Positions 1-64,000 of a stretch of 64,000 nt of DNA are shown one piece after another. Source of the DNA: a virus; IMG/VR virus record IMGVR_UViG_3300046660_000488, positions 408,640-472,639 of that record; one strand, given 5' to 3'. The notes under the pieces are model-generated. The model had not been told where the DNA came from and searched no databases. It saw only the letters and a list, made by a program, of their open reading frames with translations. Positions within the stretch are counted from its first letter, which is position 1. Each line of letters opens with the position of its first letter. The translations under genes were made by a program, and so were the position numbers.

Positions 1-306
1 TTCCTTCAGGAAGTCGCGATCTCCAACGCCGTAGTTGCGGTAATTCAGGTCGGTGGATTTGACCGTGTGCCCATGCGCTTCCAGCACCCGGCTGATGGCG
101 CCGTCACCGCATGCCGGTTCCCAGATCGAGCCCGTGAAGGTCTCGTGGGCCAGCAAGGCTTCCGTCGCCTCCGGCGGCGTGGGGTAGAAATCGTCATCCG
201 GTCGGCCAGCAGACGTCCCAACTAGACTTTGCGCGCGCTTGAGCTTGGCGTCGATGGTTTGGGTAATGAAATGGTCGTAGGCTTCGGGAGGGAGTTCGTC
301 ATTCAT
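1..306 (-). CDS. SAM-dependent (adenine-N6-like) DNA methyltransferase, N-terminal part; the gene runs off the window edge
   Basis: The minus-strand translation starts at ATG 306..304 and reads MNDELPPEAYDHFITQTIDAKLKRAQ...DDDFYPTPPEATEALL...EPACGDGAIS. The DFYPTPP motif and the ExxCGxG SAM-binding motif I are typical of amino-MTases. The ORF was not in the track because it is truncated by the edge. Confidence 0.5.
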   Translation of the reverse strand, partial: MNDELPPEAYDHFITQTIDAKLKRAQSLVGTSAGRPDDDFYPTPPEATEALLAHETFTGSIWEPACGDGAISRVLEAHGHTVKSTDLNYRNYGVGDRDFLKE

Positions 307-336
307 GATGACGGTATTTAGTGCCGACTTTATTCT

Positions 337-1857
337 TTACTTGCTGTCAATCATTTTCTCAAGCATCGCGCTGACGCGACCAAGAACGACCTTCTCCCAG
401 CTTTCACCGTCTTGCTGGTGGATGATGTGCATGGTCGGATACCACGGAGAATCGTCCCGATTATCGAGCCAGCGCCAGCAGCCGTCAAACCGCGACAGCA
501 TCCACACCGGCTTACCCAGCGCACCCGCGAGGTGAGCCCCGGCCGTGTCCACGGTGATCAGCAAGTCCAGCCCGGCGATCCATTTGGCGGCGTACAGGAA
601 GTCGCAGTCCGGCCCGGCCAGCACGTTCTGGAAATAGTGGTCTTGGTCGTCCGGGTCGTATTGCAGGTTGACGAAGTCGATCTGGCGTTCGAGGCCGAGC
701 ATGAGGTTAAGCATCGTCCCTTTGGGGATCGAGCGTTTCTCGTCGATGGCCTGAAGCTCGGGGTTGCCCGGCCGCGCTTGCCCCGCCCAGATCAGCCCGA
801 CGCGCAGCTTGTGGCCGTCTCCATTCACCACGTCGGGAACGCTGAGGTACGGCGCCGGAGGTATGGACTTGAGGGTCGTGTTGAACAGGCGCGGCGCGCT
901 CAGCATCGGCAACTCGAAATCGTAGTCGCCGACCTCGTCGCGGCTGGTGACCACCGGCAGACCAAGGGTCTCGAACAAGGCCTTCAGCGTCCACGGCACG
1001 AGGATCGTCACCTTCCCGGCGTGCTCGGCCAGCAGCGGCGCGTAGCGAACAAACTGGATGCTGTCGCCGAAGCCTTGTTCGTGGCAGAACAGAACGTGCT
1101 TGTCCTTCGCGTCGGCGAGCGACGGCAGGAACGGCTTGACGAATTCCGTGCGGCTATTGGCCGACATCGCGCATTCCCAGCGGCGCTCGTAAAGCTCCCA
1201 GCCTTCCCCGAAATGGCCGAAGCGCAGGCGGTGGGTAGCCCGGTTGAAGTCAAGCTCGGGACTGTTGATCGGAAGCTTGGCCAGACTGTCGAACATCTGG
1301 AGCGCGGTTTTGTACTCGCCCCGGTCGGAGTGGGTCACGGCCCGGTTCAGATTGATCCGCACGAAGGCGTCGAGATTGCCTGAGCCCAAGACGGTCAGGG
1401 CATGCTCGTAGCCTTCCAGCGCCGCGTCCAGATAACCGAGCCGCCGCTGGGCGTTGGCATGGTGGAAAGCGTATTCCCAGTTTTCGGGCTCGCGGTTGGT
1501 GGCGACGTGGTAGTGCTCTTCGGCGCCGTGCAGGTGGCCGAGCGCCGAACGGACGTGGCCGATCATGAAATTGACCGCCGGATGGTCCGGGCATTCCTCG
1601 TCGGCCGCGTCGATCAGCGATTCCGCCAGTTTCAATTGGCCAGCGTCGAGCAGCGCCGACATGCTGTTGCAGAACCACGCTGGTGCGGGAGATACGGACA
1701 CGGCCGCCAGCAGCAGGGTGAAGGCCTCGTCATACCGCCCGAGCGCCACGAGGGACAGGCCGGTCACGTGCATGGTCTCGGCGGCAGACGCACCAGCCTG
1801 AAGCACGGCGTCGTGCCGACCGGCGAAATAGTCCTGCCAAACTGGATTGGTACTCAT
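337..1857 (-). CDS. TPR-repeat glycosyltransferase (GT9/GT41-like C-terminal domain)
   Basis: A 506-aa ORF. The N-terminal half has TPR-like helical repeats (GRYDEAF..., YLDAALEGYEHAL). The C-terminal half has the GFGDSIQFVRY and TVDTAGAHLAGALGKPVW motifs typical of TPR-fused glycosyltransferases. Confidence 0.6.
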   Translation of the reverse strand: MSTNPVWQDYFAGRHDAVLQAGASAAETMHVTGLSLVALGRYDEAFTLLLAAVSVSPAPAWFCNSMSALLDAGQLKLAESLIDAADEECPDHPAVNFMIGHVRSALGHLHGAEEHYHVATNREPENWEYAFHHANAQRRLGYLDAALEGYEHALTVLGSGNLDAFVRINLNRAVTHSDRGEYKTALQMFDSLAKLPINSPELDFNRATHRLRFGHFGEGWELYERRWECAMSANSRTEFVKPFLPSLADAKDKHVLFCHEQGFGDSIQFVRYAPLLAEHAGKVTILVPWTLKALFETLGLPVVTSRDEVGDYDFELPMLSAPRLFNTTLKSIPPAPYLSVPDVVNGDGHKLRVGLIWAGQARPGNPELQAIDEKRSIPKGTMLNLMLGLERQIDFVNLQYDPDDQDHYFQNVLAGPDCDFLYAAKWIAGLDLLITVDTAGAHLAGALGKPVWMLSRFDGCWRWLDNRDDSPWYPTMHIIHQQDGESWEKVVLGRVSAMLEKMIDSK

Positions 1858-1880
1858 CCGCGCATTTTAGCGCAGAGGGA

Positions 1881-1903
1881 GTCTGGTTTACCAGACCTTT
1901 TTG
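1881..1903 (+). terminator. Hairpin GTCTGG-TTTA-CCAGAC followed by CTTTTTG; it also carries a copy of the TGGTTTACCA palindrome
   Basis: A perfect 6-bp stem plus a T-run are visible in the sequence. The orientation is antisense to the flanking minus-strand genes. Confidence 0.35.
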
Positions 1904-2130
1904 TCCTTGACGCATTTCGGGCAGAATTGGCGGTCGTCGCGCTTGCTGATCTTCCAGCCGCGCGCTTGGACCTGCCCGACGCATTCGCGTTCGGTCTGTC
2001 CGGTGGCTTGCGCGAAACCGCCGCTGCGGTCGCCGGGGGTGATGGCCGAGCACACGAACAGGCTCTCGCCGCCGGATGACTCCGTGCTGTTGGTGCAGTA
2101 GACGTCGATGGAGTAGCAGCCGACCAGCAT
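1888..2130 (-). CDS. hypothetical small Cys-rich protein (C-terminal CPKC)
   Basis: An 80-aa ORF in the minus-strand early block. Its stop overlaps the start of the upstream gene. Confidence 0.35.
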   Translation of the reverse strand: MLVGCYSIDVYCTNSTESSGGESLFVCSAITPGDRSGGFAQATGQTERECVGQVQARGWKISKRDDRQFCPKCVKDKKVW

Positions 2131-2504
2131 TAGATCAAACGCTCCCCAACCAGCAGCAGGGCATCTTCCCGCGCTTCTTCGATCTCAGCGTCGGACCACG
2201 TGACCTTGCCGGTGATTTCGCAGTCGCCCACGCGCCAGATCACGCCGCAGACGCCCGAACCGGTGACGTACTGGGCTTCCTCGCGGGTGCACCACACCAG
2301 ACGTTTCTTGTCCGGGCCGTGGCGACCGTTGCCAGATTGCTCGTCTTCGAGCCAGATTTCGTAGGAGAAGCGCTCCAAGAACGGAGCGTCGGCGGCAGGC
2401 GCGACCAGATCGGGCAGGGCCTTCATCCAGCCGCTAACCCGGTACGTGCCCGACAGGCTTTCCGAGTTGGTGGAGCGGATGATGTCGCCTACGTCCGGGG
2501 CCAT
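2130..2504 (-). CDS. hypothetical protein
   Basis: A 124-aa ORF with AGGAGA immediately upstream of the ATG. It is preceded by conserved promoter-like element A. Confidence 0.45.
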   Translation of the reverse strand: MAPDVGDIIRSTNSESLSGTYRVSGWMKALPDLVAPAADAPFLERFSYEIWLEDEQSGNGRHGPDKKRLVWCTREEAQYVTGSGVCGVIWRVGDCEITGKVTWSDAEIEEAREDALLLVGERLI

Positions 2505-2529
2505 GTGGTCTCCTGTCGCCGTTGAGAAG

Positions 2530-2565
2530 TGCAGATTAGCACACTCTACTTTGATTGCAAGCGAA
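2530..2565 (-). promoter_or_regulatory. conserved about 32-bp promoter-like element, copy A (TTGCAA-N15/16-CTAATC on minus)
   Basis: The block cagaTTAgCACACTCTACTTtgaTTGCAAGC is shared almost exactly with copy B at 3100..3136. Both copies lie directly upstream of minus-strand gene starts. Confidence 0.4.
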
Positions 2566-2568
2566 TAC

Positions 2569-3030
2569 TTAGACCTGTTGCGGGATGATTGCCTTCATCA
2601 GCTTGGCTTCGAGCCACATCGGGTCGGAGGTGTTGACGCAGACATGCTGTTCCTTGCCTTCGATGACGACGACCGCGCGGAACAGCAGGGTATAGTTGAT
2701 CCGCATGCCGCTCATGCCCGAACCGCCGCCGACGTAGGCTTGGGTGTTCGACATGTTGTTGATGGAGACGTTGAACGTCGAGACGCCGGAGACTTGGACC
2801 TCGTAGGCCGTGTCGATAACGCGCATCATCTGGCGAATCTTCGCCTTGTTGTACTCCGGCAGTTGCTTGCCGTTCCAGCTATCCATGTAGCCGTCGCGCT
2901 TCAGTTTCTTCAGCGTCTTGCGCGTGTGGACCAGCGCGTCGCGCAGCAGGGTCTTGCGATAGTACTTGCCGTCAACCCCGGCCATGGCCATGTCTCGCGA
3001 GACCCGCGTTCCGATGGCGATCTTCGGCAT
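2569..3030 (-). CDS. hypothetical protein (start chosen at MPKIAIGT, downstream of element B)
   Basis: The track ORF is 2569..3147. The upstream part of it overlaps the promoter-like element, so the internal ATG at 3030 was preferred. Confidence 0.4.
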   Translation of the reverse strand: MPKIAIGTRVSRDMAMAGVDGKYYRKTLLRDALVHTRKTLKKLKRDGYMDSWNGKQLPEYNKAKIRQMMRVIDTAYEVQVSGVSTFNVSINNMSNTQAYVGGGSGMSGMRINYTLLFRAVVVIEGKEQHVCVNTSDPMWLEAKLMKAIIPQQV

Positions 3031-3099
3031 CGGGATTTCGTAGACGGGGCCGGTAGGACGATCAGGGTGGGTCAAGCGAGGTCTCCTGCGTTTCAACAA

Positions 3100-3136
3100 G
3101 CACAGACTATCACACTCTACTTGCTTTGCAAGCAGA
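3100..3136 (-). promoter_or_regulatory. conserved promoter-like element, copy B
   Basis: The block cagacTAtCACACTCTACTTgctTTGCAAGC matches copy A. Confidence 0.4.
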
Positions 3137-3162
3137 TTCTGAAGCACAGATGGAGAAAGTTG

Positions 3163-3483
3163 CTACTCGGCGGTGACCGCAGCCAAGGTTTCGGACAGGA
3201 CCGCCGCTTGGCGCTTGTTGTGGGTGAGCTTGGCGTGCTTGATCTCTTGGTTGCAGATCGTCAGCGAATGCTGGAGCTTGGCGACGGCGGCCTTGGCCTC
3301 AGCTTCGGTGAGGCCATCGAGCAGCAGCCAGTCGGCCTTGCGGGTCGCCGGAGCAGCGTCTTCGTGCTCGGGCTTGCTGATAAACGTCACCGACTTGTCG
3401 GTTTTCTTGACCAGAATGGCGGAGAAGGTGGGCTTGTCGAGGAAGTGGAGGTGTTGCAGGATCGCCCAGTTGCGTTCGGTCAT
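3163..3483 (-). CDS. hypothetical protein
   Basis: A 106-aa ORF with a GAGGAGA SD 6 nt upstream and a consensus sigma70 promoter further upstream. Confidence 0.55.
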   Translation of the reverse strand: MTERNWAILQHLHFLDKPTFSAILVKKTDKSVTFISKPEHEDAAPATRKADWLLLDGLTEAEAKAAVAKLQHSLTICNQEIKHAKLTHNKRQAAVLSETLAAVTAE

Positions 3484-3515
3484 GATGATCTCCTCAACTT
3501 CATTTCGAGAAAGGC

Positions 3516-3543
3516 ATCATAGCACAGTTAGTATAGGTGTCAA
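3516..3543 (-). promoter_or_regulatory. sigma70-type promoter (TTGACA-N16-TATGAT)
   Basis: On the minus strand: TTGACA (3543..3538), a 16-nt spacer, then TATGAT (3521..3516). A GC/T-rich upstream tract is present. The hexamers are consensus-quality. Confidence 0.55.
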
Positions 3544-3574
3544 GCAAAAGCCCCCGGAATTGCTTCCGAGGGCT
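3544..3574 (-). terminator. rho-independent terminator after the 3600..4679 gene
   Basis: On the minus strand: AGCCCTCGGAAGCAATTCCGGGGGCT followed by TTTTGCTT. Confidence 0.5.
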
Positions 3575-3599
3575 CCACTTACTCGATACTGTGTTACGC

Positions 3600-4679
3600 T
3601 TAGGCGTAGGTGATGACCACGTTGGCCGTACCGACCGTCGCCGCGCCGGTGACGTAGATCGCGATGTCCGTTTCAGCACCCGTGGGGAACTGGTAGATCG
3701 GAGTCGTGACATACGAACCAGCGCCTTGCAGGTCGTTTTGGTCCGCGCCCATCAGGCGGGCGTTGTCGCCAGCGTCACCGACGCTGATGGCGATGTCGCC
3801 GTCGAAATCGGCCGTGACTTCAACCGAAACCTCAACCACGCGAGCGCCGTTGCCGACCTTGCCCAGAGAGATCGTGCCGGTCGAAGCAGCGGTGATGGCC
3901 ACCTTGGTCGTCAGGTTGTCGGAACGAGCCGAATCCTGAGTGGCGACCAGACGCCAAGCCGTGCCGTCGTACAGGTAGTCAGCGTATTCGCCAGCCGCAG
4001 CGTCGGTCGGGATGCCGCTCGCGTCGATGACGTGAACGAAATCGCCAGCACCCGGCGTGAGGCTATCGCGAGCCGCGATATCGGCGACGACCGAAGACTT
4101 GGTCGCCGAAGCACCCTTGGCGCCGATGTACTTGTAGACTTCGATGTAGACGCCGTTCGAGGCGACGGAGAACGTGCCCGTACCGATGGTCGCAGCCTTA
4201 CCGCTCGGGATCGTGCCCGTGAAGTTCAGAACGCCAGAGATATAGTCGTAGACGTACTCTTCGCCAGTCGTGTCGGGGAAGATACGAGCAGCGTTGCCGC
4301 TGTTCGGGTCGCCCAGATAGACCTTGACGAGATAGCCGGAACCGAACGTCGTCGGAACGAAGTCGATCAGGCGCGAGCCCGTGTCGTTGTAGGTCGCCGT
4401 GGCCAGCCACGTCTGGTTGGACGGGGCGGTCGGGTCCATCGTCATACGGATGCGCGAGGCGCCCGTGTACAGTTGGATCGTGGCCGTGGTCGAAACAGGC
4501 GGCAGGGTAGGGATCGCAGTCGAATCCGATTGTGCCCAGATGTTCGCCGAATAGACCGGCGTGGGCGAAGCAATCGTTTCGTTCGAACCAGCCTTGTTAG
4601 CGGCCGATGCTGTCTTCGAAGTACCGAAGATTACCTTCTTCCAAAGGAAGTCAAGCTTTTCGCTGTCAGAAATTGCCAT
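3600..4679 (-). CDS. virion structural protein, probably associated with the tail fibre
   Basis: A 359-aa ORF, rich in Thr/Ser/Gly/Ala. It sits immediately downstream of the tail-fibre gene in the same operon. Confidence 0.5.
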   Translation of the reverse strand: MAISDSEKLDFLWKKVIFGTSKTASAANKAGSNETIASPTPVYSANIWAQSDSTAIPTLPPVSTTATIQLYTGASRIRMTMDPTAPSNQTWLATATYNDTGSRLIDFVPTTFGSGYLVKVYLGDPNSGNAARIFPDTTGEEYVYDYISGVLNFTGTIPSGKAATIGTGTFSVASNGVYIEVYKYIGAKGASATKSSVVADIAARDSLTPGAGDFVHVIDASGIPTDAAAGEYADYLYDGTAWRLVATQDSARSDNLTTKVAITAASTGTISLGKVGNGARVVEVSVEVTADFDGDIAISVGDAGDNARLMGADQNDLQGAGSYVTTPIYQFPTGAETDIAIYVTGAATVGTANVVITYA

Positions 4680-4694
4680 GATGCTTATCCTTCC

Positions 4695-6509
4695 TTAGTT
4701 GCTGAAGCTGAGTGCGGTGATGGCTTGGCCAGCGTTCAGGCGGAAGCGCACGAGGATTTCATTCCCCGTTGCCGACGTCGAAGAAGCCGTACCGAAGGTC
4801 ATTTGGAACGAGCCAGTGGCGCCGCTCATGACCGTACCCGACGCACAGCCAGCGACGGTGTCGCCAGCTTCACCGGGGATACCGGCGCCGTCATAGGGTG
4901 CGAAACCGTTCCACCAAACGCCGCCCAGCGAGTTCGGCTGAGCCGTCGAAACGCCCGGAAGAGCGATCCAGCAGCCAGCGTACGTGCCGGTGACGTTGAT
5001 CTTGAACTGCGAGAGAGCCGTACGGGCGAACGAGAACGTCACGTACTGGACTGCATCGCGGCCCGAGAGGTTCGGACCAACCGGCAGATAACCGGTCGAG
5101 TAGTTGGTTTGGTCAGCCTTCAGGATACCGCCGACGACAGCCGCTTCGTGAGCAGCCAGCGCAGCCGTAGCGTCCCAAGCGACAGTCGAGGCGTTCGGGG
5201 TGTTGCCCGTGCCCTTGCTGACGCGGATGGCGTTGTTCGCGTTCGGCGAAGAGCCCAGACCCGAGACCGGGATGGACAGTTCGTCAACCTTCGAAGCAGC
5301 CGCGACGCCGCGCTTGACCAGAACGATGTTGCTGGTCAGGTTCGTTGCCGTGCTGGAGCCGTTGACGTTTTTGGCGACGGCCGTGAGAGCGCCCATGCCA
5401 TGCGTCGCGCCGTCCACGTTGATCGTCACCGGCGTGATGGCCGTGGCGGTCGTGGTGTTGGCGGCGAACGGGGTCGAGAGACCCATGTTCGTGTAGGTGA
5501 AGGTCTGCGACGAGATCACCGAGTTGGCGCCCGAGACGACGACCGGGTCAGAACCACCGTAGTAGGTTTGGCCCGACAGGTTCGACATCGACAGACCAAC
5601 AGTCAGCGTGCCCGACGTGTTGTAGTGCGGAACCGACGACGAGTAGGCGACCGTACCGGCACTGGCCTGAGCCAGCGACGTTGCGGTGATCGCCGGAACG
5701 GCCGTGACGTTGTCGCGAACGAGGAAGACATCCGAAGTCGTGCCCGAACCGGTGTGGTTCAGCTTGATCTTGTTGATGCCGGTGCTCGTGGCGCCGCCAG
5801 TGATCTGGATGTCAACCGACTTCCAGAAACCCGGCGTAGCGACCGGGAAGTCTTTCTGATCGGAAATGACCAGACCCGAGAACGTGCCAGCGTCGCCCGT
5901 ACCCGTGAGGGTCTTGGAGCCGACGACAGTGCCGTTCAGCAGGAATTGGACCGTGCCCGAATTGCCCGGACCCATGTCGTTGAAGACGTTCGAGTTGACG
6001 GCAGCGATAGTGCGGGTGACCGCGCTACCAGCCGACAGGCCCGAGCCACCGCCCGAAGCGTCAGCAGCACCGGTGGCGAGCAGCGGAGTGCTACCCGAGG
6101 TGTTGGCGACGGTCAGAGCGTTCGCGTTCGGGAACGACGGCGGCGATGCCGGGACCAGAAGGCCCAGAATTTCGTTCAGACGGTCAACTGCTTCCGAGAC
6201 CGGAGTCGCGTCAGACAGTGAGACGGCGCCCGGCGTCCACGAGCCATCGCCATTGACGGCGACGTTGCCCAGCGGGACGTGGAAACCGTCGTTAGCAGCA
6301 ACCGCGTTGGACACGAAGGTCGTAACTTGACCCAGTGTGACAACGTCGGTGTCGCTTACGGCGTTAGCAGCACGCATAACGGCCAGACCTGCGTCTGCCG
6401 CGTTGCGAACTTCGACAACACCACCGTTCACTTTGAGGCGAGGACCCGCCTTACCAAACTGAACGTTGGTGCCTACGCCTGTAAGCCCAAAGTTTTTAAT
6501 TTCAGCCAT
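4695..6509 (-). CDS. tail fibre protein
   Basis: A 604-aa ORF. Its N-terminus MAEIKNFGLTGVGTNVQFGKAGPRLKVN matches the widespread phage tail-fibre N-terminal motif. The rest is a long G/S/T/A-rich shaft. A CTAAATAC late box (minus) lies at 6536..6544. Confidence 0.65.
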   Translation of the reverse strand: MAEIKNFGLTGVGTNVQFGKAGPRLKVNGGVVEVRNAADAGLAVMRAANAVSDTDVVTLGQVTTFVSNAVAANDGFHVPLGNVAVNGDGSWTPGAVSLSDATPVSEAVDRLNEILGLLVPASPPSFPNANALTVANTSGSTPLLATGAADASGGGSGLSAGSAVTRTIAAVNSNVFNDMGPGNSGTVQFLLNGTVVGSKTLTGTGDAGTFSGLVISDQKDFPVATPGFWKSVDIQITGGATSTGINKIKLNHTGSGTTSDVFLVRDNVTAVPAITATSLAQASAGTVAYSSSVPHYNTSGTLTVGLSMSNLSGQTYYGGSDPVVVSGANSVISSQTFTYTNMGLSTPFAANTTTATAITPVTINVDGATHGMGALTAVAKNVNGSSTATNLTSNIVLVKRGVAAASKVDELSIPVSGLGSSPNANNAIRVSKGTGNTPNASTVAWDATAALAAHEAAVVGGILKADQTNYSTGYLPVGPNLSGRDAVQYVTFSFARTALSQFKINVTGTYAGCWIALPGVSTAQPNSLGGVWWNGFAPYDGAGIPGEAGDTVAGCASGTVMSGATGSFQMTFGTASSTSATGNEILVRFRLNAGQAITALSFSN

Positions 6510-6535
6510 TGCAATCTCCCAAGAAAATGCCTCGG

Positions 6536-6544
6536 GTATTTAGG
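6536..6544 (-). promoter_or_regulatory. late-promoter-like box CCTAAATAC
   Basis: The box lies about 28 nt upstream of the tail-fibre ATG. A GGGAGA SD sits between them. Confidence 0.45.
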
Positions 6545-6624
6545 CAGTGGCCAGCTATGTTCTCGTATAGCTTAAATGTTTTTGAAGTTAAACCTGACGT
6601 TATTACTTCGTCGGGTGGCCGACG

Positions 6625-6941
6625 CTATTCCAGATACTTTTCGATAATCTCGGAATACTTGCCATCGAGCTTCATGCAGAACACCAACCAGCCTTTGTTC
6701 CAGACTGGACGTGGGTTTTCGGAGATCGTTTCGACGATCTTGGGGAAGTCCTGAAGGATGAACAGGACATCGTCGGCCATGGCGATAGCCGAGTTGACAA
6801 TGTGGTTGGTGTCGATCTGCGCGTCGAAGATGTTCGGGATTTGCCCGACCCAGACCGCCCGCGCCACAGGCGACATGCTGACGATCTCAGCGCGCATTTC
6901 TGCACGCTGAGCAGTCGTCAAATGACCGATCCGGTTCATGC
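6625..6941 (-). CDS. hypothetical protein
   Basis: The start was chosen at MNRIGHLT. This ATG overlaps the stop of the upstream gene in an ATGA arrangement. Confidence 0.4.
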
Positions 6942-7742
6942 CTTCGGCTTGGCTCTCGACTTGCGGGGCTTGCGCGGCGCCTTGCCCTGCTCTTCGATCT
7001 GGGCCTTCACGGCTTCCATCGCCGCGCAGGCGGCTTCCCATTGGCCGCTTTCGATCAGACGGCGCTTGGCGTTGGCTGCGGCCTGTTCCATCGTGATCGT
7101 CGGCTTGCCGTCTTCGACCGCTTTCTTGGCGGCGGCGTGCTTGTAGTCGAGGGCTTCGTTGGTCAGGCGGTGCAGACGTTCAGTCGCCTTCGCGTCCAGC
7201 ATCACTTCGTCCCAGTGGCCGTACTTGGAGTGGCGGCCCATGATATAGCCGAGACCCAGACCCAGACGCTTCCAGAAGCCGGTGGCCAGATTGCTCAGGT
7301 AGGGCTTCAGGTAGAAATCGCCATCGACTGGGTCGAGCACGAATTTGAACACGTGGTCATCGCTGTGACATTCGCACTCGAAGTATTCGGTCTTGGTGTC
7401 CTCGTCGTCGAACGCCTCGTGGTCCTTGTCGCAGTGGGCAAGGCCAGTGTTGGGATCGGCCAAGGCGTCAGAGGTGTCGTGCGTCTCCAAAGCCTTGTGG
7501 ATGGCGATGGTGGCGTCGATGATCGAGGTCTGAAACTCGGGGGTGAGTTCGGTGTAGGCCTTGTCGCGGATTTGTCCGGCGAGGACTTCCAGCGGAATGG
7601 CGGCTTCGACGAGCGCCCGGCGGCCGGAGCGGACTTCAGCGACCAAGAGAAGCATCAGTTGGGTCATGCCCGTCTCGTCCGGCTCTGACAGCTTGTCGCG
7701 GCAGATGCGGTCGAGGTCGTCCAGAAGTTTTTGCGTGAACAT
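6936..7742 (-). CDS. hypothetical protein
   Basis: A 268-aa ORF with the start chosen at MFTQKLLDD. Another in-frame ATG lies at 7787. Confidence 0.4.
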   Translation of the reverse strand: MFTQKLLDDLDRICRDKLSEPDETGMTQLMLLLVAEVRSGRRALVEAAIPLEVLAGQIRDKAYTELTPEFQTSIIDATIAIHKALETHDTSDALADPNTGLAHCDKDHEAFDDEDTKTEYFECECHSDDHVFKFVLDPVDGDFYLKPYLSNLATGFWKRLGLGLGYIMGRHSKYGHWDEVMLDAKATERLHRLTNEALDYKHAAAKKAVEDGKPTITMEQAAANAKRRLIESGQWEAACAAMEAVKAQIEEQGKAPRKPRKSRAKPKA

Positions 7743-7828
7743 GAAATGTCCTAAAAAATGAAGGGGGAGCTTTCTGTTGACAGGCAAGCCCCGAAGGACC
7801 GGCTCCCTAACCCCGGAACCATCACCGC

Positions 7829-8026
7829 TTACGCGGCGACAGCGTAGTCCATGGCAACGTTGTCGTTGGCATTTACAATTGTGAACTGATCGTCGGCCGT
7901 GTCTTGCCGGATATCTCGCAAACCCTTTACCGCCGCGAATCGATGCTGGTCACCCCCACTTAGAAACCCATCGCGGACGATGGGCTTGTATGGTGGAGGT
8001 GCGGGGAATCGCACCCCGGTCTTCAT
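7829..8026 (-). CDS. hypothetical small protein
   Basis: A 65-aa ORF. It is preceded on the minus strand by a CTTAAATAC box and a TGGTAAACCA palindrome. Confidence 0.3.
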   Translation of the reverse strand: MKTGVRFPAPPPYKPIVRDGFLSGGDQHRFAAVKGLRDIRQDTADDQFTIVNANDNVAMDYAVAA

Positions 8027-8091
8027 CGGCTTATTACAGTCTGGTCATCAATATCGTCTGTATTTAAGCATGGTTTACCAAATGGCACAAG

Positions 8092-8556
8092 CTAAATCGA
8101 ATTCTCGTCCATTTTGGTGATCCGCTTGGCGGCCAAGGACTTTTTGCGTTCCTTTTCCGACTGGTGCGCGCGGTACACAATGCACGGACCCATCCAGCCA
8201 TATGGCCCCACGAACAGTGCGGTGATCAGCCACCAGTCTTGGTTTTTAACGAACCACGGGATGTGGTGCGTGACCGTCAGCATGCCCAGCGTACCGAAGA
8301 ACACGAGCAGCAGAAAAGTCGGGCCGAACGTGATGATCTCAGACCTGATCCACCGGCGCCGAGCATCTTGTTCGTCCGGGGTCACCAGCAGACCAAGCTC
8401 GTCTTCCAGCATGGCCTGTCGTTCGGCCATCGCGCAGACCTTCTTGAACCAGTGGCGGTCGTTGATGCCAATGGGGCACGGTCCGGTCTCCGGCGTCCAC
8501 GAGACGAAATCGGCGACGATCTTCTGAGCCCGGTCGGCCACCACGGGTTTCATCGG
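8092..8556 (-). CDS. membrane protein with two predicted TM helices
   Basis: The start at MKPVVADRAQ has its ATG overlapping the serS stop (ATGA). Hydrophobic stretches are IITFGPTFLLLVFFGTLGML and WWLITALFVGPYGWMGPCIVY. Confidence 0.45.
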   Translation of the reverse strand, partial: PMKPVVADRAQKIVADFVSWTPETGPCPIGINDRHWFKKVCAMAERQAMLEDELGLLVTPDEQDARRRWIRSEIITFGPTFLLLVFFGTLGMLTVTHHIPWFVKNQDWWLITALFVGPYGWMGPCIVYRAHQSEKERKKSLAAKRITKMDENSI

Positions 8557-9827
8557 ATGACTTCCAACCCGTTCATGTAGGGTTGCAGGACGCGGGGCAC
8601 GCGGATCGAGCCATCCTCGTTCTGGTAATTCTCCATGACGGCGACCAGCGTGCGGCCGACCGCCAACCCCGAACCGTTGAAGGTCCGCAGGTAACGGTTC
8701 TTGCCACCGTCGCTGGGCTTGTAGCGGGCGTTCATCCGCCGGGATTGGAATTGCCCGAAGTCCGACACGCTCGAAATTTCGCGGTAGGTCTCTTGGCTCG
8801 GAATCCAAACCTCGATGTCGATGGTCTTGGCGGCCGAGAAGCCGGTGTCGCCGCCGCACAGCAGTACCGTGCGGAACGAAAGCTCCAGAGCGCCCAAGAT
8901 GCCTTGGGCGTTGATCAGGATGAAGTTGTGCTCGTTCGCCGTTGCGCTGTCAGTTATCGAGACCAACTCGACCTTGTAGAATTGGTGCTGGCGAATCAGG
9001 CCGCGCGTGTCACGTCCGGCCGAACCCGCCTCGGCGCGGAAGCATGGCGTCAGAGCCACGTAGCGCAGGGGAAGCTGATCCTCGGGGATGATCTTGTCGC
9101 GGACAAGGTTGGTGATCGAAACCTCGGCGGTCGGGATCAGCCAGTGATCCGACTCCGGAATGTGGAACAGGTCGTCCTTGAATTTTGGAAGCTGGCCGGT
9201 CCCGATCAGAGCGTTGGCGTGGACCATCAGCGGAGGATTGACCTCCATGAAGCCGTTCATGGCGTGGCGGTCGAGCATGAATTGGCCAAGCGCCCGTTCG
9301 AGACGCGCCAGCGGACCCTTGGTCACGCAGAACCGGGCGCCGCTCATTTCAGCCGCCGCCTCGAAATCCATCATGCCGAGATTTTCACCCAGCGTGACGT
9401 GGTCCTTGGGTGTGAACGAGAAATTCGGGCGAAGTAATGGGAAGTCAGAGATCACCTTGTTGTGGCTCTCGTCCACGCCGATGGGCACACCAACGTCCAG
9501 CATGTTCGGGATACGCAGCAAGGTTTCTTGAACTTGCTCGTGCAGCTTGCGCTCGTTGGCCGTGGAATCCGAGAGGAAGCCCTTCAGCGCGGTCATCGAC
9601 TCAATCGCCCGCTGGCGCTCGATGCCTTGAAGCGTTGGGATGCGGGCAGATTCCTCGTTGCGCTGCTGAAGCAGGCTTTCGGAATTTTGAATGGCCTTGC
9701 GGTGCTGCTGGTCCAGATCGACCAGCGTGTTGATCAGTACCGAAGCTTCGGCGTGGGTCATCCCCTTCCGGCCAAGCTCGCTGATGACAGCATGCGGGTT
9801 GTCGCGGACGAATTTCAGATCAAGCAT
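8550..9827 (-). CDS. serS: seryl-tRNA synthetase
   Basis: A 425-aa ORF. It has an N-terminal coiled-coil arm and class-II aaRS core motifs (FRAEAGSAGRDTRGLIRQHQF, GSGLAVGRTLVAVMEN). The overall collinearity with SerRS is clear. Confidence 0.85.
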   Translation of the reverse strand: MLDLKFVRDNPHAVISELGRKGMTHAEASVLINTLVDLDQQHRKAIQNSESLLQQRNEESARIPTLQGIERQRAIESMTALKGFLSDSTANERKLHEQVQETLLRIPNMLDVGVPIGVDESHNKVISDFPLLRPNFSFTPKDHVTLGENLGMMDFEAAAEMSGARFCVTKGPLARLERALGQFMLDRHAMNGFMEVNPPLMVHANALIGTGQLPKFKDDLFHIPESDHWLIPTAEVSITNLVRDKIIPEDQLPLRYVALTPCFRAEAGSAGRDTRGLIRQHQFYKVELVSITDSATANEHNFILINAQGILGALELSFRTVLLCGGDTGFSAAKTIDIEVWIPSQETYREISSVSDFGQFQSRRMNARYKPSDGGKNRYLRTFNGSGLAVGRTLVAVMENYQNEDGSIRVPRVLQPYMNGLEVIR

Positions 9828-9830
9828 ATG

Positions 9831-9882
9831 GCCGGGCCTTTTTACGAGGCCCGACCATAGGGATGTGACTAATTTTCGTCAA
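9831..9882 (-). promoter_or_regulatory. serS leader: sigma70-like promoter (TTGACG-N16-TATGGT) plus a 9-bp stem hairpin abutting the start codon
   Basis: On the minus strand: TTGACG (9882..9877) and TATGGT (9860..9855). Next comes GGTCGGGCC-TCGTAAAAA-GGCCCGGCC directly before the ATG. No free SD is visible. Confidence 0.35.
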
Positions 9883-9892
9883 CCAGAATTGC

Positions 9893-10000
9893 TGGACATT
9901 TGCCGGACATCGCCGGACATGGATCAGCTAGTTAAGTCATTGATTTTTATGAGGGTGGCTCTGGCATCCGAACATTTGCTGGACATTTGCTGGACATCAA
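9893..10000. repeat. two clusters of short direct repeats TTGCYGGACAT (5-6 copies)
   Basis: Cluster one reads gctggacatttgccggacatcgccggacat. Cluster two reads tttgctggacatttgctggacat. The two are separated by an AT-rich stretch. Confidence 0.45.
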
Positions 10001-10209
10001 CCCAGCAAGTGCTCGATGACGCTACCAAAGACCCCGGAGTCGGGATCAGAATTATGTGGTGGATGCGCGTTTCTCGCCTTGACCTCTTCCACTTCATCTG
10101 GAGAGACAAGGACCATCCGGCCGGGGTATTTGAGCCACGTGTGGCCGTCAGCAACCCATAGGGTCTCAGAAACCCAAACCATGCCGTCTTCGTCGGGTTC
10201 CATCATTTC
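9997..10209 (-). CDS. hypothetical small acidic protein
   Basis: The sequence is MEPDEDGMVWVSETLWVADGHTWLKY... Its start overlaps the stop of the 10203..11156 gene. Confidence 0.35.
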   Translation of the reverse strand, partial: EMMEPDEDGMVWVSETLWVADGHTWLKYPGRMVLVSPDEVEEVKARNAHPPHNSDPDSGVFGSVIEHLLG

Positions 10210-11156
10210 AGGCCGACCAGCCAAGCGGCATCGTGCGAAATCCGGGTGTCGAAGATCGAGAATTCCGTGATGGTCTTGGGGACCTCGAAGCCGATGCCAC
10301 GCAGTTGGGTCGCGATGTTCTCACAGCTTCCCTTGAACCTTTCGTACGTGCCGTCGTATTTCCGGTAGGTGACCATCATGACGTAGGTGTCGTCGCTGAT
10401 TTTCTTGAAGGCATTCCGTGAGACGTGGGCGTCGAGATCGTAGGCGGCGGCGCGAAGGCCTTCGATCCGGTCGTCGCTGACCACCACGTTGAAGTGGGCC
10501 TCAAAATAGCACGCCGGGGGCATCGCCTGACGACTGTGGCTATTGGACGGAGCCGCCGGATGCCACGGAACAGTCTCGATTTTCTGGCGGGCCACGTTAT
10601 AGCCGCGTTCGACCAGATCATCCTTGATCCGGCTCACTTCAAGGAACGCCGAGCGGTTGTCGCCCATGTGGACCGACGAGGTCTGGGCGTCGAGCATAAC
10701 GGTCTCGCCATGTTGGTTGTGCAGGTCGATCAGCAGCGGCTTGACGCCGATCTCCGCGCAGTCGGCCTTGTACTGCTCGATGTTCAGGCCACCCTCGCCC
10801 GGCGAGACGGTGACGTGGATTTCGTAGGGGAGCGGGTAGGTGACGTCGCGCTCGCGGGTCTGAAGTTCGTCCCAGTACTGGGCCTTCTTCATCATCATCG
10901 ACCCGATGTCGTCGTGGCTGTAGCCCAACTGGTAGGCGACACTCAGCGCGCAGAGGATGACGTCGGCCGTCTCTTCAAGGATGCGCTCGGAGGTGACGAA
11001 CCGGTGGGTCGTGGTCGGCACGTTGTCGAAGGGCAGGACGGCCTTGGCCAGTTCGCCGACTTCTTCAGCCGTCTTCAGGGCCTTTTCGGTCAGGGTCTTC
11101 TTATCCTTGGCGGACAGCGCGGCGATATAGTCGAAAATCTCGGGTTTCATGACCAC
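10203..11156 (-). CDS. MazG-like nucleotide pyrophosphohydrolase domain protein with an unknown C-terminal domain
   Basis: The N-terminus EEVGELAKAVL...ILEETADVILCALSVAYQLG resembles the all-alpha MazG/NTP-PPase fold. Confidence 0.45.
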   Translation of the reverse strand: MVMKPEIFDYIAALSAKDKKTLTEKALKTAEEVGELAKAVLPFDNVPTTTHRFVTSERILEETADVILCALSVAYQLGYSHDDIGSMMMKKAQYWDELQTRERDVTYPLPYEIHVTVSPGEGGLNIEQYKADCAEIGVKPLLIDLHNQHGETVMLDAQTSSVHMGDNRSAFLEVSRIKDDLVERGYNVARQKIETVPWHPAAPSNSHSRQAMPPACYFEAHFNVVVSDDRIEGLRAAAYDLDAHVSRNAFKKISDDTYVMMVTYRKYDGTYERFKGSCENIATQLRGIGFEVPKTITEFSIFDTRISHDAAWLVGLK

Positions 11157-11428
11157 CTCAATTTGAAAAGTGTGAATTTACTCAAATCGTCTGAACTGAA
11201 TTCAATAGTTGTGTCTTGCATCATGCGAAACTGGTCTGTGTACGTATAGTACACTGCATGATACTTGAAGTTGTTCTCTTCGGACCATTCTTTGAATTCT
11301 TCGGTGAGTTCAAGCTTGACGCCGAGTTCTGTCGTAATGGACAGGCCATTGGCGCGATGAACCGGAGCGGCAACCAGCGTCGCTACGTCCGGGCCAACTT
11401 TCATCCTGAATTTTCCGCGAACGCTCAT
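11147..11428 (-). CDS. hypothetical protein
   Basis: A 93-aa ORF. A TTGGTTTACCAA palindrome lies 16-27 nt upstream. Confidence 0.4.
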   Translation of the reverse strand: MSVRGKFRMKVGPDVATLVAAPVHRANGLSITTELGVKLELTEEFKEWSEENNFKYHAVYYTYTDQFRMMQDTTIEFSSDDLSKFTLFKLRWS

Positions 11429-11482
11429 CGGCCGGGTCCTATTTGGTTTACCAACCTACCCCGACCGGAAATTAGCGCGCAA

Positions 11483-12193
11483 TTAACTTGACTGCGGACC
11501 GGTTGGGTCTGCGTTGGTGTAATCGCTGAACTGGGTCGGATCGTCGGAGACGGGTTGGTCCTCGTCGCTGATGAACAGCCAGCCAAAATCCTCGCCCTGC
11601 GACGCTTGGTAGTCGTCCACGGCATTGGCCACCGCACCATTGGCCACCGCGTCGAGCACGATCAGCGAGATCGGGTCGTAGAGCATGGCTTGCAGGCTGG
11701 TCGCTTCGCTCAGGGTCGCCGACACATTCAAGGCGTTGGCAAAGCTGACGCGCTCCGTGGTCATCAGGTCTTCGACATCGTCGGCCAGCGCCAGCAGGGC
11801 ATTGGCGGTCGAGGGAAGACCATCGGCCGCGACCTGCACGTTGGCGATGATCGCGTTGGCTTCGCCGAGCAGAGAGCCGAAGAAATCGCCCAACGCATTG
11901 GCCGAGTCGTGGACGTTCAATTCGCCGTTGGCCATCAGCACGCCGGTGTAGGCGCCGTAGATGTCCATGTTGGCCGACAGGTTGGTCAACTGGGTGCTGA
12001 GGTGCGAGGACAGTTCGTAGAAGGCGCCGCCGGGCACGGTGGTCTCGGCCACATTGTTGGCGGTCGCGCCGGTCAGGGTTCCGAGCTTGCTGACGATGGT
12101 GCTGACGGCCGTGTTAGCCCGGTCCGGCAGGCTGTTGTCCAGCGCGGTTCCGTTCATCAGGGCGATGTAGAAAGCCTTCTGCGTCTCATCCAT
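11483..12193 (-). CDS. hypothetical protein, possibly a virion or baseplate component
   Basis: A 236-aa ORF, Ala/Asn/Leu-rich and acidic at the C-terminus. Confidence 0.4.
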   Translation of the reverse strand: MDETQKAFYIALMNGTALDNSLPDRANTAVSTIVSKLGTLTGATANNVAETTVPGGAFYELSSHLSTQLTNLSANMDIYGAYTGVLMANGELNVHDSANALGDFFGSLLGEANAIIANVQVAADGLPSTANALLALADDVEDLMTTERVSFANALNVSATLSEATSLQAMLYDPISLIVLDAVANGAVANAVDDYQASQGEDFGWLFISDEDQPVSDDPTQFSDYTNADPTGPQSS

Positions 12194-12195
12194 GG

Positions 12196-13008
12196 TCAGC
12201 GCATCTTCTTCAGGCCGGAGACATAGTTGCCGTTGGTCACGGCGGTGAGGACTTGCTTGCGGTTACCGGTGCGGTTGAAGCTACCGTGCAGCCACGGGCG
12301 GTTGCCCAAGTACTCAAGGATGAATTGATCGTAGCAGACGTTGTCCTTGATCCATTTCGCACGGACCCAGTACTCATCGTCGCTGATGTTCAGGAACTGC
12401 ACGTCGGCGGCCATGCCGCGCTCATGCTGGCTCTTCGACGAACCGGCCCGGAAGCCAGACGTGATGATCATGTTCCGGCGGCCGTATCGGGCGGCCAGAG
12501 GTTCGAGGTAATTCGTGCACATCCCTTTGAGGTTGCACACGATCTGAGCCACGGTCAGGCCATGCTGGGCGACGACGCCTTGACGGCTGATGGCCGTGCC
12601 GACCGTCACGTCTGACAGCTTGAAATTCGGGGATAGCTGCAAGCTGTATGGGACCGTGCCGCGAATGTTCGCGCAGTCGGCTGGTAGCGGACCCGTGTTG
12701 TTCGTCACGAGGTCGTCGGTGGCCAGCGGCGATCCGGCCGATCCCGTCAGCGAGTTCGAGCGGGCGCGCTCCATCGCGGTGGGCGAACGGCCATAGACCG
12801 GGGGATAGACGGCCAGCCCGTCATCCGACTCGGGATCATCATCCTCGGAGCCGAGATCACGTTCGTCATAGATGACGACCTGACCGTTGATCGAATAGCT
12901 GATCGAAGGCGATCCCGTCGCCGGGTCGGTGAACATGCTGCTCGCGCCGGTGACGATCTTGTCGCCCTTCGCGGTCAGACTTCCAACTCTGGCAACGGGA
13001 AAAGCCAT
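12196..13008 (-). CDS. PAAR-like spike-tip domain fused to a peptidase M15 (LAS-family D-Ala-D-Ala / L-Ala-D-Glu peptidase) domain
   Basis: The N-terminus MAFPVARVGSLTAKGDKIVTGASSMFTDPATG...INGQVV has a PAAR-like AARVGD/ING pattern. The C-terminus ITSGFRAGSSKSQHERGMAADVQF matches the M15 SxHxxGxAxD zinc motif. Confidence 0.55.
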   Translation of the reverse strand: MAFPVARVGSLTAKGDKIVTGASSMFTDPATGSPSISYSINGQVVIYDERDLGSEDDDPESDDGLAVYPPVYGRSPTAMERARSNSLTGSAGSPLATDDLVTNNTGPLPADCANIRGTVPYSLQLSPNFKLSDVTVGTAISRQGVVAQHGLTVAQIVCNLKGMCTNYLEPLAARYGRRNMIITSGFRAGSSKSQHERGMAADVQFLNISDDEYWVRAKWIKDNVCYDQFILEYLGNRPWLHGSFNRTGNRKQVLTAVTNGNYVSGLKKMR

Positions 13009-13009
13009 T

Positions 13010-13342
13010 TTAGACGATCAGGCCCGACTTGGGCGGCGTCACGATGGACGACGTCGCTTGGATGTAGGCGTCCTTGATGTCCTGACGCGGCGCGGCCGGG
13101 GCCACGAGCACGTTGGCCTTGTAGAACACGGCCTTGTCGTTGTTGGCGACCGTGGTCATGAACGGGCCAAAGCCCAGCGACGGCTGTCCAGTTTCCGGGT
13201 GAGCTTGCAGACCGCAAAGCACCGGCTTGCCGATGACGAGTTGAGTGTCGGTATCCGAAATCAGTTTTCCGACGATTTCCTCGCCTGTGCTGATGCGGAA
13301 GCAAACAACGTCGCCCTCGCCAGCTTTCTTCTCGATGATCAT
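13010..13342 (-). CDS. hypothetical protein
   Basis: A 110-aa ORF and the first gene downstream of the sigma70-like promoter at 13364..13391. Confidence 0.45.
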   Translation of the reverse strand: MIIEKKAGEGDVVCFRISTGEEIVGKLISDTDTQLVIGKPVLCGLQAHPETGQPSLGFGPFMTTVANNDKAVFYKANVLVAPAAPRQDIKDAYIQATSSIVTPPKSGLIV

Positions 13343-13363
13343 GAGGGGAATTCTCCAAAATAT

Positions 13364-13391
13364 ACGCCATCATAGCACTCGGCGACGGCGT
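13364..13391 (-). promoter_or_regulatory. sigma70-type promoter (TTGAGA-N16-TATGAT)
   Basis: On the minus strand: TTGAGA (13391..13386) and TATGAT (13369..13364). A GGAGA SD lies 9 nt before the ATG at 13342. Confidence 0.45.
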
Positions 13392-13537
13392 TCTCAATTT
13401 CCACATTTCGTAAAGTCTATTTATTTCGGCCGTGGAGCAAGTATCCGGCCGCTATGGGGTAAATACACAACTTAAGCCTTGCCACGCTATCCTTCTGATA
13501 ACGCCTATGTTTACGGGAGGAGATAGACGGCCTCGCG

Positions 13538-13545
13538 CTAAATAC
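13538..13545 (+). promoter_or_regulatory. late-promoter-like box CTAAATAC upstream of the tail sheath gene
   Basis: The box lies about 32 nt upstream of ATG 13577. A GGAGG SD sits between them. Confidence 0.45.
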
Positions 13546-13576
13546 TCAAAAGACGTTTTCTCGGAGGTCTTACTTA

Positions 13577-16513
13577 ATGGCTACTCTCGTTTCGCCGGGC
13601 GTCGATGTTCAAATCATCGACGAATCCTTCTACAGCAGCGCTGGTCCCGGTACGGTCCCGCTGATCATCATCGCGACTGCTGCAAACAAGACTGCGGCTT
13701 CGGGCGGTACGGCTCCGTACACGATCCCGTCGATGGCAGGCTCGCTCTATCTGGCCACTTCGCAGCGCGAACTGGTTCAAAACTACGGCGTCCCGACTTT
13801 CCAGACCGTGCAAGGCACGCCTGTTCAAGGTTCGGAACTCAACGAATACGGCTTGGATGCTGCGTACAAGTTCCTCGGCATCAGCAACCGCGCTTATGTG
13901 CTGCGCGCTGACATCGACCTTGCTGCTCTGCAACCGTCCACGACGGCGCCGGTCGGCAACCCTCTGCCGGGCACTTACTGGTTCGACCTGAGCGAGACTT
14001 CGTTCGGTGTGTTCCAGTCGTCGGGCAACGCCAATCCGGGTCTGGCTTGGTCCACCCAACCTGTCCTGATCGCTGCTGAAGGCAACGTTGTCCCCGATGG
14101 CGACACCGATGTCCCGAACCCGGCGTTCGGCAACGACGGCGACTTCGCCGTGGTCGTCACCATGTCGGACAACCTGATCTACGAAAAGATCGACGGTGCT
14201 TGGTATCAAACCGGTTCCGACGAGTGGGCCGCTAAGCGCCCGACGACGATCACCGGCCGCACGACGCCGAACAACATCATGACGACGGACACCATCGTCA
14301 TCACGAGCGACGGCCAGCAATACACGGTCGCCTTCGACACGACCCTCGACCTCGGCGGCAATGCCGTCGTCGGCACGGGCGCGCTGGACGAAGTCGTCGC
14401 CAACATCAACGCCGCCGCTATCCCGAACGTCGTCGCGACCAACACGAACGACGCTCTGGTCATCAAGGACACGACCGGCGCCGACATCACCATCGGCAAC
14501 GGCGCTGGCACTCCGCTGACCACGCTGGGCATCGTTCCGAACCTGTACCGTGGCGTGAAGGTCTACTTCACCAACAACGCCCAGTACCCGGCTAACTCGG
14601 CGACGGGTTCGGTCTGGATCAAGGGTTCGATCCCGAACAAGGGCGCTCTGTGGAAGATTAAGCTGTGGAGCAACACCGGTGGCTGGACCACGGTTGCTGC
14701 ACCGTTCTACGCCTTCAACTCGTCCCTGAACGACGGCGTCGCCTCGAAGGACCAAGCCGCCACGGCCGCCTTCGGCACTCCGCTGATCGGCACGGTCTAT
14801 GTTGGCTTCGACGCCGACACCGGCGTGCAGCAACTGCGTCGCTGGAGCGGCCTGCGCTGGGAAAACCTGAGCTACGAAGCTGGTACGGTTCCGCCGACCA
14901 CCGCTCCGGCCTCGGGCACGTACTGGTACAACGCTGATTTCCGCGCCGACATCATGTACGGCGACGGCACGCAGTGGGTTGGCTACAAGCGCAAGTACAC
15001 CGAAACGGACCCGGAAGGCGTTCTGTTCGCGGGCACGGCGCCGCTGTATCAGTCGGACGGCACTGAACTGGTCGATAACGACCTGTGGGTCGATACGAGC
15101 GACCTCGAAAACTATCCGATGCTGTATCGCTATGACGCGACCGCAGTCCGTTGGAACCTGATCGACAAGACCGACCAGACGACGCCGTTCGGTATCGCCT
15201 TCGCCGACGCTCGTCAGAACTCGGGAACCAATTACACCGGCAACCCGAACCCCGGCACGTACGCCTACAACTCGGAAGAAGCCGCCGACATGCTGGCGTC
15301 CAATTTCGTCGATCCTGACGCTCCGGATGCCCGCACGTATCCGGACGGCATCCTGATGTTCAACACCCGCTACGCGACGTACAACGTCAAGGAATGGATG
15401 CCGAACTACTTCAAGCGTGGTGGTTTCGACGAGAACACCGACTACACGATCACCGACTACCACAACAGCGGTAGCGCTGGCCTGTTCCCGGCTCTGGCTT
15501 CGGCTGGCCGTTGGGTCACGGCTTCGGGCAACAAGGCTGACGGCACGCCGTACATGGGCCGCAAGGCTCAGCGTCTGATGATCGTTCGCGCCATGGCCGA
15601 AATGATCGCTCAGAACGAAGATATCCGTTCGGAATTGGTCTACTTCAACCTCATCGCGGCTCCGGGTTATCCGGAACTGATGGATGAAATGGTCGCGCTG
15701 AACACCGACCAGAAGGAAGTGGCGTTCGTCGTTGGCGACACCCCGATCCGTCTGGCTCCGGGTGGCACGACTGTCTCGGCTTGGGCTGGCAACACGAAGA
15801 ACGCACCGTCCACGGGCGAAGACGGTCTGACCGTCGCCAACCCGTACGTCGGCGTCTACTACCCGTGGGGTCTGGGAACCGACCTGAGCGGCAACGAAGT
15901 GATGATCCCGCCGTCCACGATGGCGCTGAACACCATCGCGTACAACGACCAAGTTGCATACCAGTGGTATGCTCCGGCTGGTTACCGTCGCGGTCTGGTC
16001 ACGAATGCTTCGTCGGTGGGTTACCTCACCAGCGAAGGCGAATTCAAGCCGGTCATCCTCAACCAAGGACAGCGCGACGTCCTGTACAGCAACAAGATCA
16101 ACCCGATTGCCTACATTCCGGGTCGTGGTCTGGTTGTTTACGGTCAGAAGACGCTGCACAGCACGACTACCGCGCTGGACCGCATCAACGTTGCCCGTCT
16201 GTCGAACTACCTCAAGTACAACCTCGACAACATCGTCAAGCCGTTCCTCTTCGAACAGAACGACGAACAGACCCGCTCTTCCGCACAGGCGACTGTCGAG
16301 AGCTTCCTGAACGGTCTGGTCGGTCTGCGCGCACTGGAAGACTACGTGGTTCTCTGCGACGAATCGAACAACACGCCGACTCGCCGCGACCGCAATGAAC
16401 TCTGGATCGACATCGCTATCAAGCCGCTGAAGGCCGTCGAGTTCATCTACATCCCCGTGCGAATTGTAAATTCGTCGGCGGACCTCACCGACGTTTCGAC
16501 GACTTTCGTCTAA
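13577..16513 (+). CDS. tail sheath protein (gp18-like)
   Basis: A 978-aa ORF. The N-terminus MATLVSPGVDVQIIDES matches the conserved sheath start (T4 gp18 MTLLSPGIELKE). A strong terminator follows the gene. Confidence 0.75.
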   Translation: MATLVSPGVDVQIIDESFYSSAGPGTVPLIIIATAANKTAASGGTAPYTIPSMAGSLYLATSQRELVQNYGVPTFQTVQGTPVQGSELNEYGLDAAYKFLGISNRAYVLRADIDLAALQPSTTAPVGNPLPGTYWFDLSETSFGVFQSSGNANPGLAWSTQPVLIAAEGNVVPDGDTDVPNPAFGNDGDFAVVVTMSDNLIYEKIDGAWYQTGSDEWAAKRPTTITGRTTPNNIMTTDTIVITSDGQQYTVAFDTTLDLGGNAVVGTGALDEVVANINAAAIPNVVATNTNDALVIKDTTGADITIGNGAGTPLTTLGIVPNLYRGVKVYFTNNAQYPANSATGSVWIKGSIPNKGALWKIKLWSNTGGWTTVAAPFYAFNSSLNDGVASKDQAATAAFGTPLIGTVYVGFDADTGVQQLRRWSGLRWENLSYEAGTVPPTTAPASGTYWYNADFRADIMYGDGTQWVGYKRKYTETDPEGVLFAGTAPLYQSDGTELVDNDLWVDTSDLENYPMLYRYDATAVRWNLIDKTDQTTPFGIAFADARQNSGTNYTGNPNPGTYAYNSEEAADMLASNFVDPDAPDARTYPDGILMFNTRYATYNVKEWMPNYFKRGGFDENTDYTITDYHNSGSAGLFPALASAGRWVTASGNKADGTPYMGRKAQRLMIVRAMAEMIAQNEDIRSELVYFNLIAAPGYPELMDEMVALNTDQKEVAFVVGDTPIRLAPGGTTVSAWAGNTKNAPSTGEDGLTVANPYVGVYYPWGLGTDLSGNEVMIPPSTMALNTIAYNDQVAYQWYAPAGYRRGLVTNASSVGYLTSEGEFKPVILNQGQRDVLYSNKINPIAYIPGRGLVVYGQKTLHSTTTALDRINVARLSNYLKYNLDNIVKPFLFEQNDEQTRSSAQATVESFLNGLVGLRALEDYVVLCDESNNTPTRRDRNELWIDIAIKPLKAVEFIYIPVRIVNSSADLTDVSTTFV

Positions 16514-16544
16514 GCTTCGGCTCCTTAGTACCTCCGAGAAGGAA

Positions 16545-16577
16545 GGGCGGCTCCACATTGGGGCCGCCCTTTTTCTT
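16545..16577 (+). terminator. rho-independent terminator (probably bidirectional)
   Basis: GGGCGGC-tccacattggg-GCCGCCC followed by TTTTTCTTT. It lies between convergent genes. Confidence 0.55.
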
Positions 16578-16993
16578 TAGCGCCGCTCAAGAAGGTGGCG
16601 GTGAACTGCGATCACCCGGCGGGAGACCATCACCAAGGCTTCAGCCTCGGGGTCTTCTTCATCGGCGAAGTCGTCGAGGAACGCCAACAGGTTGGAGTCA
16701 GCCGTTGCCGCCACGATGTCCAGAGCGACATCCGGGCCGATCTTGAACCGGTAATCCTGAAGAATCTGGATGACGATGGGAAGAAAGGCGCCCGCCTCTT
16801 CGGCCAGATCACGCGCGAATACCAACCCGAAATAGTTGGTGAAGAACGACTTGCTGTCGTCGGGGATTTCCGTGAGCAGGTCAACAAGCACTTCGGCGCG
16901 ACGTTTGGCCTCTTCAGAGTCCATGATCTCCGTGATTTTGCGGTTTTGCTCGATGATTTCTTCGATACGAGAAGACTTGTTGTCGTCAGTCAT
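16577..16993 (-). CDS. hypothetical acidic protein
   Basis: The start was chosen at MTDDNKSSRIEEIIEQ. A GGAG SD lies 10 nt upstream. This ORF was preferred over the plus-strand ORF 16595..16999. Confidence 0.45.
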   Translation of the reverse strand: MTDDNKSSRIEEIIEQNRKITEIMDSEEAKRRAEVLVDLLTEIPDDSKSFFTNYFGLVFARDLAEEAGAFLPIVIQILQDYRFKIGPDVALDIVAATADSNLLAFLDDFADEEDPEAEALVMVSRRVIAVHRHLLERR

Positions 16994-17033
16994 GGGTAAA
17001 TGTCTCCAGTAAACACTGACTATAACTCGCCTC

Positions 17034-17042
17034 CATAAATAC
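17034..17042 (+). promoter_or_regulatory. late-promoter-like box CATAAATAC upstream of the tail tube gene
   Basis: The box lies about 50 nt upstream of GTG 17093. Confidence 0.4.
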
Positions 17043-17092
17043 AAGCAAGAAACGAAGCGCATCCAGCGCCAGTATTTTTCGAGGTATACTAC

Positions 17093-17680
17093 GTGAGCAC
17101 ACTACAAAATATGGGTGTTCCGCTTGGCGGTGGCACTGGTCGTGGCGGTCTTCTGATGCCGAAGACCCGTCAGAAGTTCCGCGTGCGGGTCACCAATTTC
17201 GGTCCGGTCAACGGTGGTCTTGAACTGACGCAGCAAGTCGTCAGCGTCGGTCGCCCGTCCGTCTCGATGTCCGGCCAAGCCGTCCACTCGTACAACTCTA
17301 TCGGCTACTACGCCGGTAAGGCCGAGTGGTCCACGCTTGATCTGACGGTTCGCGACGACATCACCAACGCGGTCTCCAAGCTGGTGGGTCACCAGCTTCA
17401 GAAGCAAATGAACTTCTATCAGCAGACTTCTGCTGAAGCAGGTTCCAACTACAAATTCCAGATGTTCCTTGAAACGCTGGATGGCGGCAACGACACCGTC
17501 ACCGAGCAGTGGATCATCGAAGGCTGCTTCCTCGAATCGATCAACTACGGCGACTTCGCCTACGATTCGTCGGACGCCCTGACGATCCAGATGACGGTTC
17601 GCTACGACAACGCCACGCAGCAGGGTGGCCTGATGCCGGTCAACCCGCAACTCGGCGTTGGCAAGATGGTTGGTTCCTAA
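17093..17680 (+). CDS. tail tube protein (gp19-like)
   Basis: A 195-aa ORF with a GTG start and GAGG SD. Its size, position after the sheath, and C-terminal pattern WIIEGCFLESINYGDFAYDSSDALTIQMTVRYDNA are tube-like. Confidence 0.6.
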   Translation: MSTLQNMGVPLGGGTGRGGLLMPKTRQKFRVRVTNFGPVNGGLELTQQVVSVGRPSVSMSGQAVHSYNSIGYYAGKAEWSTLDLTVRDDITNAVSKLVGHQLQKQMNFYQQTSAEAGSNYKFQMFLETLDGGNDTVTEQWIIEGCFLESINYGDFAYDSSDALTIQMTVRYDNATQQGGLMPVNPQLGVGKMVGS

Positions 17681-17694
17681 GACAGTAGGACGCA

Positions 17695-19095
17695 ATGCCC
17701 GACTTCATTAAGAGTCCTCGGCAGGCGACAACGGTTTTTGGCCTTGATGGTCAGTCCGTCCCGCGCAAGAAGAGCTTGTTCTATGTCCGCTTTCGGCGGG
17801 CAGACAACGCTCAAGCGGGACGGGCTGGCTGGCAAGACAATCTGGGTTTCATGGCGAAGTCGGTTGACCGACCTTCTGTCCAGCCCCAGATTGAAGAGCT
17901 TAACCAGTACGGCAAGAAGCGCCAAGTCACCACCGGAATCAAGAATCAACCCGCGCGGATCGTGTTGTATGACACGGCCGATAGCATGGCTATGCGTATG
18001 TGGGTGGAGTACAGCCGCTGGTACTTCGGCGAATACCGCCAAGACTCAGATGCGATGTGGGACTACGATGTCACCACAGAAGAAATGTATGGCATGGATG
18101 AGGGTTTCGGCTTCACGCTGCGGAACTCGTCGTCGGATGCTATCGACCTCAACTCGCAATTCTTCTTCGACGCACTTGAGGTCTATCAAGTCTGGGGTGG
18201 ATATTTCACCCAGTTTGACCTGATCAATCCCAAGATCAGCGCGTTCGACCCCGACGAACTTGACTATTCGGTCACCGAGCCATCCACGATCAGCGTCACG
18301 CTGAACTATGAGGCGATGATCCACCAGAACGGCGCCGCGCCGCAGCCGATCTCGTCTGATCCTCTTGTCGCATCGGTGTTCGGCGGTCTGTTCAACGGCA
18401 ACACGTTCGATCCCGAGGGCGCTGCGTCCTCGAAGCCGCGACACGGCTACAATTTCACCGACAAGGATGTGGCCCCCGCGCCGCTGTCCTTCCGGAACAA
18501 GACGCTCGGCCAGATCGTGGACAGCGCTCTGCACACCGCGACCGGGTCGCAAGGCGTTGGCTCGCTGGGCATCTTCGGCAATTTCAACTTCGGCGCGGCC
18601 ACCGGCGTCAACACCGGCAGTCTGGCGGGCGACATTTCGTACCTCGCCACCGGAAACCCGGCGCTGGCATCGGTGCTGAACCAGACGGTCGGCCAAGCCG
18701 CGACGTCTGCCTCTTCGCGCATCCTGTCCACGGGGTCGTCGAACGTCGTCTCCGGCTATTCGTCCAGCAAGGTCGATACGGCCAAGAGCGCCCTGCTCGG
18801 CGCGGCGACGAACGTGTCCAACAAGTACGCCAATCAGTACGTCAACAACAACCTGTTGGGCGGCGTAGTCGCCGCTGGCGTCATTGAAGGCACACCCGCC
18901 ACGGATCAGGTCTCGAAGACTTCGTCCGGCCTGTCCCTGAAGAGCATGGCTCTGGCGGTCATCAACTCCAATCGCGCTCCGGTAAGCCAGATCGGCTTCA
19001 ACCAAGTGACCCAGCTTACCCCCGTCGTTGCTGACAGCAACCCGGCCGGGTTCCTTCCCGCAGGTGTTCCGGACGTGAATTTTGACGAGGATTAG
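17695..19095 (+). CDS. tail tube-related / virion structural protein
   Basis: A 466-aa ORF directly after the tube gene. The N-terminal region looks like a tube-fold and the C-terminus is a G/S/A-rich extension. Confidence 0.45.
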   Translation: MPDFIKSPRQATTVFGLDGQSVPRKKSLFYVRFRRADNAQAGRAGWQDNLGFMAKSVDRPSVQPQIEELNQYGKKRQVTTGIKNQPARIVLYDTADSMAMRMWVEYSRWYFGEYRQDSDAMWDYDVTTEEMYGMDEGFGFTLRNSSSDAIDLNSQFFFDALEVYQVWGGYFTQFDLINPKISAFDPDELDYSVTEPSTISVTLNYEAMIHQNGAAPQPISSDPLVASVFGGLFNGNTFDPEGAASSKPRHGYNFTDKDVAPAPLSFRNKTLGQIVDSALHTATGSQGVGSLGIFGNFNFGAATGVNTGSLAGDISYLATGNPALASVLNQTVGQAATSASSRILSTGSSNVVSGYSSSKVDTAKSALLGAATNVSNKYANQYVNNNLLGGVVAAGVIEGTPATDQVSKTSSGLSLKSMALAVINSNRAPVSQIGFNQVTQLTPVVADSNPAGFLPAGVPDVNFDED

Positions 19096-19097
19096 TA

Positions 19098-19634
19098 GTG
19101 GCCAAAAAGCCAACTATCACGACCGGTGGTGATTTCGAAGTAAAAGTGCAGGCCCACGCCAACAAGAAGAAAACGGCGAACGGCGTCTTCACTCCCAAGA
19201 ACCCCGACAAGTATCACGGCAAGCATCCGATCTCCTACCGTTCCTCATGGGAATTGCGGGTGATGATGAAGCTGGACGACCACCCGTACTATCTGGCGTG
19301 GAGTTCGGAGTCGGTGAACGTCACCTATTACCACCCCTATTACCGCAAGTGGAAGACGTATCTCCCTGATTTCTTGGTCAAATACATGGACCGGAACGGC
19401 AAGCACCACATCGAAATGATCGAGGTCAAGCCGGTCAAGGAAAGCCCGCTCCACGACAGCAAGAAATTGCCGAACGGTAAATACCAGAAACTACGTCTGA
19501 ACGAACAGACCAAAGCAATCCGCAACGTCAATGCTGCGAAGTGGCAAGCCGCCAAAGCATTCTGCGATGCCAAGGGCTGGAAGTTCGTCGTCTGGACGGA
19601 AGAAGAAATCTTTCAATGGGATGGTAGGAAATGA
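19098..19634 (+). CDS. PD-(D/E)xK nuclease-like protein
   Basis: LPDFLV...KHHIEMIEVKP gives a PD ... E-V-K arrangement. The GC content is lower than that of the neighbouring genes. Confidence 0.4.
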   Translation: MAKKPTITTGGDFEVKVQAHANKKKTANGVFTPKNPDKYHGKHPISYRSSWELRVMMKLDDHPYYLAWSSESVNVTYYHPYYRKWKTYLPDFLVKYMDRNGKHHIEMIEVKPVKESPLHDSKKLPNGKYQKLRLNEQTKAIRNVNAAKWQAAKAFCDAKGWKFVVWTEEEIFQWDGRK

Positions 19635-20233
19635 CCCGAGGAATGGAAATCATGCACAACCTTCCGAGCATGGAAGAGTTGATGGACATGGACAAGAAGG
19701 GCAAGGCCGTCGAGGTCATGCCTGAAGTCGAGATCGACGACGAAGATGGTGGGGACTTTGAACCCAACTATGGCGACCTGTCGAATCTCCCGGCGAGCAC
19801 CAGCCGGAGCGAATTGGTCATGAGCGGTATGCCGCTTCAGGATCACGACGACTCGATGGACACCATCCACGACGAGACCCTGAAGCACGCCCAAGACCTC
19901 ATGGACTATGGCTACAGCGCCGAACCGCGCTCGCAGGCCACGCTCTTCGAGAAGGCGAACATGCTCTACAAGACGGCTCTGGACGCCAAGGCCACGAAGA
20001 TCGACGCACACCTCAAAATCCGCAAGCTGATGCTGGATCAGAAGAAACTCGAACTCGAAGAGAAAAAGCTGAACCATGAAATGGGCAACAAGACTGCCGA
20101 CATGGAAGCAGAGGCCACGGTGATTTTCGACCGCAACGACATGGTCCGCAAGCTCCGCGAGGACGCCAAGCGCGAACGTCTGGAAGCGGGCGTTCCGGAA
20201 TGGACTCCGGAACCCGACGACGGTTCTGACTAA
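19631..20233 (+). CDS. acidic coiled-coil protein (scaffold/core-like)
   Basis: A 200-aa ORF, very acidic. Heptad-like stretches include KIDAHLKIRKLMLDQKKLELEEKKL. Confidence 0.4.
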   Translation: MTRGMEIMHNLPSMEELMDMDKKGKAVEVMPEVEIDDEDGGDFEPNYGDLSNLPASTSRSELVMSGMPLQDHDDSMDTIHDETLKHAQDLMDYGYSAEPRSQATLFEKANMLYKTALDAKATKIDAHLKIRKLMLDQKKLELEEKKLNHEMGNKTADMEAEATVIFDRNDMVRKLREDAKRERLEAGVPEWTPEPDDGSD

Positions 20234-20272
20234 GCATAAATAGCTGGAACGCCGTTTTCGGGGATTTTACCT

Positions 20273-21052
20273 ATGAACTTCAAGCAATACGTTGACGAAG
20301 CCACGAGCTTCTACAACTACCGTATCAAGACGATCTGCATTCTCGACGACAACGCCATGGACTGGCTTGAGCGCGTCGTGCTGAAGTATGACCCGGTGGA
20401 CATCAGCAAGCCGCGCAAGCTGATGCTGCAAAAGGCTCCGCTCGATTTCACCAACGTGCCGGTCGGCTCGGAAGTGTGGATGGTCGATATTCAGACCGCC
20501 TTGCCGGTCTCGTCCTACGTCCTCCAGAAGGAACTGCAACTGGCTCTGGGCCTGCCGGAAACGCACGTCGTCGTGCGCGGCGCCAACGATCCGGTCGAGA
20601 TCGAGAACGAGCGCAAGAACGCTGAAGACGAGATCGACAAGGAAGCCGCCGCCAAGGGCATGACCCGTGACGCTCTGCTGAACGATCCAGACTACACCGA
20701 AGCCGATCACGACACCCCGGAACTGTACGGCGACGATTACAACGGCCGCCTGCTCGGCTATCTCCGCACGGTCCAGAAGGAACGTGAAGGCGACCAGAAG
20801 ATCGACGCCCCGAACGCCAAGTTTGGCTGGCTGAACATGCCCAAGCCGGACGTCGCCGACGACAATGGCGCCTACAACTCCGACATCGCCGGTGCACCGA
20901 CCATCGGCCAGCCGGGCGATGGCCAAGACCTGCCGACCGCGCCGCAGGGCAACCTGTCGGGCCACAAGCGCACCTATCGTCGCCTGTACGGCAAGGACGG
21001 TGCTCGCTCGACGATCTCGCGCGACATGGACACGACGAAAGACCCCAAGTAA
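20273..21052 (+). CDS. hypothetical virion protein
   Basis: A 259-aa ORF. A CATAAATAG box lies about 25 nt upstream. Confidence 0.45.
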   Translation: MNFKQYVDEATSFYNYRIKTICILDDNAMDWLERVVLKYDPVDISKPRKLMLQKAPLDFTNVPVGSEVWMVDIQTALPVSSYVLQKELQLALGLPETHVVVRGANDPVEIENERKNAEDEIDKEAAAKGMTRDALLNDPDYTEADHDTPELYGDDYNGRLLGYLRTVQKEREGDQKIDAPNAKFGWLNMPKPDVADDNGAYNSDIAGAPTIGQPGDGQDLPTAPQGNLSGHKRTYRRLYGKDGARSTISRDMDTTKDPK

Positions 21053-21748
21053 ATGGCGAACGTCTACGAATTCTTCGGTGGTCCGGGCAACCTGAGCAGC
21101 AGTGATCGTGATCGGTTGCTGGCGATGTTCCACGACGCCGGTATCGACGAAGACGAAATTCGTCGTGGCATCGAATTGGATCGCTCCGGATACTGGGAGA
21201 TCGCAGAAGAATTTGGTGGCATCAGCGTCAACGATGCCCGCAACATGGTCCACGAGTTGATCCACAGCCTCCGCAACGACATTGAGGAAAGCTACAACTC
21301 GATGGTCAACGAGGACGACAACGACCGCTACGGCTATGAGAGCGACACGCTGGGCAATGTCACCGTCCGCGACGCTGAAAGCGGCCGTAGCCGCTTCCTG
21401 AAGGGCTCCATTGCGTCCAAGCTGAAGGCTATGCTTGCAGCCCATCCGTCCGGCGAGCAAAACATCATCGCCCAGTTCATGGGTGAAGCACTCGAAGAGA
21501 GCCTGTTCTTCGAGGAAGACGACGACGATTACGCCGGTGAAGTCAACTCGACGCGCGGTACTTACAACTTTCCGTGGACAATTGCCGGAAAACATGGTAC
21601 GGCCACTGCTGATTACAGCGGTCGCGGTGACCCCGATGCAATGACTATCGTTTCCGTCCGAGACGCAAGCGGTAAGGAATTCGACGCGGAAGCCCGTGTT
21701 CTCGCTGAACTGAAGAAGCAGGCTATCGCCTTTATTGGGAACGCATGA
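21053..21748 (+). CDS. hypothetical protein
   Basis: A 231-aa acidic ORF. Confidence 0.45.
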   Translation: MANVYEFFGGPGNLSSSDRDRLLAMFHDAGIDEDEIRRGIELDRSGYWEIAEEFGGISVNDARNMVHELIHSLRNDIEESYNSMVNEDDNDRYGYESDTLGNVTVRDAESGRSRFLKGSIASKLKAMLAAHPSGEQNIIAQFMGEALEESLFFEEDDDDYAGEVNSTRGTYNFPWTIAGKHGTATADYSGRGDPDAMTIVSVRDASGKEFDAEARVLAELKKQAIAFIGNA

Positions 21749-22290
21749 TGGACATGAGAGACCTGTTCGAATCGTCTATCGACGATGAAGAAGACGACGG
21801 CGCGTATCACGACAACGAATCGGATCACGCTGACGCGCTTCAACGGACCGGTTTCTGGGGTTCCGCCGGTGCGGGCCTTGTCTTCTTGTCACGTCGAACC
21901 GGTCGCCTCCTGCTGGCCCACCGTTCGTCTGAAGTCGAGCAGCCCCACACGTGGGGAAACTGGGGCGGCGCTGTAGATCGCTCCGAAATGAAGAACCCGG
22001 CCGCCGCCGCCATGCGCGAGGCCCGTGAGGAAACCGGATATTCCGGAACCATCGACATCGTCCCGGCTTTCCGGTTCCAGTCGGGAAGCTTCCAGTATTT
22101 CAACTTCATCGGCGTCGTCGATAACGAATTCGCGCCGCATCGGAATTGGGAAACCCAAGGCTTTGAATGGTGCGAGTGGGGCCACTGGCCGTCACCGCTG
22201 CATTTCGGCCTCCAAGCCCTGTTCAACGACCCCGCCTCGGCGCGCACGATCAAGACCCTGATCAGCGATTTCCGGTCGCGCCCAGCTTAA
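21745..22290 (+). CDS. NUDIX hydrolase
   Basis: The Nudix box GNWGGAVDRSEMKNPAAAAMREAREETGY is present. The N-terminus MMDMRDLFESS resembles the shared N-terminal peptide of the effector island. Confidence 0.7.
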   Translation: MMDMRDLFESSIDDEEDDGAYHDNESDHADALQRTGFWGSAGAGLVFLSRRTGRLLLAHRSSEVEQPHTWGNWGGAVDRSEMKNPAAAAMREAREETGYSGTIDIVPAFRFQSGSFQYFNFIGVVDNEFAPHRNWETQGFEWCEWGHWPSPLHFGLQALFNDPASARTIKTLISDFRSRPA

Positions 22291-22357
22291 CCACATTTTT
22301 GGTTTGCCAGTTCAAAACTGGCTGGCTATGATCCGCCCACTCGTTTGAGGTGCGTGC

Positions 22358-22645
22358 GTGAACCGTCAAGCTAAATCCGACCAAGCCCTGTCGTTCCAAT
22401 GTCCGACATGCCAAGCGGAACCCGGCCACAAATGCCGGGATTGGCGAGGAAATTTCGTGCTTGCACACCGCCGCCGGGTGACCTTGGCGGCCGGTCAGCA
22501 GGCTTGGGACAGGCGCCCCGATCTCGACAATTACGAAGGGGCAATCGACGACTTGATTGCCAAGCTTCAAGACGTTAAAGCCGCAGGCTTCAGTCACGTG
22601 TTCATGGACAGTGGCGTAGCTCCGATTTACGCGAGGGTGCGATGA
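22358..22645 (+). CDS. small Zn-ribbon protein
   Basis: CPTCQA...HKC. Confidence 0.4.
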   Translation: MNRQAKSDQALSFQCPTCQAEPGHKCRDWRGNFVLAHRRRVTLAAGQQAWDRRPDLDNYEGAIDDLIAKLQDVKAAGFSHVFMDSGVAPIYARVR

Positions 22646-23019
22646 GCCGACACATGATCATCACCGGCAAAGACGGTGATGTGGAATTCGTCTGGGACAA
22701 AGACCAAGACGACGCCGTCCGCGCCATGATCGAGAAGAAGCTGTCGGAGGGCGTGCGGTTCATGATCCGCAAGCCGATCCTCGGCTCGGCTCTCAAGCGG
22801 ACGAAGGAGATCAAGAAGGTCTCCCAACTCAAGGGCCGCAACGTGATCGCCAAGACGATCAACGATCAAGACATTCGCGACCTGTTCACCAGCGGCAAGG
22901 TTGAAATGGCCCGCGCCGACGACAAGTGGTACGCCAAAGAGACGCCGGTCGTCTCGACCAGCGCCGACGAGATCATGAACAGCCAATCGGTCGGCCTCGC
23001 GCCCATGCGCGGGGGTTGA
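22642..23019 (+). CDS. hypothetical protein
   Basis: A 125-aa basic ORF. Confidence 0.45.
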   Translation: MSRHMIITGKDGDVEFVWDKDQDDAVRAMIEKKLSEGVRFMIRKPILGSALKRTKEIKKVSQLKGRNVIAKTINDQDIRDLFTSGKVEMARADDKWYAKETPVVSTSADEIMNSQSVGLAPMRGG

Positions 23020-23022
23020 TGC

Positions 23023-24219
23023 TTGGTCGCGCACGAGAATAGCTGGTTTCTCGACTGCTCCCTGATCCTCGGGGACATCGGCCCCGACACCTACTACTAT
23101 TACCAGAACGTCGATCCATACACGGATGACGTGATCGGCAACTATCGCAGCCCGCCGGGCATGGTGTTCGACACCCACGGCGATAGCCTGTCGTATCAGG
23201 CGCTCATGATGGAAGCCCGGTTCACCGAGTGGCGCGCGGCCTTCCCCAAGGCCGCGTTGGGTGTCTCCGTGTCCAGTGTCGAGACCTTCGGCCATGTCCT
23301 ACAAAATCACGTCAGTGAATTGGCGATTGGCGCCGTGAACCACGGCCACCGGCGCGTCACAGCGGAGGTGCGAGAGGCCAAGCACTTCAACCAGACCACG
23401 AAGGTCATGCGGCGGGCGATGAACAGGATCGCGGCCGACCTTCAGGGCCTCGACCGTGACACCTTGCTTCGCATCGACGCCGAGCACACGGCCTACCTGC
23501 AATCGCGCCTGTACGAGCGCCCGCAGGACGTCGAGGGCATCCCGTTTTATCAGCGAGACCTGCGGCCGATCAAGAACGCCAAGGCCTTCATTCGCCGCGA
23601 GCAGAAGCATGCGCGCAGCATCATGAAGCGCAGCATGAAATTCCTCAGCGCCCTGATCGGCGACGACGCCACGCGGATGTTCGTGAGCGGCGACCGAATC
23701 AGGATTGAGGGCCAGCATTGCGTCTACGAAATCCATCGCACCGGCCGCATGGCCTATGAGCACGGCGGCTCCGGCCTGAAGGTGTTCACCAAGGACGAAG
23801 ACATCCACCTGTGCGACATCTGCATCTACACGCCGAACGTCCCGATCTTCGATCACGTCGCTGGGATCGTCATGCACATCAAGGCTGGTGAGGAAGACAA
23901 GATTCTGGAGATCGGCAACCCCTATAATCTCAGCGAGGCCGCCAAGCAGCAGGAATGGCTCGTTCCCTACCTGCCCAAGCCTCGTGTGCCTCAGCCGCCG
24001 GTGGAACAGCCGGACCGGGATTTCATGGGCATCCGCGCGGTCCCGTACTTTGGGGACCTGCCGCAGGTCTATCGCGGCGCTGACCGCGAGCAACGTCTGA
24101 GAACCATGCGGCATCTGATCGGCCGCCACCTATATGACGACCTTGGCCTTGAGCGCTTCGCGCTGGCCGGTCGTGTTGTGAAAGAACAAAGGGCGTTGGA
24201 ACGTGTACGAGTGGCTTGA
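23023..24219 (+). CDS. hypothetical protein (TTG start in the track; the true start is uncertain)
   Basis: A 398-aa ORF. Confidence 0.4.
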   Translation: MVAHENSWFLDCSLILGDIGPDTYYYYQNVDPYTDDVIGNYRSPPGMVFDTHGDSLSYQALMMEARFTEWRAAFPKAALGVSVSSVETFGHVLQNHVSELAIGAVNHGHRRVTAEVREAKHFNQTTKVMRRAMNRIAADLQGLDRDTLLRIDAEHTAYLQSRLYERPQDVEGIPFYQRDLRPIKNAKAFIRREQKHARSIMKRSMKFLSALIGDDATRMFVSGDRIRIEGQHCVYEIHRTGRMAYEHGGSGLKVFTKDEDIHLCDICIYTPNVPIFDHVAGIVMHIKAGEEDKILEIGNPYNLSEAAKQQEWLVPYLPKPRVPQPPVEQPDRDFMGIRAVPYFGDLPQVYRGADREQRLRTMRHLIGRHLYDDLGLERFALAGRVVKEQRALERVRVA

Positions 24220-24424
24220 TCCGGTCGCCGCCATCGACGATGTTCGAGGTCTTCGCGCCGAGCTTGCATCGGTCAAAGCCCAATTGAGGGAAGCGACCTA
24301 CGAGCCTCGGCGTCAGAAAATCGAAAGCGCCCGTGCCCTCCGGTTCCTTCGGGACGTCAAGGGTCACAAGTTGTCGCCTAGACAAGAAGAGATCATTGCT
24401 ATGTGGGCAGACGGTGAGCCCTAA
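24203..24424 (+). CDS. hypothetical small protein
   Basis: A 73-aa ORF. Confidence 0.3.
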   Translation: MYEWLDPVAAIDDVRGLRAELASVKAQLREATYEPRRQKIESARALRFLRDVKGHKLSPRQEEIIAMWADGEP

Positions 24425-24434
24425 ATAAGGGATC

Positions 24435-25514
24435 ATGATCCCGACGAACCCTGCATATCTGACAAGCAAGGAATACTTGCAGGCGACCAACCAGAGCCGC
24501 AAATGGCACGAAGGCCATGCGTACAATTGGTCGCTTGATCAGATCAACAACGGGTACGGCTCGTCCAACAAAAACACCTTCCCCAAGTTGCTTGGTCGCA
24601 AGATCATCAAGGGCCTGACTTTCGAGTTCCGTCAGAAGGACGAGAGCGAGGGTCCGATGATCGGCGTCTGGAACGAAGAGGGCCAGAAGGTCGGCGGCAC
24701 GCAGGACGAATGGGGCGCCATGCTCGTCTACGTCGCCAAGGAATACCGTGGCTTCGGCCTCGGCCCCATGCTCATCAAGATCGCACGCACGCTTGAGCCG
24801 ATGAAGGACTCAGGTGGATTCACCGACGCGGGCCGCAACAACCTCGTCAAGGCACACCGCGAGTTCGTCCGCGACGCTCTGAAGAACGGGACTTACACCA
24901 AGCTGGTCCGCTCGGGTCAGATGTCCATCGAGCGCGTCAAGGAGATCGTGGACAGCGCGCACCTGTCCATGCGTCCCAAGGCCGACACGGAAGACCTCAG
25001 CAGCAAGCCGCAGGACTGGCTGCTCTACGTCGGCGGCTACGGCGACTTCATCCTCTACGACAAGAAACTGAAGAACCTGATCGGCCGCGATGACCGCGAG
25101 CATTTCCACGACCAGATGATCAAGGGCTACGTGCTGGTCCGCGAGCCGCGCGACGGCAAGGCGATCATCGTCCGCTTCGGTGGACAGAACGACAAGTTCA
25201 AGACCTTCATGATGACCTGCGCGATCTGGTGGGCGAACAAGGAAGGCGCGACCTTCGACGTGGACCCGGAAGACGTCAAGTACGTGGACAAGCGCTTCGC
25301 CAAGGTCTCACCCAAGCACAACATGCAGGTCGGCCACACGCGTTATCGCGTCACCGTGACCGGCGAAATCCCCAATTTCAACGACTTCGCAATGGTCGAG
25401 AAGCACTGGCGTAAGCAGAACGACCAGTACGACGAGTTCAAGAATTACATGATGGACTTGGCCAACAGCATCTACCAGCCTCAGCCGGTAGTAAAGGATC
25501 GTTGGGCGGCTTAA
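24435..25514 (+). CDS. GNAT-like acetyltransferase domain protein
   Basis: AMLVYVAKEYRGFGLGPMLIKIA matches the acetyl-CoA-binding R/Q-x-x-G-x-G/A motif. A CTAAATAA box ends 7 nt before the ATG. Confidence 0.45.
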   Translation: MIPTNPAYLTSKEYLQATNQSRKWHEGHAYNWSLDQINNGYGSSNKNTFPKLLGRKIIKGLTFEFRQKDESEGPMIGVWNEEGQKVGGTQDEWGAMLVYVAKEYRGFGLGPMLIKIARTLEPMKDSGGFTDAGRNNLVKAHREFVRDALKNGTYTKLVRSGQMSIERVKEIVDSAHLSMRPKADTEDLSSKPQDWLLYVGGYGDFILYDKKLKNLIGRDDREHFHDQMIKGYVLVREPRDGKAIIVRFGGQNDKFKTFMMTCAIWWANKEGATFDVDPEDVKYVDKRFAKVSPKHNMQVGHTRYRVTVTGEIPNFNDFAMVEKHWRKQNDQYDEFKNYMMDLANSIYQPQPVVKDRWAA

Positions 25515-25551
25515 AATCGCAGTAAATTATGTTGTGTGCTAAGTTAATAGT

Positions 25552-26031
25552 ATGCACACAATTCTTGAAAACATTGAAGTCGATTACGAGAAAAATCGCA
25601 CGGATCGCATTTCCGGCGCTTCTGCTGGGTACGCGACTATCAAACGCATCACTCAGCCGTTCGCAGAGCGGTATGCTTTGAAGATTTGGCCGGACGAAAG
25701 CCTTCATGTCAATTCCAGATTTGAAGACATCCGTGGCCAGTCGGTGAAAGACCTGATCACGACCAAGCTGAAAGCTCGCTGGACGTTCGAAGCTGCACAG
25801 GGAGCCGCGAGCACGACCGGACTTTCCGCAGCCGACATCGAAGAAGAGATCACCGCATTGCTCTACGAATTTCTGGCCAATGAGATCATCGTGATCCGTG
25901 ATCAATTGCTTTCGGAAGGAAAGATCATGTGCCCATACCTTCCGATTTCGTCGTCGTCAGTCATCATCGACCCCGAGACATTCGAGCCTGTTGTGGCATT
26001 CACAACCAAATACGCGGTGATCAACGCATGA
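25552..26031 (+). CDS. hypothetical protein, tandem paralog 1
   Basis: The C-terminus GKIMCPYLPISSSSVIIDPETFEPVVAFTTKYAVINA is shared with paralog 2. The GC content is lower than the surroundings. Confidence 0.45.
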   Translation: MHTILENIEVDYEKNRTDRISGASAGYATIKRITQPFAERYALKIWPDESLHVNSRFEDIRGQSVKDLITTKLKARWTFEAAQGAASTTGLSAADIEEEITALLYEFLANEIIVIRDQLLSEGKIMCPYLPISSSSVIIDPETFEPVVAFTTKYAVINA

Positions 26032-26516
26032 ACATGCCCTCATCTTTCGCAACGATCCAAGTGCTCGTGGACAACTTGATGCACTACATCAAGTTCATCG
26101 CCGAAAACGGCGTCCGGACTGAACCCAACAACGCCGCCGCAGCCAACAAGCTGTCGCTGGCCTATGCCGCGCGCCATGCGGAATCGCTGTTCCCTGATCC
26201 ACGTCTCTACGTGAAGGACAAGCAGGTTCAGGGCAAGGACGTCGAAATCCTCACCCACCGTTTCTCCACCATCATGGAGTTCGAGGCGTTTCAGGATGAC
26301 GTCACCCGGCGCGGGGAAGCCGCAGAGACAGAATTCCTGCATCAGCTATACGACGGCCTCGTCGTCGAGACTAAGGAACTGATCGCGCGCCATGCGGCTG
26401 AAGGCAAGATCGTCTGCCCGTACATCGTCGCCGGTTCGGCTGGTCCGGTGATCAGCCCAGAGACCTTCGAACCGTACATGCCGTTCTTCATCAAGTACGC
26501 TCTGATCGACGCCTAA
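26028..26516 (+). CDS. hypothetical protein, tandem paralog 2
   Basis: The C-terminus is GKIVCPYIVAGSAGPVISPETFEPYMPFFIKYALIDA. Confidence 0.45.
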   Translation: MNMPSSFATIQVLVDNLMHYIKFIAENGVRTEPNNAAAANKLSLAYAARHAESLFPDPRLYVKDKQVQGKDVEILTHRFSTIMEFEAFQDDVTRRGEAAETEFLHQLYDGLVVETKELIARHAAEGKIVCPYIVAGSAGPVISPETFEPYMPFFIKYALIDA

Positions 26517-26572
26517 GCAGCGATAAAGCCTGATCTAATACGACTCCTCCGCGAATAAATTGGCTTCGCCAC

Positions 26573-26580
26573 CTAAATAC
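26573..26580 (+). promoter_or_regulatory. late-promoter-like box CTAAATAC upstream of the terminase gene
   Basis: The box lies about 55 nt upstream of ATG 26636. A 12-bp inverted repeat flanks it (GGCTTCGCCACC ... GGTGGCGGAGCC). Confidence 0.4.
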
Positions 26581-26587
26581 TTTGTAG

Positions 26588-28231
<1,644 letters not shown>

Positions 28232-28235
28232 AGAA

Positions 28236-28266
28236 ATGGGGTGTGGAAACGCACCCCATTTTTCTT
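28236..28266 (+). terminator. rho-independent terminator after the terminase gene
   Basis: GGGGTGT-ggaaac-GCACCCC followed by ATTTTTCTT. Confidence 0.5.
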
Positions 28267-28353
28267 GGGTTGCTACCACAATTTGGTTGACCGAAACGCA
28301 AATTGCCCGTATGAGTCCGGCATTGGATCAACGATCTCGGAGACCCGTCCGCC

Positions 28354-29091
28354 ATGTTCGACAAGCATCCCACCAAAGCACCGGCCGCCCCCAAGGAAGC
28401 CGTGGTTGAAGTCGGTATCGCTGGCATGCGCGACGTCGCGGTGATCGCTAAGGCGCTCGAAGCGCTGAAGACCGAATACGACACCCGTCTGGGCGGCATC
28501 AAGGACGGCCCGGTTCTGGATTACTTCGTCAACACCGGCGCCAAGACCAAGTCCCGCCCCGACAACTTCCGCGCCGTCGAGGAAGACGGTCAAGCCAGCG
28601 TCGTGCTGCGCGACCGCACCACCGGCCTGAAGGAAAGCGAGATCGCCCTGTGCAAGGCGAACCGCATCAAGACCCGCAAGGTCGTCACCGTGCCGGGGAC
28701 CTACCTCTTCAACCCGGAACACAACACGGCCGAAATGCGCGCGTTGATCACCAGCCTTCTGCAAGGCAAGGAAGGCATCCCGGCCGACCTGTTCATGTGG
28801 CAGGACGAGCAGAGCGCCACCATGCCGGAAGAGGGCGCGATGGAAGCGCTGTTCAAGACCGGCAAGGCTGACCGCATCCGCACGATGATCCCGGTCCTCG
28901 GCCAGATCGCCGTCACGCCGACCTTGAAGGAAAACGAGCTTGAAAAGCATCTGGATCGCGTCAAGACGCTGATCACGGACGCCGCCGTCGCCCTGACCAA
29001 GGCCGTCGCCGCCGCTATCCAAGCCAAGGCCGACAAGGCTGCGGCCAAGGCGGCTGGCAAGGGCAAGAAGGGCGTTCCCGTTGCCGGTTGA
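28354..29091 (+). CDS. hypothetical protein with a Lys/Ala-rich C-terminal tail
   Basis: A 245-aa ORF. The C-terminus is KADKAAAKAAGKGKKGVP. Confidence 0.45.
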   Translation: MFDKHPTKAPAAPKEAVVEVGIAGMRDVAVIAKALEALKTEYDTRLGGIKDGPVLDYFVNTGAKTKSRPDNFRAVEEDGQASVVLRDRTTGLKESEIALCKANRIKTRKVVTVPGTYLFNPEHNTAEMRALITSLLQGKEGIPADLFMWQDEQSATMPEEGAMEALFKTGKADRIRTMIPVLGQIAVTPTLKENELEKHLDRVKTLITDAAVALTKAVAAAIQAKADKAAAKAAGKGKKGVPVAG

Positions 29092-29398
29092 TAGCAGCGG
29101 CGGGTTCGCCAGTCCTCCCCGTGGCCCTATGGTCATTGGGACTGACACACCCCGCATCAAACCCCAAGACGGAGACCTGCGTCCTCTGCCTGACGGCACG
29201 ACGCAGATTTTCCGCAACGGCAAGTGGCGACAGATCGAATTCAACATGGCCGTCGAGCGAAAGAAAGCCTACGCCCGTCATCAGCGGCAGGTCCACTGGA
29301 TGCAGAACGGCATGTGGTATTGCTTCGGCATCGCCACGGCGTGTTTCATCGCGTGGCTCTTCCAATTCATCTTGGGTCAGCATGCCCCATTTAACTGA
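29081..29398 (+). CDS. small membrane protein
   Basis: A C-terminal TM segment MWYCFGIATACFIAWLFQFIL is present. Confidence 0.35.
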   Translation: MPVDSSGGFASPPRGPMVIGTDTPRIKPQDGDLRPLPDGTTQIFRNGKWRQIEFNMAVERKKAYARHQRQVHWMQNGMWYCFGIATACFIAWLFQFILGQHAPFN

Positions 29399-29624
29399 CC
29401 TGACCGACCGCGAATGGATTCGCACGCTGGTCGCGCACGACATGCGCGCCTACGCTCTGGCTGATGCGCTGGCTGACGGTCCCAAGGTCCGCGCCGACAT
29501 CGCCCAAGGTACGTCCAGCGTCATGAACGACATGATCCGCGCCGAGTACGTCACCGAGCAAGACGGTCTCTTCGATCTGACGGAAGACGGCCGCACGTTT
29601 TTCAAGCCCAAGGGTACAGCATGA
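29382..29624 (+). CDS. hypothetical small protein
   Basis: An 80-aa ORF. An internal ATG of the longer track ORF was chosen to avoid overlap with the upstream gene. Confidence 0.35.
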   Translation: MPHLTDLTDREWIRTLVAHDMRAYALADALADGPKVRADIAQGTSSVMNDMIRAEYVTEQDGLFDLTEDGRTFFKPKGTA

Positions 29625-30115
29625 AGCTGGCAATCATCATTCCGTCGCGGTTCATGGACCAGACCTTCGACAGCGTGGCGGCCGTCCGCTCGCTGATCGA
29701 ACGCTTCGGGCGCCCGGTGAAGGACACCGACGAATTCGAGGGTGAATTCTCGTGGTCTTACGAAGACACCATGGCGGACAACGATTTCACCCGTCGCGCC
29801 GTCTACATCTACCTGACCGACAACGCGGAATTCGAAACCGCGCTGGTGGAAATGGTATCGGACCATGAACACGTCCGCATCGAATTCACCGATCTGGGCA
29901 ACCCCAACCCGGCGTTCTTGGTCGTCGGCGGCCTGCTGGACAAGGTGCAAGCCGGACCTCCGGTCTTCAAGGCCACGCCCACGGTTGTCGGCCTCTATCC
30001 GACGCGCACCAAGGCGCGAGAAGCGTGGAAGGCCGCCTCGTGGTCGAACGTGGACAACGCCCACGCTCGCTACCTGATCATCCCGCTCAACGGCTTCGAT
30101 TTTCTGAGGGACTGA
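29621..30115 (+). CDS. hypothetical protein
   Basis: A 164-aa ORF. Confidence 0.45.
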   Translation: MKLAIIIPSRFMDQTFDSVAAVRSLIERFGRPVKDTDEFEGEFSWSYEDTMADNDFTRRAVYIYLTDNAEFETALVEMVSDHEHVRIEFTDLGNPNPAFLVVGGLLDKVQAGPPVFKATPTVVGLYPTRTKAREAWKAASWSNVDNAHARYLIIPLNGFDFLRD

Positions 30116-30118
30116 CCC

Positions 30119-30916
30119 ATGACGGTTCAGATCATCCGCGACCTGTTCGACAAGGGCGACATCGCCCCCGATCACGCCATCAAGCAACTTGACGACTACG
30201 TCAAGGACATCCAGTCCTTGGGCCGTACTTTCGATGAGGGTGACATCGAAGACCGCCGGGACGCGGTCAAGGCCGCTCGCGCCCTGCAATATCTGATCCG
30301 GCGCCGCACGGCCGCCGAAGCGCAGATGTCCGAACCCTTCGACCCCGATTTCGAATCGTTCGCGCAGCAGGAATGGGTCAAGTACAGCTTCGAGCAATGG
30401 CATGTCGAGCGCAACGGCGAGCAAGTCCGTCCGCGCGCCGAGTTGGCCACGATGCTCGGCACGGAAGACCCGTTCATGTGGTGTCCGACCATCGACCCCA
30501 GCCTGAAGATGAAGGGCGATCCCGACTATGTGCCGATCTATTACTACGGGGACGTCGCCGCCCTGTGGGAATGTTTCTCGGCCGGGTTCCTGACGGCGAC
30601 CAAGCGGTCGGGCAATGGCAAGGAAGTCCACGCCATGCCCGAGTACCGGTTCTTCTGCTTCCTCCACCGCTCCAGCCACGCGGCGCTGATGCGTCAGGGC
30701 TTCAAGCTGACCGACGTTGGCGACTGGGCCGTCTACGGCGAGAGCGAGGACAACAGCCCGTCTTCCAAGACCCGTGGGCCACTGCTGGGCGTCGTTAGCG
30801 GCAAGCTCCGCAACGCCATCGGCTGGGCGGTCACGCAGGACAAATGGATGGTGTGGGGCGGCGGTGGTGAGATCGAGGCGTTCGTCACCAAGCCGCCCAA
30901 GATCGTGAAGGTCTGA
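30119..30916 (+). CDS. hypothetical protein
   Basis: A 265-aa ORF. Confidence 0.45.
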   Translation: MTVQIIRDLFDKGDIAPDHAIKQLDDYVKDIQSLGRTFDEGDIEDRRDAVKAARALQYLIRRRTAAEAQMSEPFDPDFESFAQQEWVKYSFEQWHVERNGEQVRPRAELATMLGTEDPFMWCPTIDPSLKMKGDPDYVPIYYYGDVAALWECFSAGFLTATKRSGNGKEVHAMPEYRFFCFLHRSSHAALMRQGFKLTDVGDWAVYGESEDNSPSSKTRGPLLGVVSGKLRNAIGWAVTQDKWMVWGGGGEIEAFVTKPPKIVKV

Positions 30917-30917
30917 C

Positions 30918-31142
30918 GTGGACGTCGAGACCCAGTATCCGGACCACTGCCGCCGCACCCGCCTTGCGCTGGAGCGGCGGTATGGCAAGGTGTCGAAGCC
31001 CAAGTTCAACCGGTTCGACTACATGACCGGTTCGATCACCGTGCGCTGTCAGAACACCGAGACCGGCGCCTACATCGTCATGCGCTATGGGCACGACGGC
31101 CGGGCGAAGGGAACGCTCGTGGACGAATTTCCGGGCGCCTAA
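30918..31142 (+). CDS. hypothetical small protein (GTG start)
   Basis: A 74-aa ORF. Confidence 0.35.
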   Translation: MDVETQYPDHCRRTRLALERRYGKVSKPKFNRFDYMTGSITVRCQNTETGAYIVMRYGHDGRAKGTLVDEFPGA

Positions 31143-31159
31143 TTTTCGTTTACCAGATT

Positions 31160-33088
31160 TTGGTTTACCACAATGGTATGGCCATGGTACTCGATGGAGA
31201 GTTATTAACCATCGAGGCTTCTATGCCGCATTTCCTTCAAACCATTCTCGGTTTCTGGTGGGTTCTGCCCATCCTGCTGGCCATCATTTTCTGGCCGATC
31301 ACATTCCGCCTGTTCGGGGTCATCCTCGTTCCGCAGGACAAGATCGGCATCGTCACCAAGAAATTCCGTCTGATCGGTGAAGACATCCGCCTGCCGGACG
31401 GCGCCCTCGTGGCTCTGAAGGGTGAAGCTGGCATTCAGGCCGACTGTCTCGCACCCGGCCTGCACCTCTGGTATTGGCCGTGGCAGTACGACATCAACCT
31501 GTCGCCCTTCACGACGATCAAGGAAGGCCATGTCGGCATCGTCGAGGCCAATGACGGTCTGCCCATCCAAGTCGGCCGGGTTCTGGCCCGCACGGTCAAG
31601 GAAGCCGACTCGTTCCAAGACGCGCGCGCCTTCCTGACCAACGGCGGCCAGCGCGGTCCTCAGATCGACGCCATCCGCCCCGGCACGTACCGGATCAACA
31701 CGGCGCTGTTCTCCATCCGCGTCGTCCCGGCCACGCAGATTCCGGAAAACAAGGTCGGCCTCGTCACCACCTACGACGGCACGTCTCTGCCGACCGGCGA
31801 CATCGCGGGTCCGGAAGTCACGGGCCACCACAGCTTCCAAGACGGCCAAGCCTTCATCGGCGCGGGCGGCTACAAGGGTCGCCAAGAGCAGGTCATTCTG
31901 GCCGGTACGTACTACCACAATCCGAACTTCGTTTCGGTTGAGTTGGTCGATCTGGTGAGCGTGCCCATCGGTTACGTCGGCGTCGTCAACGCCTTCGTCG
32001 GCAAGATTCCGCTCGACAAGGAAGTCAGCGATATCCACGCCAACATCGTGCAGCGCGGCTTCAAGGGCGTGTGGGACAAGGCGCTCGATCCGGGCAAGTA
32101 CCCGATGAACACCTACACCCATAAGGTGGAAATGGTCCCGACCACGAACATCGTGCTCAACTGGGCGGGCGCCAAGACCGAGAGCCACGCTCTCGACCGC
32201 AACCTCTCGACCATCACGGTGCGTTCGGCGGATGGTTTCTCGTTCAACCTCGACGTCTCGCAGATCATCCACATCGCTCCGGATGACGCTTCGAAGGTCA
32301 TCGCCCGCTTCGGCTCGATGCAAAACCTCGTCACGCAGGTTCTGGAACCGCTGATCGGCAACTACTTCCGCAACTCGGCTCAGGCCTCCGACATCATCCA
32401 ATTCCTGTCGGGCCGCGCTGAAGAGCAGAAGAAGGCCAAGGAGTGCATCGACGCGGCGATCACCGCCTACGCCGTGCAGTCCGTGGACACCCTGATCGGC
32501 GACATCGTGCCACCGGAGGAACTGATGAAGACCCTGACCGACCGGAAGGTCGCTCAGCAACGCATCGAAACCTTCAAGCAGCAGGAAGCCTCGGAAGTGG
32601 CCCGCCAGTCGCTGGAAGAGTCCAAGTCGAAGGCTGACACCCAAGGTCGCGTCGTTGACGCCCAGCGGGCCGTGGAAGTGGCCGAACTGGACGCCAAGGC
32701 GAAGGTCAAGAAGGCCAGCGGTGACGCTGAGTCCAAGACCATCAACGCCAAGGCTGACGCCGAGGTTCTGACCATGGTCGGTGAAGCGACGGCGGCCCAG
32801 AAACTGGCGGTCGGTAACGCCGAAGCCACGGTTCTGCAAGCCAAGGTCGAAGCGGTCGGCAAGGAAGCCTACGCCCAGATGCAAATCTTCGGCGATCTGG
32901 CGGTCAACAAGACCCAACTGGTTCCTCTCGTCCAAGCCGGTGGCAATGGCGAGGGCGGTGGCTCTCTGATCGACGCCATGTTGGGCGCCCTGCTGGCCAA
33001 GGAAGTTGGCGGTGACACGACCAAGCAGGAGATCGCGCGTCTCCAGCGCCTGTCGGGCATCACGCCTCCGGGCGGCAAGTCCGAGTAA
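31160..33088 (+). CDS. flotillin-like SPFH/band-7 membrane protein (the start may be at 31205)
   Basis: There is an N-terminal TM segment (ILGFWWVLPILLAIIFWPITF) and a long SPFH-like core. The C-terminus is a coiled-coil with flotillin-type Ala/Glu/Lys repeats (AEVAELDAKAKVKKASGDAESKTINAKADAEV...). Confidence 0.65.
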   Translation: MVYHNGMAMVLDGELLTIEASMPHFLQTILGFWWVLPILLAIIFWPITFRLFGVILVPQDKIGIVTKKFRLIGEDIRLPDGALVALKGEAGIQADCLAPGLHLWYWPWQYDINLSPFTTIKEGHVGIVEANDGLPIQVGRVLARTVKEADSFQDARAFLTNGGQRGPQIDAIRPGTYRINTALFSIRVVPATQIPENKVGLVTTYDGTSLPTGDIAGPEVTGHHSFQDGQAFIGAGGYKGRQEQVILAGTYYHNPNFVSVELVDLVSVPIGYVGVVNAFVGKIPLDKEVSDIHANIVQRGFKGVWDKALDPGKYPMNTYTHKVEMVPTTNIVLNWAGAKTESHALDRNLSTITVRSADGFSFNLDVSQIIHIAPDDASKVIARFGSMQNLVTQVLEPLIGNYFRNSAQASDIIQFLSGRAEEQKKAKECIDAAITAYAVQSVDTLIGDIVPPEELMKTLTDRKVAQQRIETFKQQEASEVARQSLEESKSKADTQGRVVDAQRAVEVAELDAKAKVKKASGDAESKTINAKADAEVLTMVGEATAAQKLAVGNAEATVLQAKVEAVGKEAYAQMQIFGDLAVNKTQLVPLVQAGGNGEGGGSLIDAMLGALLAKEVGGDTTKQEIARLQRLSGITPPGGKSE

Positions 33089-33108
33089 TCGGGCCTGACT
33101 GAACGCGA

Positions 33109-33139
33109 AAGGCCCCGGAGAAATCCGGGGCCTTTTTCT
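33109..33139 (+). terminator. rho-independent terminator between convergent genes
   Basis: A perfect 8-bp stem GGCCCCGG-agaaat-CCGGGGCC followed by TTTTTCTT. Confidence 0.55.
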
Positions 33140-33636
33140 TAGCTGAACCGCAGTTTGAAATAGGTCTGGTCAGTCTCATTCTCCAAGATGGTCACGAACC
33201 GGTTCTTGCTCGCGTCGGCCACGAAAAATCGCCAGTCGCCCTTGGTGAATTCGTTGCACCACATGATGATCTCGTCGTCACCACCCTCCACAACGACCCT
33301 GTAGGCCCGTGGACCGGCCTGTTCGCACATGTAGACCAGCATGTCCCGTTGGTCTCTCACGACGTCCACGGCCTCTATGAGGGCGTTGAACGAGTTGAAG
33401 CCTTTGCGGACGATGCCGTTGTAGTGTTTTTCGAGATCGTTCCAGTCATCGACTGAAATGTGGGTCGAGTTCAAACGCCCCATGATCTCGTAGAATTTCT
33501 CCTGATATTTCTTGGTGTGATAGGCTGGCGAGCCTTGCAGGTCACTCAGGGACGACGGGTGAGCGAACCATTGCTCCCACGGAACGTCGTAAACGATCAC
33601 GCTGCTCTCCGAACGAAAATCAAGGGATAAATACAT
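33139..33636 (-). CDS. hypothetical protein
   Basis: The start was chosen at MYLSLDFRSE. A GGAG SD is adjacent. Confidence 0.4.
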   Translation of the reverse strand: MYLSLDFRSESSVIVYDVPWEQWFAHPSSLSDLQGSPAYHTKKYQEKFYEIMGRLNSTHISVDDWNDLEKHYNGIVRKGFNSFNALIEAVDVVRDQRDMLVYMCEQAGPRAYRVVVEGGDDEIIMWCNEFTKGDWRFFVADASKNRFVTILENETDQTYFKLRFS

Positions 33637-33661
33637 ACTCCATGCCACTTGGAGAACCAAA

Positions 33662-35332
33662 TTGATTTCGTTCAGCACCGTCGCCGCAGAGGTTTTCCAA
33701 ATCCTCCGGGCGTTCAATTACACGGTCAAAATGTACGGGGATGAAGGCAACCGGGTTTACGAACCCGAGGATGCTCGACGCCTGTTCGCCGAGACCACCA
33801 AAGACGACGCTGACACTCCAACGAACGGCAACCTTTTTGTGTCGTTGGTCGAGTCCGGCGAGAACAGCAGCATCCGCCTTTTCATCAGCAAGTCCGTGGA
33901 TTTGGCCGACGTCGTCGGTCTTATGGACTCGCTGCGTTCGTGCGCGAACAAGTTCAGCATGCTGTTCAACGCTCGTGAAACCGGCCGCGAAATTGAACCC
34001 ACGGACTTTGCCAGCAGTGCATCCGTTACAGAAGACGAGGACAACTATACTATGGGAACGGATATCATTCTGGAAGGCATGTACGGCACGACGAAGTCGT
34101 CCTACCTGAAGCTGGAGAACGCTCGCATGATCGTTCGCCACACCAAGCCGGTCAAGGAAGACGTCGTTGGCGGCCGTAGCCGCAACATCAAGGGCATCTT
34201 CGTCGAAGACGCTCAGGGCCAGCGTTTCCTGTTCCCGACCCGCCAACTGGCTCCGGCGCGCGCGATGACGCAGCACGTCAACCAAGGCGGCAATTTCTAC
34301 GACCAAGTCGGCGCCCAGATCACCCGCATGGCTCAGGACTATTCCAGCCTCGCGCAGGCTTCGAACTACATCGGCGGCGAGGCCATGGCGCTCGGCGAGT
34401 CGGCCCAGCCGATCCGCGAGAACTGCCGTCGTCAGATGAAGGAAATGCGGAAGTGCTTCGAGCGCCTGTCGCGCGAGAGCGGCTACCTCAATGAGAGCCA
34501 GCGCATCGCTGAACTGCCGCAGGGAACCCTGAACGAGGCTGACGAGGCCCTGTCGGACGAAATCCGCGAGACGATGTACGTGGAAGGTCGCGAGATCGAC
34601 GAGACGATCATCGTGGCGGTCACCGAAGCGGTCAAGAAGTGCCGCTGCGAAGACGAGGCCATGGCTGAGGATGTCGAGCCCGCTGTCGATGACGACGGTC
34701 TGGAAGAGAACGCCGACGAAGACATCGTGGACGAAGAAGCTGAAATGGAAGGCTGGATCAAGTCCGAAGCCGTCCAAGAGTTCAGCGAATGGCTGGACCA
34801 ATTCTCGCCGGAAGCCGTTCTGGCCGAGCGTGACGAAGAAGAAGAGGACGATGAGGCAGAAGTGATCGAAGAGCGTGGAAGCATGGACGATTACCCGGCC
34901 CACGACGACGGCAACGACGCCCGCGCCACCACCGCCGATCTGGAGGACGCGGTCAATACGTTCGACGTCGAGAAGTTCCTTGCTTCGGAAGGCGAAGAGT
35001 TTGGCTGGGGCGAGCATGAGGACGACAAGAAGTACAGCCGCAAGTTCATCCGTCGCCTCGTGGCCTATTACCTGCAAAGCATCGTCGAGTACAACACCGG
35101 CGCCAAGACAGAAATCTCCGACGAATGGGTTGACGCAGTCTGGCCGGACGTTGAGCAAGTTCTGAACAACGGTGGATACGAGCTTAGCGAAGGAAAACTG
35201 ACGCGATCCAACGTTCTGATCCCGACCGATCAGGGCGAAGACTTCAAGCGCGAAGTCGAGGACCCCACGGCAGACGCTGGAAGCATCGACCGTCTTCGTG
35301 CTCTGGCTGGTTTGCAGGGCCGCTTCCAATAA
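33662..35332 (+). CDS. large acidic protein (candidate prohead scaffold/core protein)
   Basis: A 556-aa ORF with an extremely acidic C-terminal half carrying many (L/I)xE sites. A GATAAATAC box lies 30 nt upstream. The start codon is TTG, preceded by a GGAGAA SD. Confidence 0.45.
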   Translation: MISFSTVAAEVFQILRAFNYTVKMYGDEGNRVYEPEDARRLFAETTKDDADTPTNGNLFVSLVESGENSSIRLFISKSVDLADVVGLMDSLRSCANKFSMLFNARETGREIEPTDFASSASVTEDEDNYTMGTDIILEGMYGTTKSSYLKLENARMIVRHTKPVKEDVVGGRSRNIKGIFVEDAQGQRFLFPTRQLAPARAMTQHVNQGGNFYDQVGAQITRMAQDYSSLAQASNYIGGEAMALGESAQPIRENCRRQMKEMRKCFERLSRESGYLNESQRIAELPQGTLNEADEALSDEIRETMYVEGREIDETIIVAVTEAVKKCRCEDEAMAEDVEPAVDDDGLEENADEDIVDEEAEMEGWIKSEAVQEFSEWLDQFSPEAVLAERDEEEEDDEAEVIEERGSMDDYPAHDDGNDARATTADLEDAVNTFDVEKFLASEGEEFGWGEHEDDKKYSRKFIRRLVAYYLQSIVEYNTGAKTEISDEWVDAVWPDVEQVLNNGGYELSEGKLTRSNVLIPTDQGEDFKREVEDPTADAGSIDRLRALAGLQGRFQ

Positions 35333-35389
35333 AATCGCCCTGAATTTCCCACTGTGGTACAACTGAACAGTGGGATCGCCTCTTGAATA

Positions 35390-35424
35390 GGGGAGAGACC
35401 GACAACTTGGTCTCTCCCCTTTTT
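35390..35424 (+). terminator. rho-independent terminator
   Basis: An 11-bp stem GGGGAGAGACC-gacaactt-GGTCTCTCCCC followed by TTTTTCG. It is preceded by a second hairpin at 35348..35374. Confidence 0.55.
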
Positions 35425-35591
35425 CGTGGATTGACGGGAATATTGCCCGGAATTTTCGACTATGAGATCATGAATAATCAGCGGTGTTAATTTCCAATAC
35501 CGAGGATAAATACAAAGCCGGAAGCACTGAGTGGCCCCGGTTATTGGCAAAGAACTACTAATACTTTAGGCAAATTAAGAGGCAAAACATT

Positions 35592-36617
35592 ATGACTACG
35601 AACGCAAAAGCAGCACTCGTTGCGGCCCTGAAGGCCGCCAAGGAAAAGAGCAGCGGCCAAGGCCAACGCACCACCACGAGCACTGGCGACAACGCTTCCT
35701 ATCCCTTCTGGAAGATGAATGTCGATGAGGACGCCCTGCTGCGCTTCCTCCCCGATGGCGACGAAGCCAACCCCTTCTTCTGGACCAACCTCGAACGCAT
35801 CAAGCTGCCCTTCGCCGGTCAGGAAGGCGGCGACTATCCGACCTCCAAGCAGGTCGAAGTCACCATCCCCTGCGTCGAAATGTGGGGCGAGAAGTGCCCG
35901 GTCATCGAAGCCATCCGCCCTTGGTGGAAGGACGAGGCCCGCAAGCCGACTGCACGCATCTACTACAAGAAGGTCAGCTACATCTTCCAAGGCTTCGTGA
36001 AAGCGTCGCCGTTCGCGGAAGAGAACGCTCCGGAAAACCCGATCCGTCGTTTCATCATCAACAAGTCGATCTTCAAGAAGATCGAGGACAGCCTGATGGA
36101 CCCGGACATCGAGAACATGCCGACTGACTACCTGTCGGGTCTGGATTTCCGGATCAAGAAGGAACAGCGCGGCGAATACGCCAACTACGACAACTCGAAG
36201 TTCATCGTCACCAAGCCCCGCTCGCTCGACGAGCAGGAACTGCTGGCCATCGACCAGTACAAGCTGTTCGACCTGAAGCAATTCAAGGGCGAAAAGCCGG
36301 ACGCTGATCGCATCGCCGCCATCAAGGCGATGTTCGAGGACTCGCTGGCTGGTCGTCCGTTCGACTTCGCGTCCTACGGCCACTACTACCGCGCCTACGG
36401 CGGCGGCAACGGTGGCGGCGGCAACGACGACAACGCCACGGCGTCGGCTCCGGCCTACGTCCCGGCTGCTGTCGCTGCTGCTCCGGCGCCGGTGGTTCAA
36501 GCTGCGGCTCCCGTCGCCGCTGCTGCTCCGGTCACGGAAGCTGCTGCTGCTCCGGCTGGCGCCTCGCCGCAAGACCTGCTGGCGATGATCCGCAACCGCA
36601 CGCAAGCCAACAGCTAA
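35592..36617 (+). CDS. single-stranded DNA-binding protein (T4 gp32-like)
   Basis: NASYPFWKMNVDEDALLRFLPDGDEANPFF resembles the gp32 FLP region. An acidic Ala/Pro-rich C-terminal tail is present. A GATAAATAC box lies about 85 nt upstream. Confidence 0.65.
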   Translation: MTTNAKAALVAALKAAKEKSSGQGQRTTTSTGDNASYPFWKMNVDEDALLRFLPDGDEANPFFWTNLERIKLPFAGQEGGDYPTSKQVEVTIPCVEMWGEKCPVIEAIRPWWKDEARKPTARIYYKKVSYIFQGFVKASPFAEENAPENPIRRFIINKSIFKKIEDSLMDPDIENMPTDYLSGLDFRIKKEQRGEYANYDNSKFIVTKPRSLDEQELLAIDQYKLFDLKQFKGEKPDADRIAAIKAMFEDSLAGRPFDFASYGHYYRAYGGGNGGGGNDDNATASAPAYVPAAVAAAPAPVVQAAAPVAAAAPVTEAAAAPAGASPQDLLAMIRNRTQANS

Positions 36618-36708
36618 GCGTCAACCTACGTCCCGAGGGGTCAAACCCTCGGGACACCTTCCTCCCACAATTGAAAGCTCGTCACGTGGCATGACCGCGC
36701 GATGAGTC

Positions 36709-37827
36709 ATGAAAGCAAACATGGTTCTACCTTTTGACATTTCAAAGCTGCGGAAGGGGATCGATAAGTCGATCCAAGGTCTGTCCCATGGCTTCAACGA
36801 TCCCAAGACGTGGCTGAACACGGGCTGCTACGCCCTGAACTATCTGATCTCTGACGATTTCTTCGGCGGAATTCCGCTGGAAGGCAAGTTCACGATGTTT
36901 GCTGGGGACTCCGGTTCCGGCAAGTCCTACATCGCGTCGGCCAACCTGATGAAGGACGCTCAGGCGAAGGGTGTGTTCCCGATCCTCGTGGACACCGAAA
37001 ACGCTCTGGACGAGTCGTGGCTGAAGGCTCTGGGCGTCGATACCGCTCCGGACAAGATGCTGAAGATCAGCGGCGCCACCATCGACGACGTGTCGCAGAT
37101 GATCGGCATGGCCATCGACAACTACAAGGCCGAGAACGACAGCAAGCCGTATGCGGAGCGTCCCAAGATGCTCTTCATCATCGACTCGCTGGGGATGCTG
37201 ATCACGCCCAACCAAGAAAAGCAATTCATGGAAGGCGATCAGCGAGGCGACATGGGTCTGAAGGCCAAACAGATCACGACAATGCTTCGTGTGACGATGG
37301 CCAAGATCGCGTCGCAGCCCATCGGCCTGCTGGCCACAAACCACGTGTACGACTCGCAAGACCAGTACAAGCCCGACACGATCCCCGGCGGCAAGATGCT
37401 GGAGTTCGCTTCGTCGGTCATCATCCAGATGAACAAGTACCTTCTGAAAGAAGACGAAGAAGGCAACAAGCTCACTGGAGGTGAAGTGGCAGGCATCCGC
37501 TCGACGGCCGTGGTTCGCAAGAGCCGCTACGCCAAGCCGTTCGAGAAGCTGTATATCAACATCCCCTACGACAAGGGCATGGACCCCTACTCGGGTCTGT
37601 TCGACCTCTTCGAAAAGAAGGGTCTCGTTGTCCGCGAGGGCATGCGGTACGTCTATACTTCGCCGGTCACCGGTGAAGTCTTCAAGGACTTCCGCAAGCG
37701 CTACAAGGCCAACGGCTGGCTCGACATCATCATGGGCGAGAAAGAAGGCTGGGACGTCGAGGAAGCACCCGCAGGTGGTTTCGACCACACGGACTCCGCA
37801 GATTACGATCCGGTTTCGGACAAGTAA
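36709..37827 (+). CDS. RecA-family recombinase (UvsX-like)
   Basis: Walker A FAGDSGSGKS is present and the RecA-like core is collinear. Confidence 0.8.
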   Translation: MKANMVLPFDISKLRKGIDKSIQGLSHGFNDPKTWLNTGCYALNYLISDDFFGGIPLEGKFTMFAGDSGSGKSYIASANLMKDAQAKGVFPILVDTENALDESWLKALGVDTAPDKMLKISGATIDDVSQMIGMAIDNYKAENDSKPYAERPKMLFIIDSLGMLITPNQEKQFMEGDQRGDMGLKAKQITTMLRVTMAKIASQPIGLLATNHVYDSQDQYKPDTIPGGKMLEFASSVIIQMNKYLLKEDEEGNKLTGGEVAGIRSTAVVRKSRYAKPFEKLYINIPYDKGMDPYSGLFDLFEKKGLVVREGMRYVYTSPVTGEVFKDFRKRYKANGWLDIIMGEKEGWDVEEAPAGGFDHTDSADYDPVSDK

Positions 37828-37906
37828 AATCTGAAGTTGGATAAGTAGGTTTCTAACCTTGGGGGTGGCGGCAATCACCCCCATTTAGAGACAGTGGAGT
37901 ATCTAC

Positions 37907-38146
37907 ATGAAAAGTGAGAGCAAGGTGATTGCCGAACTGTGGGATTTGGTTCGGGATCACATTCCTGTCGCTCGACGACTGGAAACCGCAATCTCGTTTC
38001 TTCGCATTTTTGAAGAATACGGGTTTGAAGACAAGGACATGCAGGACATCGTAGACGAGGACAAAGTTTTGGCCCGCGCTTACGACGATCTGTATGGCAA
38101 TGACGAGCCGGAAGACGATTCCAGCTACGACGAATACGAGGACTGA
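37907..38146 (+). CDS. hypothetical small acidic protein
   Basis: A 79-aa ORF. Confidence 0.35.
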   Translation: MKSESKVIAELWDLVRDHIPVARRLETAISFLRIFEEYGFEDKDMQDIVDEDKVLARAYDDLYGNDEPEDDSSYDEYED

Positions 38147-38148
38147 GT

Positions 38149-38622
38149 ATGGCGCGCTGGTTTCACAAAGTTACGGCGGACCCCGCTGTCTACCCGACCC
38201 TAGCGCAAGCACTGCTGTACTTCTTCAACGAGTACGACAAGTCGGGCGAGGATATCCGTCCGCCTCGTGGTACGAAGCTCTGGGACGTGTCGGTCAAGTT
38301 GCCGGGCGTCATGGAGTATCGGTTCGGGCAACTCCAAGAGATTGAAGCATTGCTGAAGCTCTTGGAGATTCGCTACGACAAACTCTACACCGAGAAGAAG
38401 CGTCACTTCCTCGAAAACTACAATCGAAACGTCAGCGACCGGCAGGCCAGTGAAATGGCCAACGTCGAGCAAGACGTCATCGAAGTGCGCGAGTTCATCC
38501 AGCAGACAGCACTTATTCGGAACCTCTATTTGGGTCTGATTAAGGGTTTGGAAACGCTGCACTATCAGATGGGACACCTCGTCAATCTGAGACGTGCACA
38601 AATCGAAGACGCGACCTTCTGA
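38149..38622 (+). CDS. hypothetical protein
   Basis: A 157-aa ORF. Confidence 0.45.
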   Translation: MARWFHKVTADPAVYPTLAQALLYFFNEYDKSGEDIRPPRGTKLWDVSVKLPGVMEYRFGQLQEIEALLKLLEIRYDKLYTEKKRHFLENYNRNVSDRQASEMANVEQDVIEVREFIQQTALIRNLYLGLIKGLETLHYQMGHLVNLRRAQIEDATF

Positions 38623-38638
38623 TGCTGTTCGTGGGAAA

Positions 38639-38646
38639 CTAAATAC
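38639..38646 (+). promoter_or_regulatory. late-promoter-like box CTAAATAC
   Basis: The box lies 24 nt upstream of ATG 38670. Confidence 0.4.
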
Positions 38647-38669
38647 CACAACTATTCGAAAGGCCGTCC

Positions 38670-39101
38670 ATGTCTTCAGCAGCAGTTTACTCGAACCACG
38701 CCGGTACGATGTCGGAATCGTTTGTCATTGGCAAACGAGGCGTCAAGCTGCTGCAAGGTGTTGGCGATCCTACCGGCATTTCCGCGCCGGTTGGATCGCT
38801 CTACCTCCGCCGGGACGGCGCCCGCTGCGTCTATCAAAAGAACGCCGACAACTGGGTTGCGCTGCTGTACGCAGAAGCGGTCACCAAGTTCGCCACCTTC
38901 ACCAATTCCGATCTCGTGTCAGGCGTCCTGACCATCGTCCACACGCTGGGCGTCGAGTTCCCCATCGTCCAAGTGTGGAACGACTCTCGTGAATTGGTCT
39001 TCCCCGACAAGATCACATGTGTCGATGACAGCACAGTTACGATTGACCTGAATTCGTCTGGTGCAATTTCAAGTACTTGGCGCGTCAGAGTTAGCCTATA
39101 A
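38670..39101 (+). CDS. tail fibre-related protein (shares its C-terminal domain with the 39152 gene)
   Basis: The C-terminus TIVHTLGVEFPIVQVWNDSRELVFPDKITCVDDSTVTIDLNSSGAISSTWRVRVSL is paralogous to the C-terminus of the next gene. Confidence 0.5.
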   Translation: MSSAAVYSNHAGTMSESFVIGKRGVKLLQGVGDPTGISAPVGSLYLRRDGARCVYQKNADNWVALLYAEAVTKFATFTNSDLVSGVLTIVHTLGVEFPIVQVWNDSRELVFPDKITCVDDSTVTIDLNSSGAISSTWRVRVSL

Positions 39102-39151
39102 TCAAACCGCCGTTCTTCTAAATAGGGACTCCATATAGGGGAGTCTATACT

Positions 39152-40327
39152 ATGGAATACGGCAATATTCTTGCTCACGGTTTCTTCAAGCAGACCGCGA
39201 CGTCTTACCTTCAAGTCGCGGCAGGCACAACCGCGCAGCGTCCGGTGGCAAATGCCGCCGCAATGATCCGTTTCAACACGGACAACACCCGCCTTGAACT
39301 TCATAACGGCACGAACTGGGCCAATGTCGGCTCGGGCGACGGCACGGTCACGTCTGTCGGCCTGACCTCGAACACCGGCGGCATCACGGTCACCGGCGGC
39401 ACGATCACCACAAACGGTTCTTTCGTCCTCAATCTGGGTGGCGAACTGGCTGGACTTAACGCTCTGGCCGCCACGGGCATCGTTTCGCGCACCGGCGCGG
39501 CAACCTATACCCCGCGTCAAATCACCGCATCTTCGGCCGCAGGCGCTCAAGGGATCACGCTGACCAACGGCGACGGTGTCTCGGGCAACCCGACTGTCGG
39601 CATGTCGATCAACGCTCTGGCGAATGCCGCCAGCGTTCTGGGCACGCACACCACGGCGGTCTTCGACGGCACGAACAACGTGAAGGCCACCTTCGCGCAG
39701 ATCGCCACGTTCATCGACAGCCAGTTCGTCAGCCAAGCTGGCGACACGATGACCGGCCTGCTGGTCCTGTCGGCCGACCCGGTTGCCCCGCTCGGCGCCT
39801 CGACCAAGTCCTACGTGGACAACGCCGTCGTCTATACGGCTGGCAACGGTATCGCGATCTCGGCTAAGGCCGTCAGCGTCAAGACCACCGGCGTCACCAC
39901 CGGCATCGTCTCCAGCAACGTCGCGGTCATGTCGTCGGCTATCGCTGGCCAAGTCCTGCGTTCGACGGGTTCGGCTGCTGCTGAAGCTGCGTACGGCGCG
40001 GTTGACCTGACCAATGCCAACGCCGTCACCGGCGCTCTGGGCATCGCCAACGGAGGTACGGGCGCCACCACGGCCGCTGCTGCTCGCACGGCTCTGGGCA
40101 TTCCGGGCATCTACCGCACGGCGTTCACGAACGCCACGCTGACGGCCGGTGTCCTGACCGTGACCCACAGCCTTGGCAACAAATTCGTGCAAGTACAGGT
40201 CACTGACAACACGGACAAGGTTATCCAGCCGGACGACATCACCATGACGAGCACGACGGTGACGACCATCGACCTCACGTCGTACGGCACGCTTACTGGC
40301 ACTTGGAATGTCTGCGTCGTTGGATAA
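39152..40327 (+). CDS. tail fibre protein with a Phage_fiber_2-type repeat
   Basis: SYLQVAAGTTAQRPVANAAAMIRFNTDNTRLELHNGTNW carries the GTTAQRP...R(F/Y)N motif. The shaft is G/T/A-rich. A CTAAATAG box lies upstream. Confidence 0.65.
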   Translation: MEYGNILAHGFFKQTATSYLQVAAGTTAQRPVANAAAMIRFNTDNTRLELHNGTNWANVGSGDGTVTSVGLTSNTGGITVTGGTITTNGSFVLNLGGELAGLNALAATGIVSRTGAATYTPRQITASSAAGAQGITLTNGDGVSGNPTVGMSINALANAASVLGTHTTAVFDGTNNVKATFAQIATFIDSQFVSQAGDTMTGLLVLSADPVAPLGASTKSYVDNAVVYTAGNGIAISAKAVSVKTTGVTTGIVSSNVAVMSSAIAGQVLRSTGSAAAEAAYGAVDLTNANAVTGALGIANGGTGATTAAAARTALGIPGIYRTAFTNATLTAGVLTVTHSLGNKFVQVQVTDNTDKVIQPDDITMTSTTVTTIDLTSYGTLTGTWNVCVVG

Positions 40328-40335
40328 CTAATAGC

Positions 40336-41136
40336 ATGAGAGAAGGTGCAGCAACTACCGGGAACATTACCCAAGTATCGTCTGGCTTCTTCAAACTGGC
40401 AAGCGGAACGACGGCCCAACGGCCGTCGTCTCCGTCTGCCGGGATGATGCGCTACAATTCCGATCTTGGTTATGTCGAAATCTATCAGTTGGGCTCGTGG
40501 CAAGCACAGATCGATGCTACCCTGAGCAATGCGGCAATTCAGCTTCCGGCTGGTACGACAGCACAACGCCCCAGTCCGGCGACATCTGGGATGGTGCGCT
40601 ACAACTCGAACAACGCTCTGATCGAAACCTACGCCAACGGCACGTGGAACAACATGCCGCAACTGGGTAGCACGGTTTTGTCCGCGCAGAACCTGACGTT
40701 GCTTGACGGCAATCCGACCGGTTACATGGCCTATTGGAAGGACCCACTGACCTACAACAAGACGTTGTCGGTCATGATGCTGGCCTACCATTTCTCCGTT
40801 GCTACAGCATACAATTTGACTTGGCTTCAGATCGATCCTTCAATTACTGGCTCTACGGTCGGGTATATTGCCCCGACGAACATTACGCTGACGTTCATGA
40901 CTGCGTTCACGGACAAGGCATCCGCGAAGACGATTTCTCTGTACATCGAGGACGTCGAATACACGAACCGCGTCATCTTCACGGGTAGCGGCGACATCAC
41001 TGACGAAGCTCACTCGGCTCCGCTGAACATCGACGTTTCCGCCGGGCAGAAGATTCGTCTGCGTTGCCGGGCGTTGAACAGTTCGGACCAAGGCTCCCTC
41101 GTCTGTGCAGTCTACTTCATGACTAGAAAGGTGTAA
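40336..41136 (+). CDS. tail fibre protein with two Phage_fiber_2 repeats
   Basis: The motifs are ASGTTAQRPSSPSAGMMRYNSDLGYVEIYQLGSW and PAGTTAQRPSPATSGMVRYNSNNALIETYANGTW. The C-terminus is ...FMTRKV. Confidence 0.6.
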   Translation: MREGAATTGNITQVSSGFFKLASGTTAQRPSSPSAGMMRYNSDLGYVEIYQLGSWQAQIDATLSNAAIQLPAGTTAQRPSPATSGMVRYNSNNALIETYANGTWNNMPQLGSTVLSAQNLTLLDGNPTGYMAYWKDPLTYNKTLSVMMLAYHFSVATAYNLTWLQIDPSITGSTVGYIAPTNITLTFMTAFTDKASAKTISLYIEDVEYTNRVIFTGSGDITDEAHSAPLNIDVSAGQKIRLRCRALNSSDQGSLVCAVYFMTRKV

Positions 41137-41137
41137 T

Positions 41138-41917
41138 ATGGGTGTTATCTACAACCCTTCAACGACTGATGACGTTGAAATCGAAGACCTCGGCATCACT
41201 ATTGTGGCCGAACAGGTGTTCGATATCACTTACATCCGCCGACTGACGGTAAAGACTTCACCGGGGCTGTACAACGCGATTTCGAATGGTGTTCTGTACT
41301 ACGTTAGAGACGTCACGAATGGCGTCGTCACTACCATGTCGATCAGCGACGGTCTCGAAATGATCGAGAACGGCGTCACCGGCGCCCAAGTCGGCGTCAA
41401 CAAGCCGACTCGTCCGGGCATCATCGTCGGGAACTTTTACGGCGTCTCCACGGACGAGCCGTTGATCGACGACGACACCCCGGCCGATCACCTCAACGCA
41501 ATCGCGGTGAACTATCTCGACGAGCATTTCAACCGGATCGGCGTCTGCGTCACGACGGCGGTGGCCAATGCGGTCATCCGCCTTGGCGTCTACGAGAACG
41601 TCAACGGGTTTCCGGGCAAGCTTCTCCTCGATGCTGGCGCGGTCCCGTGCGACACGGCAGGCAACAAGGAAATCGTCATTGATTTCCACACGCCGAATGA
41701 CTGGTGCTTCCTAAGCACCCACACCAGCCATGACGTTGAAATGAAGTCGGTGACGTCTCAGAACAGTGTATTCGGCAATTCGGGTACTGATCTGACGAGC
41801 GTTGTCCGACACATCCACACCGATCTCACCTATTCAGGCGCGTTGCCGGATGTATTCCCGGCCAACGCTGTAACCTCCAGTTCGTATCCGCCGTTCGTGT
41901 GGTTCAGAAAGGTATAA
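41138..41917 (+). CDS. tail fibre tip / receptor-binding paralog
   Basis: The C-terminal region LGVYENVNGFPGKLLLDAGAV...PPFVWFRKV is paralogous to the C-terminus of the 42491 gene. Confidence 0.5.
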   Translation: MGVIYNPSTTDDVEIEDLGITIVAEQVFDITYIRRLTVKTSPGLYNAISNGVLYYVRDVTNGVVTTMSISDGLEMIENGVTGAQVGVNKPTRPGIIVGNFYGVSTDEPLIDDDTPADHLNAIAVNYLDEHFNRIGVCVTTAVANAVIRLGVYENVNGFPGKLLLDAGAVPCDTAGNKEIVIDFHTPNDWCFLSTHTSHDVEMKSVTSQNSVFGNSGTDLTSVVRHIHTDLTYSGALPDVFPANAVTSSSYPPFVWFRKV

Positions 41918-42379
41918 ATGGCAACCAGAAACGAAACATACGACGGTTCGGGCAATCTAATTTCCCTCGTGGACGACCGCGACATCAATGATGTCAAAGT
42001 TAACAAGTGGAATCAGATCAACGTCTTCCGCGAAGTCGTCCTCAATCGTGGCCTGTGGTATCTCGGATACCTCTGGAACACCGATGAGCGCAGCCGTCAA
42101 AACATCACCGGTGTCACCGCAGGCATCGCGGCGGGCATCGGCCTCCCGCCGGGCTTCACGTGGCGCGACATGAACAACAACAACGTTCCGTTCACAACGA
42201 CGAACACCGTCACCCTCGCCGGGTTGACGATGGCCTACGTGAACATGGTCTACAACGCTTCGTGGGAAATGAAGAACGAAGTAGATGCGTTGACCACTGT
42301 AGAAGAGATCGACGCCTATTCCATTCCCGACAATGCGAATTGGCCGAACGGTGATATGGACGGCTCCAGACCTGCGTAA
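41918..42379 (+). CDS. hypothetical protein, probably fibre-associated
   Basis: A 153-aa ORF. A hairpin terminator lies at 42378..42403. Confidence 0.4.
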   Translation: MATRNETYDGSGNLISLVDDRDINDVKVNKWNQINVFREVVLNRGLWYLGYLWNTDERSRQNITGVTAGIAAGIGLPPGFTWRDMNNNNVPFTTTNTVTLAGLTMAYVNMVYNASWEMKNEVDALTTVEEIDAYSIPDNANWPNGDMDGSRPA

Positions 42380-42418
42380 AACCCTTGTAACTACGGGTTT
42401 TCTTGCCGTAAAAGTTAA

Positions 42419-42426
42419 CTAAATAC
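42419..42426 (+). promoter_or_regulatory. late-promoter-like box CTAAATAC
   Basis: The box lies 65 nt upstream of ATG 42491. Confidence 0.4.
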
Positions 42427-42490
42427 CCCCTAACAATTCACTGGGGGCAATTGCCCGAACGTTCAGCGTTCGGGCAATCTTTATGAGCGC

Positions 42491-43351
42491 ATGAGAGTCG
42501 GAACAAGATCAGTCGCAGACATGTGGCAAACGTCTACTGGATATTTCCAAGTGGCCGCAGGGACAACTGCCCAGCGCCCGACGTCACCACGAAGCGGCAT
42601 GATGCGGTTCAACACCACGTTCCAGAACTATGAATACTACGCCAATGGCGCGTGGTTCCAGAGCCCCAACAACAAATACGACGGCGTCCGAGCGCCCACC
42701 GAGCAAGATTCGTCCGGCTTCGCAATCGGGAGCACATGGTTTTGGGGTGATCGTGTTTTCGTCTGCGTTGACGCGACCTCGGGCTCGGCTGACTGGATGG
42801 AAATTGCAACCGAAATGGACGTTCAGGCGGATCATCCGGGTGTCGCGATTGGTCGGTATTACGGGACTGCAACGGACGGCATGATGTCCACGTACACATT
42901 TTCGGACAGCGTTCTCTATGCGATTCCGTGTCAATTCCCGGCCGGTTACACGTTCAACCGGATCGGTGTTGAAACGATCTCTCGCCATACCGGATACAAC
43001 GTCCGCTTGGGAATCTACAGCAACGTGGACGGGTCGCCAAGTTCCCTGCTGCTCGACGCCGGTATCGTTTCGGCTTCGACGGTCGGTCTCAAGGAAATCG
43101 TCACCAATTTCACGACCGATGGCGACTGGTTCTGGCTGGTGTGCAATTTGCAGACCGACATGATCCTTCGGTCGATGAAATGCCCAAGCTGGGTCGCCGG
43201 TGGGGCGGTCCTCGGGCGGATGGTCAGCGGTGGTGATCCAGTCGTCCGGGTGTCGGCGACGCAAGCCTACGGCCCGCTCCCGTCCACGTTCCCGGCTTCG
43301 AAGACCGCTTCGGCCGACGACGCTCCCCAGCTTTGGCTTCGAAAGGTCTAA
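42491..43351 (+). CDS. tail fibre protein paralog (Phage_fiber_2 repeat plus a shared tip domain)
   Basis: The motif GYFQVAAGTTAQRPTSPRSGMMRFNTTFQNYEYYANGAW is present. The C-terminus LGIYSNVDGSPSSLLLDAGIV...PQLWLRKV is shared with the 41138 gene. Confidence 0.6.
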   Translation: MRVGTRSVADMWQTSTGYFQVAAGTTAQRPTSPRSGMMRFNTTFQNYEYYANGAWFQSPNNKYDGVRAPTEQDSSGFAIGSTWFWGDRVFVCVDATSGSADWMEIATEMDVQADHPGVAIGRYYGTATDGMMSTYTFSDSVLYAIPCQFPAGYTFNRIGVETISRHTGYNVRLGIYSNVDGSPSSLLLDAGIVSASTVGLKEIVTNFTTDGDWFWLVCNLQTDMILRSMKCPSWVAGGAVLGRMVSGGDPVVRVSATQAYGPLPSTFPASKTASADDAPQLWLRKV

Positions 43352-43791
43352 ACGCAGCGCGCGGTCGAGCGCAGCATCCAACGGTGTTTCTGGTGGGTCT
43401 CGATGCGCTCACCAAGGAAATTGGCCAGACCCTGTTGGTTCTCGTCGGTGGCCATCTGGAGCGCGACGGTCATCAGGTCGATCAACGTCTCGTGGGCTTC
43501 CATGAGGGCCAGCAGCACGCCTTGCAGGATGAACGGCTGCGGGTCGATCTCACCGACCATGCTCAGGGCGCTATAGGCCGACAGGGACGCAGGTGCCTTG
43601 GCGTCGAGCGCACGAAGCTGCTCGGCGTGGCGATCAAGTGCTTCCCACTGATCATCGTATTGATCCTTGAACATGCTGTGCAGGCCATAGAAATTCGGCC
43701 CCTCGACATTCCAGTGTGCACCATGGGTGGACAGGTAGACTGAGAAAGCGGTCGCGAGGACTTGCTGCATGATGGCGGTCAATTCTTCCAT
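43348..43791 (-). CDS. Dps-like ferritin / DNA-binding protein from starved cells
   Basis: The start was chosen at MEELTAIMQQ. LATAFSVYLSTHGAHWNVEGPNFYGLHSMFKDQYDDQWEALDRHAEQLRALDA matches the Dps ferroxidase-site pattern. A CACTAAATAC box lies immediately upstream on the minus strand. Confidence 0.6.
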   Translation of the reverse strand: MEELTAIMQQVLATAFSVYLSTHGAHWNVEGPNFYGLHSMFKDQYDDQWEALDRHAEQLRALDAKAPASLSAYSALSMVGEIDPQPFILQGVLLALMEAHETLIDLMTVALQMATDENQQGLANFLGERIETHQKHRWMLRSTARCV

Positions 43792-43881
43792 GGCCGTATT
43801 TAGTGCAGATCGTCCTTGCATTTTTCGGTCAATGTGGTATCCCAGATTGAAATTGCAGCGCTAACCAGCAGGGGTATTTCG

Positions 43882-44610
43882 ATGGCCGGGAAGATGGACG
43901 TCAAGCAATCCGACATCGACGCCTTGATGGACATGTTCGGTCCGGAAGACCTGCATCCCGATCTGGTCCATCGCATCGAAGAGCGCGGGAACGGCCACAA
44001 GGTCTTGCACCATCCGCTGATCATCGAGCCGATGTACATGCCGCAACTGCACAAGCGCATCAACCTGATGTACGCGCAGAAGACTGCCGCGCTCGAAGAG
44101 GCAATCGCGGCGCGCAACTGGCCCAGCTACGTCTACCTCCACGAGCGCCCGTACCGCTTCGACGCCCTGACCACGGTGATCTACACCTACCTCGACGGCG
44201 AGATCGACGCCAAAGGCTGGGACCTGATCGGCGGCGTCTGGGTGGACAGCGAGAACATCTATCAGAACCTCGAAGACTGGGAATGCCTGTGGGACGGGAC
44301 CGACCTCGGCGACCGCAAGGCCAGCATGAGCAAGGATGAGCAGAAAGCGTTCAAGGCCCTGCCGCCGGTGATCGACGTGTGGCGCGGATTTGCCCATGAC
44401 GAAGCCATGCTCGGGATGTCGTGGACAACCGATAAAGAACGTGCGATTTGGTTTGCGAAACGATTTGCCGCCGACTCCACTCGCAAGCCGATGCTGGCGT
44501 CTGGGCGGGTCAAGAAGAAGCACGTGTTCGCCCACTTCCTCGGCCGCAACGAGTCCGAGATCGTGACGCTGGGCGAGTACGTCGATGGCGTGACGATGGA
44601 GAAGCTGTGA
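43882..44610 (+). CDS. hypothetical protein (start uncertain)
   Basis: The ORF runs 43816..44610. The start at MAGKMDVKQ is the one past the convergent Dps gene. Confidence 0.4.
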   Translation: MAGKMDVKQSDIDALMDMFGPEDLHPDLVHRIEERGNGHKVLHHPLIIEPMYMPQLHKRINLMYAQKTAALEEAIAARNWPSYVYLHERPYRFDALTTVIYTYLDGEIDAKGWDLIGGVWVDSENIYQNLEDWECLWDGTDLGDRKASMSKDEQKAFKALPPVIDVWRGFAHDEAMLGMSWTTDKERAIWFAKRFAADSTRKPMLASGRVKKKHVFAHFLGRNESEIVTLGEYVDGVTMEKL

Positions 44611-44960
44611 GCGACCGTGACCTGAAGGCGTGGATCATCCTCCGCAAAGACTTGCCCGTCATCAACACCGAACCGACCGCCTTCAGCGTCGCCGTCGCCG
44701 TGGACATGATCCACATCGACAAGAAGGGCACGTACGGCGAATGGCTTGACGCCACCAAGGGCAACCGGAAGAAAACGATCATGAAGGTCGCCGACCTGCC
44801 CACGTTGGAGCAGATCGCCAAGGCGCTGGTCAACGCCAACGTCGAGCACGCCATGATCCACGAGAAGGGTGACGCGGTCGCAACGCCGACCACCACCGGC
44901 CTCCTGATCTACCCGACCTTCGAGTGGCGCCTGCCCTCGTTCTTGAGGAAGCCAGCATGA
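44607..44960 (+). CDS. hypothetical protein (GTG start)
   Basis: The second half of track ORF 44448..44960. Confidence 0.35.
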   Translation: MSDRDLKAWIILRKDLPVINTEPTAFSVAVAVDMIHIDKKGTYGEWLDATKGNRKKTIMKVADLPTLEQIAKALVNANVEHAMIHEKGDAVATPTTTGLLIYPTFEWRLPSFLRKPA

Positions 44961-45157
44961 GCATCGACACCGATCTCGCCGACGAACTGTCGGACGTCGT
45001 CCTTCACGTCCAGAACCGGCTGAAGGGCAACTTCGGCGGCCAAGACAACACGGTCGAAGTCGTCACCGGCGTCGTGCAGGCCTATGCCATCGTCAAGGCC
45101 TCTTATGTCGCCAAGGGCTGGGTCAAGCAACCACAGGCGCGGAGCGCGTGGGACTGA
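44957..45157 (+). CDS. hypothetical small protein
   Basis: A 66-aa ORF. Confidence 0.3.
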   Translation: MSIDTDLADELSDVVLHVQNRLKGNFGGQDNTVEVVTGVVQAYAIVKASYVAKGWVKQPQARSAWD

Positions 45158-45381
45158 TGCGGGGCCGCAAGCTCCAGACCGGCCGCTACGAGACGCGAGA
45201 AGAGCTTGAGGCCGCGATCCGCGAGGATTACCACGGCACGTCCTTCACCGTGAAACAGGTCGCCTTGCTGAACCGCTGCTCGATCCCGACCGTGCACGCG
45301 GTGCTGAACGGCAAGACCGCGATCCAGAAGGAACGGCTGGCCAAGCTGCTGGAGGCTCGTGATGCCTTGCCCAGTCTGTAG
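45148..45381 (+). CDS. small HTH DNA-binding regulator
   Basis: A 77-aa ORF. FTVKQVALLNRCSIPTVHAVLNG looks like a helix-turn-helix. Confidence 0.4.
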   Translation: MGLMRGRKLQTGRYETREELEAAIREDYHGTSFTVKQVALLNRCSIPTVHAVLNGKTAIQKERLAKLLEARDALPSL

Positions 45382-45580
45382 GTCCAACAACCTCTGGGAC
45401 GACAATCTCGCGTGGGGCTGCGACGACTGCGATTTCTTCACGACCGGTGGGATCAGCAACCGCATCAGCCCGGCTGACAAGTTCAACCAGCCTCGCGCGC
45501 CAAAGCCGATCAAGCGGGTGTGCGACTGCCGCGAGCATGGGCATCACTGCACATGCCACGTACCGGAAGTCCCCTTTTGA
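45359..45580 (+). CDS. small Cys-rich Zn-finger protein
   Basis: CPVC...CDDC...CDCREHGHHCTC. Confidence 0.35.
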   Translation: MMPCPVCRSNNLWDDNLAWGCDDCDFFTTGGISNRISPADKFNQPRAPKPIKRVCDCREHGHHCTCHVPEVPF

Positions 45581-45837
45581 AGACTCGCGTCGTCAACCTT
45601 CGGAAGTCCCGATACGACGTCTACATCGGCCGGGGGTCGATCTGGGGCAACCCGTTCGTCATCGGCAAGGACGGCGACCGCGCCACGGTGATCGCCAAAT
45701 ACTGCGACTACCTGATGCACCGACCAGACCTTCTCGCCCGGCTGGGTGAACTGAAGGGCAAGGTGCTCGGATGCTTCTGCCATCCTCTCCAATGCCATGG
45801 CCACGTGCTGGCCGAACTCGCGGATGCTTACGGATGA
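45520..45837 (+). CDS. DUF4326-like protein (start uncertain)
   Basis: YDVYIGRGSIWGNPF...GCFCHPLQCHGHVLAEL. Confidence 0.4.
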   Translation: MRLPRAWASLHMPRTGSPLLKTRVVNLRKSRYDVYIGRGSIWGNPFVIGKDGDRATVIAKYCDYLMHRPDLLARLGELKGKVLGCFCHPLQCHGHVLAELADAYG

Positions 45838-46046
45838 AAACCCACATGCAACTGGCCGACGCCATGGTCGAAGTCATGCGAGCGCGCGAAGCGCTGGACA
45901 AGGCGCGCGCCGACGAGAAATACTGGGAAGGTGGCTTCAATCACAAATGGAACGAAGCCATCGCCAAGCGCACCAGAGCAGAGGCCCGGTACGAGGCCGC
46001 CGCCAAGGCCTACGAGAACGCCGTGAGCATCTGTGTCGATGCCTGA
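45834..46046 (+). CDS. hypothetical small protein
   Basis: A 70-aa ORF. Confidence 0.3.
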   Translation: MKTHMQLADAMVEVMRAREALDKARADEKYWEGGFNHKWNEAIAKRTRAEARYEAAAKAYENAVSICVDA

Positions 46047-46374
46047 GCTACGTCCGCGCCTAAACCTCGTCTCTGAGGCTCCTGACGGCTCTGGGGCGGG
46101 CCTTGGTGGCTATCTCTGGGTGGTGCTGTCCAGACATTCCGATCCGGTGGGGAAATTCCCGATCATGGCAGGCGCCATGGAGGAATCCTTCGCGAGCGAG
46201 GCGCGGGCGATCTTCGGCGCGCGCTATCGCCTGTACTGCGGCTGGCCGCACGTGGACGTGTACAAGACCGTAGCCCTGTCGATGGCCGATACACGCAAGC
46301 CGGAGGACATCCCGGCCGACGAGGACGCCGACCTGATCGCGGCCATCGAGCGCTACAACAACTCGGAAAGCTGA
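46033..46374 (+). CDS. hypothetical protein
   Basis: A 113-aa ORF followed by a terminator. Confidence 0.4.
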   Translation: MSMPELRPRLNLVSEAPDGSGAGLGGYLWVVLSRHSDPVGKFPIMAGAMEESFASEARAIFGARYRLYCGWPHVDVYKTVALSMADTRKPEDIPADEDADLIAAIERYNNSES

Positions 46375-46389
46375 ACTAAAAAGGCCGAG

Positions 46390-46417
46390 CGCGAAGCCCG
46401 GCCTTTTCGTTGTGGAC
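46390..46417 (+). terminator. rho-independent terminator at the end of the plus-strand small-gene block
   Basis: GGCCG-agcgcgaagcc-CGGCC followed by TTTTCGTT. Confidence 0.45.
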
Positions 46418-46500
46418 GTGGTGATGGTGTTCTCCATGGCAGGTCGGCAGATCGCAAGCGATCCCCGTACGCGGAAGCCGTAGCCACCAACGCATTCCCC

Positions 46501-46737
46501 TCACGGGGCGTCTGGTCCCGCAGCCGTAGCTACGCCGTTTTCCTCGCCCGACAGCGAGTCCACGGATGGAGGAACGAAAATTTCAGGAATGTACGGACAG
46601 TAGATGCGGTTGGCTTCGCCATCCGGGCTCACGGAGTACCAAGGCCTGCGGTGGTCGATCTCGGCAATCGTCACCTCTTCGCCGTCTTGGAAGTAACGCT
46701 TGACGGTCGTCTCGCTGGCCGGAAACTTAGAAACCAC
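46501..46737 (-). CDS. hypothetical small protein
   Basis: A 78-aa ORF. Confidence 0.3.
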   Translation of the reverse strand: MVSKFPASETTVKRYFQDGEEVTIAEIDHRRPWYSVSPDGEANRIYCPYIPEIFVPPSVDSLSGEENGVATAAGPDAP

Positions 46738-46921
46738 TGGTTGCCCTATAGTCTGTGTACAGCGACTTCAGATCGCTGTCGGTGAGGCCGTACTGATACT
46801 TCGCCCATTCCGCCGATGCGGTATAGTCGCGGAAGCCTTTGACGGCGACGCCATCGACGATGATGTTGACGCTCCCCAGCACTTCACGAAGCTGGATCGT
46901 CTTGCCGTTCTTCTCGACCAT
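46727..46921 (-). CDS. hypothetical small protein
   Basis: A 64-aa ORF. Confidence 0.3.
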   Translation of the reverse strand: MVEKNGKTIQLREVLGSVNIIVDGVAVKGFRDYTASAEWAKYQYGLTDSDLKSLYTDYRATSGF

Positions 46922-46941
46922 GGGTCACTCTCGCTGTTGGA

Positions 46942-47078
46942 TGGTTTCGGGGGCGGGCTTCGAACCCGCGACCTCCCGCGCGGAACATGTCTGGCCAGAC
47001 CATGTCCCATGTTGCACGAGCGCTCTTCTCCGCCTCAGCGCCTTAACAAGGCGCCTCTGGTCCTCTGAGCTATCCCCT
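46942..47078 (-). tRNA. tRNA-like element with a GTT (Asn-type) anticodon arm, a T-arm and an encoded CCA; 137 nt long, so non-canonical
   Basis: On the minus strand: GGGGATAGCTCAGAGG... GCGCC-TTGTTAA-GGCGC (a 5-bp stem and 7-nt loop with U33). After a roughly 60-nt insert carrying a 12-bp hairpin comes GCGGG-TTCGAAG-CCCGC-CCCCGAA-A-CCA. The acceptor strands do not pair as written. Confidence 0.3.
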
Positions 47079-48392
47079 AGACGTGGGTGTGCACATATTA
47101 GGTGGCACGGGCCGGACTCGAACCAGCCTCTAGGTGACAGGCATTGTGCACATGCAAGCCACCCCAAACGGCAACCATCTGACCGCTAATCAATGGGCGT
47201 GTATACCACCCACCTTCCGCAGTCCCGCTGACGCGCCAAAGAGGTGATGCAGGATCGAAGTGGCTTCTCCCCGGCATCGAGCGTCCCGCCATCGTCCATG
47301 TCTCTCGCGCGGGTAACATGGAAAACTTTGGCCTGTGCAATTCCCGCAGCAACACCCCACTATGCTTAGGACACGCCGAAGCGCACCCACCACCGTGCTG
47401 CAACGTTTTCGCAAACGCTATGCCCGATGCCTTGCGGCAGAGCGGGAACCTGTGTTGCCCGATACGGGCGAATTTTGTCGAGGTGAAGCCTTTAGGTCAG
47501 CCTTCACGTGTGCTGTCCACGAGTGCGGCCTACCCCTAAACGGTGGCGGCTCCGTCTCGCGTACGTCTTCACCTCGAATCCGCCCTAGTCCATGCGCTCA
47601 GAGGCCTCATCGGCATGGAGGGAGGCGAATATGGTAGAGAACGGTCGGAAGTCTCTCCGACATGCTCCGGTGACCGGAGTGCTTTAGCCGTAACCGCCCT
47701 AGCCTCGTTGTATACCCAGCGCGACGAGGTCCGGACCTCATTGTCACGCCTTCGTCTGGCAACCTTCAGGTGGAGTGCGCTTATTAAGCTACGTCCTCGT
47801 CTCTTGTGCTCATACGAGCAAAACTCTGGCGGCACGATTGGAACCGGAAATCGAACCTTCACCGGCGATCTTGCGACCGCCTTCCAGTGCCCTCACGAAC
47901 ACTGCCAACTCGTTTCACTGTCAAGTCACTGGGCAATTACTCCAGATCGTCTGTTGCGAGTGCGAGGACCCTACCTCGTAGTGCCGCCGTCGTCGGGGGT
48001 TTCGTCCCAAAGCGAGTCTGGGGATCGAACCTGCCGATTGGTGTGCCTGTTCAGGCAAATTGTGGGGAAGGCATGGACAAGCCATGCTCTGATCCTCGTG
48101 GACCATTCCAATCCCCGGTCTACCCCATCTTCATGGCCAGAAGAATGGCCTGTGGCAGACTTTTCGTGTTGCCCATTGCGGGCGAAAGGTGACGGACTAT
48201 GGACTTTTACCCCGGCTTTTTCGTACAGGTGGTTCCGCAACGCCCGTACACCGCATTCTCATGCGTCAGCTTCACGCACGATTTTCTCAACGAGAGGATC
48301 AGCGACTGTTCTTTCGCAAGTCTGGCAGTTTCACCGCCTAACTGATCTTCTCGAATTATCGCATGGCGCGCGGGAACCACGTTCGTCCCATA

Positions 48393-48459
48393 CATTCGTT
48401 CGAGGGTTCGAACCCCGGACCTCCGCTTCCGCGACGCTCTCCCACTGAGCTAAACGACC
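48393..48459 (-). tRNA. tRNA-like element (D-arm and T-arm canonical; anticodon region too short)
   Basis: On the minus strand: GGTCGTT-TA-GCTC-AGTGGGA-GAGC ... CGGGG-TTCGAAC-CCTCG-AACGAAT. Six of seven acceptor pairs form. Only 18 nt lie between the D-stem and T-stem, where about 22 are expected. Confidence 0.3.
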
Positions 48460-49357
48460 AACTCGCCATGCTATCCCCGGTTTGGTGGCCACCTCACCGA
48501 GGAATTCCTGTGGCCGTTCATCACGGCCGAATGTTCCGGCTACTGGGGGCTCTTTTTCACGAGTGGTCTAATCTCGCTACTAGACAGCCCTTTCCACCGT
48601 GGACGTTAGACCGAATGGGGACCAACCCATCCTTTTTCACGCCCGTCTTGCTTGCGGGTGGGACGCGACCCCCACTGTCTGCATTGCCAACCGGATGAAC
48701 CGGGCTCTCCGCAAATTCTGTTGCCGTTTCCGGCGAATGGCTGACACGGGCAATCCTACTTCCCACCGTCGCGGGTGTCGGATGCTCCTATGAAACCATG
48801 TCGGCCTCGAACCGATCCTCCCCCGATCAGGGGGCACACTACCCGTTGTGCTACAGCTTCCGTGTCCAAAGGGAGTCTATAGCCTCCCAGAGGTTGTTGC
48901 TCATGCGAGCGAATTTTGACCAGCGATTGACATCAGCAGCGCTACTTCAATCACGAACGAGGTGGGGGCGCCAGTCCCCACTTTCCCCAGTGTTTGCTGG
49001 GGTCTTATAAGCTGATAGATCACTCGTTCTACGCTTGGTCGTTCAGCAGTCGGCGCCGCTCAAGAGACAGCACCGTCGCCTACACTTGGATGCCCATGCG
49101 GGCAAATGGTTATGCGCGGGCGGATTTATACCACCGGCCTCCCCGTTGGAAACGGGCTCTCTCGCCCTCCGACCGTTTACTGACAGGTGCGTTTGCAACC
49201 GCGCCCTGCGTTCAACGTATCGAAGCCCAACGACGTCATGGTCACATCCGACTAACGGCGGGTAGTTTACCCCATGCCAGTTCGTTGCCTGAGCTACGCG
49301 CAACTTTGATGCCCATGCGGGCAAATTGGTACGCAGATGGGGTTTCCCGAGGAAACT

Positions 49358-49424
49358 ATACCGGTTGGATTCGAACCAACGCGCACGAGCAATGCTCGCT
49401 GCTCTCCCGCTGAGCTACGGCCCT
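49358..49424 (-). tRNA. tRNA-like element (canonical 5' half and T-arm; acceptor 3' strand mismatched)
   Basis: On the minus strand: AGGGCCG-TA-GCTC-AGCGGGA-GAGC ... GTTGG-TTCGAAT-CCAAC. The middle is CGAGC-ATT-GCTCG, a 3-nt loop rather than an anticodon loop. Confidence 0.3.
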
Positions 49425-50477
49425 TCAATCATGTGGGGATTGTAACCCCTGCACCGCCGAACGGGCACGATCATCTACGATCTCGATTTCCATCCTGTTT
49501 CGTCAACCGGTCGTCCAGAACCGATGCTCGAAGCATCAGAGACCCATCACCACTGACCACCCGCATTGCGCGGGTGACGGGGATTGAACCCGCCGGTCTC
49601 ATTCTTTTCGATCCTTGTACTTCGGACCCATAAACGACCGATTGACGGAACAGGATAGAATGTCTTGAACTTTGCATGTAACCAAATCTCGACTATCGCC
49701 GCAGTGTTGCACACCGCGTGGGACTGTCTCCCACTGTTCTCCGTCCAAAAGCTGGCAATACGCCGCCCTCGCATCAAGCAGGGCGTGGGGCATTCTCCCA
49801 CTGCAAATCGGTTAGAACCTGCCCTATTCCGCTCCCGCTGTGCGGGAGGTGGTCATCACCACTGAATTGGTTACAAGCAAAATCCAAGTTGTTGTTGATG
49901 CGAGACCGCCGACCATCTGCACAAGCCCGAAGGCGGCATGATCGTTCGGCGGTCTCGCCTCACCACGTCTCACAATGTCAAAGAACCCTTCCGAGGAAGG
50001 TGTCAGTGGGTTGCCCCGCCAACGTTTGAACCGTATACTTGAGTGCCAAGTTGAAGTCAAGCACTCATTTCGAATTTCGTGAAGGTTTCTTTCCCACCTA
50101 CAAAGTCAGCCTTTCGGCAGTTGCTTCTAAACGCCCAGCCCCGCGCTTCTTAGGGTCGAAACCCTCCACGTCACCCGAAGGTGAAAGGCTTATCCAACTG
50201 GCAGATTCAAACCGTCCCAACCCGTGTCGGACCTTGCGGGCAATTATTGAGACGTACCGGGCCTGCTGATCCAAGTGGGAACACAGGAGGCATCCGCTTT
50301 ATCCCAGACCGGATTATTCTGGTCAACGAGAAAACGACGGCCCCGACGCGAATGCACGAGTGAGGGGTGTCGAACCCCCACAGACCGCTTTCGGTTCCCG
50401 TTCTGCCTGCTGGTCGGCCCGGCATAATAGGTACTACGATCACCCGTGCATTCACGACGAGGCCGTCGCTTCGAAGA

Positions 50478-50756
50478 TTAGGGGACGACGCCGTCCTTGT
50501 ACAGGTTGCGGTCCACACTGATGTAGATCGCTTCCCAGCCCGCGTCGCGCGCCAGCGTGACCATGGCGTTGAAGATGCCGTCGCTGACCGGGCCGCTGGC
50601 GCGATGCTCGACGAACTTCCGCCACGCCTTGGTCGCATCGGTCGAGACCGCCAGCGACGCCGCTTCGAGATCGACGCGCGGCTTGCCCATGGCCGGAACC
50701 GTCCGGCCAATGATGTAGGCCGACGTCCAGTCCGGCTTGGTGACCTCGTCGGTCAT
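50478..50756 (-). CDS. hypothetical protein
   Basis: A 92-aa ORF. Confidence 0.4.
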   Translation of the reverse strand: MTDEVTKPDWTSAYIIGRTVPAMGKPRVDLEAASLAVSTDATKAWRKFVEHRASGPVSDGIFNAMVTLARDAGWEAIYISVDRNLYKDGVVP

Positions 50757-50995
50757 GCGTCTTCCTTCTCGACCACCGCCATGGCGGCGGTCAGGGTTTC
50801 GACGCCGTCGATGAAGCAGGCTTCCTCGGCGTCCACGTCGGACGGATAGCTATCCCACTGGTAGCCCGGCACGCCCGGCTTGCGGTGGCTGTCCTTGATC
50901 CATCCGCCATGGGCCGGAGAATGCTCCCAGCCCAGCTTTTTGGCGGCGGCCGTCCACACCTTGTGTGCAGCGGCATGGTCGATGCCTTCGGTCAT
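50753..50995 (-). CDS. hypothetical protein
   Basis: An 80-aa ORF. Confidence 0.4.
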   Translation of the reverse strand: MTEGIDHAAAHKVWTAAAKKLGWEHSPAHGGWIKDSHRKPGVPGYQWDSYPSDVDAEEACFIDGVETLTAAMAVVEKEDA

Positions 50996-50997
50996 GG

Positions 50998-52284
50998 TCA
51001 GAATTCATCCTTCTCGCGGAAGTTGGTACGGAACCCGAAACGCTGCTCGAAGGCAACCTTCATCCAGTTTTCGGCGAACCAGACTTCGAAGCCGCCGAAG
51101 TAGCTGTCCTTGCGGGCATAGACCGTGGCGTTGACGCACTTGGCCCAGCGGCGGATTTCGGCGAGCTTGGCGTCGCACTCGTCGAACGTGGTGTAGTCGC
51201 GGTCCAGACGGGTGAACGGCAGGGGCGCGACCGAACCATCGGCGTTCAGCATCGGGACCGGCCGCTCGATCAGCCATTCGCCCGCGCCGAGATCGGCGCC
51301 GTGCATGGTGATGAATTGCTCCATGCCCTCGTTGGCCGCCTTCTTCCGCATCTTCTCGACGGCGTAGTGCGACCGGGCGCGAGCCTCGACCGGGTCCTCG
51401 TGGACCTGACCTTCGTAGGGCGACTCGTAGGTCTTGCCACGCCACAGTTCGCGGCCGGTCGCCCGGTCGATGTAGGCGAAATAGGTCTCGTAGGCGACGG
51501 GCTTGGGCTGCTGGTCGTCGGGCAGGGGGACTTCCTCCCAGACCAATTCGGTCCGGGGCTTGGGCGGATAGCCGTAGGCCGGATAGGCGTTCCCGTACTC
51601 GTCCATTTCGAAGACGTGGGGGTAGCCGTTCTTCTTCGCGGCCATGTAGTCGCGCGTGCTCATCGCGCCGCCCGGATGGCGGCCGTTGTCGCGATAGCGG
51701 TCATCGTCGTCGCGGACCGTGCGGCGAACCTGCACGCGCTCGGTCAGTTGCCTCGGCGAATTCAGTTCGTACCAATTGGCGGGCCTGATCTGCTCGACGA
51801 CGTAGCGAGGCCAGAACGACACCGTCGCCGACCGGTCGTAGAACGCGCCCTTGTAGAACATCGAGCCGCGCTTGCGGCCTTGCTCGTCGTACAGGGTGGA
51901 CCACATCGAATGGTCGTCGGCCCGCATTTCCCAGCCCGGTGGGAAGGTGACGTTGACGAACAGGTCGTCGATTTCCTTGCCGTAGGTGAAGCCGAACGAC
52001 TCGGCCGTGGCGCGGGTCTCGGCCTCGTCAGCCAGCGTGTTGGCCTTGGCGCGTTCGTCGTAGAACGCGGGATCGCGGTGATAGCGCGGCAGGCGATCTT
52101 GGCGACCGGTGGCGCGACGTTGCTCGCGCGCTTCCTGCGCTTCAATCCCACCCGGTGTGGCGGCGGCCAGCACGTTCTCGATTTCCTGCGCGCCACCACC
52201 GGCGGCGAGGGTCATCCCCAGCAGCATGTCCAATCCCGAACGCAAATCCAGCCTCCACAAATCGGTTGAAGAAGCCCTAGACAT
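50998..52284 (-). CDS. hypothetical protein
   Basis: A 428-aa ORF with the start chosen at MSRASSTDLW. It is Tyr/Trp/Arg-rich. Confidence 0.45.
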   Translation of the reverse strand: MSRASSTDLWRLDLRSGLDMLLGMTLAAGGGAQEIENVLAAATPGGIEAQEAREQRRATGRQDRLPRYHRDPAFYDERAKANTLADEAETRATAESFGFTYGKEIDDLFVNVTFPPGWEMRADDHSMWSTLYDEQGRKRGSMFYKGAFYDRSATVSFWPRYVVEQIRPANWYELNSPRQLTERVQVRRTVRDDDDRYRDNGRHPGGAMSTRDYMAAKKNGYPHVFEMDEYGNAYPAYGYPPKPRTELVWEEVPLPDDQQPKPVAYETYFAYIDRATGRELWRGKTYESPYEGQVHEDPVEARARSHYAVEKMRKKAANEGMEQFITMHGADLGAGEWLIERPVPMLNADGSVAPLPFTRLDRDYTTFDECDAKLAEIRRWAKCVNATVYARKDSYFGGFEVWFAENWMKVAFEQRFGFRTNFREKDEF

Positions 52285-52416
52285 GACAGGTTTTACGGTA
52301 AAGTCAAGCAACAATATCATCTATGCTTGTATTTTGCTGTCGAGAAAATAATCGAATTAAGTCTGCGAGACGAAATAGGGTCGGTGGTGTCTTGCCACGA
52401 CAAATTGGAGCAACAA

Positions 52417-52782
52417 ATGGAAATGACTGCGGTACGTTTCACCATGCGACGGATCGACTTCGCCCCCTTCCACGACTGGATGGACGAGCATTACCCCGGA
52501 TGGGCCTACCACGTTGACGTCGGGCCTCTCGACAAAAGCAAAGAGCGCAGCTACCGCGCCGTTCTGGTACAATGCGGTGTGATCGCCGCGCATCCTCGCT
52601 ACATCGACCGTGACCCGCCTCTGGGCGCGGGGATGTCGATCCTGATCCCCGCCGACATGCAGCCCAAGCCGATCACGGAACGATGGGCCTTGCCCGGCTA
52701 TGCGTACGCTTACAAGTGGATTCCGGACATGGGTTGGCGAACCGTGCCGGTGTCAATGCAACTGCCGCTGACCGATAGCTAA
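52417..52782 (+). CDS. hypothetical protein
   Basis: The start at MEMTAVRF has a GGAG SD 6 nt upstream. Confidence 0.4.
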   Translation: MEMTAVRFTMRRIDFAPFHDWMDEHYPGWAYHVDVGPLDKSKERSYRAVLVQCGVIAAHPRYIDRDPPLGAGMSILIPADMQPKPITERWALPGYAYAYKWIPDMGWRTVPVSMQLPLTDS

Positions 52783-53366
52783 GCCGCGATCATGTGCTTG
52801 ATGATCGAAGTGACCTGCATTTCGGTTTCTTCGAGCGTCCCGCCGGTGTCGATGATGAAGTCGGCCATCTTGCGCTTGTCCCGGTCGGGCATTTGCTTGG
52901 CCAAGATCGTCTCGAACACCGCTGCGGTCATGTTCGGTCGAGCAAGCACGCGAGCGCGCTGGACAGAAGCTGGCGCGCTCGCTACCACCACCTTCACGCC
53001 GTCGAGGAATTTCGGCTTGCTCTCGAAGTAGAGCGGGACGTCATAGACAATCATCGGGAAGTAGGTATGCTTGCGCGCGAAGGATTCGTAGCTTTCGGTG
53101 AGCAGCGGCCCGACGAATAGTTCAAGCGCCGTCATCTTCTCCTGATCGTCCAGAACGATGGCGCGCAATTTCTTGCGGTCCACGTGATCCCAGTCGTCCA
53201 GCACGTCGCCGAACATCGACTTGATCTCAAAGGCGTGTTCAGACGAGTAAATCTCGTGCACGGCCGCGTCCGAGCAATGGACGGGGATGCCGTACTGCCG
53301 GAACATTTCGGAGATCGTGGTCTTGCCCATGCCGATGGAACCGGTGAGGACGAGCTTGGTGGTCAT
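52779..53366 (-). CDS. coaE: dephospho-CoA kinase
   Basis: The start is MTTKLVLTGSIGMGKTT, a P-loop in the CoaE position. The 195-aa length and overall CoaE collinearity fit. Confidence 0.75.
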   Translation of the reverse strand: MTTKLVLTGSIGMGKTTISEMFRQYGIPVHCSDAAVHEIYSSEHAFEIKSMFGDVLDDWDHVDRKKLRAIVLDDQEKMTALELFVGPLLTESYESFARKHTYFPMIVYDVPLYFESKPKFLDGVKVVVASAPASVQRARVLARPNMTAAVFETILAKQMPDRDKRKMADFIIDTGGTLEETEMQVTSIIKHMIAA

Positions 53367-53427
53367 GGTGGGCCTCGTGATACACACCAGCCTACCTCCG
53401 CATTGGGAATTTCGTCAACCAGATTCG

Positions 53428-53435
53428 CTAAATAC
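53428..53435 (+). promoter_or_regulatory. late-promoter-like box CTAAATAC abutting the first effector-island operon
   Basis: The box ends 4 nt before ATG 53440. There is no SD, which implies a leaderless or near-leaderless transcript. Confidence 0.45.
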
Positions 53436-53439
53436 GCCC

Positions 53440-54081
53440 ATGCGTGATTTGATCAGCCTCATGGAAAACTACATCGCTGAATGGGGCGATGAAGACGAAG
53501 ATGATCTCGATGGCGAAGGCCATTGGGGAGACGACGATGAAGCGGAAGATGAGCACGATGATCCGACTGAATATCGGACCAACGGCTATGACTTCGGCCG
53601 TCTGGGAAATTTCTATCACCAAGTGGTGGCGGCGGCCGACAGCCAGATGGATTCCGGATCGGAGATCGAGTTTTCCGATGTCCAGAATTGGGTCGAACAT
53701 CACGCTGAACTCTTCCAGCAAGGTACGATCACCGTCTTCCGCACCATGCGGCTACAGCATGGCGTCGTCGAGGCGCTGAAGGCTGGCACGGAGCTTGGCT
53801 CGCACTGGACCTACGAATTTGACGAAAGCGCTCTCGATGCCTTCGACATCAATGGTCAGGACGGTGGAACACTCTACACCTTCGCCGCGACGATCCACAC
53901 CGGGCAGGTCGCCTTCCCGCTGACCGTCGCCTACAACTGCCTCTTCCCAGAAGAGAAAGAAATCTACCCGTTTGGCCATGCGTCGCTGACGCTCATCGGG
54001 ATTTACGAGACCGAAGACATGGAAAACCCGCAGCGGGTGAACCTGCGTCCCGATCTGGTCGGTAAGGAATTTCCAATCTGA
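53440..54081 (+). CDS. effector-island protein 1 (shared N-terminal peptide MRDLISLMEN; acidic linker; unknown domain)
   Basis: The N-terminus is MRDLISLMENY. An acidic stretch follows: DEDEDDLDGEGHWGDDDEAEDEHDD. Confidence 0.55.
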   Translation: MRDLISLMENYIAEWGDEDEDDLDGEGHWGDDDEAEDEHDDPTEYRTNGYDFGRLGNFYHQVVAAADSQMDSGSEIEFSDVQNWVEHHAELFQQGTITVFRTMRLQHGVVEALKAGTELGSHWTYEFDESALDAFDINGQDGGTLYTFAATIHTGQVAFPLTVAYNCLFPEEKEIYPFGHASLTLIGIYETEDMENPQRVNLRPDLVGKEFPI

Positions 54082-55292
54082 TGCGCGAGTTCATCCAAAT
54101 CCTTCGTGAATCCTACCTCACCGATCAGATCAAGCTGGACGACAAGCTTGTCGCCGCCGTCAAGGCGCGCTTGATGAAGGGATCGTTCTACGATTACGAC
54201 ATGCCCTCGGATGAAAGCGAGTTTTTCGACGACGTCGAGGCCGCTTATCACAAGGTGCTCTGGAACACGCTGTTCAAGGACAATGCGGTAACGATCTATC
54301 GCGCCGAGCTTCGGCCGCGCGGTCGCAACTTCGGGTCCGTTGGCATCTATTGGTCGTTCCGCCCGGAAGGGGCTCAGGCGATCTATGGGCACGACCATGG
54401 CCCGGAAATCCACGGCGGCGCGGCACTGCGCGAAATCGTGTTCATGGCGTCGGCGCCGATCACGTCGGTCGATTGGATCGCCACGTTCGCGGCCAACATC
54501 GCCATGCCGAAAGAGCTTGAAATCACGCTCAAGAACAACGCGCCGTTGACCTTGGAGCAAGCGGTCGTCGGCAACCGTAAGACCACGCTGAACATCAAGT
54601 CGTTCGCCAGCAACATCACGCAGTACGACATGATGGAGACGCCGGTCAACGAAGTCGAGATCGGTGGTGGCGTCGAAGTTTCGGACCTCGACGACGATCC
54701 GGGCCACGACTACACGAACAAGCAACGCGATCTCTTCCGCGACACCCCGGCCGGTGAGCCGGAGCTTCCGCAGGGCTACAAGCTGGTCAACCGCGTCGGT
54801 GATTTCTGGGTCGCGCAGTGCCTGAAGAACATGGACCAGCACAGTGTCATGTACGTGTTCATCAAGGATGGCGCGGAGAATGCGGCTGGCTACATCGCCG
54901 CCCATAAGTGGCACATCGACAAGCTGAACTATCGTCACGAAAACATCTACCAGCCCATGTTGGGTGGCAAGGGTCTTCGGGTCGGCGCGGTGTACGTGCG
55001 CGAGCAGTATCGTGGCTCTGACCTGTCCTTGGTGATGTACAAGTGGATGCTGGAGAACGTCTGCGATTACCTGATGGCCGACAGCTTGCAGACCATGGGC
55101 GGCGTCAAGATTTGGAAGAAACTCCAAAGCCGCAAGCCGTTCCACGTCGAGGTCTGGAATGGCAATCAGGACACGACCCGCAAGCACCGTCGCGGCAAAG
55201 ACTTCGACCGCGTCTACGACAACGGCTACATGATCCCTTGGGTCACCATCGACAGCAAGTTGGACATCGTCCACTCCGATCCGTACGAGTAA
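54081..55292 (+). CDS. effector-island protein 2 (N-terminus MREFIQILRE; C-terminal GNAT acetyltransferase)
   Basis: The C-terminus VGAVYVREQYRGSDLSLVMYKWMLENV is GNAT-like. The ATG overlaps the upstream stop (TGATG). Confidence 0.55.
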   Translation: MREFIQILRESYLTDQIKLDDKLVAAVKARLMKGSFYDYDMPSDESEFFDDVEAAYHKVLWNTLFKDNAVTIYRAELRPRGRNFGSVGIYWSFRPEGAQAIYGHDHGPEIHGGAALREIVFMASAPITSVDWIATFAANIAMPKELEITLKNNAPLTLEQAVVGNRKTTLNIKSFASNITQYDMMETPVNEVEIGGGVEVSDLDDDPGHDYTNKQRDLFRDTPAGEPELPQGYKLVNRVGDFWVAQCLKNMDQHSVMYVFIKDGAENAAGYIAAHKWHIDKLNYRHENIYQPMLGGKGLRVGAVYVREQYRGSDLSLVMYKWMLENVCDYLMADSLQTMGGVKIWKKLQSRKPFHVEVWNGNQDTTRKHRRGKDFDRVYDNGYMIPWVTIDSKLDIVHSDPYE

Positions 55293-55299
55293 TGCAACC

Positions 55300-55758
55300 A
55301 TGGACATCCGCACCGCCATCAACCTGTTTGAACACGCGCCACCGCCGCCAGTCCGCAAGCACCTGCTGGCGGCCATCGCCCATGCGGACATCTACGGTGA
55401 TGCGAAATGGAAGCTAAGCCAGTTCGATCTGAAATACGTCGGGTTCCTGTCGGTCGAAGAGATCGCTCATTATGACGACGTGCATGGATGGATGGACGTT
55501 CAACAACCAAGTGATTTGGCCAATTTCCGTGACGGCGATTTCTATTTCCCTCCGGGCGAGCGCATGCCGCCTGTCATCCTGATTACGGCACCGGATGGTG
55601 AGGCAGATAGTTCGTCGCGCTTGCACAACGGCAAGGTCGCAGGCGGCTGCATGACGCAGATTGGCGATGGTCGCGGACGCATCAACTACGCTAACGCGCA
55701 CAAAGAACGCCTTCACGTCTATCACATGATCTTCAAAGGCTGCGGAGAACAAGTTTAG
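55300..55758 (+). CDS. effector-island protein 3 (N-terminus MDIRTAINLFEH)
   Basis: A 152-aa ORF in the same operon. Confidence 0.45.
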   Translation: MDIRTAINLFEHAPPPPVRKHLLAAIAHADIYGDAKWKLSQFDLKYVGFLSVEEIAHYDDVHGWMDVQQPSDLANFRDGDFYFPPGERMPPVILITAPDGEADSSSRLHNGKVAGGCMTQIGDGRGRINYANAHKERLHVYHMIFKGCGEQV

Positions 55759-55775
55759 ATTCGAGCGCTGTAGTA

Positions 55776-55807
55776 CATTGACATGCAGACCGCAGTGTGT
55801 ATGCTCT
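55776..55807 (+). promoter_or_regulatory. sigma70-like promoter TTGACA-N16-TATGCT
   Basis: ttgacatgcagaccgcagtgtgtatgctc lies directly upstream of ATG 55813. Confidence 0.35.
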
Positions 55808-55812
55808 GCACC

Positions 55813-56742
55813 ATGGACACCAGCATCTTCACGTCGATCAACGCCTGTGAACGGATCGCCGCACGGACGATACGCAACCTTGCCATATCCAGAACCCATC
55901 CGAGCGTCAGCCTGCTCGACGTTCTGAAGCCATCGTTTCACCGCATCTACGCCGCTGGCAAGCTCACCCGCGATGAACTCGCGGCCGTGACGCGCAAGGT
56001 CCGCGACAAGCTCAATCAGAGCGAAGCGGTGGTCAAGAACACGCTGATCATCGGCAACAAGCTCAGCACCCGCGACATGAACGAGGGGCAGATCGTCTGC
56101 CTGCAAGGCGCGGGCGAACAGTGGCTGGAAATGTGGGGCGTCGGCGTGATGATGTCGCGCAAGCGCATCGTCGTGTTCTCGGCGCCAGCCGAATTCAAAG
56201 TGCACCGCCACGCGCTCACCCGCTACATGGGCGGCGAGCTTCAGTATCCCGAGCACCTTGCCGCGAAACTGCTGGACGCGGCTCAACTGTCGATCCCGAT
56301 CATGGCGGCCATCCTCGCCCACCGGACGGACGACAACCTCGCCATTCCGGTCGGCGACGGCATGCTGTTTGGCAAGATCAAGCTCTTCGACGGCTACGGC
56401 GAATTCATGACCGTCCGCACGGGCCAGAACGGCGTGGGCATGGTCCCGCGTCGGCGTTCGGGGATGCTGAAGGACAGTACGACCGAAGCCAACATGATGA
56501 CCTATGTGGACGCCGACCGGATGGTCGAGTCTCGCGTTGAACTGCATGGCCTGCTCAGCGAGTTTGCCGCCAAGCACCACCGCATCTGCGCGGCGATCTT
56601 CGAGGACTGTGTGTTCGAGACGAACCGCCCCTACCAGAAAGCCATCATCGACGAATTGCAGGAGGATGCCCGCAAGCTGGTGACCAGTCCGACGTGGTCA
56701 CAGTTCGCGGGCACGGCCAACCGGGTCACCACCAGCGCTTAG
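55813..56742 (+). CDS. hypothetical protein
   Basis: The start at MDTSIFTSIN lies within track ORF 55783..56742. Confidence 0.45.
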   Translation: MDTSIFTSINACERIAARTIRNLAISRTHPSVSLLDVLKPSFHRIYAAGKLTRDELAAVTRKVRDKLNQSEAVVKNTLIIGNKLSTRDMNEGQIVCLQGAGEQWLEMWGVGVMMSRKRIVVFSAPAEFKVHRHALTRYMGGELQYPEHLAAKLLDAAQLSIPIMAAILAHRTDDNLAIPVGDGMLFGKIKLFDGYGEFMTVRTGQNGVGMVPRRRSGMLKDSTTEANMMTYVDADRMVESRVELHGLLSEFAAKHHRICAAIFEDCVFETNRPYQKAIIDELQEDARKLVTSPTWSQFAGTANRVTTSA

Positions 56743-56911
56743 GCGCTGGCTTGACCCACGGCTTGTCGCTCTTCCACGTGTGCTTGTTCAGGGTGTCGTC
56801 TTCGGGACGCCGTCCACCGATGGCCTTGGCCAGTTTCTTGAGGTTGTCGCCTCGCGCTTCGGCGTAATAGGTGTGGGACTTGACCCACAGTTCGCAGTAG
56901 AAACCACGCAT
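56726..56911 (-). CDS. hypothetical small basic protein
   Basis: A 61-aa ORF. A CCTAAATAGAGCCATGCG box lies about 90 nt upstream on the minus strand. Confidence 0.35.
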   Translation of the reverse strand: MRGFYCELWVKSHTYYAEARGDNLKKLAKAIGGRRPEDDTLNKHTWKSDKPWVKPAPKRWW

Positions 56912-57040
56912 AGTCTTTCTCCATAGCTCCGCACCGCACTGATTTGCGGTTTCAACGGAGTCATAGGAGAGGGAGTTATGGTGCTTGACGCATGGCTCTA
57001 TTTAGGATGTGGGCGCCATTGCTGACGCCCACACGGCCCA

Positions 57041-57976
57041 TTATTTCAGAGGGTAGACGCGGACGTAGTCCACGGTCATGGCCGCCGGGTAGACGCCCTT
57101 GGCCGGGTCACCGGCCGTGATGTCGCTCACCGCGACGTTCATCAGCAGGTACATCGGCTTGTCGTAGGCGAACGGCGTGCGATAGACCTCGACGTTGTTG
57201 ATGTAGAACACCAGTTCAGTCGGGGTCCACAGGACGCCGTAGGTGTTGAAGTTGGTCGTCGCCGTGGGCACGGTCGGCTGAGGCTTGGGCGACAGGGCTG
57301 TCTCGTTGCCGGTGACGCCGACGTGCACGGTGATGTTGTCCACGTTGGTGCGGTTCAGCGGCACGCCCTTCATGACCTGAATGGTCTTGTGCGGCCCGGC
57401 ATAGTGTTCGAGCACATCGATCTCCGGCAGGCGCCCGCCATTGGTCGCGGTCTTCTCGACCGGGAGCAGCCAGAACGCCGCCCACGTGCCGTCAGCCTTC
57501 GGCATCACCGCGCGCCATTCCCAGTAGCCGTAGGTCTGGGTGAAGCTGCGCTGGGTGGTCAGCAGGCCGCTGATGAAGTTGCGCGAGCCTTGGCCGCACG
57601 TTTTCTTCACGTAATCGGTGGCGCGGATGACGTTGATGCTCAGGTTGCCGTTGCCCTGATAGAAGACGTTCTGCCCGCAGTACTCGGTGTCCACGTAGAC
57701 CTGTTGCTCGCCGGTCAGGGCGCGCGACGAGAACTGTTCGGTCATGGTCAGCGGGCGGCTGGCCTTCTCACGCTGGTTGCCGAAGTAATAGTCGGTCTTC
57801 CAGACGCCCTTCGGGTTCTTTGTGCTCAGCGTGTCCAGCGGCGTGCCGTTTGGGGCGTTGAACTCAGCAGCAAAGGTTGGGGTCGGATTGAGGATCGAGC
57901 GATCCAGTGTGGCAGACATGGCTGGCGTACAAAGCATCAGAGCAATGGCCGCCGAAATGGCTTTCAAAAATTTCAT
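57041..57976 (-). CDS. secreted glycoside hydrolase family 16 (beta-glucanase/laminarinase-like)
   Basis: The signal peptide is MKFLKAISAAIALMLCTPAMSA. The GH16 catalytic motif LPEIDVLEH (ExDxxE) is present. Confidence 0.7.
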   Translation of the reverse strand: MKFLKAISAAIALMLCTPAMSATLDRSILNPTPTFAAEFNAPNGTPLDTLSTKNPKGVWKTDYYFGNQREKASRPLTMTEQFSSRALTGEQQVYVDTEYCGQNVFYQGNGNLSINVIRATDYVKKTCGQGSRNFISGLLTTQRSFTQTYGYWEWRAVMPKADGTWAAFWLLPVEKTATNGGRLPEIDVLEHYAGPHKTIQVMKGVPLNRTNVDNITVHVGVTGNETALSPKPQPTVPTATTNFNTYGVLWTPTELVFYINNVEVYRTPFAYDKPMYLLMNVAVSDITAGDPAKGVYPAAMTVDYVRVYPLK

Positions 57977-57977
57977 G

Positions 57978-58062
57978 ATATATTGGCTCCAAAAATTCAA
58001 GCCAATAGTAGTACAGTATTTACTATACTGTCAACATGAACGTTTACAGTTGTCAACGGTCG
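57978..58062 (-). promoter_or_regulatory. AT-rich promoter region for the GH16 gene (TTGACA-N18-TACTAT plus an embedded GTAAATAC box)
   Basis: On the minus strand: TTGACAgtatagtaaatactgtacTACTAT...GGAGCCaatatatcATG. The composition is strongly AT-shifted compared with the genome. Confidence 0.4.
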
Positions 58063-58254
58063 CTATCCATTGATGACGCGGACGTACACGGCTCGAAGAC
58101 GTCCGCTGGAGGTCATCTTTACGCGGAAAGTCACCACCTGTCCTTCGGAGTAGCACTTGCCTTTGCCGATGAGAAAAATGGGTCCGCCACCATCGGACGG
58201 GGTGATCATCCCGAAACCGCGAGAGTCTTTGAACCACTTGATTTGCCCGAACAT
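58063..58254 (-). CDS. cold-shock protein (CspA family)
   Basis: MFGQIKWFKDSRGFGMITPSDGGGPIF carries the RNP1-like KGFGFI motif. Confidence 0.65.
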   Translation of the reverse strand: MFGQIKWFKDSRGFGMITPSDGGGPIFLIGKGKCYSEGQVVTFRVKMTSSGRLRAVYVRVING

Positions 58255-58316
58255 GCGCGGGCCGGGGAGCGTAGGGGTCATCCCATCAGCCTACCAAATC
58301 TGGTAAACGAAACCCA

Positions 58317-58324
58317 CTAAATAC
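58317..58324 (+). promoter_or_regulatory. late-promoter-like box CTAAATAC
   Basis: The box ends 4 nt before ATG 58329. Confidence 0.45.
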
Positions 58325-58328
58325 GGAC

Positions 58329-58694
58329 ATGCGTTGGAACGAGATCATCACCGAAAGTGAAGTGCCGTGGGTCGATAATGCGACCAACACGTTGAGCGTC
58401 GGATCGACGACGCTGGAATTTGACCTGTATCGCAACGACGTGCAGATCAAAGACCTCGACACGCCGGTCGCCGACCGTGGTCAGGGCCAAGCACGCAAGG
58501 CCATGCTGATGCTGGCCGCCAAAGCCGATCAGGTCGGTGCCAAGATTTCGCTGCTGTCCTACCCGCAGGATGAAGTCACAAAGCAGGGACAGTTGAACAA
58601 ATTCTATCGCTCGCTTGGCTATAAGGCCATCCGCAAGTACCCGGACGGCGACGTGCTGATGGTTCGTCAGCCGAAAACGCCAAAAGGCGCTTGA
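58329..58694 (+). CDS. effector-island protein 4 (N-terminus MRWNEIITES; small GNAT acetyltransferase)
   Basis: VADRGQGQARKAMLMLAAKADQVGAKISLL...KFYRSLGYK. Confidence 0.55.
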   Translation: MRWNEIITESEVPWVDNATNTLSVGSTTLEFDLYRNDVQIKDLDTPVADRGQGQARKAMLMLAAKADQVGAKISLLSYPQDEVTKQGQLNKFYRSLGYKAIRKYPDGDVLMVRQPKTPKGA

Positions 58695-59002
58695 CACTCA
58701 GGCCGCGTATGGTAGTGTGCGTTTCTCACTGAAGTAGGTGAGCGGACTGCTCCACCTCGGTGGAGAACATGCACCATTAACCGCCGCCTCGTCGCCGGAA
58801 GAATGATCGGTAGTTCCTTTGGGCTATGCCTCACGGCAACGATCTTTGGAAGGTTTGGACAAGACGAGGCTGTAGTGACGCTGCGAAAGCAGAGAGTAGC
58901 CGCACCAAACCCGGCTAGGCGGGACGTCATATCGTGACATCGGAAGGCTGTCTGATCCAGAGGTCAGACGGCGCGGTCCACAAGCTGAACACGACAGCAG
59001 GA

Positions 59003-59031
59003 AGGGCGGGGAGCAATCTCCGCCTTTTTTC
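59003..59031 (+). terminator. rho-independent terminator ending a roughly 330-nt non-coding stretch
   Basis: GGCGG-ggagcaatct-CCGCC followed by TTTTTTCTATTT. Confidence 0.45.
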
Positions 59032-59464
59032 TATTTGGCTGTCTTCTGTAGAGTGCGCGCATGAGCCAGACCGCCACACCTCCGTCTGAATACCTGCCCA
59101 GAACCGCCGTGGAAGCGCTCGTGCGCGCCAATGCGAATGGACACACGCCGGAGCGCGCTCAAGGCGCCGAGCACTGGCGGTGCAGCACCTGCGGCTATGT
59201 CGCCTCGCAAGTTCGCTGGTGGCCGATCACTTGCGAGGCCACGTCCACGTCCTCCGCGTGAAATAATGGAAGAACGGTCGGTCGAAGGCGATGTTCACCA
59301 AGCCTTTGCCCAGAATTTTCAACAGCAGCCACCGCGTGTCGAGTGACATGCGGCCGGTAAATGGTTTTCCGAAGGCGATGCAACGAACGCTGTGAAAGAT
59401 CACGCGCCATTCGTTCTTACTGATAGCTCTCATCAGCAACCTGTGCTGTATCAAGAGCAAACCG

Positions 59465-59746
59465 TCAAGAGTCGATAGCCCACCAAATCGCTTCGTCGGA
59501 CTCGCGATCCTCGACCGTGGGGTCATCGTGGAAGCCGATGATGTTCTTCTGCTTCATGCGCGTCGGGAAATAGACGCAGCCGCACGACGAGCAGATGTTC
59601 GCATCGGTGATCACCGGGATGATGTCGGGTGCGACTTCCGCAATTTCGGAAAGCTGAGAGTGGTGGATTTTGGCCTGACGGTTCAACGTCGGGCGCTCGC
59701 AGTTACGATTAGGGCAGGGCTTGTTCTGCTTCGAGCGGTGGGCCAT
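59465..59746 (-). CDS. hypothetical Cys-rich protein
   Basis: A 93-aa ORF with CPNRNCE...CSSCGC. Confidence 0.35.
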   Translation of the reverse strand: MAHRSKQNKPCPNRNCERPTLNRQAKIHHSQLSEIAEVAPDIIPVITDANICSSCGCVYFPTRMKQKNIIGFHDDPTVEDRESDEAIWWAIDS

Positions 59747-59761
59747 GATCGTATTTATGGA

Positions 59762-59769
59762 CTAAATAT
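59762..59769 (+). promoter_or_regulatory. late-promoter-like box CTAAATAT
   Basis: The box ends 4 nt before ATG 59774. Confidence 0.45.
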
Positions 59770-59773
59770 TGCC

Positions 59774-60640
59774 ATGCGCGAGTACATCAACATCGTAGAA
59801 TCCAACACCTATCCCATCAAGGGTGGAACGGTTCAGGTCGTGACCCGAGAACTGCGGGGCAATCGCTACAGCTTCACGGCCACGGTCGATGGACAGCGAG
59901 CCGCCATCGGTGAATTCCAAGCGCAAGACTCGATGAATGGCGACAAGGGATCGGTGGAAGAGATCACTGTCGCTGCGGCGTTCCGGCGCCGTGGGATCGC
60001 CTCGGCGATCTACAGCCATTTCGAGAAGATGGGCTTCACCGTTGTTCCATCCGATGATGTCCGGCCGGATGGCCAAGCGTTTTGGAAGAGCCGTCCGCTG
60101 ACGGAGTTGTCGCGGCCGGTCTTCATAGATGAAGTCGATCCGATCTTGAAGAAAGCCGGGTGGACCCGCGTCGGCTCTGGCTACTATGCCTCCGTCTACG
60201 CCAAGGAAGGCGTGAACTACGTCCTCAAGCTGTTCAGCAATCACGACAAAGGCTACATCGATTTCCTGAAGCTTGTTCAGCAGCATCCGAACAAGCACTT
60301 CCCCACGCTCCGTGGCCTGCCGCGTCGGATCACGTCGGGATACACGGCGGTCCGCATGGAGAAACTTCTGCCAGCCGGTTATGGTGACGACGTGCCAAGC
60401 CTTGGCGTCTACCTGCTCTGCCGCGACACCGGTCCCTATGCCAAGAACCAGTATCAGGTGAAGGCCTACGAGCACGTGGTGGAATATCTCCAGAGCCAGC
60501 CGGAACTGAAACGCGCCCTCGACTTGATCATCGACAATCTGCTTCCCAAATACAACGAAGACCTGCACAGTGAGAATTTCATGAAGCGCGCTGACGGAAC
60601 GCTGGTCATCATCGACCCGGTCGGTTTCGTTCGGAAATAG
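59774..60640 (+). CDS. effector-island protein 5 (N-terminus MREYINIVES; GNAT acetyltransferase fused to a protein-kinase-like/aminoglycoside-phosphotransferase-like domain)
   Basis: The GNAT part is EEITVAAAFRRRGIASAIYSHFEKMGF. The kinase-like part has a G-loop WTRVGSGYYASVYAKEG, a Lys in VLKLF, and a catalytic-loop-like LHSENFMKRADGTLVIIDPVGF. Confidence 0.55.
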   Translation: MREYINIVESNTYPIKGGTVQVVTRELRGNRYSFTATVDGQRAAIGEFQAQDSMNGDKGSVEEITVAAAFRRRGIASAIYSHFEKMGFTVVPSDDVRPDGQAFWKSRPLTELSRPVFIDEVDPILKKAGWTRVGSGYYASVYAKEGVNYVLKLFSNHDKGYIDFLKLVQQHPNKHFPTLRGLPRRITSGYTAVRMEKLLPAGYGDDVPSLGVYLLCRDTGPYAKNQYQVKAYEHVVEYLQSQPELKRALDLIIDNLLPKYNEDLHSENFMKRADGTLVIIDPVGFVRK

Positions 60641-60679
60641 GCAGGTTGACCGGTCGAGGCTATGTGGTAAACCAACGCC

Positions 60680-60940
60680 ATGCAGCTTTCGTTTGATGAA
60701 TGGTGCGGCTCTGTCCGCGACAGGTTCGAGAAGACGTTCGGGTACACCGCCCCGAGGTCGCCATCGCTTGTCGAACTGGACAGCCGGGTGCAGGAACGGA
60801 TCATGCGCTGTGGCGTCGAGGCCCATCGTTTCGGCCTTGAGCATTACGACGAAATGGCTGTGCTCGCGCACCACACGCTGATCCTCGAAGACGTCAAGGC
60901 CGGAATGTCGAACAGCCATATGCGGTACGTGGCGCCTTAG
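60680..60940 (+). CDS. hypothetical small protein
   Basis: An 86-aa ORF. Confidence 0.35.
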   Translation: MQLSFDEWCGSVRDRFEKTFGYTAPRSPSLVELDSRVQERIMRCGVEAHRFGLEHYDEMAVLAHHTLILEDVKAGMSNSHMRYVAP

Positions 60941-61422
60941 ATTGTCGCCGGGATATTTGTGGCGATGGTCTTGTCCGTCTCGATGTCATAGAACCGGGCG
61001 ATTACAACCCGTGAACCGGGGCGAAGCGTGATCTCTTGATCGCTATCCCACCATCCAATGGCGCGCGCCATCGTTTCCGGCCAGTTGATAGCCGCCTGCG
61101 GAACGGTAACTTGCATCACGTAGTCGCCGTAATGGACGTCGGCATTTGTCTCGGGTGCAATGGCCCAGTGGATGCCGAGTTTGTTGCGATTGACGCTCGT
61201 CGTCGGCAGTCGCCGATAGAGGGTGACGTTCCCTTCGGACCACGGTTTCAATGCGGCTGACAATTCTTGTGTCCGGCCGACCATCCACTCGTCGAAGTCG
61301 TCAAACGCAAGTTTGTAGTTGTGGTAGAGACCACGAAGATCACCGGGGCCATAGCGGAAAGCATTGAGCACGGTATCCGGCGTAACGTCGGCCAAACTCT
61401 CGTTGATCTCATTGTATCGCAT
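60937..61422 (-). CDS. effector-island protein 6 on the minus strand (N-terminus MRYNEINESL)
   Basis: The start at 61422 lies immediately after GCTAAATATGGG on the minus strand, which matches the same box arrangement. Confidence 0.5.
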   Translation of the reverse strand: MRYNEINESLADVTPDTVLNAFRYGPGDLRGLYHNYKLAFDDFDEWMVGRTQELSAALKPWSEGNVTLYRRLPTTSVNRNKLGIHWAIAPETNADVHYGDYVMQVTVPQAAINWPETMARAIGWWDSDQEITLRPGSRVVIARFYDIETDKTIATNIPATI

Positions 61423-61459
61423 CCCATATTTAGCTGTTTGAGCGTGATGTTCCTGAAGC

Positions 61460-61467
61460 CTAAATAC
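61460..61467 (+). promoter_or_regulatory. late-promoter-like box CTAAATAC
   Basis: The box ends 4 nt before ATG 61472. The divergent minus-strand box lies at 61426..61433. Confidence 0.45.
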
Positions 61468-61471
61468 TGCC

Positions 61472-61888
61472 ATGCGCGAATTCATCAATCTCCTAGTCGA
61501 AGCCCAAATGTACCTCGGTGACAAGGGTACGACTTACTGGAACCATGCTGGCAAGTACGAAGCCGAAATGGGCAAGCTTTGGAAGGAACTGGTTCCCGGT
61601 TCCGGCCCGGCCGAAACACTCGCTGGCGAAGTGCTGCGCTGTGTCTCCAAAATCTACTACCGCCATTTCAATGACGGCGATTCGTTCACCGTGGACAGCT
61701 TCGCGTTCCTGAAGAAGAACATCGGCCATTTCACGACGTACGACGAAATGGTTGACCGTGCGGTCGAATTCGCGATGGACCCTGAGCACCAAGCCATGGC
61801 CAACAACTTCGACAGCGTGCGCGAACTCAAAATCTACGAAGGTCCCGAGTCAGGTTACGACGACGACGAGGATGAAGACGAGTACTGA
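61472..61888 (+). CDS. effector-island protein 7 (N-terminus MREFINLLVE; acidic C-terminal tail)
   Basis: A 138-aa ORF with C-terminus DDDEDEDEY. Confidence 0.5.
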   Translation: MREFINLLVEAQMYLGDKGTTYWNHAGKYEAEMGKLWKELVPGSGPAETLAGEVLRCVSKIYYRHFNDGDSFTVDSFAFLKKNIGHFTTYDEMVDRAVEFAMDPEHQAMANNFDSVRELKIYEGPESGYDDDEDEDEY

Positions 61889-61891
61889 TCC

Positions 61892-62551
61892 GTGCGCGAA
61901 TTCATCACCCTCATCGAGAGCGGCACAGCCGCTGAAGCATTTGACGACTGGTTCGGCAACAGCCGTGTGGTTGATGGTGACGGTCGGCCGCTGATCGTCT
62001 TCCACGGCACGAACCAACCGTTCGAGCAGTTCTCCAAGGCGCGCGGCGGCATGGCCACTGGCCCGCAGGCTGGTGCCATCCACGGGTTCTTCTTCACGAG
62101 CACCGAAGCGGAAGCTTGGGATTATGCCAAGCACGCCGGGAGCAAGGTCGTATCCGGTATCGACCATTTCGAGCAGGAGACGGAACGTCTGCGTTTGGAG
62201 CAGGAACGTCTTGAAAAGCTTGCCCAGCGCACGAACAAGAAATCGGACTGGGATGCGTTCTATGCCGCCTACCAGAATTGGGAAGATTTCGAGATAAATG
62301 CCACGCGCGAGGAAGACGATGTCGGCAACCGCGTCGTCAAGGCCTACCTGTCGCTCCAGAACCCTCTGGAGGTCAATTTCAACGGCACGATGCAGTCTGA
62401 GGCTGGCGTCATCCAAGACGTGGTCGAGAAGGCCGTACGCGACGGCAATGACGGCGTGATCATGCGGAACATCTACGACGGCCCGTATGGCGGCCACACG
62501 AGCGACCACTTCGTCGCGTTCTCACCCGATCAGATTCATCAGGTTGGCTGA
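61892..62551 (+). CDS. effector-island protein 8 (N-terminus V/MREFITLIES; H-Y-E class ADP-ribosyltransferase-like)
   Basis: The GTG start overlaps the upstream stop. RPLIVFHGTNQPFEQFS...GFFFTSTEAEAW matches the [FY]HGT motif of diphtheria-toxin/PARP-like ARTs. Confidence 0.5.
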   Translation: MREFITLIESGTAAEAFDDWFGNSRVVDGDGRPLIVFHGTNQPFEQFSKARGGMATGPQAGAIHGFFFTSTEAEAWDYAKHAGSKVVSGIDHFEQETERLRLEQERLEKLAQRTNKKSDWDAFYAAYQNWEDFEINATREEDDVGNRVVKAYLSLQNPLEVNFNGTMQSEAGVIQDVVEKAVRDGNDGVIMRNIYDGPYGGHTSDHFVAFSPDQIHQVG

Positions 62552-63420
62552 TGCGCTATCGCGAACTCATCGAGGCGGCAAGCGACGAGCCACCGTTCAA
62601 GAAACCCAAGGGCGTTCGCACACCGGCCTTCACCAAGGACGGGCGCCGCATCATCCTGTCGAAAGGTTACATGAGCGTCGATGCCATGATCGACGGCAAG
62701 CCTGCCGGGAACATGCAGATCAGCAGCCCGAGCGACGGCGGACTAGGCTACAGCAATCGGTTCTACGTCAACCGGGTGTGGGTCGAGGAAGAATTCCGTG
62801 GACAAGGCGTGGCCACGGCCATGTACGATTTCGCCTTCCGAGCCGGTTTCAGGCCACTGGGAATGAGCCGCACGCTCACCGACCAAGGTAAGGCGTTCTG
62901 GGACGACCACGTTCGCAAGAAGGCGTCCAAAGGTCTCGGCCGCGACTATCACAGCGATTATCCGAACCGGTTCCACTGGCGACCGTTGCCGATGTCTGAA
63001 GACATCATCAGCGAAGGCAAGGTTCATCAACTGGATACGGGCTACGGTGGAAACGTGCGAATGACGCTCATCTACCAGAATCCGTCTCCCGTTCAAGCAC
63101 AGACAATGGCCAAGAACCAGATGGACCGGTACAACGGCCTTCTGTACCTTCGTGGGATCATGTCCAACGGATCGACGGTCTATGTCGCCGATGGCTGGGC
63201 CTGCACCCATGACGATCTGATGCAGAATTTCTTCCCCGGCAAGAGTGAGAGCGACGAGCGCTTCACGACGTTCGAGATCGCCAACTATGCGGGCGGCAGT
63301 TACGGCGCCGACAGGACCACGTTCCCAGCGAAGGTCGGCGTGGTCAAAGCGGGACATTTCGACGTCGAAACGAACCCGCAGATCGCGAAGATCATCGCCG
63401 GATGCCGGGCGGTCAACTAG
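62551..63420 (+). CDS. effector-island protein 9 (N-terminus MRYRELIEAA; N-terminal GNAT acetyltransferase)
   Basis: VWVEEEFRGQGVATAMYDFAFRAGFRPLG. Confidence 0.5.
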   Translation: MRYRELIEAASDEPPFKKPKGVRTPAFTKDGRRIILSKGYMSVDAMIDGKPAGNMQISSPSDGGLGYSNRFYVNRVWVEEEFRGQGVATAMYDFAFRAGFRPLGMSRTLTDQGKAFWDDHVRKKASKGLGRDYHSDYPNRFHWRPLPMSEDIISEGKVHQLDTGYGGNVRMTLIYQNPSPVQAQTMAKNQMDRYNGLLYLRGIMSNGSTVYVADGWACTHDDLMQNFFPGKSESDERFTTFEIANYAGGSYGADRTTFPAKVGVVKAGHFDVETNPQIAKIIAGCRAVN

Positions 63421-63866
63421 GTCCGGCCGATGGTCAGATGGAAGTGCCGCTTTTCGGGCGGAAGGCCGTAGCGCTCTCGCACGGCCGCAAGTTCGTCGGA
63501 CTCCACGTTAAGCCACCAATGCGCGCCATTCGTATAGATGTCGTGCGTGTACTTGATCGCAATTTCCTCGCCATCGTCCGCACCCCAGAGCGCCGGTGTT
63601 GAAAGCGTCTCGCCGCGAATGACCGACACGTGCGCGCCCCACTTCGAGCGGTGGTGCAGGCCGATCCCAAACCGCACGCGGATCATGTCGGCATAGTACC
63701 GGGCGATCTCGTCATCGACCTGAAGCAGCAACCAGTCGTCGGCGTAGCGCAGCGTTCCCACGACGTCATGTACATACGCGGCATTCTCCCGGTCACGGTA
63801 GGTCGTGATCAGTCGTCCGAATTTGCTCCCAAGGATATGGGTTCCGTGGATGGTGTTTACGAACAT
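63417..63866 (-). CDS. 2H phosphoesterase superfamily protein (LigT / cyclic phosphodiesterase-like)
   Basis: Two H-x-[ST]-x motifs are present: GAHVSVIRG and RHFHLTIGR. Confidence 0.55.
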   Translation of the reverse strand: MFVNTIHGTHILGSKFGRLITTYRDRENAAYVHDVVGTLRYADDWLLLQVDDEIARYYADMIRVRFGIGLHHRSKWGAHVSVIRGETLSTPALWGADDGEEIAIKYTHDIYTNGAHWWLNVESDELAAVRERYGLPPEKRHFHLTIGRT

Positions 63867-63886
63867 GGTACACCCTTAATACCATG

Positions 63887-63894
63887 CTAAATAT
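63887..63894 (+). promoter_or_regulatory. late-promoter-like box CTAAATAT
   Basis: The box ends 4 nt before ATG 63899. Confidence 0.45.
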
Positions 63895-63898
63895 TGCC

Positions 63899-64000
63899 AT
63901 GCGAGATTTGATCAACATCATGGAGGATGCTCAGCAAGAGCAGTTGACTCCGCCGCCCGTTCTCTACCACGGAACGACGCCCTACAACGCGGCTCTGATC
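63899..64000 (+). CDS. effector-island protein 10, partial (N-terminus MRDLINIMED; ART or Tpt1/KptA-like PPVLYHGT motif)
   Basis: MRDLINIMEDAQQEQLTPPPVLYHGTTPYNAALI. YHGT near the N-terminus resembles diphtheria toxin (SSYHGTKPGYVDSI). PP..LYHGT also resembles KptA. The gene is truncated by the window. Confidence 0.45.
   Translation, partial: MRDLINIMEDAQQEQLTPPPVLYHGTTPYNAALI

What the first reader, a model, noticed from the sequence alone, without database searches (positions are those of the whole stretch)
59774..60640. GNAT-kinase-like fusion effector
A single 288-aa ORF combines an N-terminal GNAT motif with a C-terminal region showing a glycine-rich loop (GSGYYASVY), a conserved Lys (VLKLF) and an H/D-containing catalytic-loop-like segment (ENFMKRADGTLVIIDPVGF). 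This resembles aminoglycoside phosphotransferase and LPS kinase folds. Bifunctional AAC/APH enzymes are the classic precedent. Here the fusion carries the capsid-targeting-like peptide.
Basis: inference. Interest (0 to 1): 0.55.

Follow-up and report, generated by a model that had tools for sequence, protein, structure and literature searches.

The report
Phage acetyltransferase–T7-type protein kinase fusion
A giant T4-related phage encodes one 288-residue protein that joins a small acetyltransferase to a T7-type protein kinase, probably made late and possibly carried in the capsid to modify host proteins at the next infection.

Summary

- **N-terminal module (residues ~10-102):** a truncated GNAT fold with an intact acetyl-CoA loop, R71-x-x-G74-x-A76.
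- **C-terminal module (residues 111-288):** a minimal protein-kinase-like domain.
- **Kinase family:** it belongs to the phage T7 gp0.7 (T7K) / Kinase-PolyVal lineage, not to APH or LPS kinases.
  - PHROG 15752 matches at E=6e-11, and hhalign against a gp0.7 gives 95.7%.
  - The catalytic set is complete: Gly-loop, K152, D263-x4-N268 and the T7K hallmark D281-P282-V283.
- **Origin of the fusion:** both modules occur elsewhere as stand-alone proteins, and the kinase is also found fused to ART, Acb1, ParB-like or GNAT modules. This is therefore a small polyvalent effector.
- **Context:** the window comes from a huge T4-superfamily phage related to Atu_ph07 and Phosso. The gene lies in an array of at least 10 genes that share a T4 capsid-targeting-like leader, M-R-D/E-L/F-I-x-L-x-E.
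- **Expression signal:** a T4-type late-promoter motif, CTAAATA (16 copies versus 0.9 expected), ends 5 nt before the ATG. This implies a leaderless late mRNA.

Capsid delivery and prohead-protease cleavage are inferred, not shown. I rate it a new variant of a known kind, of moderate interest.

The parts
59762..59768 (+). CTAAATA, a T4-type late-promoter-like -10 element. It ends 5 nt before the ATG, and no Shine-Dalgarno sequence lies between them. This predicts a leaderless mRNA starting at the A of ATG.
   Evidence: The window holds 16 copies against 0.86 expected. The same motif lies 24-56 nt upstream of the tail sheath, TerL and fibre-like genes. Nolan 2006 (PMC1524935) places the Aeh1 late promoter CTAAATA at -12..-6.
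59774..59800 (+). N-terminal leader MREYINIVE (aa 1-9). It resembles the T4 capsid-targeting sequence and ends in I-V-E.
   Evidence: At least 10 neighbouring genes and genes of related phages share it, with consensus M-R-D/E-L/F-I-N/D-L-I/V-E-S/A. The T4 CTS is MKTYQEFIAE. The first ten residues average pLDDT 61-64 in both models.
59801..60079 (+). Truncated GNAT acetyltransferase-fold module (aa ~10-102). Motif A, R71-x-x-G74-x-A76, is at 59984-60001.
60080..60103 (+). Disordered inter-domain linker (aa 103-110). It leads into L109-T110-E111, an [IL]-x-E site at the junction.
   Evidence: AF2 pLDDT is below 50 for aa 103-109. The [IL]xE sites are listed.
60104..60637 (+). T7 gp0.7 (T7K)-type minimal Ser/Thr(/Tyr) protein kinase domain (aa 111-288).
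- ELSRP N-terminal motif.
- Gly-loop at 60173-60199.
- K152 at 60227-60229.
- Catalytic loop D263-x4-N268 at 60560-60577.
- DPV (the DFG equivalent) at 60614-60622.
   Evidence: PHROG 15752 E=6.2e-11. tblastn matches 'protein kinase 0.7' of T7-like Klebsiella and Salmonella phages. hhalign against the Klebsiella phage 5OI88 gp0.7 gives 95.7% probability, E=1e-8. Precomputed Pfam PF27024 Phage_T7_kinase is a faint hit. Kinase-PolyVal is hit by 23 of 118 family members. AF2 pLDDT is above 95.
53440..55292 (+). Two leader-bearing genes of the same array, MRDLISLME (213 aa) and MREFIQILRE (403 aa). Their functions are unknown.
58329..58694 (+). Leader-bearing 121-aa mini-GNAT-like paralogue (MRWNEIITE). 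CTAAATA lies 5 nt upstream of its ATG.
60937..61422 (-). Leader-bearing 161-aa gene (MRYNEINE). CTAAATA lies 4 nt upstream. Its function is unknown.
61472..63420 (+). An apparent operon of three leader-bearing genes:
- a 138-aa gene of unknown function (MREFINLLVE);
- a 219-aa ART-PolyVal ADP-ribosyltransferase (MREFITLIE);
- a 289-aa protein with a GNAT plus an unknown C-terminal domain (MRYRELIE).
   Evidence: Pfam ART-PolyVal E=6.9e-18 and Acetyltransf_1 E=1.8e-6.

Best explanation
**Shown.**
- The ORF encodes a two-module, protein-modifying effector of a huge phage of the T4 superfamily.
- Module 1 (aa ~10-102) is a stripped-down GNAT with an intact acetyl-CoA pyrophosphate-binding loop.
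- Module 2 (aa 111-288) is a minimal kinase of the T7 gp0.7 (T7K) / Kinase-PolyVal lineage. It has a complete catalytic set: Gly-loop, K152, D263-x4-N268 and the T7K-specific DPV motif.
- The two modules are joined by a disordered linker.
- Each module exists elsewhere as a stand-alone leader-bearing protein.
- The gene lies in an array of genes that share a T4 CTS-like N-terminal decapeptide. The array includes an ART-PolyVal ADP-ribosyltransferase and two further GNATs.
- A T4-type late-promoter motif abuts the ATG.

**Inferred.**
- The protein arose by fusion of modules from a shuffling pool of effector cassettes.
- The gene is transcribed late, as a leaderless mRNA.
- The leader targets the precursor to the prohead core, as the T4 CTS does for Alt and IPI-III.
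- A gp21-type prohead protease removes the leader after Glu9 (I-V-E|S). It may also cut at L-T-E111|L in the linker.
- The enzyme is ejected with the DNA at the next infection.
- There it acetylates and phosphorylates host proteins for take-over or counter-defence, before any phage gene is expressed. Candidate targets are the transcription and translation machinery, nucleic-acid-binding proteins and defence proteins.

My confidence in the domain identities is about 0.9. For host-protein targeting it is about 0.6. For capsid delivery it is about 0.4-0.45.
For: **Gene and fusion are real.**

**Kinase identity.**
- PHROG 15752 E=6.2e-11.
- T7-like gp0.7 tblastn hits.
- hhalign 95.7%, E=1e-8.
- PF27024 Phage_T7_kinase, faint.
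- Kinase-PolyVal in 23 of 118 members.
- AF2 model with pLDDT 88.
- The D263/N268/D281 spacing is 5 and 13 residues. From memory, this matches PKA D166/N171/D184.
- DPV is the T7K hallmark (PMC13645617).

**GNAT identity.**

**Modularity.**
- Stand-alone kinases: P0002-4 and P0007-9.
- Stand-alone GNATs: P0158-160.
- Other fusions of the kinase: ART-PolyVal (P0028, P0132), a PARP-like domain (P0069), Acb1 (P0012), a ParB_N-like domain (P0033, below Pfam's cut-off), DUF6934 (P0109) and GNAT (P0039, 30% identity over the full length).
- The polyvalent-protein logic is described in PMC5512222.

**Phage type.**
- The window encodes sheath, tube, TerL, gp32-like and UvsX-like proteins.
- TerL is closest to Phosso and Atu_ph07.
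- Group 2 jumbo phages carry a gp21-type prohead protease (PMC7824862).

**Late promoter.** CTAAATA occurs 16 times against 0.86 expected, and sits upstream of structural genes.

**Leader.**
- Window and relatives.
- The exact peptide MRDLI[ND]LIE is found in 14 viral stretches with GC of 33-57%, often directly after NTAAATA.
- T4 CTS and Alt precedent.
Against: - There are no virion proteomics or transcript data. Packaging, cleavage and timing rest on analogy with T4.
- The prohead protease and the major capsid protein are not in the window.
- E111 and P115 of the junction motif 'ELSRP' are conserved in about 90% or more of the kinase family. This includes members that start 'MRxxELSRP'. The junction Glu may therefore be a structural part of the kinase rather than a cleavage site.
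- AF2 puts residues 5-15 into the first beta-strand of the GNAT. Cutting after Glu9 would trim that strand.
- The GNAT lacks the alpha1-alpha2 and alpha4/beta6 elements, and only about 75-80 residues align to solved GNATs. It may not be catalytic.
- T7K itself is an early, non-packaged enzyme.
- Cultured phages with related kinases (Milchi, RHph_I1_18) have neither the leader nor the abutting promoter.
- The residue after DPV is Gly284, not the Ser216-equivalent autoinhibitory site said to be conserved in T7K homologues. Regulation must therefore differ.
Confidence: 0.55

Rival explanations
1. The enzyme is the same, but it is not packaged. It is made late and acts inside the cell that produces it, for example by phosphorylating or acetylating host or phage proteins late in infection. 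The shared N-terminal decapeptide then serves another purpose. Candidates are efficient translation of leaderless mRNAs, a folding or oligomerisation element, or a short homology patch for cassette recombination.
For: - The leader always sits directly at a predicted leaderless 5' end, so a translational role is conceivable.
- Leaders share 15-17 nt of near-identical DNA, which could act as a recombination handle.
- T7K acts in the producing cell.
- AF2 integrates residues 5-15 into the GNAT sheet.
Against: - The Arg2 codon varies (CGT, CGC, CGA) while the peptide is kept. The peptide is also conserved across phages with GC of 33-57%. Selection therefore acts on the protein, not the RNA.
- Leader genes inside operons that lack an abutting promoter (54081, 61892, 62551) still carry the leader.
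- The leader matches the length, the hydrophobic positions 4 and 7, and the terminal [IL]-x-E of the T4 CTS.
- The co-clustered ART mirrors T4 Alt, which is packaged.
Confidence: 0.3
2. Only the kinase is catalytic. The mini-GNAT is a degenerate, non-enzymatic module that acts as a targeting, regulatory or autoinhibitory domain for the kinase.
For: - The GNAT is about 95 aa, against about 150 aa for solved GNATs.
- Alpha1-alpha2 and the C-terminal alpha4/beta6 elements are missing.
- The Pfam score is barely above the cut-off.
Against: - Motif A (R-x-x-G-x-A) is invariant across the stand-alone and fused homologues.
- Stand-alone 109-130-aa versions exist. This suggests the module functions on its own, possibly as a dimer.
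- Three paralogous copies are kept in this one locus.
Confidence: 0.25
3. It is an AAC/APH-like bifunctional small-molecule enzyme that modifies an aminoglycoside or another antibiotic.
For: - The domain order, acetyltransferase then phosphotransferase, is the same as in AAC(6')-Ie/APH(2'')-Ia.
- Foldseek lists APH(2'')-Ia at about E=3e-4, and AAC(3)/AAC(6') among the best GNAT matches.
Against: - There is no sequence-level link to APH or AAC. PDB sequence and profile searches find nothing. Only 2 of 118 family members touch Pfam APH, at E>=0.047.
- The sequence-level family is the T7K protein kinase.
- The domain ends 5 residues after DPV, so no APH substrate-binding subdomain exists.
- The context is a lytic-type giant phage effector array that includes an ART.
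Confidence: 0.04

Closest known systems
Phage T7 gp0.7 protein kinase (T7K; Pfam PF27024 Phage_T7_kinase; PHROG 15752)
   Same: - The kinase core is homologous (PHROG E=6e-11; hhalign 95.7%).
- It has the same catalytic set: Gly-loop, Lys, D-x4-N and the DPV motif in place of DFG.
- It has the same truncated C-lobe.
- It is phage-restricted. Divergent jumbophage homologues that lack the shut-off domain have already been reported (PMC13645617).
   Different: - It has no C-terminal DNA-binding shut-off domain.
- It has only 5 residues after DPV.
- Gly284 replaces the Ser216-type autoinhibitory site.
- It is fused to a GNAT at its N-terminus.
- It is preceded by a late-type promoter and a CTS-like leader, rather than being an early gene.
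- It is only about 26-30% identical to gp0.7 proteins.
Polyvalent proteins and the Kinase-PolyVal domain (PF18762; Iyer et al. 2017, PMC5512222)
   Same: - It is a multi-effector polypeptide built from the same repertoire: a RimI-like GNAT, a kinase lacking the C-terminal subdomain, and an ART-PolyVal next door.
- It shows cassette-like shuffling between solo and fused forms.
- Delivery with the DNA is predicted in both cases.
   Different: - It has only two domains (288 aa), against up to 15 in polyvalent proteins.
- No MuF or portal-linked module was seen.
- The window protein matches Kinase-PolyVal only at E=0.11.
- The proposed targeting device here is a T4-type decapeptide leader, which that paper does not describe.
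T4 Alt and internal proteins IPI-III with their capsid-targeting sequence (CTS, MKTYQEFIAE)
   Same: - The phage belongs to the T4 superfamily.
- The leader is a ~10-aa N-terminal peptide starting Met plus a basic residue, with hydrophobic or aromatic residues at positions 4 and 7, ending in [IL]-x-E.
- Unrelated proteins carry the same leader.
- One of them is an ADP-ribosyltransferase, as Alt is.
- A late-promoter motif is present.
   Different: - The leader sequence is only analogous (M-R-D/E-L/F-I-x-L-x-E).
- The cargo here is enzymes (kinase, GNAT) that are not known as T4 internal proteins.
- Processing and packaging are untested.
- The promoter abuts the ATG, implying a leaderless mRNA. 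I do not know of this for the T4 ip or alt genes (from memory).
AAC(6')-Ie/APH(2'')-Ia bifunctional aminoglycoside-modifying enzyme
   Same: It has a GNAT followed by a PKL-fold phosphotransferase in one chain. There is fold-level similarity for both halves.
   Different: - There is no sequence relationship.
- It lacks the APH substrate-binding subdomain.
- Its family and genomic context point to protein substrates.

Membership tests
T7 gp0.7 / T7K protein-kinase family (PF27024, PHROG 15752) | Significant sequence match to the family profile over the kinase core | tested here: met
   PHROG 15752 E=6.2e-11, aa 119-286 against profile positions 58-240 of 260. hhalign against a Klebsiella phage gp0.7 gives 95.7% probability, E=1e-8. 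tblastn E=7e-5 to 6e-4. The precomputed PF27024 hit is only 'faint'.
T7 gp0.7 / T7K protein-kinase family (PF27024, PHROG 15752) | Catalytic constellation with a DPV motif in place of DFG | tested here: met
   G134/G136, K152, D263, N268 and D281-P282-V283 are present and 95-97% conserved in 118 relatives. DPV is defined in PMC13645617.
T7 gp0.7 / T7K protein-kinase family (PF27024, PHROG 15752) | Protein-kinase-like fold | tested here: met
T7 gp0.7 / T7K protein-kinase family (PF27024, PHROG 15752) | C-terminal DNA-binding shut-off (SO) domain | tested here: not met
   The protein ends 5 residues after DPV. The SO domain is also reported lost in jumbophage homologues.
T7 gp0.7 / T7K protein-kinase family (PF27024, PHROG 15752) | Ser216-equivalent autophosphorylation site right after DPV | tested here: not met
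   The sequence is DPV-G284. The paper states that Ser216 is conserved in all its variants.
T7 gp0.7 / T7K protein-kinase family (PF27024, PHROG 15752) | Early expression and promiscuous Ser/Thr/Tyr kinase activity | not testable with these tools
   The only evidence is a promoter-like motif of the late type. There is no expression or activity data.
GNAT acetyltransferase superfamily | Profile match and motif A (Q/R-x-x-G-x-G/A) | tested here: met
   Acetyltransf_1 scores 21.8 bits against a cut-off of 20.7. R71, G74 and A76 are invariant in alignment A5.
GNAT acetyltransferase superfamily | GNAT fold | tested here: met
GNAT acetyltransferase superfamily | Complete fold (alpha1-alpha2 arm, alpha4, beta6-7) and catalytic competence | tested here: not met
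   The models show only five strands, one helix and a short strand. About 75-80 residues align, to targets of 134-176 residues. Activity is not testable here.
Polyvalent proteins (Iyer 2017) | At least two conflict-related effector domains in one polypeptide, drawn from the polyvalent repertoire, with solo and fused versions | tested here: met
   The protein is a GNAT plus a C-lobe-truncated kinase, with ART-PolyVal two genes downstream. Relatives are fused to ART, Acb1, ParB_N-like and GNAT modules.
Polyvalent proteins (Iyer 2017) | Linkage to a MuF/portal module or demonstrated co-delivery with DNA | not tested
   No MuF appeared among the genes scanned, but not all window genes were scanned.
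T4-type CTS-bearing internal/ejected proteins | A ~10-aa N-terminal leader with hydrophobic positions 4 and 7, ending in an [IL]-x-E cleavage motif | tested here: met
   MREYINIVE|S has Y4, I7 and I7-V8-E9. The neighbour MREFINLLVE|A matches the T4 length exactly. The T4 determinants are described in PMC9026906.
T4-type CTS-bearing internal/ejected proteins | A gp21-type prohead protease in the same phage | not testable with these tools
   It is not in the 64-kb window. It is inferred from TerL relatives and from the phyletic pattern of group 2 jumbo phages.
T4-type CTS-bearing internal/ejected proteins | Presence in virions with a processed N-terminus | not testable with these tools
   This needs virion mass spectrometry.
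AAC(6')-Ie/APH(2'')-Ia-type bifunctional resistance enzymes | Sequence homology to the APH and AAC families, and the APH substrate-binding subdomain | tested here: not met
   There are no PDB sequence or profile hits. Pfam APH is hit by 2 of 118 members at E>=0.047. The chain ends right after DPV.

The most novel reading that the evidence does not exclude
Huge T4-superfamily phages may keep arrays of cassette-like effector genes: a T7K-type kinase, mini-GNATs, an ART and domains of unknown function.
- Each gene carries a conserved T4-CTS-like decapeptide.
- Each is transcribed as a leaderless late mRNA from a promoter that abuts the ATG.
- The products would be loaded into the capsid, trimmed by the prohead protease, and injected. 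Fused modules might also be separated at relic [IL]-x-E junctions.

On this reading, a T7K-type kinase arrives pre-made with the DNA instead of being expressed early. T7K is the hyper-promiscuous, defence-disarming enzyme described in 2026.
Probability: 0.35. Interest if true: 0.7.

Novelty: new variant of a known kind. Interest (0 to 1): 0.5.

Why it matters
T7K was recently shown to disarm many bacterial defence systems by pervasive phosphorylation. The function of its divergent jumbophage homologues was left open (PMC13645617). This locus bears on that question in three ways.

- **The family is much larger than reported.** A profile of the domain finds 3,872 cluster representatives at 50% identity. 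That paper found 46 clusters at 80% identity.
- **The kinase is a shuffled cassette.** It occurs fused to GNAT, ART, Acb1 and other modules.
- **One phage clade couples it to a T4 CTS-like leader and a late promoter.** If the enzyme is indeed delivered in the capsid, counter-defence by phosphorylation and acetylation would begin at the moment of DNA entry.

There are two further consequences. The short conserved leader would be a practical tag for predicting ejected effectors in metagenomic giant phages. The promoter-abutting-ATG arrangement suggests a class of leaderless late phage mRNAs that is worth testing.

Tried and rejected
**Searches that found nothing or little.**
- Megablast of window 58-64 kb against cultured phages gave no match.
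- PDB sequence searches found nothing useful, with either the single protein or the 118-sequence profile. The only result was a Dot/Icm effector at E of about 0.4.
- NCBIfam gave no hit for the target or its neighbours.
With 4 sequences it returned only 4 loci.
- tblastn with the neighbouring ART found no informative cultured relatives.

**Checks that narrowed the picture.**
- I looked for the leader-plus-promoter arrangement in cultured phages that carry related kinases: Pseudomonas phage Milchi (three tandem kinases) and Rhizobium phage RHph_I1_18. It is absent there, and those genes have ordinary Shine-Dalgarno sites. No tractable cultured model was found.
- I looked for a locus where the stand-alone GNAT (P0158) sits directly upstream of a stand-alone kinase, which would document the fusion event. 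It does not.

**Readings rejected.**
- The upstream GTG start at 59528 is rejected because GC3 there is 0.44.
- The antisense 385-aa ORF is rejected.
- The APH/LPS-kinase reading is rejected, for the reasons given under rival explanations.
- I considered whether 'ELSRP' at the junction is a relic leader. It is instead the conserved N-terminal motif of the kinase domain itself.
- The sigma-70 promoter and intrinsic terminator scan around the gene gave nothing above background.
Full report
**1. Observation**

ORF 59774-60640 (+) is real. It starts at ATG and encodes 288 aa.
- GC by codon position is 0.60/0.38/0.74, like other genes of the window.
- The in-frame extension up to GTG 59528 has GC3 of 0.44, and the overlapping antisense 385-aa ORF has GC3 of 0.60. 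Both behave as non-coding.
- The identical protein is recorded from a 578,292-bp JGI contig and from an independent 67,411-bp Logan assembly. The fusion is therefore not an assembly error.
- All quoted motifs are present: GSGYYASVY (aa 134-142), VLKLF (aa 150-154), ENFMKRADGTLVIIDPVGF (aa 267-285) and the GNAT loop RRRGIA (aa 71-76).

**2. The C-terminal domain is a T7 gp0.7-type protein kinase**

Sequence evidence:
- PHROG 15752 ('protein kinase; inhibitor of host transcription') matches aa 119-286 at E=6.2e-11.
- tblastn finds 'protein kinase 0.7' genes of T7-like Klebsiella and Salmonella phages at 26-28% identity.
- A profile of the domain aligns to the gp0.7 of Klebsiella phage 5OI88 with 95.7% probability, E=1e-8. 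The alignment runs from the Gly-loop to the DPV motif.
- The collection's precomputed Pfam label is PF27024 Phage_T7_kinase, marked faint.
- In the local Pfam copy, 23 of 118 relatives hit Kinase-PolyVal. Two hit APH weakly and one hits Pkinase.

Structure evidence:
- AlphaFold2 with a 118-sequence alignment gives mean pLDDT 88.4. The value is above 95 across aa 120-288 and below 50 for the linker aa 103-109.
- Foldseek against the PDB returns Rad53, MELK, CaMKI, ASK1, GCN2, PKR and PknB. APH(2'')-Ia appears at similar E-values.

Catalytic residues:
- G134/G136, K152, D263, N268, D281 and P282 are 95-97% conserved in the family.
- The D/N/D spacing of 5 and 13 residues equals that of PKA D166/N171/D184. 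This comparison is from memory.
- D281-P282-V283 is the DPV motif that the 2026 T7K study identifies as the family hallmark replacing DFG (PMC13645617).

Differences from T7K:
- There is no shut-off domain.
- Only five residues follow DPV.
- Gly284 stands where T7K has the inhibitory autophosphorylation site Ser216.

**3. The N-terminal domain is a truncated GNAT**

- Pfam Acetyltransf_1 is just above its gathering score, at 21.8 against 20.7 bits.
- Close stand-alone homologues of 109-130 aa exist. One carries a precomputed PF00583 hit, and one is named a RimI-like acetylase by its source.
- R71, G74 and A76 (motif A) are invariant in the alignment. That alignment also includes two paralogous mini-GNAT modules of the same locus, at 58329-58694 and in the N-terminal part of 62551-63420.
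- A separate model of aa 1-111 (pLDDT 77) gives only GNATs among the top 50 PDB matches: AAC(3)-I, AAC(6')-Iy, RimI, PAT and Hpa2. Only about 75-80 residues align.
- The alpha1-alpha2 arm and alpha4/beta6 are missing. Catalytic competence is therefore uncertain.

**4. The modules are shuffled**

- The kinase-domain profile finds 3,872 cluster representatives at E<=1e-3 and 1,574 at E<=1e-10. Most are 170-200-aa stand-alone proteins beginning M-[RK]-x-x-E-[LI]-[ST]-R-P.
- Longer members fuse the kinase to several other modules:
  - ART-PolyVal (P0028, P0132);
  - a PARP-like ART (P0069);
  - the anti-CBASS Acb1 (P0012);
  - a ParB_N-like domain (P0033, below Pfam's cut-off);
  - DUF6934 (P0109);
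  - a GNAT (P0039, which aligns with the target over the full length at 30% identity).
- P0005 carries the same GNAT (about 66-68% identical) between two other modules, and keeps '...IVEA...' at the junction.
- The target junction reads 'FWKSR-PLT-ELSRP'. It looks like the end of a solo GNAT ('FWRDRRG*') joined to the start of a solo kinase ('MR..ELSRP').
- This matches the polyvalent-protein concept. Polyvalent proteins include a kinase clade that lacks the C-terminal subdomain, and RimI-like GNATs that neighbour ARTs (PMC5512222).

**5. Genomic context**

- The window encodes a tail sheath, tail tube proteins, a head-closure protein, TerL, gp32-like SSB, a UvsX-like recombinase, seryl-tRNA synthetase and a permuted alpha-type tmRNA.
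- TerL is closest to Sinorhizobium phage Phosso (469 kb, 57% identity) and Agrobacterium phage Atu_ph07 (490 kb, 60%). PA5oct-type phages and CBB come next.
- This places the phage in group 2.2 of jumbo phages. Group 2 phages carry T4 gp20 and gp21 orthologues (PMC7824862).
- The target lies in a 10-kb stretch, continuing beyond the window in L001, where at least 10 genes begin with the leader M-R-D/E-L/F-I-x-L-x-E. Otherwise these genes are unrelated to each other.
- Members of the array:
  - 53440, 54081, 60937-61422(-) and 61472, all of unknown function;
  - 58329, a mini-GNAT;
  - 59774, the target;
  - 61892, an ART-PolyVal (E=6.9e-18);
  - 62551, a GNAT plus an unknown domain;
  - L001 14126 and L001 14652.

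**6. Leader and promoter**

The leader:
- Related huge-phage contigs (L004 from a 499,572-bp contig; L005) show the same arrays, with up to ten leader genes in 20 kb.
- Among 23 leaders collected, 14 fit M-[RK]-x-x-[ILD]-x-[ILF]-x-E. The consensus is M-R-D-L-I-N/D-L-I/V-E-S-A.
- The T4 capsid-targeting sequence is MKTYQEFIAE. In T4, residues 4 and 7 govern targeting and residues 8 and 10 govern processing. Alt, an ADP-ribosyltransferase, and IPI-III are packaged in this way.
- The leaders here have an aromatic or hydrophobic residue at positions 4 and 7 and end in [IL]-x-E.

The promoter motif:
- CTAAATA occurs 16 times in the window against 0.86 expected. TAAATA occurs 26 times against 3.5 expected.
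- The motif lies 24-65 nt upstream of the sheath, TerL and fibre-like genes, which have Shine-Dalgarno sites.
- It lies exactly 4-5 nt upstream of the ATG of the target and of five other leader genes, which have no Shine-Dalgarno site.
- In T4-like phage Aeh1 the late promoter is CTAAATA at -12..-6 (PMC1524935). Transcription would therefore start at the A of the ATG, giving a leaderless late mRNA.
- The exact peptide MRDLI[ND]LIE occurs in 14 IMG/VR stretches with GC of 33-57%. It is often immediately preceded by [ACG]TAAATA plus 4-5 nt.
- Arg2 uses different codons in different genes. Conservation therefore acts at the protein level.

**7. Mechanism**

Shown:
- The protein is a GNAT plus T7K-type kinase fusion with intact cofactor and catalytic motifs.
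- It sits in an array of leader-tagged effector genes of a huge T4-superfamily phage.
- A late-type promoter motif abuts its start codon.

Inferred:
- It is synthesised late.
- The leader targets it to the prohead core.
- A gp21-type protease removes the leader after Glu9. The protease may also cut at L109-T110-E111 in the disordered linker.
- It is ejected with the DNA.
- It then acetylates and phosphorylates host proteins for take-over or counter-defence. The precedents are T7K (PMC13645617), T4 Alt, and the phiKMV-like GNAT Rac (cited in PMC7824862).

Caveats:
- E111 and P115 are nearly invariant parts of the kinase N-terminus. This argues against cleavage at E111.
- AF2 places residues 5-15 in a GNAT beta-strand.
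- The GNAT may be inactive.
- No expression or virion data exist.
- Related kinases of cultured phages (Milchi, RHph_I1_18) lack both the leader and the abutting promoter.

**8. Verdict**

- Its interpretation is partly supported. The GNAT-PKL fusion effector is right, and the CTS-like peptide is plausible. The AAC/APH and LPS-kinase analogy is not supported.
- The object is a new variant of known kinds: the T7K family, polyvalent effectors, and T4 CTS cargo.
- Interest is moderate. It would be higher if capsid delivery of a T7K-type kinase and leaderless late mRNAs are confirmed.

Noticed in passing
window, 16 sites: 315, 6537, 13538, 24421, 26573, 38639, 39118, 42419, 43797, 53428, 56999, 58317, 59762, 61427, 61460, 63887: CTAAATA is about 19-fold over-represented (16 copies against 0.86 expected).
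- It behaves as a T4/Aeh1-type late promoter upstream of the sheath, TerL and fibre-like genes.
- For six leader-bearing genes, a ferritin-like gene (ATG 43791, - strand) and, with ATAAATA, the divergent gene 59465-59746(-), the motif ends 4-5 nt before the ATG with no Shine-Dalgarno site.
- This predicts a class of leaderless late mRNAs.
   Followed up: partly
window 53440-64000, and L001 14126-15380 (beyond the window end): An array of at least 10 otherwise unrelated genes all begin with a T4 CTS-like decapeptide (M-R-D/E-L/F-I-x-L-x-E). The same arrays occur in related huge-phage contigs (L004, L005). The exact peptide MRDLI[ND]LIE occurs in 14 IMG/VR stretches with GC of 33-57%.
   Followed up: partly
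window 61892-62551 (+): A leader-bearing 219-aa ART-PolyVal ADP-ribosyltransferase (Pfam E=6.9e-18). It is a functional analogue of the packaged T4 Alt. In other phages the same ART is fused to the kinase domain (P0132, P0028).
   Followed up: partly
window 62551-63420 (+) and 58329-58694 (+): Two further mini-GNAT paralogues. The 289-aa protein has a C-terminal ~170-aa domain with no family match. The 121-aa protein is a solo mini-GNAT-like module.
   Followed up: partly
window 63417-63866 (-): A 149-aa 2H-phosphoesterase-like protein (Pfam 2H-SAK E=1.6e-5, just under its cut-off; PHROG 12204 E=2.4e-25). It lies next to the effector array and may be a cyclic-nucleotide or RNA-end processing counter-defence enzyme.
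   Followed up: no
window 7763-8099 (-): A phage-encoded permuted, alphaproteobacterial-type tmRNA (Rfam RF01849 at 114 bits; RF04321 at 121.7 bits). It is consistent with an alphaproteobacterial host.
   Followed up: no
window 8550-9827 (-): A full-length seryl-tRNA synthetase (TIGR00414 serS, E=7.5e-136) encoded by the phage.
   Followed up: no
window 56999-57005 (-) and downstream: CTAAATA plus 5 nt plus ATG is followed by only a 5-codon ORF (MRQAP*). This may be the relic of a decayed leader-bearing cassette.
   Followed up: no
window 44900-50400: This stretch has few convincing ORFs. It holds two weak Rfam tRNA hits (48393-48459 and 49361-49420, - strand) and one odd ARAGORN call (48791-48860). 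Its nature is unresolved.
   Followed up: no
L004 7693-8301 and 9986-10519; L027 (Pseudomonas phage Milchi) 3838-6232; L002 (Rhizobium phage RHph_I1_18) 41-1866: T7K-type kinase genes often occur as two or three paralogues per phage, in tandem in Milchi and RHph_I1_18. The 499-kb relative has two, both with a leader or an ELSRP-type start.
   Followed up: partly
L013, L016 and L017 (IMG/VR contigs of 43-213 kb): Proteins of up to 395 aa start 'MRDLINLIENLSKPDIESVLKKAGY...'. This is the leader followed by a kinase-like N-terminal motif, but with a divergent continuation. No TAAATA lies upstream.
   Followed up: no

Follow-up and report, generated by a model that had tools for sequence, protein, structure and literature searches.

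Two ADP-ribosyltransferase-like proteins in a leader-tagged enzyme island of a jumbo phage, beside a 2H phosphoesterase

The end of the window (the whole stretch of viral DNA analysed here, 64,000 nucleotides) encodes two proteins with an [FY]HGT string, proteins 8 and 10, and a 2H phosphoesterase on the opposite strand between them. In this juxtaposition the initial annotation saw a possible functional pair, serving either host-modifying ADP-ribosylation or RNA repair. The question is then whether the three proteins work together or whether the two ADP-ribosyltransferase (ART)-like proteins belong to a different arrangement. The source of the window is a jumbo phage of the T4 superfamily and a relative of Agrobacterium phage Atu_ph07: the terminase is 56-57% identical to those of Atu_ph07 and Phosso, and gp32-like and RecA/UvsX-like genes are also present.

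Layout of the locus

The positions first assigned to protein 8, the minus-strand ORF and protein 10 were all confirmed (Table 1), and the 2H ORF does lie between the two ART-like genes, but a GNAT gene on the plus strand also intervenes. The genes starting at 61472, 61892 and 62551 form a three-gene operon headed by a TAAATA motif, the start codon of the GNAT gene overlapping the stop codon of protein 8. The GNAT gene is followed by the convergent 2H gene with a 4-nt overlap, and a Shine-Dalgarno-like AAGGG stands ahead of the ATG of the latter. The GNAT protein scores 28.7 bits against Pfam Acetyltransf_1 (cut-off 20.7), its C-terminal half being without assigned function, and the 138-aa protein that opens the operon had no match in Pfam or PHROG. 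An NCBIfam search with the four query proteins also gave no match. Protein 10 runs off the window. An exact-DNA search of IMG/VR contigs with the window end gave no match, and the sequence past this point was taken from a Logan contig found via an identical protein (L001), where full-length protein 10 comprises 172 aa (12008-12526).

Table 1. Coordinates of the features of the locus and of its island within the window.
Feature	Position	Strand	Remarks
Two leader genes	53440..55292	+	MRDLISLME (213 aa, TAAATA 5 nt upstream); MREFIQILRE (403 aa)
121-aa protein	58329..58694	+	Variant leader MRWNEIITE; TAAATA 5 nt upstream; weak GNAT-like match
288-aa leader protein	59774..60640	+	MREYINIVE; T7 gp0.7-like Ser/Thr kinase domain; TAAATA 5 nt upstream
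161-aa protein	60937..61422	-	Variant leader MRYNEINE; TAAATA 4 nt upstream; divergent from the 61472 operon
TAAATA promoter-like motif	61461..61466	+	5 nt ahead of the ATG at 61472
138-aa protein, no assigned function	61472..61888	+	Leader MREFINLLVE
Protein 8, standalone ART-PolyVal ADP-ribosyltransferase domain	61892..62551	+	219 aa; GTG start; Pfam PF18760
289-aa protein	62551..63420	+	N-terminal GNAT acetyltransferase domain; variant leader MRYRELIEAA
2H phosphoesterase	63417..63866	-	149 aa; motifs H79-V-S81, H143-L-T145; no leader
TAAATA promoter-like motif	63888..63893	+	5 nt ahead of the protein 10 ATG
Protein 10, first 34 codons	63899..64000	+	Start MRDLINIMEDAQQEQLTPPPVLYHGTTPYNAALI; runs off the window

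Two ART-fold proteins of different families

Protein 8 falls far above the cut-off of Pfam ART-PolyVal (PF18760; 66.2 bits, cut-off 31.2, E 6.9e-18), and all 27 of its homologues are marked with the same family. A paralogue 8 kb past the window end (L001, 19305-19886) reaches 32.6 bits against that cut-off. A PDB sequence search with protein 8 returned nothing meaningful, and in a tblastn search of 50,697 phage records all matches were to phages that are distant and unrelated. The protein starts with the leader (V/M)REFITLIE and contains a helical insert, some 60 residues long, which the short relatives P0026 and P0027 do not have. The active site of ART-PolyVal domains is described as H-Y-D (PMC5512222). 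In protein 8, the strand-1 histidine, H38 of 'VFHGT', is invariant across the 20 sequences of the family alignment, and D187 in 'NDGVI', also invariant, is a candidate for the strand-5 Asp. The strand-2 Tyr of the family is missing, however: the motif here is 'GFFFT' (in full 'GFFFTSTEAE'), where F67 aligns with the Tyr of 'GLYLTT' in the paralogue, and close homologues also have Phe. The triad of protein 8 thus appears to be H38/F67/D187, as candidate residues, and judging from the alignment its activity is not assured, because Phe replaces the Tyr of the family.

Protein 10 is a minimal ART-fold protein. It has the split beta-sheet, with [H/R]-G-[T/S] in strand 1 and an acidic residue opening strand 5, and its motifs run from the leader MRDLINIME through H24 (YHGT) and C57-T-T to E106-x-E108-x-R110. 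Among 39 sequences of its family, Y-H24-G-T is at least 90% conserved and E106-x-E108-x-R110 is invariant, the latter coinciding with the predicted strand 108-112 of the structure model. The downstream acidic residues on which the initial annotation had made its assignment depend are therefore present in the full-length protein. With its H / C-or-S / E-x-E site, protein 10 represents a compact ART family that has no entry in Pfam or NCBIfam and no member in the isolated-phage collection. When 1.84 billion representatives were searched with the profile, 34 proteins came up at E 0.001 or better; tblastn with protein 10 against the 50,697 phage records gave no match.

The resemblance of protein 10 to the tRNA 2'-phosphotransferase Tpt1/KptA, also proposed initially, does not extend to identity, which is rejected on architecture, triad and profile score. 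Against PF01885 (Tpt1/KptA) protein 10 reaches 12.6 bits where the cut-off is 26, the match covering residues 14-43 only, and just one of the 39 family members attains E 0.0018. In Tpt1, an N-terminal RNA-binding lobe supplies most of the catalytic Arg-His-Arg-Arg tetrad. In the model of protein 10, strand 1 is preceded only by about 20 residues of low confidence (residues 1-20, disordered and unstructured), so the RNA-binding lobe is absent. Moreover, TRPT1 (Tpt1/KptA) has the triad H-H-V (PMC7955679), whereas strand 2 of protein 10 reads V-C-T-T and strand 5 E-Y-E, giving H/C/E in place of an H-H-h triad. Tpt1/KptA nonetheless gives the closest structural match to the NAD+-binding lobe, and protein 10 has the P-x-x-L-Y-H-G-T strand-helix motif in common with it; the differences are the missing lobe and triad on one side, and the invariant E-x-E and two extra C-terminal helices of protein 10 on the other. 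The toxins of the R-S-E clade (heat-labile enterotoxin, pertussis toxin and CARDS toxin) have Arg in strand 1, whereas protein 10 has His (Y-H-G-T).

Membership of the ART superfamily, then, holds for both proteins, and the strict H-Y-E triad, under which they had been classed, for neither. The [FY]HGT string by itself is at chance level; the folds are real on profile and structure evidence. A close kinship between the two proteins is rejected in favour of a relation at the ART-superfamily level only: hhalign gives a probability of 90.7% with the leader and 46% without it, the higher score being inflated by the leader that proteins 8 and 10 have in common.

The 2H phosphoesterase and its relation to the ART genes

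The protein encoded at 63417-63866 has the 2H fold, as first supposed, with a correction to the motifs. In 29 homologues, the conserved motifs are H79-V-S81 and H143-L-T145 (H79 invariant; S81, H143 and T145 at least 90% conserved). In the N-terminal 'HGTH', conservation is confined to G8 (invariant) and T9 (at least 90%) and does not extend to either His. The score against 2H-SAK (PF22547) is 25.6 bits, just under the cut-off of 27, and the source collection labels the protein and three homologues with that family. Two H-x-[ST] motifs, the 2H fold and a small single domain are shared with 2H-SAK, LigT/ThpR CPDases and phage Acb1, but with the solved 2H enzymes there is no sequence match, PDB searches with the protein and with its family profile giving nothing meaningful. 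A feature of its own is an N-terminal beta-hairpin region (residues 1-49) with a conserved G-T...G-S...R motif. A BFVD fold search with the model returned mostly unnamed proteins and was uninformative.

The 2H gene belongs to a family of conserved backbone genes in Rak2/Atu_ph07-like phages. Together with DUF7205 and DUF7275 genes it forms a shared backbone block, which in this phage has the protein 10 gene and a leader gene of 242 aa as insertions. In five of eight relatives, an RNA ligase or a nucleotidyltransferase of the CCA-adding type is encoded 1.9-4.8 kb from the 2H homologue: Salmonella phage Munch (TIGR02306, 242.7 bits) and L009 (PF09414) have an RNA ligase at a distance of about 2 kb, and L002, L005, L010 and Munch a PolyA_pol/CCA-type nucleotidyltransferase at 1.9-4.8 kb. 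In the other three relatives, the 2H gene adjoins ribonucleotide reductase with no RNA-repair gene in view, and the link to repair is thus a loose synteny rather than an operon. The 2H protein is best read as an RNA-end-healing or cyclic-nucleotide enzyme unrelated to the ARTs. Most likely it would open 2',3'-cyclic phosphate ends, so that RNA ligase and CCA-adding enzymes can repair the tRNA.

As for the proposed pair, the adjacency of ART and 2H genes is not conserved in related loci. Outside the studied phage, none of eight 2H-homologue neighbourhoods (L002-L005, L008-L011) holds an ART homologue, and neither of two protein-10-homologue neighbourhoods (L006, L007) holds a 2H gene. Also, the 2H gene has neither the leader nor the promoter-like motif that the ART genes carry, in addition to being on the opposite strand. 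Proteins 8 and 10 and the 2H enzyme hence do not look like a working pair, and their adjacency may be an accident of cassette insertion. It is very improbable, in the light of these loci and of the architecture of protein 10, that the three form one module in which a Tpt1/KptA-like protein 10 would act on RNA 2'-phosphates and the 2H enzyme would hydrolyse ADP-ribose 1'',2''-cyclic phosphate or heal cyclic RNA ends. The RNA-repair option is plausible for the 2H enzyme alone, given the repair genes nearby, and not for an ART-2H unit; the better half of the earlier reading is host-modifying ADP-ribosylation, which fits the ARTs without the 2H enzyme. A different role for the latter, as an Acb1-like anti-defence nuclease that destroys the cyclic-oligonucleotide immune signals of the host instead of taking part in RNA repair, is judged unlikely.

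A leader peptide, a promoter-like motif and an enzyme island

What proteins 8 and 10 do have in common is an N-terminal leader of about ten residues with the consensus M-R-x-[FWL]-I-x-[IL]-[VI]-E, which is found on island genes for ART, GNAT and kinase proteins and for proteins without assigned function. Strict matches number six in the window, all within 53.4-64 kb and accompanied by variants, seven in L006 and four in L007; none was found in the 2H-only neighbourhoods scanned (L002-L005, L008). In fuller form the consensus reads M-R-x-[WFL]-I-[ND]-[IL]-[VI]-E-[NAG]. The protein-10 family keeps the leader in 25 of its 39 members, whose domains are only 23-41% identical. The operon-internal genes at 61892, 62551 and 54081 lack the promoter motif but have the leader, and the leader codons vary synonymously, which points to selection on the peptide.

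The leader genes lie in an island that extends from 53.4 kb to past the window end, that is, over the last 10 kb of the window and at least 8 kb further, and that consists of a variable set of small enzyme genes including proteins 8 and 10. In L006, a 904-aa ART-PolyVal protein flanks the equivalent island. The 288-aa kinase protein matches phrog_15752 (E 6e-11) and, by tblastn, T7-type kinases, with hits among the 50,697 phage records in distant, unrelated phages only; we read a putative GNAT-like region at its N-terminus. The 403-aa leader protein had no match in the same records, and no homologue of a leader gene was found there in Atu_ph07 or other isolated phages, so that the published virion mass-spectrometry data for Atu_ph07 are no guide to packaging.

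Many leader genes start 4-5 nt past a TAAATA. This motif occurs 26 times against 10.0 +/- 3.3 in shuffles, and CTAAATAnTGCCATG 7 times against 0.08 expected. TAAATA is also found 27-56 nt upstream of sheath, virion-protein, terminase and fibre-like genes (PHROG identities). Several non-leader genes, among them one ferritin-like (43348-43791) and one Zn-finger-like (59465-59746), show the same 5-nt spacing between TAAATA and ATG, which means that the arrangement is not specific to leader proteins. TAAATA resembles the T4 late promoter, and by this analogy and its position it may act as a late promoter. A scan for sigma-70 promoters and intrinsic terminators around the genes gave no excess over shuffled controls.

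Around these observed features (the folds, the shared leader, the promoter-like motif and the island), the reading to which we give about even chances is that of late-expressed enzymes tagged with a T4-like capsid-targeting propeptide, packaged and injected, with the 2H protein as a separate backbone enzyme. The leader would work like the T4 capsid-targeting sequence, carrying the proteins into the prohead, where a presumed prohead protease would cut it after [IL]-x-E; the sequence covered, the 64-kb window and a 20-kb locus, does not reach the head module. The tagged enzymes would then be injected with the DNA, and the ARTs, like T4 Alt, would modify targets in the host with ADP-ribose from NAD+. 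The island could accordingly represent the domain set of the 'polyvalent proteins' delivered as separate tagged proteins. Put more broadly, and held only tentatively, Atu_ph07-like jumbo phages and megaphages may possess an undescribed delivery system: a hypervariable island of single-domain host-modifying enzymes (ART-PolyVal, the H/[C,S]/ExE ART family, GNATs, a T7-type kinase and others without assigned function), bearing MRxFIxIVE tags as a propeptide cut by the prohead protease, and expressed from leaderless mRNAs that begin at T4-late-like TAAATA promoters.

It is also conceivable, if rather unlikely, that the ART-like proteins are not packaged but do their work within the infected cell at a late stage, the leader serving, for example, translation, recruitment of a partner or chaperone, Clp-type turnover or localisation. 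The leader and its TAAATA context are there in the DNA while packaging is what we infer, the ferritin-like and Zn-finger-like genes have the same TAAATA-ATG arrangement without a leader, and Clp-type machinery is known from this group, with seven Clp-family proteins encoded by Atu_ph07 (PMC6102473). Nevertheless, a role in translation initiation is judged unlikely, since genes inside operons have no promoter motif of their own and still retain the leader. The leader end, [IL]-[VI]-E plus a small residue (N, A or G), fits the site of the T4 prohead protease, and the domains found are those of polyvalent proteins, which are delivered by the virion (PMC5512222). A further alternative, in our view doubtful, concerns catalysis: one or both ART-like proteins would be NAD+ glycohydrolases or inactive binding modules instead of transferases. 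The Phe at the strand-2 Tyr position in protein 8 and all its close homologues would agree with this, as would the Cys of protein 10 where other ARTs have Ser, Tyr or His. However, the conservation of the strand-1 His in both families and the invariance of the candidate acidic residues (D187 and E106/E108) argue for retained function, and Phe could still stack on nicotinamide.

The finding is mostly ordinary in that this group of jumbo phages is already known to encode ART-PolyVal domains and 2H enzymes. Beyond the catalogue are the compact protein-10 family with its hybrid H/[C,S]/ExE active site, and the leader with its promoter-adjacent start codons, which suggests a simple sequence rule for proteins packed in heads and injected. 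If packaging and injection hold, sequence alone could suffice to compile, by means of the tag, the proteins that such phages inject. Confirmation by proteomics would provide a ready-made list of early host-takeover and anti-defence effectors in uncultured megaphages. It would also provide a short tag for loading foreign proteins into megaphage capsids, a use to which the T4 capsid-targeting sequence can be put.

Finally, the two closest parallels are the polyvalent proteins and the internal proteins of T4. In the former, ART, kinase and GNAT domains are three of the four listed protein-modifying families (PMC5512222), and the GNAT and kinase fusion partners are here the neighbours of the ART-PolyVal gene; protein 8, though, stands alone with its own short leader, whereas in polyvalent proteins the domain is part of a giant multidomain chain (Iyer et al. 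2017, PMC5512222), and it differs from the ART-PolyVal family in its strand-2 Phe. The parallel with T4 lies in the arrangement of the leaders. The MR leader, like a T4-type propeptide, is short, stands on unrelated proteins and ends in [L/I]-x-E, but its likeness to the T4 capsid-targeting sequence is limited to length, hydrophobic pattern and this terminal [IL]-x-E, the sequence being MRxFIxIVE here and MKTYQEFIAE in T4. The T4 sequence comprises 10 residues, gp21 cleaving after L/I-x-E; the Alt propeptide has 7 residues, and the internal proteins are diverse with only the targeting sequence in common (PMC9026906, PMC3012670). Alt and IPI-III are in the same way unrelated proteins with only an N-terminal leader of about ten residues ending in [IL]-x-E in common, and in both systems one class is an ADP-ribosyltransferase and the phage belongs to the T4 superfamily; the genes described here also probably have late-type promoters. 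On the other hand, Alt is an R-S-E ART whereas proteins 8 and 10 are of the H type, and compared with T4 the array described here, whose packaging and cleavage are putative, is larger and enzyme-rich, with most start codons abutting the promoter-like motif.

Proteins 8 and 10 and their phage

The window (G+C 58.9%) codes for the phage tail sheath, tail tube proteins and large terminase, together with gp32-like, RecA/UvsX-like, seryl-tRNA synthetase and ferritin-like proteins. Sinorhizobium phage Phosso (469 kb) and Agrobacterium phage Atu_ph07 (490 kb) have the terminases nearest to its own, at 56-57% identity, followed by Pseudomonas phage PA5oct and the Rak2-like phages. Based on this gene content and kinship, the virus is a T4-superfamily jumbo phage of the group named 2.2 in PMC7824862. 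At the DNA level, the match to isolated phages is a 194-bp stretch only. Also, no convincing ORF is found across ~3.5 kb of the window, where two Rfam tRNA matches and one odd ARAGORN tRNA, with a two-base anticodon, may correspond to unusual or degenerate phage tRNA genes.

The ADP-ribosyltransferase (ART) folds of proteins 8 and 10 and the 2H phosphoesterase fold of the gene between them, as called in the initial annotation, are correct. Protein 8, also present as an identical copy on the 67-kb Logan contig that provided 10 kb past the window end and the complete 172-aa protein 10, is an ART-PolyVal protein (Pfam, 66.2 bits against a cut-off of 31.2), and all 27 of the 27 homologues found bear this mark. 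The ART-PolyVal active site comprises H (strand 1), Y (strand 2) and D (strand 5) (Iyer et al., PMC5512222). In the alignment, H38 is found in protein 8 and close homologues alike, D187 is invariant, and Phe replaces the strand-2 Tyr; F67 aligns with the Tyr in 'GLYLTT' of a paralogue.

In the protein 10 family, Y-H24-G-T is near-invariant, strand 2 reads V-[C/S]-x-[T/S]-[T/S], with C57 at the triad position in the profile alignment, and both G80 and E106-x-E108-x-R110, which opens predicted strand 5, are invariant. In this H/[C,S]/ExE arrangement, the strand-1 His of H-type ART clades is joined with R-S-E-clade motifs (S-x-S and E-x-E). Neither the family nor the island discussed below is represented in Pfam, NCBIfam or the isolated-phage collection, PHROGs gave protein 10 a non-significant match only, and no description of either was found in the literature.

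Coordinates of features in the window and in related loci (L001, this phage on the Logan contig; L006 and L007, neighbourhoods of protein 10 homologues)
Feature	Position	Strand	Remark
Seryl-tRNA synthetase	8550-9827	-	Pfam Seryl_tRNA_N and class II core domains
ORF-poor stretch	46900-50500		
Rfam tRNA matches	48393-48459, 49361-49420	-	
ARAGORN tRNA	48791-48860	-	
138-aa protein	61472-61888	+	no assigned function
Protein 8	61892-62551	+	219 aa
289-aa protein	62551-63420	+	GNAT N-terminal domain
2H candidate	63417-63866	-	149 aa
Protein 10	63899 onward	+	truncated by window end
Other leader genes	53440, 54081, 58329, 59774, 60937(-); L001 12534, 19305(-)		
Non-leader island genes	57041-58000, 58063-58281, 52779-53414	-	
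Cys-rich small protein	59465-59746	-	counterpart at L007 1860-2138
Ferritin-like gene	43348-43791		
TAAATA sites	6542(-), 13539, 20237, 24422, 26574, 39119, 43802(-), 53429, 58318, 59757(-), 59763, 61432(-), 61461, 63888		
Imm32-marked protein	L001 14126-14428, L007 8140-8487	-	100-115 aa
904-aa protein	L006 1-929		cut by locus end
Divergent leader-gene pairs	L006 1387-2739, 8091-9361		

Relation between the ARTs and the 2H gene

The ARTs and the 2H gene had been proposed as a functional pair for RNA repair or ADP-ribose processing, with protein 10 as a possible tRNA 2'-phosphotransferase (Tpt1/KptA). However, this pairing is not borne out. Protein 10 resembles Tpt1 in the NAD+ lobe only, the whole N-terminal RNA lobe is missing, and its H/[C,S]/ExE arrangement differs from the H-H-V triad of Tpt1 (PMC7955679); on these grounds the identity is rejected. 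Moreover, the genes do not co-occur: eight 2H homologues with 35-71% identity to the window protein have no ART homologue in their neighbourhoods when these are searched with HMMs built from our alignments, and neither neighbourhood of protein 10 homologues contains a 2H gene. The pair is therefore rejected with considerable confidence.

In three of the eight neighbourhoods (L002, L005 and L010), a PolyA_pol/CCA-type nucleotidyltransferase lies 1.9-4.8 kb from the 2H homologue, and in another (L009) an RNA ligase lies at 2.3 kb. In Salmonella phage Munch, an RNA ligase (TIGR02306, 242.7 bits) is located 2 kb upstream of the homologue, whose downstream side has a CCA-type enzyme at 3.6 kb, and in L003, L004 and L011 the homologue is directly 3' of ribonucleotide reductase genes. 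A backbone block of 2H, DUF7205 and DUF7275 genes is common to L002 and L005; here, 2H and DUF7205 are separated by protein 10 and a 242-aa gene on the opposite strand, which looks like a cassette insertion. In two phages, the backbone block next to the island includes a protein with a weak Imm32 (immunity-protein) Pfam mark.

A leader peptide and a promoter-like motif in the island

Protein 8, protein 10 and two other genes of their operon start with variants of a leader of ~10 residues, M-R-x-[FWL]-I-x-[IL]-[VI]-E (MREFITLIE, MRDLINIME, MREFINLLVE, MRYRELIE, MREYINIVE and MRDLISLME, for example), which further genes also carry. The strict pattern matches six times in the window, always within 53.4-64 kb, in a variable island that extends past the window end, and seven and four times in L006 and L007, with no match in the 2H-only loci scanned (L002-L005, L008). 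Despite a domain identity of only 23-41%, 25 of 39 protein 10 family members keep it (consensus M-R-x-[WFL]-I-[ND]-[IL]-[VI]-E-[NAG]); in protein 10, it is predicted to be unstructured. Since operon-internal genes also carry the leader and synonymous codons vary, the constraint acts on the peptide.

Leader proteins bear ART-PolyVal, the new ART, GNAT and T7 gp0.7-like kinase domains (phrog_15752, E 6e-11), or domains without known family; for the C-terminal half (residues ~150-289) of the 289-aa GNAT protein, no family was detected. Non-leader island genes have Pfam marks for glycoside hydrolase 16 (a protein whose N-terminus is signal-peptide-like by eye), cold-shock domain and CoaE-like kinase.

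The motif [C/A]TAAATA occurs 26 times in the window, against 10.0 +/- 3.3 in shuffles, and CTAAATAnTGCC-ATG seven times against 0.08 expected. TAAATA is found 27-56 nt ahead of the ORFs for the sheath, terminase and a virion protein and of fibre-like ORFs, 4-7 nt before the ATG of island genes, the ferritin-like gene and a 359-aa ORF (24435), and exactly 4-5 nt from that of leader genes. The T4 late promoter is TATAAATA; by analogy, TAAATA would be a T4-late-type promoter, and island genes would produce leaderless or nearly leaderless mRNAs from it. In L006, two divergent leader-gene pairs have common palindromic promoter regions (ATATTTAG-N-CTAAATAT); thus, leader genes occur as head-to-head cassettes. 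One leader gene and the gene of a small Cys-rich protein (MAHRSKQNKPCPNRNCERP...), which lacks the MR leader, diverge from back-to-back TAAATA motifs; the Cys-rich protein is kept in a relative's island.

Comparison with T4 internal proteins

In T4, the ART Alt and internal proteins unrelated to one another share nothing but a short capsid-targeting sequence at the N-terminus (10 residues; 7 in Alt). This tag directs them to the prohead core, gp21 cleaves it off after L/I-x-E, and they are later ejected into the host (PMC9026906, PMC3012670). The leader matches this sequence in length, hydrophobic core and terminal [IL]-[VI]-E, its genes have the promoter-like motif of structural genes, and the phage is also of the T4 superfamily. 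Because of these likenesses, we propose that proteins 8 and 10 would be expressed late with the other leader genes, packaged in the head, freed of the leader by cleavage and injected, where they could act as NAD+-dependent modifiers of host targets; to this full model we give an even chance.

Virion-delivered polyvalent proteins have four protein-modifying domain families (PMC5512222), three of which (ART, kinase and GNAT) are found on leader proteins. Moreover, the ART-PolyVal-containing 904-aa protein flanks the L006 island with its seven or more leader genes, so fused and separate delivery forms may coexist in one phage. ART-PolyVal domains and 2H enzymes are already known in these phages, and the whole would represent T4-style tagged internal effectors.
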